This document shows positions 1 to 64,000 of a DNA stretch of 64,000 nucleotides, in pieces. The stretch spans positions 1 to 64,000 of the forward strand of contig JAWQFM010000026.1 of the NCBI GenBank assembly GCA_033442325.1, read 5' to 3'. The position numbers and the translations under genes were made by a program. The first letter of the stretch is position 1. Each line of letters begins with the position of its first letter. Below the pieces are notes generated by a model. That model worked only from the letters and a program-made list of their open reading frames with translations. It was not told the DNA's origin and ran no database searches. The stretch is from Salpingoeca rosetta (taxonomy: Eukaryota > Protista > Choanoflagellata).

Positions 1-218
1 TTTGGCACGTTTGTGTCTCCTTGTGTGGAATCTTTTTATTTGGAGAATACGCGAACGCAAGCGGGGGGCTCGGCATTAGATCGCATTTCTCAACGAGCAG
101 GTTAGATGTATTTTTTTAATTGTTGTAGTTGTGTGAGTGTATGATTATCCTAATCTCCTATTTGACTTAAAACCTAAGATCTATTCGCTACGGCCATTGT
201 TCTATATTCTGCGTGACA
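1..218. mobile_element. Possible terminal fragment of an LTR or other transposon, truncated by the window edge
   Basis: AT-richer, microsatellite-free sequence unlike its flank. It ends in ...GCGTGACA (LTR-like CA end) just where composition switches. Only one end is visible. Confidence 0.3.
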
Positions 219-519
219 GAACAAACACATGGGGGTGGGTGATGATGATGATGATGTGCTTGTTGTTGTGTGTGTTGTGTGATGGCACAAGCACACAGAG
301 GTCAACCCCAATCACACACACACACACACCTCGTCGTCAATCAACGCATCTGCCTGACATATGCGCACACGCACACGCACATCTGCAGTCACACACAGTG
401 TCACACATGGCATTGCAGAGTGAGACGGTACAACACCATGCACACGCATACACAGCAATGCAACCACAACCACCACAACGACAACGACAACATATCTCCC
501 CTCATCTCCATCCCCCCAA

Positions 520-1924
520 ATGCACGGTCACATGACCAGGTGCACAGCCATGGTGGGGATGATGGCCATGATGAACGCCTTCCTCTCACTTCCCCTCAAC
601 CTCTTCCACCAAACACACACAGCATTGCGTGCCCTCACCTCGTGCATCGTGTTGCTGTCGGCGTGGTTGACAACGATGCACACACATGTACACACGCACA
701 CATGGCCGTGTGTGTTCCCAGTTGAGATGAGCAACGGAGGGAGAGAGGAATGGGCGACACGACACGACGGCCAGTCAACCCCAGCCAATCCAATCCAGCA
801 TCAACCGCCGTGTGTTGCCTGCTGCAGTCATCATCACAATCACACAATCACAGGTACAAGCAAAAGGCATGAGCCACATGTGACACCACCATCACACGAT
901 TCACGTGCATGTGCATACGCACTCCCCATCCCCCAACCAACATCATCGCCCTCACTTCCCTTCCCTCTCCCTCCTTTCGCTCAGCACTCCCACGTCGCCT
1001 CATCACCACCATCACCGTGTTACTTCCTCCTCCCCCTGCTTCCCACCACTCCACACAACCCAGCCCACCACCAACCAAGCAACCATCAACGATCATCCTC
1101 ACCTGTGCTTGGTGCAGCCAGCCAGCCAGCCAACGTGCCACAGCGAAGCCAGAACAAAAGGGAACCGCAATCACATGCCACGGCCACCATCGTCATCGCT
1201 GATGGAGCAGAAAGAGGAGATGAAAGGGGAAGAGTGGTGGGCAAGGGCCGTGTCCTTCTTTGTCTTCATCGGCGCAGCCCCAAACACGGTGCACAGCACA
1301 CAGGCACACGCACGGCCATCATCACAGCAGCACCAGTAGCAGCAGCGAGCCAGCTTGCCCTGCGTGTCTGTGAGGCAAGGAGAAACCAACCAGAGACGAA
1401 CAACAATGACCGGTGATGGTAAGGACAGGAAAGGAGGGGACAAGGGACCACGCATGGGAATATGCAGCATGATGTGGGCGGGGTGCATCACCTACACACA
1501 AGAACAACGAAGCAAGCACCCACCAAGCAAGCATCCAACAAGCAAGCAAGCAAGCAGGGACACGATATCACCACCACCACTATATCCACCACTGCTGCAA
1601 TACCTGTGTTGGCCGCTGTCTCGATCAAGCCTCAACAGCTCCACATCACATGGGGAAGGCTGATGATGATGATGACACAGAGCAAAGACGATTAGTTGGG
1701 AAAAGAAGGGGATTCGGTTGGGGAAACCCGCACACGCCCGCCTGCAGCCACGCACACATGCACATTGGGTTGTGTGATTGATTCATGTGAGACACACGTC
1801 AGTGCAACCACCCCACAGCCAATGACTGTTTTGATGTGTTGGCATGCGTGTGTACATGCGTGTACGTGCGTGTGAATGAGTACTACCACCCCATCACCAC
1901 ACACACACACACGCACACACACAC

Positions 1925-1972
<48 letters not shown>

Positions 1973-4900
1973 CCCCAGCGTCTCACCTCGTGCCTTCTTT
2001 TCTCACACATTTGTGTGTGCGTGTATCGCCCTGCTCGTGTCATGAGGGCTTGGGAACAGAACGGCCACCGTCCTGTGCAAATCACATGCATGTGCACATG
2101 CGCAAGCACAAAGAACCAAATCAGCAAGAATGACACCACGCAGTGAGCCAGCATGGCAGAAACAAACCACATCCACCTCCTTTGTCACATTCACATCACC
2201 CACATCACCACCTGTGCACGCACATTCCAAACACAGATACACACCACCACCACCACCACCACCACAAGCATCACACCTGCACATGCGTGTGCGTACGCAA
2301 GTCCACATCCACCACAAATCACTCACCACCATCATCATCATCATCGTCATGCGAGGCAACGGCACATCGACGCACATTACACCCTCTGTACGTGTGCGTG
2401 TGGAGAAAGAGGTGAGTTGTCACAGAATCAGGCTGTCAACGACAACAAAACCCATTGCCACCACCAACAGACCCAATGACATCCAACCTACACCTCACAA
2501 TCACACACATATACATGCTGATGTACACACCCAACACATCACACACCACCCACATCACCACAACCACCACCGCCATTCATCTCACCTCCACATCCATGGC
2601 AGCAGCCGCTGCTGCTGGTGATCAATGACGACGACGACGAGCAGGTGGAGATGGCCCAGAGGCAGAGGGCCCGTTCATCCAAATGCAGCCAGCCATCAGC
2701 TGTTGCTGCTGGTGTTGTTGATGGTGGAAACGGTGAAAACAAACAGCCCCTTGCCACGCCGTGTCCATTTGCTCGCTCGCTCGGCTGCTTGCTTGGTCGG
2801 TTGGATGGAGACGGGATGCATGGCCCTGTGTCCAAATCAATCGGAAAAAGGGAAAGGGAGAAGAAGAAAAGACACATGAGTGGACAGAACAGACAAGGAA
2901 AGAGGGAAGCGAAGAAGGAAACACAACGTGTCCAACACACACACACACATCTCAGTTGCCCTCTCACCTCCATCACTCGTCATCGTCATCGTCGTTGGTT
3001 CCACAGCTTCATGTGCCTCCTCAACGCTGTGGTGTGTGTGTGTGTGTGCACAGACACAAGAAGAGGAGAATGCAGGGGGGGGTGAGGTTGACAGCGAAGC
3101 ATCATCAGCTACACGCCAGCCTCACCAAACCATCCGCATCGACACACAACCACACGCACACATGTTATCCTCACTCACCACCATGCACACACACGCACAT
3201 TGCTCACCTCTTCGTCAGAGCGAGTGACATGTGCATTGTCTGCCTCACGCCAGATCAGGGCTGGCGTCGGCCGGAGTGTGATGTCGGCTGTGCAGTCGAT
3301 GATGATGACGATGACGGTGACGGCCGAGCTGAGGTGGAAGAGAGGAAAAGGAGAGAGAAATGGGGAAGGGTTGATGATGATGAGGATGTGTCGTTCATGG
3401 CGGCTTCCTTCCCCTCCTCTGATGTGGCCCTGGTGCCCATGCAACCAACACACAACGACAAGACACAACGACAACATCACACACAAGGCGAAGGTATGGC
3501 ATGTGAGCACAGCAGGCATGTTCACCTTCCTGCCCCCTCCTCTGCTTTCCTCCTCGCCCCACGACACACACACACACACACACACATACACCTGCGCATG
3601 ACTGCGTCGCTGTGACTGGATGTGCCCACCATGACCATGGACGTGTGTGTCCACAGCTGCTCCTCCCAATCCATCATGTGTGTGCACCGCCAACCATCCT
3701 CCAACGATCCTCAGGCAGTCGCCCCCTGCATACATGCACACACGCACACATGGCATGTGAGCTGCACAGCTACACTGGTGCACGAGATACAGCAGCAGCA
3801 ACACCAAACACCCACAGCAGCAGCACCAACACATGCACCATACGCCAACCAAAGCATGCATGATGGGCTCACCTTGCTCGCATGTAGGAACACTGCATGA
3901 ACACAGCGACGGCAGCTGAATCAGGGGAGTTGCAGCAGCAGCAGCCGGCATGCGAGCCCGCTTCCATCAACATCCTGATGTGTGCTGGTACCTCACCACC
4001 TGTGCATATGTGTGTGCGTGCGTGGTTACAGGGAATGTGGATGGGAACAGAACACAACAGGCACAGAGCAAGCCATCATGTCAGCACAGCAGAACGAGTG
4101 ATTGACATCACACGCACCACGTGTGTGTGTGTGCGTGTATGATCATCATCCCCCATCAACCCTTCTTCCCCTTGTTCGCTTCACCGCACCCCATCACCAC
4201 ACTCCATCACACACCCAACCAACCACCCATCACCACCCACATACCATGTGTGAGACGAGTGCAGCTGGCACGCGTGGCAAGTATCCTCAACATTTCCCTC
4301 ATCCTGCTGTCTGTGCGTGTGCATCGCCTGTAAGTGTGGTTGTGTGCGAGCACCAGCATGGCGAGTGAGTGGGAGGGAAAGAGGAAGCATGGATATGTGC
4401 GCAGTCACACTGCTGCTGTCACTGCTGGTGTTGTGCATGCATGTGTGTGAAGGAGGAGAAAGGGAAGAGAGAGAAAACAGAAAACAGAAGGGAAGGAACA
4501 AGACATGCTGCATCCCCATCCATCCATCCATCCCTCTTCCTCACACCACCACACACCATCGTCCTCTGTCACCAGCCACACCACACCACACCACACTCAC
4601 CCAGCATCCCCCACCCCCACCTCATCCATCCATCCATCCATCCAGCCAACACACATCTCCTCTCCCTTTCCCCTCTTCTTCTCGCCCTCACCTCTGCTAC
4701 TTCTGCTTCCAGCCGAAAATGCAACTTGTGCTGTCGCCACCTGTTACCAGCTGCAAACAGCCAGCTTCCGCCAGCAGCAGTGGGCGATGGGTTGGTTGGT
4801 CGGGGAATGTGTTCAGCAGCAAGTGGTGGTGGTGGTGCATTCTCTGCTGCTGCTGCATCGGCGGTGGAGGGTATGTTGGCTGCTGCTGCTGTTGTTGTTG

Positions 4901-5000
4901 TTGTGATGGCCGTCAGGGAGGGCGAGAAAGAGCGGGAAAGACGAGCAGTGACTGCAAGTTGGAGAATGTGCAGGTGTGCAGGCAGTTGTGTGTGAGAACG
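520..5000 (-). pseudogene. Degraded exon-like remnants of unidentified gene(s)
   Basis: Short GC-rich blocks, several with minus-strand splice-like ends (e.g. ~4247-4328 cacttacag|...catg|gtatgt; ~3873-3975 ...caag|gtgagc; ~3592-3725 ...cag|gtgtat). No consistent open frame and no recognisable motif. Confidence 0.3.
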
Positions 5001-5199
5001 ACGAATGAGACAGCGCATCAAGCAAGGCAAAACAGGCAGCCACCACACACACATGTACACGTTGATGTGGGATAACAAGGGGGAGAGACAGGAGCAACAA
5101 AGACAGCGATCACAGACACGCGCACTGGTGCTGTGCTCATCACACACGCATGCATGTGCAGAGATGCACTCACGTTGCTCATCGCTTGCTTGTTTGTGT

Positions 5200-5881
5200 G
5201 TGTTGGTGTTGCTGCTTCCACAGCCGCACAAGCGTGGCTGGATGGTCATCGCATGGCAGCGCTCGTCTGTTCATCCCATCAGAGCAGTGGTGGTTGGTGC
5301 AGGAGGGGTGACATCTGCTGGCTCAAGGGCCCTATGTGTGGCGACAGCAGAAGGAAGGAGAAGCAAGCGTGGAGGGTGGTATTGGTGCCGGTGTTGAGGA
5401 TGGGAAGGGAAGGATGTCAGCAAACACACATGAGAAAATGAGGAGGTGGTGATGACGGCGTGTGGATGGGTGGAGAAGAGAACACGCACGTCGACACACA
5501 CGCACACACACACACACACATACACACACACACACACACATACACACACACACACACCTGCCACGCGTTGTCGCCGCTGAACAGGTTGATCCTGGCAGAC
5601 TCCAGCGCTGACAGTAGCAAACAACACAGACAAGACACACGAGTGGCAGATGGTGAGAGTGGTTGAATTGACACGAGAACAAGCGAGCAACGCACACACC
5701 ACATTATACTCACCACACTCACTCCACAACTCCCTGTGCCAATGACTCGCTCCCTCACCTGTGTGCACTTGGGTGGAGAGGGACTTGAAGAACTTCTCAA
5801 ACACAACACAACGCGTTTCGGCATCATCTCCACCACCTCATCAGGGATCGACCGCAGGATCCTCGGAAGCTGAACGCAGAG

Positions 5882-5961
<80 letters not shown>

Positions 5962-6442
5962 NNNNNNNNNNNNNNNNNNNNNNNNNNNNNNNNNNNNNNN
6001 NNNNNNNNNNNNNNNNNNNNNNNNNNNNNNNNNNNNNNNNNNNNNNNNNNNNNNNNNNNNNGAGAGGAGAGAGACAAAAAAAACATAGAGCGTCACGCAC
6101 TGATGTGGGGGTGTGTGTGAGTGCGCTCGCAGACAGCGTGTACAAAGAGCGCGCTTTTGTTTTTTTGCGTGTGTGTGTGTGTGTGGTGGTTTGAGTCAAA
6201 CACATACACAAATACACATACCTCTAAACCGACCTCGCGCGTGTATATATGCATATAATGAGCGAGTGAGATCGCTGAGCGCGCGCACACACCTCGCGGC
6301 CCTCTCCTGTGCTATTCACACTCCCGAAAGTGTCACATTCGCGCACGCCCAGAGAGGGGCACACGTGTGCAAAAAGCAAAAGCTATAACATCGCTTCACA
6401 CACACACAAACAGGGAGAGGGGGGCATCCACACAGTGTGGGG

Positions 6443-6511
<69 letters not shown>

Positions 6512-6690
6512 CACGCACACACACACACACCATGTGCCATTCATCCATACGCACCAGCACGTAGTGGTCGACGACAATGACGGGATGGCACCCGCAGCCA
6601 TGATCTATGAGGAATGAAGGGGGGTGACAGGAGATGGAAGGCGGGTGAGAGCACGAACAGGATCGAAATCATCTGCAACACACACACACG

Positions 6691-6762
<72 letters not shown>

Positions 6763-8636
6763 CGCACGCACGCACGCATCAGGAGTGGCAGCCAAATCCA
6801 TCCACGATGAGCCCAAACTTGGTCTTCAGCGCCAGATCCGTGCACGTGTACTTGTTGAACTCTTCTTCTGCCTGCGTACACGAGGGGTCATATCCAATCT
6901 TCCCCCTCACGGCCCATGCGCTCCTCGCCAAACCACTGGCACGCGCACACCAACACAATGTCCCTGCAAACGCACAAACACAGGCGATGTGTGTGTGTGT
7001 GTGTGTGTGAGGTGGATTCAGACAGACACACACGCAGCACCAAAATCTGTTGATGCCAAGGCAACGCACGACACACACACGGAACACACGATAACACACA
7101 ACACATCACACGCGTAGCACACCACACCTGCCGTTGTGCAGCTTGGGGAGGTGGTTGAGCATGACATGAGAGCGAGCAGACTTGGTGGTGCCCCTGCACA
7201 CCAGGGAAAGAAGACACACGTCAAGCAGCGGCACCACAACAGGTTTGGAGTGAGATTGCAGGGACACAAGAAGGGCGAGTGGTGGTGCAGTGAGCGACAC
7301 CGAGCCCTCAAAAACCAGCAGCAGCAGTGAACATTGAACCCCACATCACACCACGTCACAACACGCACGCATGCACACATGCACAGACCTGAAGATGACG
7401 AGGTATTTCCTGTTTGTGCGGGCGGAACGCGTCGTTACTCCGGTGTGAATGAATGCCGTCCAGGGAGCAGAGTGGCATGGACACACCGAGGCCATTGCGA
7501 TGGTGGAATTCGCTCAGGCCAACCTGATGCAGGTGGTGATGCGAAACAAGGCGGCAAGCAACAGCAGTCGTCGATGGTGAGCGCAGGCACGCACAGTCAT
7601 GTTCCAACACACACACACACATTGTACCTCTGCAAGAATGGGGTGTTCTGCATGCCAGGGAGACATGGTGCGTCGCTGTACTCAAACAGGATGTGGTTGC
7701 AGCCCTCTTTCCAATACGCAAGTCTGCCATGCATCATCACATGTATTGTTGTGTGTGTTTGGAAGGCATTCACGAGCGCAGGTCCTCTCACACGCACGAC
7801 ATCAAGACCCACAAGCACCACCAGCACCACAGGCAACAACAAACCACCCCCTCAGCTGGAGAGATTGCGCTCGATGGCTGCGCTCACGGGATGCATCGAC
7901 TCAATGTTGCCAGAGTACGTGCTGTGCATGCAATCTTTCAGCCGCAAGCGCGCAAACACAATTATGAGGTGGTGGTGGGTGATAGTGACTGCTGTGGAAG
8001 CCCGTGCATCTGCACTGACGCGACACACACACAAGTCACACACACACGCGCACACACACACACACACACACACACAATCACACACACACACACATACATA
8101 CACACACACCTTCACACCAGCACGATACGTCGGTGCATGGAACGAAGAGGTAAGCCTTGGACAGGTCATCGGTGCTGTACGGCCGTCACGGATGGCGGTT
8201 CGGATGGCGCGGTAGATGGCTGGCAGGGGCGGCCTCTTCGTCAGCAGTCAGACGGTACACGTACACCTGGAATCGATGCACGCACGCATGAACACGCAAT
8301 CATAACACACACGCAGACAGAGAGTGTGAGGTCATCATGCTGCAGTTGCACTCCATGCCACGTCGTTGCTGTTGCTGTTGCTGTGTTGGTGGGTCTTCAC
8401 CTTGAACGATGGGCACGTGCGAAGAGGATCGACGGATATGCCGTGCGGTCATCGCTGACATCAGGACCGCCAATGGCAGTGCGATAGTGCAGCGGCATCT
8501 CGGGGCAGTGCGTTCTGGTAACAGTGGTGGTTGTGGTCGAGACGATGGGTGCATTTGTTGTGTGGTGAGGCGCGCGGATGCAAGGGGATGGGAGGAGTGT
8601 TGGGAGATATCTGGAGATATCTGCAACAAACCGCTG

Positions 8637-8706
<70 letters not shown>

Positions 8707-10337
8707 TACACTGTGTCAAAGAGTTCGTTCTCTTCGGCAGACATGATGCTGTAGAGACGAAGGCGTGAAGAGAACCGCACAGAAGGATTGCAAGACGATA
8801 GCGAGTGATGAGTGGTTCAGTGTGTGCAGGTACACATCAGCAGCAGCAGCAGCAGCAGCAGCAGCGGCGGCGGCGGCGGCGGCGGCAATGCACCCGCAAC
8901 AACAACACAATTCGGTGCTCGCACCTCATGTCACCATCATCCTTGTGCCGGAGCAGCGTCTCCCCTTCCTCTCTTCAGCTTCCAGGCATAACCTGTGGCC
9001 CAAACACGCACGAGGAACAGAGATTAGGACTAACAATCGCAGCACAAGATCAAACAATGGCACACGAATAGCAGACAGCAGACGCATGGAAGAATGACCA
9101 CGTTGACGTCACATATGCACACACGCCTACACATACAGTGTGCGCATACTTTTGAAAGCATTCGCTCTGTCCCGCCATGAGCAGCACCTTGCCAATGTTA
9201 TCAACGCTCTGCTCCGTCGACGCAATCAAGGGCATCCAGTGGATGGCAACCTGGTCGTTAACAGTGGCGAAATGGGTGTTGCGGTGAGCGAGGGAATGTG
9301 CGCAGGAGTGATGAGCCGTCATCACACGGTTGCCGAGCGTAATGAGAAACACACACACACACACACACGTCGCTCACTCTCATGATGAGACGTGGGCATT
9401 CCATCATCATCCCGAGCATTCGCGCGTCACACATGTCCAGCGAGATGATGCCACGCAAGCGGGCTGCTGTGGGGTGTGTGCGTGAAAACCACGTGTGCAT
9501 GGGGCAGGTGATGAGCACCTACAGCGTGTATGCCATGTGAACTGACTTGATTGCAAGCTGGGGGATGAATGATGTGTGACCACGACAGAGGACTGACCGA
9601 TGTCAGCGCAAATGCTGTGATTGCTCGCTCCGGTACCGCTCTGGAGGTGCGTCCCACTCAAACGTGGCCTTCTGTATTGCTGGTGCCTTGGTCTCCGCCA
9701 CTCTCACTTGCCGATTCCTGTCTGTTTGTTGTTTGCGTGGGAGGAAGAGACGATGCATCCGTGAGAACACACGTGCCAACAGCACCAGCACCAGCACCAG
9801 CAAGGCAGCAGCAGTGACAGCAGTGGTTGTGGTTTGGATATCGGATCACCACCGTGCACTGATACACACACACGCGCACAACACACACACGAGCGGAGGT
9901 GTGATTGCACCCACCTTGCAGGTGGCCGTGAATGACACTGCTTGTCGCTTGCCTTGTGGTGTGCGTATGTCAGCGGCACGTCTCAAGAGCGTCGTTAGGT
10001 TTCTGCAGGCCACTGCCATATCCAATCACAAGAGAACAGCACACATGTTCACGTTAGCCAAGCACAACAACGACGACCTGACGACGACGAAACCACCACT
10101 TTCAGCAGACCCACAGCCCCCTGCACACATCCTTGTGCCACAAGAAGAAGGAAAGAAGGGAGTCCACACCCACACCCACAACGAAGCGGCAACAGCAACA
10201 ACCGACAGCACTGCCACCACAAACAGGACACCGCGTCCCACGTTCACGTACTTGGTTGCCTGACGCATGGAGCGAACGAATAGTGCCCAAGAAGAAGAAG
10301 AACAATAAGCAGAAGTCGAGGGAGGAACAGTGGGCAT
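5200..10337 (-). pseudogene. Exostosin-family (GT47) glycosyltransferase pseudogene, multi-exon
   Basis: Ordered exon remnants match the EXT/GT47 domain: QVYVY..IYRAIRTAI..YSTDDLSKAYLFVP (~8110-8270); RLAYWKEGCNHILFEYS (~7650-7725); RKYLVIF (~7390-7415); LNHLPKLHNG (~7130-7195); CTQAEEEFNKYTCTDLALKTKFGLIVDGFG (~6785-6905); MAAGAIP/VIVVDHYVL (~6553-6601, frameshift); LPRILRSIPDEVVEM/VFEKFFKSLSTQVHT (~5758-5870, frameshift); ALESARINLF (~5558-5608). A signal-peptide-like RLLLIVLLLLG lies near 10290-10337. Linking the 8400-10337 exons to the same gene is inference. Confidence 0.8.
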
Positions 10338-10404
10338 GATGTGTGTTGGCTCACCTGAGGATCGTTGACGTGACGCCTGCTTTGTGTGCATGTGTGTGTG
10401 TGTG

Positions 10405-10453
<49 letters not shown>

Positions 10454-10946
10454 ATGTGATGTGATGTGTCTGTGCTTGTGTGTCAGAGACCTTTCTTCCA
10501 CATTGGTCTGGTTGGCTGTTGGTGACTGGGTAGCGATCACCAACAATCTCGTCTTCCCCTCTCCCACATCTCTCTTCTCCCCCATGCTGCTGTTGCAGTG
10601 ACTGCCACATCACCCCCTCCTTCCTTCCTTGCCTTGAAGAGAACAAGAAGAAGAAGAAGAAGAAGAAGAAGAAGAAGAAGAAGAAGAAGCGAGTGCAAGC
10701 AAGTTTGAGCTGCTGCATCTCCACAGTCGTGTCTCATCGACTGATTTCAGCTTTTCCCGTCTTCTTCTGCACAAACACGCACAACAGACGTTTGTCGTGG
10801 CTGGTTGCACACAATGCACACACACACACACACGCTGCATTCGCTGCGACGAAATGCATTCGCTGCGACGGAAAGGAAAGGATGGATGGGGAGGTGCGTG
10901 GTGGTGGTGGTTGGTGGTGGTTTGGTCACACTCAGCCACAACAGCC

Positions 10947-10982
<36 letters not shown>

Positions 10983-11370
10983 GGGAGCAGCTGGGGGATA
11001 TTGATGATGATGACAGATGACAATGACACATGCAATCCATCAAGCAGACGAGCAAGCAGGCAAGCGAGCACGCAAGCCAAGGGACGTGTATTCATTCACT
11101 CCGCTTGGACGAGCGACACGTCCACCACGTGGTGCGTGCGTGTGTGTTGTACTCACTGCTCTGCCCTCCTTCACACTGTTCCTCCCTGCCTCGCAGTCCA
11201 CTCTCCCTTTCTTTCCTTTGCACACCCCTTGCTTGACCTGCTCTCTGCACCCCCTCTCTTCTCCCCCCCCTTCACTCACACGGCTCAAGTCACATGCCTC
11301 TCACCTCCCCCTTTGCTTTTGGCTGCAACGCTGCGCGTCTTCATCTTCAACACCACCACCTGTTTTGCAG

Positions 11371-11939
11371 GCTGACGATGAGGATGATGATGGTGGCTTG
11401 AATAACAGTATCGTGTCCTTGAGCGGGTGCCATCACCGTGTGCAACGGCAACAAGAGGCACTTCCTTCTCTCTCGCTCTGTCTTGGTATGTGTGTGGCTG
11501 ATGGCGTGGGGGTGGTGTTGCCTGGGATTTCCACTCCACTGCACTGTACCTCAATGCGCTGTGTGACGCGACATGCACACCACAGTTTGCACTCCTCCTC
11601 CCCCACTTATCCCCTCTGCAAGTCCTTGTTCTTGTCAACCACCTCCCCTCGTCAATCACACCCCCCACACACACTCTCTCCTTTACCCCTGTCACGATGT
11701 GTGCTTGCTTCAGAGCAGGCCGCTGACATTGTCATCACCGCTGTCAGACGGCGGTCGGTGCAATACACGGGCATGGAGACAGTGAGCCAGCCCGTGGTCT
11801 CCAGCGTGGTGGCTGGAATGTGCACTGAGGCGAAGGATCCCACCACCACACTTTCGCTTCCATACCACCATGACTGACACCACTGGCACTGCTGCTGGTT
11901 GACACGCACCAGCAGGCATCGCTCCCAGCGCCACGCAAG

Positions 11940-11976
<37 letters not shown>

Positions 11977-11987
11977 TGTGTGTCTGT

Positions 11988-12045
<58 letters not shown>

Positions 12046-12950
12046 TTGAATTCATTTGCACTCGTTGCCCCTCCCGCATGTCGAAGCAACCACGCACACC
12101 GACCACCCCTCGTCAATACAACACCATTCAGCGCCCCAAATGTGCTGATGCAGGGCTGCACTGGCACGTCGTGCACGACAGCTTCTCATCGTCAGTTCTC
12201 CCTTCTCTCCTTTTTTTGTCTTCACACAGGTCGCATCACCCCCGCCCAGTGGAGCGCCTGCATCTTACGCCCCACCCTCCCGTTGCACGCGTGCACACAC
12301 CGATTCCGGCCCAGCGCAGGCTGTGCTGCAGCAGCCAACCACCCACACACATCGTCGCCGTATCCCCGCATCAACCAACCGCAGCCACCGACAGCCACGG
12401 GCATTGCACCTTTGCTGTGATTGAGTGCTGCCAGCACGTGGCCCCACCTCAACCTGCCACATCATCATCACCATCCCCGACACTGCCATGTGTGTGTGTG
12501 TGTGTGTGCATGCATGCGTGTTCACGCCATCGTTAACCACACCACGCCAACACAGCAACAGCCGCACTGCTTGCTGTCCTGCGCGGCGTTCTGGCGGTGC
12601 ACTCAAGGCCCTTTTGCCAGCCAGCTGCCCGCTGCTGCTAGCTGTGCTTCTCCCTGCCCATCTCAATCACATCAGCTTCAACCACAACTGCTGCTGTGTT
12701 CCGCCACCTCATCTTCTGCCAGCGAGGCATCACACCGCGGCCACAGCCGTCACTGCACGCTGCCGGTTTCAAGCAGCTCGCTGCGCTGGATGCTGTTGGC
12801 TCGTGGACCACCACACCGTTGTTGGAAGAGGGATTGGTCGTGATTGTGGCGGTTGATGTGGTGGTACTGCACGCCATGACAACAACAGCGGCAGTTGATG
12901 AGGTGATGGTGTGTTTGCGCTCCTCACTGGTTGCAGCGGCAGCAAGGAGG
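11371..12950 (+). pseudogene. Degraded plus-strand exon remnants (one piece weakly MMS19-like)
   Basis: Splice-bounded blocks (11371-11484, ~11714-11940, ~12230-12480) with stops. PVVSSVVAGMCTEAKDP loosely resembles the MMS19 'F..AM.GEKDP' motif. Weak. Confidence 0.25.
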
Positions 12951-12959
12951 TGGCCACCG

Positions 12960-13244
12960 TGTTTCTGGTTCGCATGCATGTGCTGGCCAACGTGGCGCAG
13001 GAGCGGTTCTTGGACTACGACAATGACTCTGTGCCGTTTATGAAGAACATTCTCCACCACGCAAACGACAGGCAATACCGCATGCTGCGCGGCCTGATGG
13101 GCGTGTCTGTTTGCAAGGACATGTTTGCGCCGGATGCACACGACTTCATGCGCATTATGCAAGCCAGTGCCGCCCAGATTGAGGAGGATGATCCACAACC
13201 CACATACATCCACACAAGGTGCGCTCAAGGCCACAGAGAGAGAG

Positions 13245-13326
<82 letters not shown>

Positions 13327-13523
13327 CGTGAACATGTGTGAACATGTCGCTTCGTCGTTTCCCTCCTTTCTCCACTTTCGCCTTGCCAAGCCTCACCGCC
13401 ACCCCTTGTCGTCCTGCCGCGTTCAGGCTGTTGAGTCGCTGCTCGCTGTGAACACCAGCGCGACCGAGAACTGCATCTCCGTCTTTGTCAAGATTGCACG
13501 CAACCCAGCACACGGCCTCTCAA

Positions 13524-13609
<86 letters not shown>

Positions 13610-14432
13610 ATTGGTACACTCCTTCTTCGCCGTCCTTTTGCGTTGGTTGTTTGCTCTTGTTGTCACCTTTTCGTCGCTTTTTCTTTACCCCCTCATCCAC
13701 CCATCCACCACCAACCCTTGTACAAACGAGATGCTGACGCATCTGCTTGACTGGCTGCCCATTACAGAAGACGACGATGAAACAAAGTACATCTTCACAT
13801 ACCTCGTCGAGCTCCTCCAAGCGTGACTGCTACGACTGTGTTTTGTGTGTGTGTGTCTATGTGTGTGTGCGTGTGTGTGTGTGTATGGCCTGGTCGTGCT
13901 GCATGTGTCGGTGGTGTGCTCTGCCGCCTGTCGTTCTTGTTCCCGACTGACTCCCCCGTTCTCTCTCCCATTGCTTCCCTCCTGTACCTCCCTCTCCTTC
14001 CTTTTGTTGTTGCTTCTGTAGGCGAGATCCACGCGTGACCGCGCCTGAGAGCCCGGTGAAGATTGTGCGGGCGTTTGTTTGTGCAGGTGTTGGCACCCCC
14101 GCGGCCGCCGTCGAAAGGCCCACTGCCAGGGCATGTACACAGCCTCATGGTGCGTGGGTTGTGTTGTGTGTGATTGATGTGATGTGGGTGTGTGGGTGTT
14201 TGCTGCCTCGAATATAAGCGACTGTCGTGTACTTCGTGTACTTTCCCATCCCCCTCTTCCTCCCTCCTCCTTCCTCCTCCTTCCTCTCCTCATTCTCACG
14301 CCCTCGTGTCGTTTCCTCTCGTAGAACATGCAGGATTCGCCTGCCCACGGTGTGTTGGGGCAGTTGACGCAGGACCCCGGAGGTGCACGCCGCGTGCAGC
14401 GCGCTGTTGAGGCACTTAGCTCGTCCGCATAG
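12960..14432 (+). pseudogene. IPO5: Importin-5 (karyopherin beta-3) partial copy: 5'-truncated and internally deleted
   Basis: LANVAQERFLDY..PFMKNILHHANDRQYRMLRGLMGVSVCKDMF..EEDDPQ, NTSATENCISVFVKI and LLDWLPITEDDDETKYIFTYLVELL match IPO5 motifs ([36 protein letters not shown].ED..E). The conserved KTIECIS segment, the N-terminal half and a long central part are missing. The last exon ends in TAG at 14432. Confidence 0.8.
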
Positions 14433-15371
14433 TCGCCATGTTGTGATGTGTCGTGTCAACTTGTGCACCAGTTGAACGAATGGCTGAATGTCTGTCGGTT
14501 CCTCTGTCGCATTCCTCTTGTTTCCGTTTCTTGCTCTCTTCCCTCTTCTTCTCTTCTCTTCTTCTGTTCTGTTCTTCCCTTCCTTCACTCTCCCTCTCGC
14601 CTGCCTGCTTGCTTGCTTGCTTATGTCACGCCCTTCTTGTGCTTGCCTGTTCTTTTCATTGTATGGCGCTGTGTACGGCTGAACACGTTCTTGGTGTGTT
14701 TGGTGGATGTGTGCTGCTGCTGCTGCTGTGTGTGGTTTGATTTTGGCTTGTAACTGGAGGGTGTTGTTTGATGTGCAGAGGGGTTGGCTGTTGTTTGGTT
14801 GGCTTGGCTTCCTGTTGCGTATGGGCACTGCTGTGTGTGTGGATGTGTGTTGAGGTGTTGAGAGCGTTGTTTGTGGGTTGTGTGGCGGACCTGTTCTTTC
14901 CTCAGTAAATGGCTCGATGAAAATGATGAGACCCGCTTGACGGTGGTGATGGTGGAGCGGCGGTGATGTTTGTGGTGTTGATGTGGCTACAGACATTGGT
15001 GTGTTGTACCAACCAGGCAAGACCAAAGAAGCGAGGAGGGCGCGGCTGTTGTTCCTTTCGGTGACAAAGCGAGTTGGGTTGTTGCTGGCTGGCTGGAGGC
15101 ACTTCATCCTGTTTGTTTGTTGTGTTCCTGTCGACAACGAGGGCTCGAAGAGATTGTTGACGAACATCTTCCACCGAAGCGCAGCTGTGCGGATAACCTC
15201 TGCAAGGTTTTGCGAATCGTCCAGATGGCTGAGTCGCAAAACAACAACACACACAAAACAAAGAAAGAAGAAGCAGTGCGTTCTCGTCGTCCATTTTGTC
15301 GTCGTCTTCTTCCAGCCGCTCACAAACACGTCACAACAAGCCACAAGGAGAAAAGACGCCGCGCCGCCGCC

Positions 15372-18300
15372 ATGTCCGGCGGAGAGAAGAGAGCGAGGGA
15401 GGAGGTGGAGGCGTTGCTGGCGCAGACGAAGCTGAAGGATGGGGTGAAGGACCAGATTAGGGCCATCGCCAACAACACGTGTGGGGAGGGAATATAGTGA
15501 GTGCAAAAGCAACCAAAACGACGTGTTGGAACATGCATGCATGTGTTGGACACAAGGACACTTCCTGTGGTTGTGCTTATTCTTCTCCCCCTCTCCCCCT
15601 CCCTCTCTGCTTGGCTTGTCCTTGTGTTGCAATGAGCGTGGTGTGGCTTGCTGTTGGGTGTTTACGTGTGCGTGTCCTGTCCCCTCGCACCGCCTGGACA
15701 CACTGTGTGTGTTTGTGGCAGGTTGGGACTGGCACCCTCATGTTTTTGCTCTGTGTATCCTCAGTCTTCTTGCTCATTTCATGACACACACCATTCATTT
15801 GTAATTACAGCTTGGTTGGTGCTGGCCTCGGCGTCATTGGGGCGCGTGCGGTGGCAGAGGCGCTCAAGCACAACACCTGCCTCAAACAACTCCGGTGCGT
15901 GGTGATGATGAATCTGCATCGTGTGATATGCATGGTTGATTGGGATGGCGGTGTTGCATGTTGCACCCCTTTCTCCTCCCCTGCTTGCGCATGTTTGGAC
16001 GTGTGTTCACCTTCGCTCCCTGCGTTTCCTTGTGTGCCTGCACAGCCTGGCAGTCAATTCCATCGGCGATGAGGGCGCTGTGGCGTTGGCGGAGATGCTG
16101 AAGCACAACACGGCCCTCAAACAACTCTAGTGAGTGTGTACACGCACACATGCACACATGTATGCTGCGTCACTGCCATTGCACCTTATCACGTGCACAT
16201 GTGTGGTTGATGGGGTGGGGTTCAACGACTGTGTTGACACCCACAACAATCATCATGACGCACGCACTCACTCTTCCTCATCCATGTGGCATCATGGACC
16301 TGCGTGGCATTCACCATACCGTCTTGACAGCCTGTACAACAACCGCATCGGCGATGAGGGCGCCGTGACGTTGGCGGAGATGCTGAAGCACAACACGACC
16401 ATGACATTGCTCGAGTGAGTGGAAGATACTCTTTGCAATGTGTGTCTTTAGGCGCTTCTTCTGCAATACCCATGTGCAGATGGAGGCATCGCAAGCCACC
16501 CACGATGTCTCTGCGACATGTTTGTCCAACCAACAAATGCTTCCATCCTTCACCTGTGCCACAAGTGCTGCCACATCCTGTGCAACTGGCATTTGCCCCC
16601 TTTGCCTCCGCCATTGTGCCTTAAAAGTCGTAGGACCTGATGTGCGAGCGAGTACGCGCGCACGTGGTCCATCTGCAACCCACTTTCATCCATGACACTG
16701 ACACGTGTTGCTTGCCCACCCGTTCCCCTGCCCTTCCAACATGCATTTCTTGCCACTTGCAGCTTGACCAACAACTCCATCACCCCGGTTGGCGGTGCGG
16801 CGCTGGGTGCCGCACTGGACCAGAACCGCACGCTAGAAACGCTCTGGTTTGTCGATTGCGTTGCGCCTGCCTCATGAACGCCTGTGTCCTGTTGTGGATT
16901 TGTGTGACCAATCGCCACTCTTTTGAGTGCACGTCACACTGTGTGTTTTCCTCTTTACTTGCTTGTATTTCTCCACAACCCTAACCACCAACCCTCCTGA
17001 CGCACGCACCGCACTTGCTGCCTGTTCCCAACCACACGCTACCACCACGTGTCCTCGTTTAGGATCAACAAGAACTCCACCGCCACCGCCCGCGCCTTTG
17101 GTGCCGCGCTGCCCGTCGACCGAGAACTCAGCACAGACTGGTCAGTCAACGCGTGCTTCCACTCTAGTCGTTCGCTCCTTGCCTTCTCTCTACCCTTCAC
17201 CTCACGCACACACGCTGCGTGATGCTTGCATCCAATGTCGCGTGGGATCACAGGTTTGATGACGATGAGGGCAAAGCCGCCTTTAACGAAGCACGCGCGG
17301 AGAAGAAGCGGCAGCATGAGCAGCTGTTTGCCGCCTGCAAGGATGGCGACGCTCCCGCTGTCACGTCCCTCATGGAGCAGGACAATGCAGACATCAACCA
17401 ACATAATGCACAGGTGTGTGCAATATGTGTGTGTGTGTGTGTTGTGGTTTGTTTGTGACGCCGCTCGCTCATGGTTGCACCGGCCGTGTGTTCGTTTCCA
17501 ACAGATCCTCACCACACGTGCCATGCCCCTTGCTACCCCCACCCAACAACAGGGCGACACGCCACTGCACGTTGCCTGCAGGCACAACCAGCCCGCCGTC
17601 GTGGAGCTGCTCCTGAAGAGAGATGCAGACACTGCCGTCAAGAACAAGAAGGTATGCTTCGCGTCGTGTGGCTGTTTCTGAAGACGTGACACAATTGTTT
17701 CTTTGCTTTGCGCTGTGTCCTCCCCCCTCTCCCTGCTTCCCTCCTTCCTCAACTCATGCGTTTTACCTTTCCAACACACGCAGGGAGAGACGCCCTATGA
17801 TGTGGCACAAGCCAACGGCCACGCTGCCATCACCAGCATGGACGGGCTGAAGCCAGGCGGCAAGCCTTCGGAGCAACCACAGCAGCAACAGCAGCCAAAA
17901 CAAGAGCCACCTGCGCCCACTCCTGCCGCCGGACCGAAGCAAGAACAACAAGCAGCGCAAGACGTGAGTGATCAGAAGAGTGCTTGCTTGCAACGCACAA
18001 GCAAATGCATCACGTCACCCATGCCATTCCTTCATCACGCTCTCCGTGGTCTCGTATCAAGCATAATCATGATGTCTCACACAACCATCACCACCGCCAC
18101 CAGCAGCAGCAGCCCGAGAAGGCGCGCAGGGAGCGTCTCCAGCAGCGCATGCGGGAGGTCATAGCACGCTTCAACGCGACCATGGCGGGCAGGGCCAAGC
18201 TCATCTTCATTGGCCAGGGGCGCGCCGGCAAGACCAGCACGTTCCACTCGCTCATAGGTCACATGTTCAACAAGCATGAGCACTCCACGCATGGCGCCGC

Positions 18301-18445
18301 CTCAACCGACCTCGCCGTCATTGTCGAATCAATGGACGTTCACGACTGGCAGGTGTGTACCCTTGTCTGGTGCGAGCATGTGATGTGTGCGACGATGGGT
18401 GTGAAGAGAGGTGGTGGTTGACACGATCATCCCCTCGCACAAGCG

Positions 18446-18510
<65 letters not shown>

Positions 18511-21489
18511 CCTTTGCAGGAGCTGGATGCGGAGATCTCGGAGTTGATGCGCAGTCTCTGCGGCACGGCGCTGGCGCAGGAATCTGGCGTGGATTGGGAG
18601 ATGAAGCAGGCGATGATGAAGGCGAAGGCCGACTTGGAGAGCCGTATCGCCCAACACCATCAGCAACAGCGGCAGCAGGAAGCCGAGAAGGCAAAGAAGG
18701 CAGCAGCTGCCAAACTGAAGCAGAAGCAGTTACAGAATGCAAAGGAGACGCGGCCACGTCCATCCTCCCGCACGTCGCCAGCGACTGTCCCCAAACCCAC
18801 CAAGGCATCTCATGACTCAGCATCTGCATCCAAGAAGCATGCCACCCTGAACCCTTCGAGCCAAAGTGATGCTGCTGCCCGTGATAACACCACCACTGCC
18901 ACAACCGGCATGTCTGCGGAGGAAATGGAGAAAGCGATCAAGGAGTTCAACGTGGGCGCCGTCATGGGCGAGGGCAAAGCGCGCGTCACGTTCAAGATCT
19001 TTGACCTGGGTGGCCAGTCCACCTTCTACATCTTTCACCCTTTCTTCCTCACAGAGTGAGTGCGGCAGTGCGTGTGTACGTGTGTGTGTGTGTGTGTTGC
19101 CTGCTTGCAGTCCCTCCACCACCTCTCATTCATTCACCTCTCCCTTCATCACCCCACCCACCCAACAGGTACGCGGTGTACCTGCTGGTGTTCTCGATGG
19201 AGGACCTGTTGCACCAAGACGAGAGCAAGCGGGCTGAGACGTGGGAGTTTATGGAGCACTGGCTGTCTTCCCTCCACCTCCACGCAAAAGGCGCACCCGT
19301 CCTCATCGTGGGCACATTCGCTGACAAGATCAACGAGAGGAAGCAGCACGAGAACATATCACGCGACATCCACAACCGCCTTCGCCACAACCCAGCCTTT
19401 CCTGGCGTCATTCACAACGACAAGCATGGTCTGTGGTTCTGGCCCGTCGACAACACCAAGTCCATCCGTGACCCCATGATCCAGGACCTGCGCCAGACCA
19501 TCTCCTCCACAGCGCTGGCGCAGGAGTACGTGAGCCAGGAGGTGGCTGTGCCCTACCTCCACCTCTACGACAAGCTCAACGCCATCGCCCGCGACGAGAA
19601 GCGACCGCTGCTTACGATTGATGAGGTGGTGAAGATTGCGCGCACGTGTGGGCTGCGCACACGCCAGGAGACAAGAGCGTGCCTGCAGTTCCTGCACCTG
19701 TACTCCATGGTGCTGTACTACGACAACGTGCCAGGCATGGAGGACTATGTGATCCTGAGTCCGCAGTGGGCAGTGGACATGATGACGCGCGTCATCCGCA
19801 ACTTTGACCTGCACCACGATGTGCGTGATGGCGAGGCGAGGGCCATTGGCGCGCAGCTGTGGGACGACCTTGTTGACCGCGGGATCCTGCATCGCCGTCT
19901 ACTGGATGTGCTGTGGAGGGACTTGGAAGGTGGTACGATTGAGCCCTTCCTCCAACTCATGATGGAGTACGGGTTGTGTATCCAGTACACGGCGCCAATG
20001 GTGCGGCTGTTCGGCCCTCAACAGCAACACCAACAACACCAACAGTACCTCGTCCCAGCAATCCTGCCGATGACGCTGGAGGATGAACAGGCGTCGTCGT
20101 CGGTGACGCTGAGCACGGCAGCAGCACAGCAGGCCAATCGATACGCTGGATATGAAGAGAAGACAGCCTACGTCGCCTTCAGCCTGAGGGACTTCAAGAG
20201 CGGTGTAAGCGCAAAGATTGCAGACACGCAGCAAGCCTCTTTCCTGCCAGAGGGCCTGTTCCCGATGGTTCTGGCACGCGTGATGGCACACATGCAGCAC
20301 GGTGCAACGGAACCGCCCATGTTGAGCCGCACAGACGCCGTAATCTTCATGGACGTGGCTGAGATCGAGATGCAGCTCGTGCCGGCTGTTGGCGGCATCA
20401 AGATCAAGGTCATGGCTGCACGTCCTCGCACGCTGCTGCACATGCTGTACAACACCATCACAACAGCTGTCACGCAGCGCTACCCCGAGCTCAAGGCCAC
20501 GTTGCTGCTGCCATTCAATGACACGAGACTGCTGTTCTTCGAGGACGTGCACACCCACCACACGAACAAGAAAGCGCTTCGCGTTGGCCGCTCGCAGCTG
20601 CTGTCACCAGGGGATCTGGTCGCCAAGTATGGTCCACTCTTGCCAGTTATGGGTCAGCAGGACAAATACGACGTCTTCATCAGCTACAGGTGAGACTCGT
20701 GTGTGTGTGTGTGTATGTGTGAATGTGTGTATGGTGCGAACAGGGTGTCTTTGCTTCCCTCTCTCTTCCTTTCTTATTTCGACATTCAACCACCACGTCA
20801 CAGGCAACGCGGCAACCGAGGCCTGGTGATGACATTGTACCCTAAGTTGGACCAGCACGGACTGGTGACCTTTGTGGACGCCAACAACTTGGAGACAGGC
20901 GTCAACTTCAAGCACGCGTGCATGACAGCCCTGCACAACAGTACTGTCGCCTGCCCCGTCGTTTCCGTGGGTGCCATCCATCAAATGCGCTCGCTCAGCC
21001 ACACTGACACGTGTGATAACGTGCTGTTGGAGTGGATGGCGATGCTGGAGCTGCAGCAGCTTGCTCGCCAGCATCCAGACAACATCCGCCTTCGCCGCGT
21101 TGTTCCGCTCTTCGTTGGCAGCGGCTGGCACGACAGCAGCCACCATGTTATGAGCGCGGCGGAGGTGAGCGAGTACGACTCGTTTGACCGCCTGAAGCGG
21201 CTGGCAACAAAGTTGCCAGATGTTGTGAGTGAGAAGACGGCGTCAGCACTCGACCAGTTCTTTTCTCAGGTGCTGCACCTGCCACCACCCCAGCAGCACA
21301 AGAGCGTGCGCGAAGTGGTTTTGTCGCTGTTTGACATTGACGCTGTCGTTGTATTCGATGCCACTGTGGACCGCACGTCACAGCTGCGCGACATTGCAGA
21401 GAAGGTGCGCCAGGTCGTCGTCTCTGCCAGGAGCAAGCAGCAAGCAGGGAGTGGAGCAACAACTGCATGTCGTTCCACGCAGGTATGGC

Positions 21490-21566
<77 letters not shown>

Positions 21567-21996
21567 GTGCTTGTCTATGTGTGGCTGTGTGTTCGTGAGT
21601 GGTTGTTTTCGTACATGCAGCAGTCGCACTCCTTTCTCCCTTCCACTTGGCGCGTGCTGTGCCTCACTCAACCCCTCTAACTCGTCTGCACGGCAGACAT
21701 CTTCCTCGACCTCCACCGCTACAACTCCCGTTACACCATCACCTGCCACCCCATCGTCCTCGTCCCCAAGCTCATTTGAGCCCGAGCTGATTCAATGGCT
21801 CAACCGCCACTCGCTGCTGCCGCACGTTAAGTCCGCGCTGATAGAGCACGGCATAGATACGGTGGAGGTGTTGGTGGCGTTGGTGCATGAGCGCGAGCTG
21901 ACCATGCAGATGCTGAAAGACTCAAAAGTGGCTGTTGGGCACGCCATGAAGCTTCTGCGAGAGGCCAAGAAGTGCAACGTGGACAGCACAGCCTAG
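15372..21996 (+). CDS. LRR-ankyrin-Roc-COR-TIR-SAM multidomain ROCO protein (~1420 aa, 14 exons)
   Basis: Exons 15372-15496, 15811-15894, 16046-16129, 16331-16414, 16763-16846, 17063-17140, 17254-17413, 17553-17651, 17784-17963, 18104-18352, 18520-19055, 19169-20689, 20804-21482, 21697-21996. All GT-AG and phase-compatible, 4263 nt in total. Motifs: RI-type LRR (NSIGDEGAVALAEMLKHNTALKQL); ankyrin (GDTPLHVAC, GETPYDVA); P-loop GQGRAGKTS; switch STHG; DLGGQSTFYIFHPFFL; PVLIVGTFAD; COR (LQFLHLYSMVLYY..VILSPQW, YLVPAILP, FLPEGLFPMVL); TIR (YDVFISYR..FVD..DNVLLEW); SAM (LIQWL..ALIEHGID..GHAMKLL). Confidence 0.92.
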
Positions 21997-22887
21997 CGTC
22001 TCACACACTGGTACCCCTGCTTCATTGCCTGCTTGCCGTTGTTCCCTTTTGGTTTGCCTCTGTACTTCCGTTTTTCATGCTGCACGGCTTGCCTCCTTCC
22101 GCGCATCATTCTGGAGCATTTGTGCGCTTCTGTTTGTTGCCGCTACTCAGTCACTTCACCCATTGCCCAGGTGGCAGTTGGATGCCTTGTGTGAAAAGCC
22201 CGTTTCTGTCTCAATACAGATCGTTCTTTCGCGCCATGCTCGTTCCGTGTACTTCTTTCTTGCTTGCCAAATACACACATGCACGTCACCCCTTGTTGGG
22301 GACGTGCGTGTGATATGGACAACATGTGCTGTCGTTCCCTGCACTGTCCTAATGCTAGTCCCGAGTACTTTGCTCTTGTTCCTGCTGTTCGCTTATGATG
22401 GCAACCACGTGATGTTGACGACAGTCCGCTATCGCTACCTCCTCTTCTTGTCTTCTTTTTCTCCTTCTTCTTGACTCCCTTCTACCAATGAACCCAAGGA
22501 ATAACAAAGCACGCAACCATAACACCCCTGGTCATCGCGTCAGTGCTGCTGCTGCTCTCGTGGTTGCCACGATCACGTGGCTCACGTCAGCCACTCACCA
22601 CACGCAAACGTCTTCATCGCGAATGATCCCACTCAGGAGCTCAGACAAGACGACTGCCTCACGAAGTCCCGACATCACGGGAGGTGATGCCTTGTTGTTG
22701 TGGGTGGGAATATCGGTACACTCTCGTGATGTGTTGTGCAGTGTTTCTCGACTTGATTGCTGTTGGTTGCCATGTATGGATGGAGAAGTCTCACCGCAAA
22801 GAAGCAAGAGAAATGCACGAACAGCAACGGCATGTAGAACGCATGCGTTTGCAACAGACACAAAGGCATGAAAAGAACCCCCCCCCC

Positions 22888-22930
<43 letters not shown>

Positions 22931-22937
22931 CCACATG

Positions 22938-23964
22938 TCAGATGCGGTAAAAGTAAAAGTCATAGTAGGCGCCGCCACCTGCAAGCCAACCGCAAACGTA
23001 GAACACAACGCCAAGCATGATATGTGTGTGTGTGTGTGCAGTGTGAGTGCACAGTGGCTGGCTGGCAACGATGAAGGAAGCATGGGAAGTGCACACAACG
23101 CATGGCACGAGCGATCAAGCACACAAAAGAAGCAGACGCACCATACTCGTGCGAGTAGTACTGGATGCGATACGTCCCGCCAGGCAGATTGTAATCCGCT
23201 GTGTGTCCATTGCACGACGTGCAACCGCCACACCCGTGCTGCAGACAAGCGTGAAAATGCGTGTGCGTTGTGCGTTGTGCATTGGTGCATTGGTGTCAAG
23301 GAAGTGAAACAACACCAACGCACACACATGCACGCACACACACATACACACGTGCACGCACACATACACACACATGCATACACACACGCATACACACACA
23401 CACCACACATACACACAAAACTACATAGACACGCACGTCGATTGGGCTGAACGTTGTTGGCCCGCTGATAATGTGGATCTGGCAGCAGTCGTCAGAGCGG
23501 CCTGAAATGTCGAAGAGAGATCAACACAGGATGCATTGTCAATAGTCGTGCGGTTGAAAGCTAATGTCCCACAAACACTCGTGAGTCACGACAAGCGTCG
23601 ATCACACCAAGCAGCACGCACAGTAGAAGCGGTAGCGGCCAGCGGCGATCTTGACGGTCGATACGGCAGTCACGCTGTAGTCGCTACCGTGATCACCCCC
23701 ATGGAGGAACGTGTTTCGATAGTTGGGGTAGGTGCGGCAGCCTGACTCAGGGAAACGGCGAAGGAAAGCGAAAAAGGAAGGTGGGGGGGACAAGCATGAG
23801 AAACAAACAGAATCCGAACGGGCGAACAACACACACATAGCACACACGCACACACATAGAGCACACCCACACTACACACAACACACACACACTACACACA
23901 ACACACACGCACAACACCCACACCCACACACACACACACATAGAGCACACACAGCACACACACA

Positions 23965-24008
<44 letters not shown>

Positions 24009-24109
24009 CNNNNNNNNNNNNNNNNNNNNNNNNNNNNNNNNNNNNNNNNNNNNNNNNNNNNNNNNNNNNNNNNNNNNNNNNNNNNNNNNNNNNNNNNNNN
24101 NNNNNNNNN

Positions 24110-24147
<38 letters not shown>

Positions 24148-24864
24148 GCTCTCTGCTCCGCCCATTCGCCAGTAGCCGGCAGGACAGTCATCCGATGCAA
24201 TCTGCAGTCATGTCAAGCAAACCAGGGACAGAGAATAGGTGAAGGCTGGAATGTACAGCAAATGCGTCTGCTTGCAAGCAAGAGCAGGCAACGTGTTCAC
24301 GGCACAGTTGCAGCATACACGCACCACTGAAATGCCTCCAGGCAAGCACTCGAACGGGGCCGTGCGAATGCATTCTGTTGAGAGCGGGTAGGAGCCGCTG
24401 GAGCACGTGCACGACTTGCATGACGTCTCTGTCGATGAGAAATTCAAGCATGACCACAACAACACACATCACACATTATACATGAGGTGTGAGAAGCGTT
24501 GGAAAAGAAAGCGCAAGTACAAGGGTGAACAAACACGCAAGCACATGCATGTGGCTGTGGCGTCAGGGCGTGTTGAGTATCTTCCCCAAACGCCAACACA
24601 CAAACAATCGCACGCATACCTCGATGTGTCCCAGCGTCCTGGTATGTGCCTTCGGGGCATGTAAAGCAGTTGCTGATGCCTTGGGTCGCTTCGCACGGCT
24701 GCATGTACGTGCCAACGCCGCAATGGGAAGGTGCACACGGCCAGCACGCCGACTCCAGGCCAGATGACGGGCTGTACGTGAAAGGCGGGCATGATGAGCA
24801 GCCGTTGCTCTCCGTGTCTGTGCACCAGCTGCTGACGTACTTGCCTGCATTTGGGGTTGTGCGG

Positions 24865-24953
<89 letters not shown>

Positions 24954-26025
24954 GGGGGGGGGGGGCACTGTGAGTGAGAGCATGGTGATGACTCGGCGCA
25001 GCCGCAGCAGCAAACGAGCGTTGTGATGCAATGATAACACAGGCGCACACACAGACAGACACACACAGACAGACACACAGACAGACACAGACGCACAGAC
25101 ACACACAGACACACACACACACACACACACACGCAGACAAACACACACACACGCAGACACATACACATGTACCTGCGGGGCATCGCTGAAAGCAGCGGTC
25201 GAGGGCACCGTTTGATGCCATCAGGTTCTGAACGGCCGTTTCAAGTCCGCCAACCACGTCCGCCGTGTCTGCTACCTGGTCGTTCGTGGCACTCAGTTCA
25301 TCCGTGAGCGTCTGCACCTGCGTGCTAATCGCGTCTTGCAATTCGCCCCGAAGAGAATCAGCGGTGGCCGTGGCCTTTGCATCGACCTGCCATGGTGTTG
25401 AGTGTTGCGGTGGCGATTGCGCGTTGGTGAAATGGGCTGGCCGCACACCTCAGTACACCTACACGTGCAATTTGGGAGTTGAGGCAGAATGCAGAAGCCA
25501 AGGTCCAACAGGCCATGCAGTGCGTTGACTCACAAATGCCATGAGGCTTGGCACGGTGCTCATCTCCAGTGAGTCGAGCCGACCAGAAGCCGTGCTGACG
25601 TCGGAATCAAGACCGCCCAAACGCCCATTCACCGCAGTCTCCAAGCTTGTCGTCTGCCGTGTGCGTGAGTGCATGCGTGCATGTGTATGTGTATGTGTGC
25701 TTGAGCACATGTGAGTGTTTGAGCACATGTGAGTGCTTGAGCACATGTGAGTGTTTGAGCACATGTGAGTGTGTGCCCATGTGCGCACACAACTTGTGTG
25801 CATGGGGCAAGGTGCATGCCATACTGCAACGGCCAAACAATGCCACCACCGCTGCGCACCGCTGTCTCCAGTGACGCAGCTGCACCCTCGAGGTACGCCA
25901 CCAGCGGCTCGCCTGCGATAACATACACGAAAACATGACCAGCAGTGAGCAAAGGCGAGCACCACGAGGGAGTTAGAAACGCACGTTTACAAGCAGTGGC
26001 ACACGATCTGACGCTCACCCTTAAC

Positions 26026-26063
<38 letters not shown>

Positions 26064-26526
26064 AACCGACCGCTTGGGGAATTGCTGTCGATGACGGCCT
26101 GCACGGCGTCAGCGACTCCACCGCCACCGTCGACCGCGTCGGTGACAATCTGACGCACTTGCGCCTCCGTGCGAACACGTGCACTCGGGTCATCCATGAT
26201 GGCCGCAATCGCAGACGCAATCGAATCCTCAACCTGAACGTCAGTCAACAGGCGACCAGACCTGTGATAATTATGATGATGATGATGACAACGACGAAAC
26301 AGGGTGGTGAATATGGAGCGAGCCCCACGGACGACGTTGGTGGGAGGCGAATTTGATGCAGATGTAAGCACGCTGTGTGAGACGCAATGAGAACATAGGC
26401 AAACACTTTTGTTTGCGCCAATCGCTTTCCCCACCTCTGAGCGCTGGGAGCAGTGTAAGATTTCAGCGAGTTTTCCCCAATAAAACCGAAATCACACACA
26501 CACACACACACACATACACATAAGCA

Positions 26527-26565
<39 letters not shown>

Positions 26566-27631
26566 ACATGTACACACCATGGGTTGGGCTCGTTGAGGTT
26601 TGTCTTGTACGTCAGCTTGGCCTCGCGGTCATCAAACACCTCAAAGCGAAGCGTGCCGTCCTCTGCCTTCACCGTCGGGCGTTTCACTGGCGCATGACGT
26701 TCGAGGTGTTTGGAGTAGGGGAGATAAAGGTTGCGATAAGATGCAGACGAGTGAGATGGAGAGAAGTGAGCTGTTCAGCAGTGAAAAGCGCTGCACTTCA
26801 TCAAAAGCGTTGCAGCTTCATACTCGCGCGCGCACTCTTGCATCGTACCCTTTGCACCCCCCCCCCCCCCCAAAAAAAAAAAAAAAATACACACAGAAGA
26901 ACGTACGGATGCATTGGGGAAGGTCTCCAACCAGCTGGCCGTTGTCGCACTGCAGCGTAACCGGGTGCCCAGCATAGCCTTCGTTGCACCCAGCGACACA
27001 GTCGTCCTCGTGAACAGAGTCCTCACAGGCACTCAGGTCCATGCGTTCAGGGTCATAATCCTGGGGTGGCGTGCATGCAACAGCTGCAAGTGAAACGCGA
27101 CAAAAAAAAAAGCATCTCGTGAGCGATGAGACGAGGTCATGAGGCCATGAATGAGGGCAAGCAAATGCACAACATAGCACGCAACGTCAAACACAAATAC
27201 AAATACAACACACACACGCACGCACACGCACAACAACACAAGACACACACACGCACACACCACAAGACACGCACGCACATGACACAGCACACACAGCAAG
27301 AACACAACACAACACTGCTACACTATCCCTGATTCTTCTCACTCACGAGAGCACGCGGGCGGCTGTGGCTGGAGCGCGACGGTGTCGTTGACGACAACGC
27401 AGGCGCGGTTTACTTGAGGGCCCTCATACCCGCGCACGCACGACCACAAACATCCATCCCCGACAGCAACCTTTGACCTACACGTTGTGTGCAGCAGCGG
27501 CGTCAGGTCGGCCGTGGCATCGCACGGCGCTGCAGAGCAACCATGCAACAACAGTACATGACGTGAGCGTCAACAACAACACCAAGAACAACACCAAGGT
27601 TTGTAGTGCGACGAGACACACACACACACAC

Positions 27632-27676
<45 letters not shown>

Positions 27677-27679
27677 ACA

Positions 27680-27776
<97 letters not shown>

Positions 27777-28140
27777 CCGATTGATGTCAGCGATTCGCTG
27801 CGACCGCCAACCGCTTGCACAGCCCGTTTTGACACTCACGATTGCACTGGGGCAGGTTGCCGTTGAAGGAGCCATTGTCGCAGGTGAGCGTCGTTTGTGT
27901 TCCGGTGTATCGCGCTGTCAGGTTGCAGCCGGCCACGCACGACTCGCCGTCCAGCACGCCGTTGCAGCTGTGCACCACATACCATGGTGCAGAGTCCAGC
28001 GTGCACGCAGCCGCGGTGGTTGTTGAAGTTGTTGTTGCGACTGTCGTTGTCGTAGCGTTTTGGAGCGCACTCGCTGTGGTGACCGCTGTGCTCAAGCACG
28101 CAACCACCACAGCGGCAGCAAACACCCCACCACCACACAT
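22938..28140 (-). CDS. Secreted multidomain protein: Cys-rich (sushi-like) repeats, coiled coil, TNFR-like Cys repeats, C-terminal PA14-like domain
   Basis: ATG at 28140 with signal peptide (MCGGGVFAAAVVVACLSTAVTTASA) and Thr tract. Three C..C..C.C..GY.G...L.C exons (~27840-28010, 27347-27530, 26910-27082). Heptad-rich exons (25170-26260). CPAGKY..CSSCPPFTYS..CGVGTY..CFTCPEGTYQ (24620-24845). Terminal exons give AGRYRFYCRSDDCCQIHI..LPGGTYRIQYYSHEYGGGAYYDFYFYRI*, with the stop at 22938. One intron spans an N gap. Confidence 0.8.
25701..25770. repeat. 18-nt intronic minisatellite x4
   Basis: ttgagcacatgtgagtg(t/c) repeated four times. Confidence 0.85.
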
Positions 28141-28548
28141 CCTTCTTTGTGCAAAGCCGTTGAAGATATGAAGGTGTGGTGCGGCGGATATGGAGGTGGG
28201 GAGGGGGCAACAAGGCAGACAAGGCAACGCCAAGCAAGAAGGAGCTTCTTTGGTGGTGTGCTTGCAGGAAGTCAGCAGAGCGCCCAAAACACAAACAAAT
28301 CGTTTATTAGGAATATCTTCCACTGAAGCTCGTGGACAGGGCCTGCCGCGTCGCATTTGAAACACAAAATCAAAAGTGTGGAACGCTTGGAACCGCAGAC
28401 GTCACACACACACACACACTCACACACACACACACACACTCTCTCTCTCACACTCTCTCACACACACACACACAAGTGTAAACACTGCAAACAGCCATAC
28501 ACGCATGCACACACACACACCGACACACAAACACACACAGACACACAC

Positions 28549-29203
28549 TCAGTAGTAGGTCTCTCGCATGGCATAGCCGCGAGGAAACTTGCGAACAAAG
28601 TAGCGGCGTGTTTCATCGTACACGACGATGAGCACGGAGAAAGGCAGCGGCGTGAGCCAATAGCGGAACGGGAACGGGCGCAGGTTGAAGGCGACGTCCG
28701 TGCCGGGCGTGTAGGTCAGTACCGCTGCCAGCGCCGTCTCAAAGAAGAGCGCAAAATATCAACACCTTGTTCCCACTGGACAAAACAACAAAGTGGGGGG
28801 GGGGGAAGTTGAGTGAAAACCGCCGGATTGCTATCTTCTGCACATGAACACAAAGGAAGAAGAGGAGAGAAGGGGGAGAAAGGGGAGAAGAAGGGAGATA
28901 AGGGGAGAGAAGGGAGGGAGGGAGAAAAGAGAGAAGGCCGAGAGAGATATAGAGAGACAGAAAAGAAGGATAANNNNNNNNNNNNNNNNNNNNNNNNNNN
29001 NNNNNNNNNNNNNNNNNNNNNNNNNNNNNNNNNNNNNNNNNNNNNNNNNNNNNNNNNNNNNNNNNNNNNNNNNTGTATCTTATATTCCACTCCCTCCTAT
29101 ACCTTTTCCATCCTTGCGACAATACTCGGCTGATGTATCTTATATTTGTACATATCCATCTCTCCCTCCACATTCACGCACACACCGATGCACACTCTCA
29201 CAG

Positions 29204-29253
<50 letters not shown>

Positions 29254-29693
29254 ACACACACACAATCACACACACACAATCACACACACACACAAACACA
29301 CACACACACAATCACACACACACACAATCACACACACACAAACACACACACACACACACAAACATACACAAAGAGCGCAAACCTCATGCCATGCTGGAGA
29401 AGGGAGAGCTTGCGGGTCTTGCAGATGACAAGATCCGCCCACTGGGCAATGACAATGGAGACGAAATACGCCGTGTGGCCCATGTACTCCAAGCTCTTTC
29501 GTTGGTCATACGTCTGCAAAATGAACGAATGAGAGGAAGGAAGGACAGAGCAGAGTAGAGAAGAGATAAGAAGGCAAAGCGTGTGCATTTGGGGAAGCGT
29601 GATGGATATTGAAGAAGCCCTCATGCTCGTTTGTCGTGAAGCGATTGCACGCAAACGTATACACACACAATCACACATGCACACAGTGCACAA

Positions 29694-29726
<33 letters not shown>

Positions 29727-30175
29727 GCACCAACCCATTGCTGGCCGTAGCTGTCGGTGACTTCGTCGTTGTCGCGGTTGTCCCAGTCCTCACGGAGCCC
29801 AAACAGCTGGTTCGCCAGAAACCCGTTCTCGCCATACAGCGTAAAGTACGTGAGAAACCCCGCCAGCGTCTGCATAGACCCGATGTGGAGGTATGAAAAC
29901 TGCAGCAATCGCGGGTTGACGAGCCGGTCCTTGGTCGGGTTGCGCGGCCTGCGATACATGATGTCGGGCTCCGGCACCTCGTACGCCAGCGAGATGGCAG
30001 GGACCTACGGTGGAGGGTTCGAGGAACGTAGTGATTACGGACGTGTGAGGACAACGAGGAGCACGGCGGTGTTGACATGCACACACAATGTCGCAGGCAT
30101 GTGTCATACATACATACAGACAGACACATAAACACACACACACACACACTGTCACACACTGGCGCGCGCGCGCGT

Positions 30176-30218
<43 letters not shown>

Positions 30219-30714
30219 ATGTCTGTGCCGAGGTCGATGAGGAGAATGGTGACAGTGCCTAGCGGAAGAGGAGCGGATGCGAGGACGAAGAACAGAAACG
30301 GGCTCAACTCCGGCAGTTTGGATGACAGCGTGTATGCAATGGACTTCTTTAGGTTGTCGAAGATGAGTCGCCCTTCCTCCACGCCAGTCACGATGGACGC
30401 AAAGTTGTCGTCAAGAAGAATCATGTCTGCTGCCTGCTTGGACACATCGGAGCCGGCGATACCCATGGCAACACCAATGTCCGCTCGCTTCAGCGCAGGG
30501 GAGTCGTTCACACCATCGCCCGTCACAGCAACAATCTGGCCAGCACGTTGGCAGCCTGAAGAGTGGCAATGCGGTTGAGAGAGAGTGTGTGTGAAGGTGT
30601 GTGTGTGTGTGAAGGTGCGTGTGCGTGCGTGTGTGCGCGTGCGTGTGTGCGCGTGCGTGTGTGCGTATGTGCGTATGTGTGTGTGTGTGTGCGTGCGTAT
30701 GTGTGTGTGTGTGC

Positions 30715-30810
<96 letters not shown>

Positions 30811-31532
30811 TGAGCAAGTGCATCCGATGAAAGGTGTCAAACTCTCAAAGTACAATACACGCACGCACACAATATCACTCATACGCGCGTACAACACCCC
30901 CCTCGCCTGCACCGCACCTTCGACGATGATGAGCTTCTGCTGCGGAGATGTGCGGGCAAAGACAATTTCGCGGTGCTGTGCGAGGATGCGATCAAGCTCG
31001 GCCGCGCTCATGCGGGCCAGCTCCGACCCATCCTGCAACCGCGAGCAGTTGGGGAAGCAGATACGGGTAGGGACAGCACAATACAAGCAGCAGGCACATG
31101 TGTGTGAATGTGTGAGAAAGCGAATGTAGGAGCGTCAGCGCGTTTTGTGTCCCAGTGGTCGATGGAGTCAGTAGACGATAGATGAGCACCTCCCTGCAGT
31201 GCGCGCGTGCACGTGTGCAATCCAATTTCTCACGGAGATCACGCGCACCTTGATGACGATGGCACCCGCCTCTGAGGGATCGACGGATGACACGTCCACT
31301 CCCCGCTCTTCTGCAATGTCTTCGACAGTTTTTTCATCGTGGATGATGCCAACTTGCTTTGCAATGGCCTGGGCTGTAATGGGGTGGTCCCCAGTCACCA
31401 TCATGACCTGTATTCAGACATGGGTTTGGGGTGTTGCGAAGAATGGCGTGAGGGTGTTCGGTGTGGAGCCATCACGAACACATGAAAACAAAGTACGCAA
31501 ACCCACACCGCACATGAAGCCAACCCCCAACG

Positions 31533-31590
<58 letters not shown>

Positions 31591-31924
31591 AACACAAACA
31601 CACACACACACAAACACAAACACAAACAAACAAACACACACACACACACACACGCACACACACACACACACCTTGATGCCTGCTGATCTGCACTTTGCGA
31701 CCGCGGCGGGCACGGTTGGACGCGGGGGATCAATGAGGGCAAGAAGGCCGCAATACACGAGCCCCTGAAGCGGAATGTGCTGGGCCTGGTCGCCAAAGTT
31801 GTATCCTTCAGGGTACGTCTGGATGGGAAGCCGCAGGGTCGCAAACCCAAGCACGCGCTCGCCATATCGCCCAAGCTGCTCGTAGTTGTCCTCAAACGCC
31901 TGCTTGTCCTCATCTGCGGTGTGT

Positions 31925-31963
<39 letters not shown>

Positions 31964-32365
31964 CGTTCATTCAAGGGTGTGCATGTGCGCATCCATTTGC
32001 GTATGTGTGTGTGCATGAGTGAGACACCTTTTCGTCAATGCAACAAATGGTAACGCCACAACAGAAGGAACACGACACACAGCACGCGTCTACAAGTGCA
32101 CAACTGCCACAAACTAACACACGCACACACGCACATAAGCATCCAACATTCGTGACACCTCCGCCTCACCTGTCATCTCCACAACCTCGCCATCCTTGTA
32201 CATGTGCGAGCAGCGTGAAATGATGCGCTCTGGTGCACCCTGCAATCGAACAGCAGTTATTGTTGTTGTTGTTGTTGTTGTGCGTGTGCAACGAGTGTCA
32301 CATCTTAATCGTTGACAACATGGAATAGGAGAGAACCAATACACACCAGAAAGCAACACGTGCTC

Positions 32366-32440
<75 letters not shown>

Positions 32441-33306
32441 CCGCACGCGCATACACGCACACGCCACCTCCCCTCACAATACACACACCTTCATGACGAG
32501 GAGGTAGCGAGCTTTTGTGCCCCCGTGGCCTTCCCCTTCCTGCTCATCGCTGCCCAGCTCATGTACAGAGACCTGATACTTGTTCTTCGAGTTGAACGGA
32601 ATCTCCGCCACAATCGGATACTTCTTCCGCTCCGTCACGACGTAGGACTCGTCGTCCCCCATGCTTGCGTCCTCCAGCACGTGCTGCGCGTAGCGCTCTG
32701 TGTACTTGAAGATGGCCGATTCTGGCGGATGTATTTTTCGAGGGGTTAGGGTAGGGGCGTGATGGTGGACAGCAACATGGGTGATGTGAGAAACACGTAG
32801 CGTCATGGCGCGTAGTAGTGACTCAAAAGCACACATACATACATACATACACACATACATACATACATACATACATACATACATACATACATACATACAT
32901 ACATACATACATACACACACAACCCCAACCCCACTCTCAACACATGCCCTCACCTGAAGCATCGCCGACGGTGGCGCGCTTGAGCACGGGAAGCGACGGA
33001 TCAGTGCCCCTGTTCCTCTGTCTCTCGCGCTTTTCATCATCTTTCTGCTGCTGCTCGCTCTCCGTCATCTCAGTGCCCCTGTTCCTCTGTCTCTCGCGCT
33101 TTTCATCATCTTTCTGCTGCTGCTCGCTCTCCGTCATCTTGCCCTTCTTGTGTTTCTTCTTTTTCTTGTTTTTGTTCTTCTTGTCGTCTCCACTCTGACT
33201 TGTTGATGCTTCTCCATCGTCACTGTCCTCAAATTGAAACGTGGCCTGAAAGCCAAGGAGATGTGAGGGTAGGAGGGTGGTGTTAGCGACACGTTCACGG
33301 CCAATG

Positions 33307-33351
<45 letters not shown>

Positions 33352-33853
33352 GTGCAATAAACGAACACACAAGCAACCACACACACACACAAGCAAACAC
33401 ACACACACACAAGCAAACACACACACACACCTTGTTACAGAGGACGGCGACGCGGAAAAGCGCGCGAAAACTGTCGTTCATCTCAAAGGGAAAGTCCTTC
33501 TCCACCTTCGGGTCCGTGTTGACCTCACGAATCTGCTGATCAAAGCACACGTGCGCCACCGTCATGTTGTTCTGCGTCAAGGTGCCTGTCTTGTCGGAGC
33601 AGATGGTGGAGGTGGAGCCGAGCGTCTCCACAGCCTCCAGATGCTTCACCAGGCAGTTCTTCGTCGCCATCTTCTTCGCCGTCAGCGTCAAGCACACCGT
33701 CACCGTGGGCAACAGGCCCTCTGCACAAGTGTAAATGTGTACGTGTGTGAATATGAGCGTTGTGCACATGCGTGTGAACGAGCGACAGACGAGACAACCC
33801 ACAATAGCGTGCGTCGTGCACACATGCATACACACTTGCACGCGCACACACTT

Positions 33854-33890
<37 letters not shown>

Positions 33891-33914
33891 CACACACAAA
33901 ACACAAACAAAACA

Positions 33915-33986
<72 letters not shown>

Positions 33987-35949
33987 CACCAGGGACATTT
34001 GCGACGATGACACCGATGAGAAACACAATCGCGTCCAGCTGAAAACAGCGCATTGTGCATGTGTGAGTGAAGCAGGGCAACGTGTGCAAGATGGCGGCAA
34101 CAGCACAGACGCAGGGCGAGCCGCTGCCATGGTCCTCACGGCAGGCGTGTCTCAATGACATACATAGATCGTTGTATACGTGCATACATGAACGCAAGCA
34201 AGCATGCGTGCACAGCAACGATACCCTACCCAGTTGTAACCAATGGCCAGGGCAATGATGAAGAACACGGCGCCAACGATGACAGCAACGGCAGTGATGA
34301 TATCGGTAAAGTGCTGTACTTCTCGCGCAATTGGCGATTCTGACAAGAATAAGGGAAGGGGGGATGGCGTGGTGCGGGGCGATGATGATGTGATGGTGGT
34401 GTGTGAGGTGTGGGCAGCATCCAGGAGCCAACGGCACGCACGAAAGCATGCACACGTGCACAATAACATGCACACACACACACACTTACACCAGCACACA
34501 TGCACACACACACACACTTACACCAGCACACATGCACACACACACACAATGACACGCCGCACACATGCACGCACCACACACACACAATGACACGACACAC
34601 AATGACACGACGCACACAGGAACACCACACACACAGCACAACTCTACGCACACACACACGCACAACACAACTACACAAACACCCACACACACACACACAC
34701 ACACACCTCCCGAGTCGACGCCGCTGGCGAGACCGGCAATGCGGCCGAGGACGGTGTTATCTCCGCATCGAATCACAATCCCGGTGCCCGCGCCCTCCAC
34801 GGCGTTGGTGGAGAAGAAGGCAATGTTGCGCGTCTCAAGCGGGTTCTTGTGGGTGCACTCTGCCGACCGCTTCTGGGGCTCCGACTCGCCAGTGAGAGAC
34901 GAGTTGTCGACCTTGGTGAAGGGCATGAATTGAATGTAACACAACAGACATGTGTGTGCCGGTGAATAAATTGGCAGTGACTTATGGTGAAAGTAGCCAA
35001 CACATGTGCACATGCACAGTTGGACAAAGACGCAAATGTACACACATACAGCTGTACACATGCAGGCACAAGTACAAACAAATACAAATGAACACACCCA
35101 CCCCCACACACAGACACACACACACGCACACACGCACACACACACCCACACCCACACACACGCACACTACACCACACAACACCTTGAGGCCGTGCTCGTC
35201 GATGATGCGCAGGTCGGCCGGGATGCGGTCGCCGGCCTTGACTTCGACGACGTCGCCCCGCACCAGCTCCTCCGCATTGATCACCTCCAACTTCCCGTTG
35301 CGGTGCACGCGGGACTTCTGCGGCTGCAGCTTCGCAAAACCCTTCATCACATCCGCAGCGCGCCGCTCCTGAACATATGAGAAGCAGCCCGTGATGAACA
35401 CGACGGCTGCGAGGACGATGCCCAGGTACAGGTTGTCGGCAGACACGCTCTCGCCAGAGTCGGCCTGCGACACCTGAATCCCATACGCGATGAAGCACAG
35501 GATGGCGCCAATCCACAACAGCGTGGCAAACCCGCCCACCATCTGGCGAAGGAACTTGATCCACTCGAGCGTTGTTGGCGGCGGGCTGAGCACGTTTCTG
35601 CCCTCCTTGGCGCGGGTGGCAGCAGCTTGGTCATGTGTCAAGCCTTTGCTCACGTCCTTGAGCCCAAAGCGCTTCTGCAATTCCTCCAGCGGGATGGAGT
35701 GCTCGTCAATGTCTGCCTCTTTCTTCAACTCCTCCAGGTCCGGTTTGTCGCGCCCTTTTCGCCCGCCCTTGCGCTTTCGCCGCTTCTCTTTCTTCTCCCG
35801 CTCATACGCTAATTTGTGTGCGAATGTGTGTGTATGTGTGTGTATGTGTGTGTGTGTGTGTGCATGTGTGAATGTGTGTGTGTGCATGTGTGAAAATGTG
35901 TGTGTATGTGAGTGGGAAAGTGTGCTTTGGGAGTGTACACGCATGCAAG

Positions 35950-36046
<97 letters not shown>

Positions 36047-36498
36047 CGCGACGAACGCTCAGCTAGTAGCCGAGTCCAGTACGAGTGAAATAGGTTAGTT
36101 AGGGAGGCTAAATTCCGCATCAAGGCTACAACCTTGTGAGACGCATCTTTGGGTGCTGTTTACGACCACTATAGTATCAAAGTATTGATGCAAAATTGTC
36201 GCTTGCTGACAATTCGATGGCAAAACTCTCGGTCTTACCAGAGATCTCCCCCAGAGCCTCGAGTACCATACCCAACTCTACTACAGGATGGGAAGTGAGC
36301 TCCTAGCTAATTGGGTGACACGTACCCAAATTAGGACATACAAGTGGCGGACACGAAAACTAATACAATGAGCCACTTAAGGGTAGTTATATTTGTCCAA
36401 CGCTCAAGACGGCTTCCTGATAATCATAACGCAATGTGACTGTACTGCTCTTTTAAACCGCCCCAAGCGCGTATCATACTGTTGTGGCTTATGACGAC

Positions 36499-36576
<78 letters not shown>

Positions 36577-37423
36577 ACACACACACACACAAGCGCGCAT
36601 GCACGCATGTGTACTTCACCCTCACCTGAAAGGGAGCGGAGGCTCTCGCGAAATGATTTCTTGATCTGTGCACTGCGGGCGCTCGATGCCAGTGCACGTG
36701 ATCGCGTGTTCTCCACAGAGTCGTCAACTTAGTGGGAACAGAAATGAGGAGGAGGTTGGCAATGGAACAGAGATGAATCGGCTCGTGTGAGGGCACGCTA
36801 TTCCGATGTAATAGCCCACACATACACATGCACACACAGATAGACATGCACACATGCACACACATGCACACACAGATAGACATGCACACATGCACACACA
36901 TGCACACACAGATAGACATGCACACATGCACACACATGCACACACAGATAGACATGCACACATGCACACACATGCACACACATACACACAGAGAACAGCA
37001 GCTTACGTGGGAGCATGTAGGTTGGACCGCGAACGTTGTTTGCGTCCACATCGGCAACACGAATCGCTGGTACTCGGGAAGGCACAGACATGGCACGACG
37101 GTGCCTCGCCTCCTCGTCATCGTCATCATCGTCACCATCACCGCCATCCTCCTGGTCACCACCGCCACCACCACCGCCGTGGCCGCTGGTTTCCTGTTGG
37201 CGTTGAATGCGCTCCGTTGCCGGTGCAGACTCGGTCATGGCGACACGGTAGCTCTCCGAGCGCAGGTCCTGCGCAGAGGGTCCATAAAGAGCGGGGGGTT
37301 GAAGCGGAGAGAATTCGTGAGGGGTGAAGGTGGTTGTGAAAAAGGGAAGTAACGAAGCGATAAGGGGAAAGACACATCGGCAGGGTTGACTATCCACGCA
37401 CACGCATAAGTGGTCACTTACGC

Positions 37424-37494
<71 letters not shown>

Positions 37495-37725
37495 TGCAGG
37501 CACACGCATACACACACACACACACGCATGCACACGATACACATGCATGCATGCACACACCTGCAAGGACAGTCCATGTGCGCTGTGTTCATCTGCATCT
37601 GCCGTGCGGTCATCTTCATGGCGAGTCTGGTCATCCTCGGGTGGTGGTTGCTGCTGCTGCTGTTGCTCTGCCTGTGGTTGAGCGGGCGTAGGCGGTCCCG
37701 TGCGCTTTCCACGGTTGAGGTTCAT
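28549..37725 (-). CDS. ATP1A: P-type ATPase, type IIC (Na+/K+-ATPase alpha-like), ~18 exons
   Basis: [77 protein letters not shown] and C-terminal ETYY* (stop 28549). Three upstream exons (37725-37561, 37268-37007, 36727-36626) join in phase to 35808. The start codon is tentative. Apparent +1 frameshift at 28753-28756, near a gap. Confidence 0.93.
33001..33138. repeat. Perfect 69-nt x2 in-frame tandem duplication in an ATPase exon
   Basis: 33001-33069 repeats at 33070-33138 and encodes [22 protein letters not shown] twice on the minus strand. Confidence 0.95.
36045..36500. mobile_element. ~455-bp compositionally foreign insertion inside an intronic (CA)n tract
   Basis: High-complexity, TA-containing, ORF-free segment flanked directly on both sides by (CA)n. 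The right end ...GACGACA is LTR-like; the left end is not. Several short hairpins. Confidence 0.45.
36826..36980. repeat. 36-nt intronic minisatellite x4
   Basis: catgcacacacagatagacatgcacacatgcacaca repeated about four times. Confidence 0.85.
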
Positions 37726-38930
37726 CCCTGCTTGCTTCCTTCCTTCGTTCACACTCACACTTGCAACAACACGTCTCCCAACTGGGGCGGCACAAGCTCA
37801 CGACAGAGTGGGGGAAATGGCTGGCGGCGAAGGTTGGCTGTTGAGGTCGGCTGCTATGAGGTCGGCTGCGGAGAGGTCGGTGCTGAGGTGGCTGGGCAGC
37901 TCGCTTGCCAATGGTGATGTGCGCGATGCAATTGGCAGGTGTGGGCTGGCCGCTCGCTTGCTTGTGGTTGGATTGCAGGCTTGCTTGTCGGCTTGCTTGT
38001 GGTTGGATTGCAGGCTGCTGCAATGTTCCAACCGAGCATGGGCACGTATCAATGGACGGTGGGGCGCTCAAATGGGGGTTGCTTCTTCGTTTGCGTGCGT
38101 GTCGTGCAGGATACAGTACTGGTCAGCGCCTCGACTACATACAAGTGAAACAAACGCCCAACAGGCGCTCTGACCGTTGCAAAAATACCCCATCCCACTC
38201 ACTGCTGCTGCCATTGCCATTGCCTCATTGCTGCACCCGCTTGATTCCATTCACGAACCAACACACAAGCACACCAACCCCACTTCGCGATCAATGTGTG
38301 CGTGTGTGTTTGTGTGCGTTGTTTCCCCCAAACACATGGTTCACCCTCATCAGCAGTTGCGTCGTGCAGGTTGCCTCCTTTGCTGCAGCAATCAAAAGTA
38401 CCCCTGTCTTTTCCCAGCTTTTGAGTTTCGCGGCACAAATCATAAACTGATTTCAGGCTTTGATAAAAGAATGTGGCATTTCGACAATTTGCCCATGCGC
38501 TGTTTGTTCTTGCTTGCAAGCAAACCCCGCACCACTTTCCCCTTGTTCGCTTGCCGTTTGCTTTCTTGTCTGTCTGTTGCGCCATCTCGCTTCACTCTCT
38601 GGCTTCGCTTCCTCTTCGCTTGTGCACTTCCAAACCCACATCCAATTCCAACCGCATTCTCCGTTTGTGGCTGGCTGGCTGGCGAGACGTTTGCGAGTTT
38701 GTGACAACCGCAGGCTGACGTTCTTTGCTGCCTTGCTGCCTGCCCTCAGAGTGTGCACCTCTTTGTGTGTCACATTCAATCAGCACGTTGCGCGTATGAG
38801 TGGTGTATGGTGCTGTTGACTCCTTCCGTGGCCCTGACTCAAAAAGAGGAAGCGACTTTCCAAGCAACTTGGTGCGCATCCCCTTCCCACAGACCCCCTT
38901 CTTCATTCGTCTCGTCTTTTTGTTTCTTTG

Positions 38931-38988
<58 letters not shown>

Positions 38989-39092
38989 CGCACTCATTTC
39001 ACTCTTCTTGACCCTCGTCCTCATCCTTCATCTTCAGACAACTTGATTCCCTTCCTGCCTGCTGAGTCTGGCTCATACCCACTTGAAAGAAG

Positions 39093-41067
39093 ATGCACGC
39101 TTCGCGAGGCCGGTTTGCCAGCTTGTCTCCGATGCTGCTCCGAGCAGCGGCTGTTGTGGTTGTGGCAGCCCTTGCCGTGGCAGCAACGTGCACGCTGGCC
39201 ACAACGACAACGGACGGCGGCACCACGGCGTCCAATGTCGACAGCGCCGGGTGCCTGTGGGAGTGGCAGTACACGCCATGCAGCGCGCCGTGCGATGGAG
39301 GCACCTTCTCGCGACACAAGGTTGTGCTGAGCCGGCCAGACTCCAACGCCACATGCGAGGTCATTGCCAACCAGACAAGCATCCCCTGCAACACATTTCC
39401 CTGCTCGGCTACTGGCGACGACCAGCAGCAGTACATGGAGGACCCGGAGCTGCGTGTGAGCGACGGCAACATCATCGTTGCCCTGCCCACCACGGCCAAC
39501 GACTTGCGCATCGTGCGAGGAAGCGCCAACGAGGCCCAGCAACAACAGCAACAACAGCAACAACAGCAGGAGAGCGTTGGCCTCTTCTCCGACATTATGG
39601 CGCAGCTGTCTGCGCTACAGTCCACCCAGGACACCATTCTTTCTCGTCTCTCCTCTGTGCAAGTCGCCATGTCACAATCCTCCTCCGCCATCGAAGCCTC
39701 CCTTTCCTCTGAAGTGGACGCCCTCATCACCACGCAACTCCAGGTGTGTGTGTGTGTGGGTGTGTGTGTGTGTGTGTGTGTGGGTGTGTGTGTGGGTGTG
39801 TGTGTGGGTGTGTGTGGGTGTGTGTGGGTGTGTGTGTGTGGAGGCAAGTGCGTGTACGTGTGTGTTTGCTTTCAACCGTGTGCAACAAGACACCCTTCAG
39901 AAATGCCATTCCCTCAGACCCTCATGTACTTCTTCTCCCATCGTTTCCGTGTCTTCCCTGCCACAGGCGTCTGCCAATGCTTCCCATGCGACGGCGTCGT
40001 TGGAGATGCGCGTTGCTTCCAACACTGCAAGTATCGACGCCGCAGCCACCTCCCAACAAAGCATCAGCCGTACGTAACATGCGTGTGTGTGTGTCTGTGT
40101 CTGTCTGTCTGCCTGCATCTCTCCGTCTCTCTCTCCTCCCCCCCCCCTTGTCTCTGTATTGATGACTGTGTGCTTGAAACAAGATGAGCCTCAGAAGCGC
40201 AGGAAACGTCAGATTTGTGCGTGCGTTTGTGCTGTTGGTTGCTGTCTCCCATCATGATGTTGTTCCCTCTGCGCTCAACTCTCGCCAACGACTCACGCAC
40301 TATCACCATCACCACCAACATCACCGCCAACATCAACACCACCACCTTCGCCACCACCATCGGCAACGACTGCAGAGCTGGCAAGCTCCCTGTCGCAAGG
40401 GGTGCAGATGGCCAGCGTGAGCTTGGGCAGCCGCCTCGATGACCAAGAAGCGCGCACAGCAGGCCTGCTCAACGGCTTTGAAACCATTACCACGAGCAAG
40501 CTCCCTTCCCTGCAATCGCAGATTGTGAGCACCGCCGACATGACGGACGACGTTGACGCACTGGCCACGCAGCTGTCCACGTCCATCGGTGACGTGTCCA
40601 GTGTGGTGGCGGCGCAGCCACGGTTCTCCACCTATGAATTCGGGCGCCAATGCAGCGGCTCGTACTACTTCACAGACGTGTACGGCACAACGCATGTCAT
40701 CTCCGACAGCGTCACCACGGACACGGTTGTCTTTGACCAGGAGTCGCGCACCGGGTTTGCGTTTTTCCCGTCAGACCCGACCCAGCGCGACGGTGCCATG
40801 TGGTATTTGGCTGTGGAGGGCGGTGCGGGCATCTCGTGCCAGATTGTCAGCTACGAGGATGATGCGATCCGCGGCTACCACTTCCTCACCGCCACCGACA
40901 ACGGCAACAGCAGCCCCCTCCCGTCTCTCTGGGGCATGAACGGCGTGGGCACGCTCATCCTTCGCGTCGAATACACGTACTGCTCCCCCGATGACCGCGC
41001 CGCCAACACCTGCTCGCACCCATCTGCCCTTCACAAATGCGAGAGCTACTCCATCCTTTGCTTCTGA
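39093..41067 (+). CDS. Secreted thrombospondin-type-1 / coiled-coil protein with unassigned C-terminal domain
   Basis: Exons 39093-39743, 39967-40069, 40376-41067 join in phase. Signal peptide LLRAAAVVVVAALAVAA. TSP1 motif CLWEWQYTPCSAPCDGGTFSRH..C..PCNTFPC, then long Ser/Ala/Leu heptads and an aromatic/Cys-rich ~150-aa head. Confidence 0.85.
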
Positions 41068-41814
41068 TCGTGTGTATGTGCGTGTGCATGTGCGTGCGTG
41101 CGCGCGTGCGTATCTACGTGTGTGCGTGTGTGTGTGTGTGCGCACGCGTGTGTATCTTCCTTGTGTGTCTGATCGTGTGCATGTGCGTGCATGTGTATCT
41201 ACGTGTGTGTATCTTTCCTCTTTTCCTTGTGTACTTGTTTGTGCATGCATGACATTTCCATCTTGTGGCGTTGTTCATGCATTTTCATGTAGCTGTGTAT
41301 GTATCTCCTCTTTGGGGGATGACGTAGGCATGCGCGCGTGTGACGGCATGGTTACTCTTCACCACCACCACCACCACGTGTGGGAAGCCTTGCTTTGCTT
41401 CTGTGCTTCTGTGTGCTTGTTTGTTGATGGTTGATGTTTAAGTGCTATTTCCTTGGTTTCCTGGCTTTACAGACCCCTTTTCACCCTTGCCTGCATTACT
41501 GTCGGTGTGCCTGCGTGCTTGCTTACTTCTTTAGTTCTTTAGCCCCTTGCTTTGCAGTGTTACTGCGTGCGTGTACCTTTTGAGTCTTTGCGTGGTGCTG
41601 GGCTGCGTGCTGTGTGGTTGTGGGTGTGTGATGTTGTGACATGATGTGACATGTGACAGCTGTGAGATAGCTTTTGTCGCCAACCACACACTCGTAGCCA
41701 CAGAACATTGGTGAAAACTTCTCAGTAAATTTCGTCAACCCACCTGCGAAGATGAGAAGGACGGGCTGTGGTGGTGGTGCTGTCCTTCCAAGCGCCCGCA
41801 GCCACCGCAAACCC

Positions 41815-43257
41815 ATGTTGTCGCGTGTGCCTGCGACGCTGCTTGCGGCAGTGTTGGTGGCGTTGTGCGGGGTGTCTGCGGGGCTGCTGGAGGAGGCGCC
41901 TGAGCCCCCTCCGCAGCACCGGATCAGCGGCGATGCGCTTGGGAACTTGCACATCAACACCAGCAACCCCGAAACGGGGCGTGTCATCATCAATGGCATT
42001 GACGTCCTGCAGGAAAACGCGCAGCTCCGGGCCGAGCTGTCGCAGCTCCGTCAAGACGTCATGCAAGCCCTCGCCACAACCACAGCAACCACAACAACCA
42101 CCACAGCAACGGCAACAACAACACCAACAAATCCGTTGGCACCCGTCACGACAACCACCCGATCAACGACAAGCACGGCCACCACAGCTACAAGCCCCAT
42201 CATCACGTCCTGTGACGCCATCACCGCTGTGCGTCTTCAAGCAGGCGCTTCGGCAATAGATATGTGGCGCGGTGGCGTGCTGTATTCGCCGAAAGACACT
42301 ATTTACGCCGCCCCGTTTGACGCAACAAGCGTGCTCATGATCCGCCTTGCGAAGAGCCAAGATGGCGTCGTTTTGTCTCCGTCCACGACCCTGGATATCA
42401 CAACCATCTCCGACTTGTCGGGCGCAGCGAACAAGTGGTCTGCAAGCGTCCTCCTCGACGACCGCATCTACGGCATCCCGTTTCGTGCCTCCGATGTGCT
42501 TGTCATCAACCCTGTCAACAACGTCGCCAACACAGTGTCGCTACCGGGTGAGCTTCAGGCAACCAGCAACGCGTGGAGTGGCGCGGGCGTGCTCAACAAC
42601 AAGATTTACTGCATTCCACACAGCTCAAGCACCAACATTCTCGTGCTCACCCCCACCCAAGGTGGTCCGCTGTCCTTCTCGCTGGCGTCCGTGGATACTA
42701 CCGCTTCCTCCATGTGGTTTGGCGCCACACAGCTCTCCAGTGAGAGCATCATCGGCTGGCCGTACCAGGGGAACCAGTTCATTGGCCTCCAAGCCACGGG
42801 CGGCACAGATGCCACCATCTCCACCCACGACGCAAGGGGCACGTCGGGCCTCTGTTCCGGTGCAGTTGCGTTCAATCGGGCCATCGGTCTTCCATGCATG
42901 CCAAACGTGGAGCCGCCACGGCAAATCCTGCGCATCGCAGAAAAGCTCGCCTCTGGGCAGCAGGGGTTCAACAGCGACGCCGAACAACTTCCAGACGACT
43001 ACACTGGGCCGTGGCGCAGGGCTGCGAGTGTCAACGACGTGGTAGTGGGCATGCCATACTTCGGCAACACCCTGCTCGTCGTCATGAATGGTGGTCTCCA
43101 CAACAGTGACTTCCACGTGGTGGATGTGGCGGCGAGCGATGGTCAGGGCCTGAGTTTCGGCGGCGCTGTCGCTGTTGGTGATTACATCTTTGCCATTCCG
43201 GCGGGCTCCCCCTTTGTCCTCATCGTCGACACCTCCCAACTCATGGCCTGCCTCTAG
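41815..43257 (+). CDS. Intronless secreted protein: short coiled coil, Thr-rich stalk, beta-propeller repeats
   Basis: MLSRVPATLLAAVLVALCGVSA signal peptide; GRVIINGIDVLQENAQLRAELSQLRQ; Thr tract; about 7 repeats of W.G.VL....IY.IP..A..VL.I (WRGGVLYSPKDTIYAAPF, KWSASVLLDDRIYGIPF, WSGAGVLNNKIYCIPH, FGGAVAVGDYIFAIPA). An alternative ATG lies at 41752. Confidence 0.88.
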   Translation: MLSRVPATLLAAVLVALCGVSAGLLEEAPEPPPQHRISGDALGNLHINTSNPETGRVIINGIDVLQENAQLRAELSQLRQDVMQALATTTATTTTTTATATTTPTNPLAPVTTTTRSTTSTATTATSPIITSCDAITAVRLQAGASAIDMWRGGVLYSPKDTIYAAPFDATSVLMIRLAKSQDGVVLSPSTTLDITTISDLSGAANKWSASVLLDDRIYGIPFRASDVLVINPVNNVANTVSLPGELQATSNAWSGAGVLNNKIYCIPHSSSTNILVLTPTQGGPLSFSLASVDTTASSMWFGATQLSSESIIGWPYQGNQFIGLQATGGTDATISTHDARGTSGLCSGAVAFNRAIGLPCMPNVEPPRQILRIAEKLASGQQGFNSDAEQLPDDYTGPWRRAASVNDVVVGMPYFGNTLLVVMNGGLHNSDFHVVDVAASDGQGLSFGGAVAVGDYIFAIPAGSPFVLIVDTSQLMACL

Positions 43258-43325
43258 TAGATGTGTGCGTGCATGCATGCATGTGTGTGTGTGTGTGTGT
43301 GTGCTATTGCGTGTGCGTGTGTGTA

Positions 43326-43358
<33 letters not shown>

Positions 43359-43974
43359 ACATGTGCCTGAGGGTACATGCTCGCTGAAGACAAGTGTGCC
43401 TGCCACGTGCTTGTTGTTGCTGCCCGCACGACTTCATCCTCCCTGTTAAGCACTGGATGTCATGCTTCGTGCTTATGTTACAACCACCCTCAGTGCTCAA
43501 ATGAATGCGACAACCCGACAGAAAGAAGGAGTTGTTTATGCATGAAAAGCGTTGGCACGTGTGTGCATGACTCGGCGAAGAAAAAAAAAGCGAAGGGGGG
43601 GGGGGCGGGCTTGGGGTTGAAGTCGTTTGATGCGCCTATGATGGACATGAAAGGCTCAACTTGTGACAACGAAAGAACCAAAAGCAGCAGCAGCAGCTAA
43701 TGACAAGAACGGATGGGTTGTAAACACACAGAAGAACACTTGGCGCATGCAGGGAATTCATGTCAGACACATGATGACAACAAAAACCGCAAACACCATG
43801 GCTCATGCCTCACATGAACATGAAGATGTGACACGGATGCGGCTACGAACACAAATGTGCACTGGGGGGGGGGGAAGGACAGAAACCAAAATGAAAGAAT
43901 GATAACAGGCTACATACGCAGTGTTGGATTGGGGGCGGGGGAGGAGATGGTGGTGAAACAGCACACTGGTGCCA

Positions 43975-44245
43975 TCACACTTCGGAGTCGTCGAGGTCCT
44001 GCAGGAAGGCGGGCTCGGCCACAGTGACACCGCACCTATCCTCGGCCTCTGCACCGTTGGTGGCCAGATCGCGTGCAATCACCAGCCGACGGCTCCGCTC
44101 GTCCTTCTCCATCCCGCTGGTGGAGAGGAGAAGTTTGGGGGGGGGGGTGGGGCAGGTGGAGGAGTGGAGATGTGTGAGTGTGTGGGAGAAGGAGGAGGAG
44201 GCGGAAGGAAGAGCACTTGGAAGACCGACACAGACAGACACACAT

Positions 44246-44315
<70 letters not shown>

Positions 44316-44403
44316 CACACACACATACACAAACACACACACACATACAAAAACACACACACACATACAAACACACACACATACACACACACACACACAT
44401 ACA

Positions 44404-44493
<90 letters not shown>

Positions 44494-45980
44494 TACCGCC
44501 AGACGCTAAAGTCCTCGGTGACCTCATACTTGTGCGCACGGTAGAGGTCCTTGAAGGCGAGCAGCCGCGTCATGATGAAGTTGGTGATGGTCGTGGCCAC
44601 CGCAAGCAGCGCAAGACCCGTCACAATCGTCGTCATGAGCGTGAGAAAGTCAAACTGGCCCAGCTCGCCGGTCTGCACGAAGATGAGGCGCGCGCCGTGG
44701 CGGTTGAGGATTTGCCGCTGCCGTCCGTTGTTGAACGTGCGCACTTGCTCCACCTTGAACTCGGCGTCGTTGAGTGTGCGCGGCTGATACGAATACCGCA
44801 GGTCGCTCGAGCCAACCATCTCGTAGCTGGAGCGGAAAAGGGTGTGTGTGTATGTGAGTGAGTGAGTGAGTGAGTGAGTGAGTGAGTGAGTGAGTGAGTG
44901 AGTGAGTGAGTGAGTAAGTGAGTGAGTGAGTGAGTGAGTGTATGTGTGTATGTGAGTGAGTGTGTGTATGTGAGTGAGTGTGTATGTGTATGTGAGTGAG
45001 TGTGTATGTGTATGTGTGTATGTGAGTGAGTGTGTATGTGTATGTGTGTATGTGAGTGAGTGTGTGTGTATTTTCGCGTGTATGTGCATGNNNNNNNNNN
45101 NNNNNNNNNNNNNNNNNNNNNNNNNNNNNNNNNNNNNNNNNNNNNNNNNNNNNNNNNNNNNNNNNNNNNNNNNNNNNNNNNNNNNNNNNNNNNNNNNNNN
45201 NNNNNNNNNNNNNNNNNNNNNNNNNNNNNNNNNNNNNNNNNNNNNNNNNNNNNNNNNNNNNNNNNNNNNNNNNNNNNNNNNNNNNNNNNNNNNNNNNNNN
45301 NNNNNNNNNNNNNNNNNNNNNNNNNNNNNNNNNNNNNNNNNNNNNNNNNNNNNNNNNNNNNNNNNNNNNNNNNNNNNNNNNNNNNNNNNNNNNNNNNNNN
45401 NNNNNNNNNNNNNNNNNNNNNNNNNNNNNNNNNNNNNNNNNNNNNNNNNNNNNNNNNNNNNNNNNNNNNNNNNNNNNNNNNNNNNNNNNNNNNNNNNNNN
45501 NNNNNNNNNNNNNNNNNNNNNNNNNNNNNNNNNNNNNNNNNNNNNNNNNNNNNNNNNNNNNNNNNNNNNNNNNNNNNNNNNNNNNNNNNNNNNNNNNNNN
45601 NNNNNNNNNNNNNNNNNNNNNNNNNNNNNNNNNNNNNNNNNNNNNNNNNNNNNNNNNNNNNNNNNNNNNNNNNNNNNNNNNNNNNNNNNNNNNNNNGTGG
45701 GGATGCGGATTTTAAATTCTTCCGTTGGCAATGTAGGAGAATCGTGCGTGCCGTTTTGCATGTTCCTTTTTTTGGTTGGGGATGCCGGGTGATATTGGGA
45801 GTGTTGCATTTCTGTATGCATGCTGTCTGCAGAAGACGCACACACCCATGCACACATGCACACACACACACACACGCACACACACGGACGCGCGCACACA
45901 CACACACACACGCACACACGGACGCGCGCACACACACACACGCACACAGCACACACAGCACACATGCACGCACGCACACG

Positions 45981-46049
<69 letters not shown>

Positions 46050-46380
46050 CAGGTACACGTACCTGCAGCCGTGGACGAAAAAATCTGTGCGGCAGTCAAT
46101 GGAGGGGTCGATGGTGTTGTTTGCCGTCTCCATCGTGATGTTCACACGCGATGTCTTGGAATTAAAGTGTGCATGATGTGTGATGAAGCAAAGTGAATCA
46201 CGGATACAACACAGGAGGAGGAGGTGGTGGTGGTGGTGGAGGTGGTGGTGGTGGAGGAGGAGAGAGAGAGCAAACAAGGCATTGGTGATGGTGCAAACAC
46301 AACGGGCGAGCGTTGACGATGGCATAGGAGAGCATACCACGACGGTGCTGTAGTCCTTGCCGACAGGGAACTGCGTGGAT

Positions 46381-46466
<86 letters not shown>

Positions 46467-47268
46467 NNNNNNNNNNNNNNNNNNNNNNNNNNNNNNNNNN
46501 NNNNNNNNNNNNNNNNNNNNNNNNNNNNNNNNNNNNNNNNNNNNNNNNNNNNNNNNNNNNNNNNNNNNNNNNNNNNNNNNNNNNNNNNNNNNNNNNNNNN
46601 NNNNNNNNNNNNNNNNNNNNNNNNNNNNNNNNNNNNNNNNNNNNNNNNNNNNNNNNNNNNNNNNNNNNNNNNNNNNNNNNNNNNNNNNNNNNNNNNNNNN
46701 NNNNNNNNNNNNNNNNNNNNNNNNNNNNNNNNNNNNNNNNNNNNNNNNNNNNNNNNNNNNNNNNNNNNNNNNNNNNNNNNNNNNNNNNNNNNNNNNNNNN
46801 NNNNNNNNNNNNNNNNNNNNNNNNNNNNNNNNNNNNNNNNNNNNNNNNNNNNNNNNNNNNNNNNNNNNNNNNNNNNNNNNNNNNNNNNNNNNNNNNNNNN
46901 NNNNNNNNNNNNNNNNNNNNNNNNNNNNNNNNNNNNNNNNNNNNNNNNNNNNNNNNNNNNNNNNNNNNNNNNNNNNNNNNNNNNNNNNNNNNNNNNNNNN
47001 NNNNNNNNNNNNNNNNNNNNNNNNNNNNNNNNNNNNNNNNNNNNNNNNNNNNNNNNNNNNNNNNNNNNNNNNNNNNNNNNNNNNNNNNNNNNNNNNNNNN
47101 NNNNNNNNNNNNNNNNNNNNNNNNNNNNNNNNNNNNNNNNNNNNNNNNNNNNNNNNTTTAAGATTTATGATAGATGGAGATGGTGACGTGATGGCGAGGA
47201 GAGAAGGTGGACATACTTGTAGACAGATGGGCATGTCAAATACAAAAAGAGAGAAAAAAAAAAATAAA

Positions 47269-47359
<91 letters not shown>

Positions 47360-47660
47360 ACACAGACACACACACACACACACACAGGCAGACAGAGGCA
47401 CACACACACGCACACACACACAGGCACACACACAGACACACACAGACACACACAGACACACACACACAGACACACACAGGCACACACAGAGAGACACACA
47501 CACACACAGACACACACAGGCACACACACATATAGACTTCCCCCCTCTCTCCCTCCCTCCATCAGGCTCACTCGTCAATGTCGCCGAGGCCGAGCTTGGC
47601 AAAGCAGCCCTGCATCCATGAGCAGGACCTGTCCATGGCCTCTGCATTTGTGAGGGACAT
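43975..47660 (-). CDS. P2X receptor (ATP-gated channel family, Dictyostelium/algal-like); central exons lost in assembly gaps
   Basis: Exon ~44496-44827 reads [60 protein letters not shown] (pre-TM2 G.F, TM2, YxxxK). Last exon ~44116-43975. Probable first exon 47660-47572. Internal pieces at ~46063-46160 and ~46335-46380. TM1 and the YxTxK motif are not visible (gaps). Confidence 0.82.
44855..45065. repeat. (GTGA)n / (GT)n microsatellite; other simple repeats are (GAA)n 10645-10689, (TACA)n ~32833-32913 and (CT)n ~60282-60603
   Basis: Directly visible. Confidence 0.9.
45091..47156. other. Assembly gaps 45091-45696 and 46467-47156; others at 5962-6061, 24010-24109, 28974-29073, 60392-60560
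   Basis: Runs of N, mostly next to microsatellite or low-complexity tracts. Confidence 1.
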
Positions 47661-47790
47661 GGTGTTGGCCGACGAGATGGATGGATGGATGGATCGCACG
47701 GGAACGCAGTGCGTGTGTGTGTGTGTGTGTGTGTTGTGGTCTCAGCCGTGGTTGATGCGAGGAAGGACGGTTGGTTGATGAGTGACCAGC

Positions 47791-47822
47791 GAGCGGCGAG
47801 CGGCGAGCGGCGAGCGGCGAGC
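47791..47822. repeat. (GAGCGGC)x4 heptamer array in a 279-bp divergent intergenic region
   Basis: gagcggc gagcggc gagcggc gagcggc gagc between the opposing ATGs at 47660 and 47940. Confidence 0.8.
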
Positions 47823-47939
47823 AATGCAGTGGCGTGTGGGCGTTGGTCGTGTTTGTGGTCCTGCGTGTGTGTGTTGGGTTGTTTTGCCTCTTGCTCCTCT
47901 CTCCTCCCAAAATAACACACACAAGCAACAACAACGAAG

Positions 47940-49435
<1,496 letters not shown>

Positions 49436-49451
49436 CGCGCCTTTTTCCTTT

Positions 49452-49508
<57 letters not shown>

Positions 49509-49877
49509 CTGAGCGCGCTGTACACCTCTCCTCGAATGCGTTCGTCGTATTTGTGGGCTTGTTCGATGGTTTTGACGCTTGCATCTTTGCTTTTGCATCT
49601 TCGCTGTTGGTTGTGCAATCTGTATTTCTGGCAACACTACATATATTGTAACGAGTACGAACGAGTCTATCCTCGATCGAGCAGCAAACGGGTCAGCATC
49701 CACGCAGACGCGCGCGCACGTAGGAACATGCATTCACATACACATAGCCAATCCACACTCATCAAGCCATACATAATCCATGCCCACACATACACATACA
49801 TCATGGTCAGCACACACACACACATACACATACATCATGGTCAGCACACACAACACACACACACACACACACATCAA

Positions 49878-49908
<31 letters not shown>

Positions 49909-49933
49909 TCAACAAACACCAAACGCCGCCACG

Positions 49934-52900
49934 TCAAACCACGGCAAGCATCCACTCGTGAACGGCCGAGTCAGCGTGGTCATCAAGGTGCAGCACACGG
50001 CCGCCGTTGTCATCATGATCATCATCATGATCATCGTCATCGTCATCCTCGTCTTCATCACAGGTGCCAATGTAGCTGGTGTTGCAGCTGCTGTCTGGGC
50101 TGGCCTCTGCACTGCTGCCGGCCACCAGTGCGTGGTGGTGACACTCCGTCCCCGCGCTGCGCAGTTTCCTCATGCGTCGTCGTCGGCGTCGTCGTCGTGT
50201 GCGCCGCTTCTTCCACAGCAGCTTGAGCTCCGTGTACGCAATCAGGCCAGCAGCGGCAATGAGGAAGAACACCCACGTGATGCCCTCGGGCGTGCGCGCG
50301 CCAACAAACACTTGTAGGCCCGGCACATACACCAGGATGAGCATGATGCAGACGGCGACGATGGCGCCGTACACCGCCACGATGTTGTTCAGCGGGTTGG
50401 TGCGGAAGATGGACACGCGCCCAGACTTGATCACCCACAGGTGCACTGCCTGTCCCAGGATGAGCGTCATGTACCACGCAGCCGTCGCCTGCCCGGCAAT
50501 CTCCTCCTGCTGCGCGGGCGTGAAGCAGCGGCCGTCCGACAGGCACAGCGGGTCTGGGTTGGCGCGGAAGTGGTTGTCGCCCTTCAGAAACACGTCGCCA
50601 AGCGTGAGCCCGTGGGAGGAGAACACGTGCACATATGCGAGGAAGCAGGCAACCATCTCAATGCCGCCGGCAATGAGGTACGAGTACGTGAGCAGCTCCC
50701 TGTTGACCATCTTCTTCTTCTTCGAGCGTGGGCGCCGCTTCATGATGCCGGGCTCGGCCGGCTCGTACGCGAGCGAGATGCCAGCCGCCATCTCCGTGCC
50801 CAGGTCGATGCTCAGGATCTGCAGCGACGTGAGGCCAATGGGCAGGCCGAGGGCAAGGTTCATGAGGACGGGCACAATCTCGGGCATGAGGTGGGTGAGG
50901 AGGTAGCGGATGGTCTTGCGCAGGTTGTCCATGATGAGCCGGCCCTGTTCAACGCCCAGCACAATGGATGCAAAGTTGTCGTCCATCAGGAGGGTGTCGG
51001 CCGCCTCCTTTGCCACGGCGTTGCCCTTGATGCCCATCGCAATGCCAATGTCAGCCTGCTTCAGCGCGGGTGCGTCGTTCACGCCGTCGCCAGTCACAGC
51101 AACAATCTCCCCAAACCGCTGGCACGCCTCCACAATCGTCAGCTTCTGCTGCGGGGTTGCGCGTGCAAACACGGCGCCGGGCAGCGACAGCACGCGTCGC
51201 CAGTGGTCGTCCGTGAACTTGTCGACAGAGTGGCTCATGTACACGCCGGGCTGGAACTCCCCCGGGATGGGGTCCGCTGCAGGGTGGTGGGCGACCGCGT
51301 TGAGGTGGTGCTCGTCCTCATCGTCAATATCACCGCCGTTGGTGCTGGTGAGGATGCCAACTTCCCTGGCAATGGCCGCCGCCGTGAGGGCGTGATCGCC
51401 AGTCACCATGTACACCTTGATGCCTGCCGTGCGGCACGCAGCCACCGCCCTGTCCACGTTGGGCCGGGGTGGGTCCGCCAGCGCACACAGACCAAGCAGC
51501 ACGTATCCCTCCAGTGGTGCGTTGTCCTCTGTCAGCTCCGTGTCATCCTCACCATCGTCGTCATCATCATCGTGCGTCATGCGTGGGACGAGGCGCGCAC
51601 ACAGACCAATGACGCGCCAGCTCTTGCCACCAAACCGCTCCAGGGCGGCGGTGAACTCGCGCTCAAAGTCGGCGTTGATGGGGATGACCTCGCCGTTCAT
51701 CATGTACGAATCACACTTGGACAGCACAATCTCGGGCGCGCCCTTGAGCATCGCAACGTCCATGTCGCTCGTCGCCGTGATGGCGGGCGTCGTCGTGGCA
51801 GTGGCGGTCGAGTCCTGCGTGGTGTCAGTCGTAGCACCAGCAGTAGCAGTAGCAGTGGAGCCGCCTGTGTTGCTGCTGCTGCTGTTGTTGTTGTTGTTGT
51901 TGTTGTTGTTGTCGTGTGCGAGCACGTTGGCTGCGGCGCGGACACGCGGGTCGGTGGGCCGGCCAATGACCAGCTGCCACTTATTGCGCGAGTTGAAGGG
52001 TATCTCGCCCACGATGTCAAACTGCTTGCGGCGCAGGTCCGTGTGGTAGTGCCGGTCTGTGAGCTGCAGCAGGGCGGCGTCTGAGGGATTGCCGATGTAC
52101 TCGCTCTCGTCAGACACGCTCTTGGTCATCTGGCGCGTGGCGTGGTTGCACACGCACGCAACCGTGCTCAGCCAGTGCAGGGTGGTGGTGTCGTTGTGTG
52201 CAGTGGGGAAGGCGGCGGTGAGGTTGTGGCTGCCGAGGTCCGTGTACACAACGCGGTTGCTCCACAGCGCGCGCGCGGACATCCTGTTCTGGGTGATGGT
52301 GCCTGTTTTGTCCGAGGCGATGACAGAGGCGGAGCCAAGCGTCTCCACCACGGCCAGCCGCTTGACAAACATGTTGTTGGCTGCCATGCGACGCGCGGTG
52401 ATGGTGAGGAGGGAGGTGACCGTGGCGGGCAGGCCCTGGGGCACGTTGGCGACAATGACGATGAGGAAGCCGTTGATGAAGATGTAGAGGGCGTTGTCGC
52501 CCTTCTGCCGGCCGACGCCAATGGCAAAGAACACCGCAGCCATGCTGATGGCCAGTACCGCCACGAACCGCACAAACGACGTCACCTCCCGCCCGAGCCG
52601 CGTGTCTGTGGAGCCAGCGGCTGCTGTTGCCGATGCAATCTTGCCAATCATGGTGTTGTCGCCCGTCCGCACCACCACGGCCGTGGCAGAGCCCTGCAGG
52701 CACTGGGAGCCCGAGAAGCCAAGGCAGGTTGCCTCGTGGGCGGCCGTGCCGGGGGTGGCAGCCTCAACCGTGCCGACAATCGGGGTGGACTCGCCCGTGA
52801 GGGAGGAGCACTCCACGCGCAGGGCGCTGCAGTGAAGGATGCGAACGTCCGCAGGCACGATGTCGCCCTCCTTGAAGACGATGATGTCGCCGACAACCAG

Positions 52901-53452
52901 GTGCGCTGCCTCCACCTCCATCTGGGCACCGTCACGCACGACGAGCGCCTTGGGCGGGGAGAGGTCTGCAAACAGCGACATGAGGTTGGATGTCTTGCGT
53001 TCCTGCAAGAACGACATGAAGCTGGTGACAAGCACGACCGCAAACAGGATGACGCCGAGCCAGAGGTTGAGCGGCTCCGTGGTGTCGAGGCCGTACGCGA
53101 CCCAGCTGAGGATGGCGGCGGCAAGCAGCATGAGCATAAACGGGTCCAGCAGCTGCCGCAAGAAGATGACCCACTGCGGCGTGCGCTTGGGCGGCGTGAG
53201 GACGTTGGGGCCATCCTCCTCAAGACGGTGCTGCGCCTCCTCTGTGCTCAGGCCCTGGGCACTCTTCAATGCACCGTCCTCGGAAACAACGATGCGGCTC
53301 TTGGGGAAGGAGTCTGCCACGTCGCGTATCGACTGCACATGCTCGTTGCCGGCTGTCGCTTGCTCTTCAGCGCCCTTGTTGTTGTGGCTGTTGTGGTTGT
53401 TGGTGGTGGTGGCCGGCCCGTGGCCTGCCTCCTCAAGCTTCTTGTGTTTTGT
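49934..53452 (-). CDS. Divergent type IIC-like P-type ATPase (one very large exon; 5' end uncertain)
   Basis: SSLTGES, ANVPQGLP, SDKTGTITQN, KGAPE, DPPR, MVTGDH, GDGVNDAPALK, YLLTHLMPE, SIDLGTE in an uninterrupted frame. Probable acceptor ccacag at 53453; upstream exons not resolved. Confidence 0.92.
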   Translation of the reverse strand, partial: TKHKKLEEAGHGPATTTNNHNSHNNKGAEEQATAGNEHVQSIRDVADSFPKSRIVVSEDGALKSAQGLSTEEAQHRLEEDGPNVLTPPKRTPQWVIFLRQLLDPFMLMLLAAAILSWVAYGLDTTEPLNLWLGVILFAVVLVTSFMSFLQERKTSNLMSLFADLSPPKALVVRDGAQMEVEAAHLVVGDIIVFKEGDIVPADVRILHCSALRVECSSLTGESTPIVGTVEAATPGTAAHEATCLGFSGSQCLQGSATAVVVRTGDNTMIGKIASATAAAGSTDTRLGREVTSFVRFVAVLAISMAAVFFAIGVGRQKGDNALYIFINGFLIVIVANVPQGLPATVTSLLTITARRMAANNMFVKRLAVVETLGSASVIASDKTGTITQNRMSARALWSNRVVYTDLGSHNLTAAFPTAHNDTTTLHWLSTVACVCNHATRQMTKSVSDESEYIGNPSDAALLQLTDRHYHTDLRRKQFDIVGEIPFNSRNKWQLVIGRPTDPRVRAAANVLAHDNNNNNNNNNSSSSNTGGSTATATAGATTDTTQDSTATATTTPAITATSDMDVAMLKGAPEIVLSKCDSYMMNGEVIPINADFEREFTAALERFGGKSWRVIGLCARLVPRMTHDDDDDDGEDDTELTEDNAPLEGYVLLGLCALADPPRPNVDRAVAACRTAGIKVYMVTGDHALTAAAIAREVGILTSTNGGDIDDEDEHHLNAVAHHPAADPIPGEFQPGVYMSHSVDKFTDDHWRRVLSLPGAVFARATPQQKLTIVEACQRFGEIVAVTGDGVNDAPALKQADIGIAMGIKGNAVAKEAADTLLMDDNFASIVLGVEQGRLIMDNLRKTIRYLLTHLMPEIVPVLMNLALGLPIGLTSLQILSIDLGTEMAAGISLAYEPAEPGIMKRRPRSKKKKMVNRELLTYSYLIAGGIEMVACFLAYVHVFSSHGLTLGDVFLKGDNHFRANPDPLCLSDGRCFTPAQQEEIAGQATAAWYMTLILGQAVHLWVIKSGRVSIFRTNPLNNIVAVYGAIVAVCIMLILVYVPGLQVFVGARTPEGITWVFFLIAAAGLIAYTELKLLWKKRRTRRRRRRRRMRKLRSAGTECHHHALVAGSSAEASPDSSCNTSYIGTCDEDEDDDDDDHDDDHDDNGGRVLHLDDHADSAVHEWMLAVV

Positions 53453-53548
53453 CTGTGGGATGAGGGTTGGATGGTGTGGGAACATGGGGGGGGGTTGCAA
53501 TGATGCAAAGACGCAAAGATATGGTGGTGAGCAGGACTTCCTCTGTAT

Positions 53549-53623
<75 letters not shown>

Positions 53624-55323
53624 AGGGACACCACGGGCAGGTGACACAGCAACAAGAGGTGCCGTGTCATACAATACATCACAGCAGCAGGTGAGCACAC
53701 CACTCACGACGCACCTGCAGCGCAGACGTTGCTGCGGGTGGCATGGTGGGGTTGGTGCGTTGAGTCCACGATGATGGGAGAGGCAAGGAAAATGCGTTGT
53801 GGTGGCAGAGCGTGAGCACATGAATCAAACGGAGAGATGGGGGAGAGAGAGGGAGAGACAAAGCAAGCGCCGTACATGCGCGCCTTTCTCACACACAAGC
53901 ACTCAGGCATGTGCAGGGAGGGAGACAACCGCGCATTCATTCTCCCCACACGCATGCTCGCAAAGCATCAGCACCTGTGGCGTGGGAAGAGGACGAGAGC
54001 AAACTGGCAGCACATCAGCATGCACGTGGCCGCAACGGCAGTGTGTGTGTGTGTGTGTGTTTATGTGTTTATGTGAGTGTGTGTGTGTGTGTGTGTGTTT
54101 ATGTGAGTGTGTGTGCGTGTGTGTGATTGTGGTGACAGATGGCGTTCCCAGCGCGCTTAGCACAGCAGCGGCGCTTGCTTTGCAGCCATGATCACCATGA
54201 TCATTGCTGGATTTTCCGCTTGCACACGCCTGAAGCGTCAGCAGAAGCAGACCGACATGCTGTCATGCTTTAAGCACAACAACGTCATGTCATGTGTGTG
54301 TGTGTGTGTGTGCTGATGTGACACACACGCGCCAGGGCGCTGATGCTCACCCACGTCAGTGCATGCCATGTGGGTGCTGACGCTCGCCGCAAACGCGCTT
54401 GGTGTGGCGTGGTGGTGGTGTCCGCCAAAAAAAAAAACCAACAACAATGAACGACATCACAAATTATTGAAGTCAGTTGTATTCTCCCATCGAATCAGTT
54501 GACACAATACGGACAATCAATTACAGGAAGCGGACTTGTCCGAATTCCGTTGCGTTGGGGCCTGCGCAAAACTTGTGGCTTTTTCGGTTCTTGCTTCACT
54601 GCTTGTGCGTTTTTTTGTTTGGGTTGGCTGGATTGATTGCACCAGAGCCAGCCAGCCAGTACAGACCTCGCTCGCTCACTTCACTTACCAACCGCGAACA
54701 CATTGCCAGGCTTGCTTGCCATCGTGGCCGATCCTGCACTCTGTGACAGCTAAACAAGCACAAGGTGAGCGTGAGGGTCCTCGTGCGGTGGCAGCAGCAC
54801 AATCTGTCAAGGGAGAGGGAGAGAGGGGAGAGGGAACAAAGCCCTCTCTGTTCTCTCTTCCAGCCGCGGCGCGCGCGAAAACCGTTCGGCATCGCCAATC
54901 ACCACACTCTCACGACTGTTACTTTTCACATATGTGACAAGTGATCAATCGGGCGTCTTGCACCACACACACACACACGCACACACACACGCACACACAC
55001 ACACGCACACACTGGCTGTTCTTGACTCTCAGCCTGCGTGAGTGCGCGGTCAGTTGGTTGCGCTTGGTGTACGGCAGGTTCATTTTTTCGTACGCTGCTT
55101 TCGTTCTCAACACCGCGCCACACACGCGATCACTTCCGACGACCGCTCTCACTTTCCTCGTGCTCTCACCTTCCACGCCTTGCTCTCTCGTGGCCTTGCT
55201 TCTTGTTTGGTTGTTTGGCTGGCGTGTGTTCTTGCTCTGCCGCATTTTTCCAGTTCCTTCCCCCGACTCCCCTGCCTGCCACGGCCCATTGTCCTAGCCA
55301 CACCAAACCGCAGTCCGACCGCC

Positions 55324-61358
<6,035 letters not shown>

Positions 61359-62047
61359 TGATGCCCCTGTTGTTGGCGGTGTGGGCGTGGTTGCAGGGTT
61401 GAGTGTGCTGTTGGTGTCGTTGGTGTCGTTGGTGTGTGGACTGCCGTGCGTCTGTCATCGCACACATGAACGTTATACCGTTTGCAACTCCCTCTTTTGT
61501 CTTTTTCCCACACCGTCTTGCGTATCTGCTGTTGCGTTTACTCCTTGGTTCTCCCTCTCCATACACACATGTTGCTCGTTCTTTGCGTTTCTGGTGCTCA
61601 ACGTGCGTCTTGGTGTTTTGGTTTTCGTTTACAACGGTTGGCCGTGCGTTGGGTTTGCGTGATGGCTGGCGTCAAATCACAACATCCATTGAAGAGAATG
61701 AAGCACAACCACAATGGAAGGGGGAAACAGCACTGCACGCAATGGAACAACAACAAGCAAACACAGGAACAAGGCAGAACCACAAGAAGAAGACACAAAA
61801 TGAACGAATTCCATGACCAAGAGTGTGGGCAGGCACAGATCAACGCTATATGTAATTGCCGCTCGCGTGGGCTGTTGGTGTTAACGTAAACCAACAGCAA
61901 TCACAGCAGTGGACAGGCATGCATGATCAAGAAGAAAGGGCGCGGGCGAGCAGTCGAGAGTGTGCGTGGGGGGGGGGCGTATTTTGTCATTGTTGAGTGG
62001 TGTCGTGTGTGTGGAGGTGGATGGTCGATGAGGTGAGGCGGGTGCAC

Positions 62048-62455
62048 TCAGATCTCCGGGATGGTGTGGTCCATGTACTTCTTGATGAGGGACGAGCCAA
62101 TCTTCTTGATGAGGTGGTTGTAGATGAAGGTCGGCATGATGGTCAGCGTCACCGACGGCGGGCTCTCCTTGATCACAGACACAATGCCCTGATGGGTGCA
62201 GCAGCAACAGATGAGATTGGTCGTGTGAGAAAGAGGGGAGGGTCGTGGTGATGGATGGTGAGGGAACGTCAGTTGAAGTGGAGCAGGCACACAAACAGAT
62301 GAGCACAGAGAGACAGGCAGATGTGTAGAAAGATTGGAGAAGTTACGGACATAGGCATAGACATAGACAGAGGCACAGACACGCACACACACGCGCGCAC
62401 GCACAGAGGACACACAGACACAGACATAAGACACACACACACACACGCACAGAGG

Positions 62456-62487
<32 letters not shown>

Positions 62488-63927
62488 ACACACACGCAGG
62501 ATACACACACACACACACACACGCACGCACGCACCTTGTCTGTCATGCCAACGACGTTCTGGCCGTTGACCTCGATGAGGCGGTGGTTGATGAGGAGACC
62601 GTTGCGCGCCGCAGACGAGTCCTTGACAATGTTGGAGACAGACCCGCCACGCACGGTGAAGCCGCAGTGGTTGAGCGAGTCCTTGCGGACGGTGAGGGAG
62701 CGACACCATGGGCGGTCGCGGATGGCGAGCACAACCCGCTCCTCCGGCGCACTCTTCAGCGCACGCAGCGCCTTGGAGTCGCTGAAGCCAGCCACGTTCT
62801 GGCCGTTGATCTGTTGAGGTGGTGGTGGTCGTGTTGGTGGTGTTGAGTGGAGATGGTAGCTGAGGTGAGTGGTTGAAGGACCCAAAGAAGCAGGGATGCT
62901 GGCAATAAGAAGGGGGGGGGGTTGGATGACACACTCAGTCCATGCACACACACGTACACACGTACACACGTACACACGTACATATACACACACACACGTA
63001 CACACGTACACACGTACATACACACACACACACACACAACACGCACACACACCTGGAGGATTTGGTCGCCAAAGCGGAGGCCGGCCATGGCGGCGGCGCT
63101 GTTGGACCAGACAAACGAGACAAAGACGCCCTTGTCAATGGCCTTCACCGCAATGCCAAGCTTGCCCTCCTGGCTCTTGGCCAGCACAATCTCCCGCACG
63201 CCCTGGCGGATGGTGCCGGCGACAAGGCCGCGGTCTGTCTGTGGGGTGAGCGCCGCAATGGCGTGCGAGCCGGGGAGGTCCTGACGCGGCATGACGGCGC
63301 GCTGCTCCGGAGGCGGCATGGTGGCCACCTGCATCTGGTAGTCGTGCTGCATCTGGTGCTGCACCTCGGCCGGCATCTGCGACATGATGGCCTGGGGCGA
63401 TGTGTCGATGCCGAGGTAGTCCACGCCAAGGTCCTCCATCAGGCTGGCGTAGGGGCTCTGGTAGGTTGTGGCCACGGTGGTCGTGGTGGTTGTCGCCTGT
63501 GGCGGAGGCGGGGCGCCGTAAGGCCCAGACATGGCTGACGAGTACGACGACGCCATGGACGGCGCCGACGATGAGGACGCATACGAGGGCGGCTGCTGGT
63601 ACGGCTGCTGCTGCTGTTGTGACGCGGCGGTCAGCGCAATGGCAGCACGCGCCTGCCAATGGGAAGGACGGGAAAAACACACACAAAAAGAACACAAACA
63701 CAGCAACGTTCGTGCGAGTGAGGGAATGGGGAAAAGGCAGGCAGGTGGTGACAATGCGCATGCATTGTGCGTGTGTCTGCATGTGTGAGCGAACAAGGTT
63801 CGCGTTCAGGGTTCGCGTTTGCATTTGGAAAAAACAGGAAGGACACCACGCAGCACGGCACAACTCAATATGAACATACCTCCTTGTCAACAGTCATATC
63901 CTCGAGCGTGGGGTAAAGCCCAGACAT
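62048..63927 (-). CDS. SDCBP: Syntenin (tandem-PDZ adaptor), 354 aa, 4 exons
   Basis: Exons 63927-63880, 63652-63053, 62810-62535, 62188-62048. MSGLYPTLEDMTVDK start; PDZ1 (GVREIVLAK..GKLGI..GLRFGDQILQING); PDZ2 (SSAARNGLL..EVNGQNVVG); MDHTIPEI* end. Confidence 0.95.
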
Positions 63928-64000
63928 GATTGGTTGCTCTTGCTTCCTTTTTGTGTGTGAAAGGGGAGGAACGCGGATCGATCGATCAATGGATGGATGC

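What the first reader, a model, noticed from the sequence alone, without database searches (positions are those of the whole stretch)
15372..21996. Candidate innate-immune receptor: LRR-ANK sensor, Roc-COR switch and TIR-SAM effector in one protein
Seen: an intact 14-exon gene whose motifs give LRR-ankyrin-Roc-COR-TIR-SAM. Known: NLRs use sensor + NTPase + TIR; SARM1 uses SAM-driven oligomerisation to activate a TIR NADase; LRR-Roc-COR-TIR proteins occur in bacteria; LRR-ROCO genes are proposed immune receptors in brown algae. Inference: this is an NLR-like receptor using a Roc-COR GTPase in place of a STAND ATPase. There is no kinase (unlike LRRK2), and the SAM follows the TIR (reverse of SARM1). 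I know of no characterised protein with this six-domain order in a unicellular relative of animals.
Basis: partly seen in the sequence, partly recalled or inferred. Interest (0 to 1): 0.88.

Follow-up and report, generated by a model that had tools for sequence, protein, structure and literature searches.

The report
Choanoflagellate LRR-Roco GTPase with TIR-SAM tail
This is a real, intact gene of the choanoflagellate Salpingoeca rosetta (already annotated as hypothetical protein PTSG_08524), one of about 40 copies of a fast-diversifying family that joins a leucine-rich-repeat sensor and a Roco GTPase switch to a TIR enzyme and a SAM domain, which makes it look like an immune receptor in a close relative of animals, though that function is untested.

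Summary
Observation confirmed. A 14-exon GT-AG model at 15372-21996 (+) gives a 1420-aa protein identical to the public S. rosetta protein PTSG_08524. Pfam and fold searches give LRR(RI-type)-ANK-Roc-COR-TIR-SAM, with no kinase or STAND ATPase. GTPase motifs and the TIR catalytic glutamate (E1171) are intact.

It is not unique. The genome has about 40 Roc-COR loci of this family, 35 with the TIR next door. They are enriched near scaffold ends, inside a block that is duplicated together with its upstream flank. This scan had already flagged the family on other DNA of this genome.

A 2026 preprint showed that the TIR of the paralogue F2UB80, 87% identical to this one, makes cADPR in E. coli and needs that glutamate.

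New here:
- The paralogues carry 3-6 one-repeat, 84-nt, phase-2 LRR exons.
- dN/dS is about 2.4 at the predicted exposed LRR positions, against 0.16 in Roc-COR-TIR.
- Relatives occur in other choanoflagellates and in Guillardia.

The NLR-like reading is plausible but untested. RNA reads do not show that this particular copy is expressed: its 3' third is almost uncovered, and many reads come from paralogues. Verdict: new member of a known, partly assayed kind.

The parts
15372..15496 (+). Exon 1: start codon and N-terminal 41 residues; no signal peptide or membrane segment
   Evidence: model equals PTSG_08524; hydropathy
15811..17140 (+). Exons 2-6: four 84-nt phase-2 cassette exons, each one 28-residue ribonuclease-inhibitor-type LRR, plus a 78-nt capping repeat (residues 42-179)
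   Evidence: LRR_6 48 bits; 3-6 such exons in paralogues; dN/dS 2.4 at exposed positions
17254..17963 (+). Exons 7-9: ankyrin repeats (about three; exon 8 is one 99-nt phase-0 repeat) followed by a Gln/Pro-rich linker
   Evidence: (Ank 2e-9); intron 8 and 9 junctions seen in RNA reads
18104..19055 (+). Exons 10-11: first half of the Roc GTPase. P-loop GQGRAGKTS at 18212-18238, a ~136-residue low-complexity insert (residues 410-545), and switch II FDLGGQ at 19000-19017
   Evidence: Roc 59.9 bits in two stretches; motifs conserved in 23 paralogues
19169..20689 (+). Exon 12: rest of Roc (G4 GTFADK), COR-A, COR-B and the first TIR strand (KYDVFISYR)
   Evidence: (COR-A 8e-20, COR-B 8.5e-5); intron 11 junction 19055/19169 seen in 53 RNA reads
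20804..21482 (+). Exon 13: TIR domain; catalytic glutamate E1171 is the codon at 21030-21032, in DNVLLEW
   Evidence: 87% identical to the assayed F2UB80 TIR; Glu invariant; Z 16 to RUN1 TIR
21697..21996 (+). Exon 14: Ser/Thr/Pro-rich disordered linker, SAM domain (residues ~1346-1415), stop codon
   Evidence: SAM_2 26.8 bits for the exon alone; SAM folds fill the top of the list
9000..15300 (.). Upstream flank that is duplicated together with the gene: 86-92% identical copies lie beside other family members near scaffold ends, including the other end of this same scaffold, inverted
   Evidence: the downstream flank 22000-28000 is single-copy apart from short dispersed repeats

Best explanation
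The gene encodes a soluble cytosolic Roco protein, PTSG_08524. It belongs to a lineage-expanded S. rosetta family whose members most likely act as ligand-gated switches for a TIR NAD+-cleaving enzyme, and probably serve in conflict with microbes, viruses or other parasites.

Proposed working:
1. A short LRR arc plus ankyrin repeats hold the protein in an off state and bind a ligand.
2. Binding changes the nucleotide and dimer state of the Roc-COR module.
3. COR- and SAM-mediated self-association then brings TIR domains together, so that they form active sites and turn NAD+ into cADPR.
4. cADPR, or NAD+ loss, acts as the output. One possible target is the ADP-ribose-gated TRPM2 channel of this species.

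Shown here: gene model, domain order, intact GTPase motifs and catalytic glutamate, TIR and SAM folds, family size, LRR-focused diversifying change.
Shown by others for a paralogue 87% identical in the TIR: glutamate-dependent cADPR production in E. coli.
Inferred: ligand sensing, GTP gating, oligomerisation, the downstream target and the immune role.
For: - Exact gene model and identity to PTSG_08524.
- Pfam architecture.
- G1, G3 and G4 motifs conserved across 23 paralogues; FDLGGQ is invariant.
- TIR fold Z 16.0 to RUN1, with the catalytic Glu invariant in 31 sequences.
- F2UB80 (= PTSG_12359 = P0153) TIR listed as active and cADPR-producing, catalytic residue 1118; it is 87% identical to this TIR.
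- SAM fold.
- 40 Roc-COR loci, 35 with a TIR within 4 kb.
- 15 of 40 loci lie within 81 kb of a scaffold end, against ~20% expected (p = 0.007).
- LRR cassette exons number 3-6 among seven exactly reconstructed paralogues.
- Pooled dN/dS: LRR 0.95, Roc 0.09-0.14, COR 0.14-0.15, TIR 0.20. Exposed LxxLxLxxN positions give 2.44 (bootstrap 1.5-5.0), LRR scaffold 0.44, core 0.16.
- Family members carry other C-terminal enzyme domains: PNP_UDP_1 in PTSG_02681, PARP in PTSG_12997.
- No signal peptide or membrane span.
- ADPR-gated TRPM2 exists in S. rosetta (PMC6461439, PMC11479946).
Against: - No experiment links any family member to infection, cell death or any phenotype.
- Expression of this copy is unproven. 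At 98% likeness, two stranded RNA-seq runs leave 19597-19796, 20997-21396 and 21597-21996 at about zero depth. At many places every read differs from the window, as expected of reads from paralogues. No junction reads were listed for introns 12 and 13.
- The SAM homodimer prediction gave no answer.
- COR-B is below Pfam's cut-off.
- The dN/dS estimate uses non-independent pairs, a counting method, and cassettes that may not be orthologous after shuffling.
- The assayed TIR was an isolated domain over-expressed in bacteria, and it did not deplete NAD+ there.
Confidence: 0.55

Rival explanations
1. A non-immune signalling GTPase. The family senses environmental or bacterial cues (prey, rosette- or mating-inducing factors) or internal states, and uses cADPR as an ordinary calcium-mobilising second messenger. 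The many copies would tune sensory range rather than defence.
For: - cADPR is a general second messenger, and the assayed paralogue TIR made cADPR without depleting NAD+.
- Roco proteins such as LRRK2 and the Dictyostelium Rocos act in trafficking and the cytoskeleton (titles).
- S. rosetta life history is steered by bacterial cues (own knowledge).
Against: - dN/dS above 1 confined to the exposed LRR positions, enrichment near scaffold ends and swapping of enzyme tails are the usual marks of conflict genes, not of conserved signalling.
- The proteins are cytosolic, so they cannot directly sense extracellular cues.
Confidence: 0.2
2. This particular copy is a silent or decaying duplicate, a by-product of block duplication near chromosome ends, even if other family members work.
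For: - Near-zero RNA depth over the TIR and SAM exons, and sites where all laid reads carry another letter.
- The gene sits 19 kb from a scaffold end inside a multi-copy block.
- Decayed relatives exist: a TIR exon with three TGA stops at C30:59296-59679, and PTSG_10524, which lacks the catalytic segment.
Against: - All 14 exons are open, splice sites are canonical, and every GTPase and TIR motif is intact.
- The core is under purifying selection among the close paralogues (omega 0.16).
- Spliced contigs that match this copy exactly across introns 8, 9 and 11 exist in one run.
- Immune-type genes are often silent until induced.
Confidence: 0.15
3. A self/non-self or intragenomic-conflict system, for example an incompatibility or kin-recognition function during mating or colony life, like the fungal HET-type NLRs, rather than pathogen defence.
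For: - The signatures are the same as for immunity: diversifying sensor, death-type enzyme tail, large polymorphic family.
- A PNP_UDP_1 tail in one member is also typical of fungal incompatibility NLRs (own knowledge).
Against: No data on polymorphism between strains, and no known cell-fusion incompatibility in S. rosetta. It cannot be told apart from pathogen sensing with the present data.
Confidence: 0.1

Closest known systems
S. rosetta PTSG_12359 (UniProt F2UB80), a paralogue assayed in bioRxiv 10.64898/2026.04.20.719644
   Same: Same LRR-ANK-Roc-COR-TIR-SAM order. 85% identical overall and 87% in the TIR, with the same DNVLLEW catalytic motif. Also lies about 21-26 kb from a scaffold end.
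   Different: A different locus, with three rather than four annotated 84-nt LRR exons (its annotated 5' end is shorter) and a SAM only 71% identical. Only its isolated TIR was tested; neither protein has been studied at full length.
Brown-algal LRR-ROCO candidate immune receptors (PMC11378527; Zambounis et al. 2012 as cited there)
   Same: LRR-Roc-COR order, one LRR per exon in phase 2, exon shuffling, diversifying selection on the LRR, and a large lineage-specific family.
   Different: The algal exons are 72 nt coding 24-residue repeats; here they are 84 nt coding 28-residue RI-type repeats. The algal proteins have no ankyrin, TIR or SAM, so no obvious output enzyme.
Plant TIR-NLR receptors (RUN1, RPP1, ROQ1, L6)
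   Same: Best structural matches of the TIR (Z 14-16 over 157-166 residues). Same logic of LRR sensor, nucleotide switch and TIR NADase, with diversifying LRRs.
   Different: The switch is a Roc-COR GTPase, not an NB-ARC STAND ATPase. The TIR is C-terminal, not N-terminal, and a SAM is added. Sequence identity to the plant TIRs is only 14-19%.
SARM1 / TIR-1
   Same: Couples SAM and a glutamate-dependent TIR NADase in one chain. TIR fold Z about 13.4, and the SAM fold matches SARM1 SAM at Z 6.6-6.7.
   Different: The order is ARM-SAM-SAM-TIR in SARM1; here one SAM follows the TIR. There is no ARM domain, and a GTPase is present. The SAM ring assembly of SARM1 is not shown here (one search gave no answer).
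Kinase-less and bacterial Roco proteins (MFHAS1/MASL1, Chlorobium tepidum Roco) and LRRK2
   Same: LRR(-ANK)-Roc-COR core with G1, G3 and G4 motifs. ANK-LRR ahead of Roc recalls LRRK2.
   Different: No kinase or WD40. The Roc domain carries a ~136-residue low-complexity insert between switch I and switch II. A TIR-SAM tail is present.
Other eukaryotic Roc-COR-TIR proteins: Salpingoeca infusionum, Hartaetosiga balthica, Didymoeca costata, Guillardia theta L1JCD1, Chondrus TPR-ROCO-TIR
   Same: Roc-COR followed by a TIR of the same subtype, with the D-N/x-L-L-x-E-W motif (PMC11378527).
   Different: 25-35% identical. N-terminal parts differ (long LRR, SH2, EF-hand, TPR), and SAM is present in only some.

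Membership tests
Roco (ROCO) proteins | Roc GTPase directly followed by a COR domain | tested here: met
   Pfam Roc 59.9 bits (cut-off 27), COR-A 69.0 (cut-off 35.3), COR-B 21.1 (below 27) in P0154
Roco (ROCO) proteins | Intact nucleotide-binding motifs G1 (GxxxxGKT/S), G3 (DxxGQ), G4 ([NT]xxD) | tested here: met
   GQGRAGKTS, FDLGGQ and GTFADK are present and conserved in 23 paralogues. GTP binding itself was not measured.
Catalytic TIR domains (NADase / cADPR synthase) | TIR fold | tested here: met
   TIR_2 31.3 bits and TIR 24.9 bits, both above their cut-offs. AF2 model Z 16.0 to RUN1 TIR; Foldseek E 5e-6.
Catalytic TIR domains (NADase / cADPR synthase) | Conserved catalytic glutamate | tested here: met
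   E1171 in DNVLLEW is invariant in 31 aligned sequences. It corresponds to E1118 of F2UB80, which the preprint's table lists as the catalytic residue.
Catalytic TIR domains (NADase / cADPR synthase) | Measured NAD+ cleavage or cADPR production | not testable with these tools
   Shown only for the paralogue F2UB80 TIR expressed in E. coli (Table S4 row 33).
SAM domain | Five-helix SAM fold and profile match | tested here: met
   SAM_2 26.8 bits for exon 14 alone and 20.9 in the full protein (cut-off 20.5). Model pLDDT 88.5; the top structural matches are SAM domains, best Z 8.0.
SAM domain | Self-association | tested here: inconclusive
   Complex prediction on two copies of residues 1340-1420 returned 'no answer'.
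NLR / STAND receptors | NACHT or NB-ARC STAND ATPase as the central switch | tested here: not met
   No NACHT or NB-ARC hit in the full-length Pfam scan; the only NTPase is Roc. The gene is therefore an analogue of NLRs, not a member.
SARM1 family | ARM - tandem SAM - TIR order | tested here: not met
   The order is TIR then a single SAM, with no ARM. The TIR aligns at higher Z and over more residues with plant NLR TIRs than with SARM1.
LRRK-type Roco kinases | Protein kinase domain after COR | tested here: not met
   No Pkinase hit. The UniProt name 'non-specific serine/threonine protein kinase' given to many family members is not backed by a domain.
Diversifying LRR immune-type receptor repertoires | Large lineage-specific family with excess non-synonymous change at exposed LRR positions | tested here: met
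   40 loci. Omega 2.44 (bootstrap 1.5-5.0) at the x positions of LxxLxLxxN, against 0.44 at LRR scaffold positions and 0.16 in the core. This is a counting method on 7 paralogues.
Diversifying LRR immune-type receptor repertoires | Demonstrated role in defence | not testable with these tools
   No paper in the library names this gene or its close paralogues.

The most novel reading that the evidence does not exclude
Choanoflagellates, which lack canonical NLRs, use a diversifying repertoire of LRR-Roco-TIR-SAM proteins, concentrated near chromosome ends, as their cytosolic immune receptors. That would be an independent third build of the 'LRR sensor + nucleotide switch + TIR enzyme' design, with a GTPase in place of a STAND ATPase, shuffled LRR exons generating specificities, and cADPR/ADPR (possibly through the ADPR-gated TRPM2 channel) as the alarm signal.
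Probability: 0.35. Interest if true: 0.85.

Novelty: new member of a known kind. Interest (0 to 1): 0.6.

Why it matters
Richter et al. 2018 (PMC6040629) found no LRR-containing NLR family in choanoflagellates, so it is open how the closest relatives of animals sense intracellular threats. This family has the evolutionary marks of such receptors, and its output enzyme has now been shown to be active in one paralogue. S. rosetta can be edited genetically, so the idea is directly testable. It would also give Roco proteins, whose physiological switch logic is still debated because of LRRK2, a simple enzymatic read-out (cADPR) for their GTPase state.

Tried and rejected
- phmmer of the TIR exon and of the SAM exon against PDB sequences found nothing relevant. 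Fold searches were needed instead.
- The complex prediction SAM homodimer job gave no answer; it is not evidence either way.
- Foldseek on the SAM model alone gave only non-significant E-values, although SAM domains led the list. The exhaustive aligner was clearer.
- Pfam on ten long ORFs upstream (520-15701) and eight downstream (22595-32016) gave nothing, except a weak HAD-hydrolase match at 30152-30823 that belongs to the P-type ATPase gene. The content of the co-duplicated upstream block therefore stays unknown.
- A telomere-repeat scan found TTAGGG arrays on other scaffolds. The first 100 listed did not include C26, and the window does not start with telomere repeats, so I write 'near scaffold ends', not 'subtelomeric'.
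I obtained them through the look-up of encoding contigs instead.
- A search for the gene ids in papers found nothing. The H3K27me3 paper (PMC12572184) and the Aravind-lab conflict-systems paper (PMC7159879) hold nothing on this family.
Full report
**The gene.** I rebuilt the gene from the raw window. Fourteen exons joined at canonical GT..AG introns give a 4263-nt frame from the ATG at 15372 to the TAG ending at 21996, coding for 1420 residues. The product is identical, residue for residue, to the public protein P0154 = PTSG_08524 of Salpingoeca rosetta, a 'hypothetical protein' that UniProt auto-names a kinase. The genome is 55.4 Mb in 68 contigs, and the window is the first 64 kb of a 1,067,092-base scaffold.

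**Domains.**
- Exon-by-exon and full-length Pfam scans give LRR_6, ankyrin, Roc, COR-A and a weak COR-B, TIR_2/TIR and SAM_2, in that order, with no kinase, NACHT or NB-ARC.
- The P-loop (GQGRAGKTS, 18212-18238), switch II (FDLGGQ, 19000-19017) and G4 (GTFADK) are intact and conserved across 23 paralogues.
- The Roc domain is interrupted by a ~136-residue Ala/Ser/Lys/Gln-rich insert.
- The TIR-SAM region (residues 1080-1420), modelled with a 31-sequence alignment, has mean pLDDT 83.5.
- The TIR part matches plant NLR TIR domains best: RUN1 at Z 16.0, rmsd 3.5 over 166 residues, Foldseek E 5e-6. SARM1/TIR-1 follows at Z about 13.4 and AbTir at 13.1.
- The SAM modelled alone has pLDDT 88.5. Its top ~30 matches among 48,161 chains are nearly all SAM domains: p73, SHIP2, Tric1, CASKIN2, tankyrase and SARM1, best Z 8.0.
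- The catalytic glutamate is E1171 (codon 21030-21032), invariant in all 31 aligned relatives.
- The protein has no signal peptide or membrane span.

[quoted passage not shown] Its Table S4, row 33, lists the TIR of F2UB80 (1352 aa, residues 1034-1255, catalytic residue 1118) as active and producing cADPR. The abbreviation list of its Figure 3 includes Roc and COR. F2UB80 is P0153 = PTSG_12359, 85% identical to this protein overall and 87% in the TIR. So the enzyme activity of the family's TIR is published for a sister copy. I found no paper that names this gene or describes the family as such. Richter et al. 2018 noted Ank-TIR combinations and found no LRR-containing NLR family in choanoflagellates. 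This scan's own notes had already flagged relatives on other pieces of this genome, including Rab- and TIR-SAM-first variants and a follow-up that counted at least 35 genes.

**The family.**
- Six-frame searches of the genome with the Roc-COR exon and with the TIR exon find 40 Roc-COR loci, 35 of them with the family's TIR within 4 kb. They also find a few decayed pieces, such as a TIR exon with three TGA stops at C30:59296-59679. These counts are lower bounds.
- Twenty-six annotated S. rosetta proteins share the TIR-SAM tail.
- Some members carry other enzyme tails: PNP_UDP_1 in PTSG_02681 and PARP in PTSG_12997. PTSG_10524 lacks the catalytic TIR segment.
- Fifteen of the 40 loci lie within 81 kb of a scaffold end, against about 20% expected (binomial p = 0.007). 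The closest subfamily lies almost entirely there.
- The 6.3 kb upstream of this gene is itself present at 86-92% identity beside other family copies, including an inverted copy at the other end of this scaffold. The downstream flank is unique. The gene therefore sits at the inner edge of a duplicated end-block.
- Close paralogues share hundreds of identical 40-mers, which fits gene conversion. Identity varies by domain in a mosaic way.

**Evolutionary test of the 'sensor' idea.** I reconstructed exact coding sequences for seven close paralogues; each translation reproduces its annotated protein.
- They carry 3, 4, 5 or 6 LRR exons of exactly 84 nt in phase 2, one repeat per exon. Brown-algal ROCO genes show the same arrangement with 72-nt phase-2 exons (PMC11378527).
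- Pooled Nei-Gojobori dN/dS by domain: LRR 0.95, ANK 0.31, Roc 0.09-0.14, COR 0.14-0.15, TIR 0.20, SAM 0.29. The SAM has a much higher dS (0.88) than the rest.
- Within the LRR, the six x positions of LxxLxLxxN per repeat give dN/dS 2.44 (bootstrap 1.5-5.0). The other LRR positions give 0.44 and the Roc-COR-TIR core gives 0.16. These x positions also have the highest residue entropy over 32 cassettes.
- Caveats: the pairs are not independent, this is a counting method, and cassettes may not be orthologous after shuffling. Restricting to the three four-cassette genes still gives 1.71 against 0.46.

**Spread.** Among the best 150 representatives found with the Roc-COR exon in 1.84 billion proteins, many carry the same TIR subtype after COR. 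Named sources are other choanoflagellates (Salpingoeca infusionum, Hartaetosiga balthica, Didymoeca costata, Mylnosiga fluctuans), the cryptophyte Guillardia theta, unnamed EukProt transcriptomes and short environmental contigs. A TPR-ROCO-TIR is reported in the red alga Chondrus. The layout is old and is not confined to S. rosetta.

**Expression.** I laid reads on 15997-21996, which is 6,000 letters, at 98% likeness.
- The two stranded RNA-seq runs put the RNA on the + strand.
- They show GT..AG junctions for intron 8 (17651/17784), intron 9 (17963/18104, with an alternative acceptor three bases on) and intron 11 (19055/19169, 53 reads).
- Loose ends at 18353 fit splicing of intron 10.
- Depth is close to zero over 19597-19796, 20997-21396 and 21597-21996.
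- No junctions were listed for introns 12 and 13.
- At many sites every read differs from the window, and many LRR 'joints' carry foreign letters. Much of the signal therefore comes from paralogues.

The tool warns that dips in depth are not findings, so I conclude only that transcription of this copy, and of its TIR-SAM end in particular, is not demonstrated.

**Reading.** The best-supported account is a cytosolic, ligand-gated Roco switch that controls a cADPR-forming TIR, in a family with the marks of conflict genes. The NLR comparison is one of function and logic, not of membership, because the STAND ATPase is absent. The SARM1 comparison holds for the SAM-plus-TIR pairing, but not for domain order or TIR subtype. 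Ligand sensing, GTP gating, SAM- or COR-driven assembly, the downstream target (the ADPR-gated TRPM2 of this species is a candidate) and the immune role are all inferences. The SAM self-association job gave no answer.

**Verdict.** The finding is correct as an observation, partly right as an interpretation, and a new member of an already catalogued and partly assayed kind. The LRR-focused diversifying signal and the duplication near scaffold ends are the new results here.

Noticed in passing
window 9000-15300 (probably from ~1 on): A multi-copy block, 86-92% identical, found next to other family members near scaffold ends (C35:28-34 kb, C26:1053-1060 kb inverted, C13, C34, C4, C15, C27, C29, C36, C32, C28, C18). 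Its long ORFs have no Pfam match, so its content is unknown.
   Followed up: partly
window ~24858-24953 and ~27616-27774 (also 21490-21601, inside intron 13): A dispersed repeat of about 95-160 nt, in both orientations, with well over 50 copies across the genome at 85-100% identity. It looks like a miniature transposable element. Part of the intron copy overlaps the (GT)n tract.
   Followed up: no
window 44001-48000: An AT-rich island (GC 0.35-0.38, against ~0.55 elsewhere in the window).
   Followed up: no
window 18104/18107: Intron 9 uses two acceptors three bases apart (CAG|CAG). Both are seen in RNA reads, and the downstream one would drop a single glutamine. The reads may partly come from paralogues.
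   Followed up: no
window 18460-18510, 19075-19100, 20700-20730, 21490-21560: Long (CA)n/(GT)n microsatellites sit in introns 10, 11, 12 and 13. The reads tool reported reads being cut at such repeats.
   Followed up: no
P0002 (PTSG_02681), P0172 (PTSG_12997), P0173 (PTSG_10524); G000:C30:58867-59679: Variant family members: a Roc-COR with a degenerate TIR plus a PNP_UDP_1 phosphorylase-type tail; a model with TIR-SAM followed by Roc-COR and a PARP catalytic domain, which may be two genes fused by annotation; a copy whose TIR lacks the catalytic segment; and a TIR exon with three in-frame TGA stops.
   Followed up: partly
SAM exon, window 21697-21996, and its paralogue counterparts: Synonymous divergence of the SAM exon among close paralogues (dS 0.88) is three to six times that of the rest of the gene (0.15-0.44). 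The SAM exon seems to escape the homogenisation seen elsewhere, or to have been swapped between subfamilies.
   Followed up: no
window ~30152-30823 (-): A weak HAD-hydrolase match that fits the P-type ATPase gene noted by other readers of this window.
   Followed up: no
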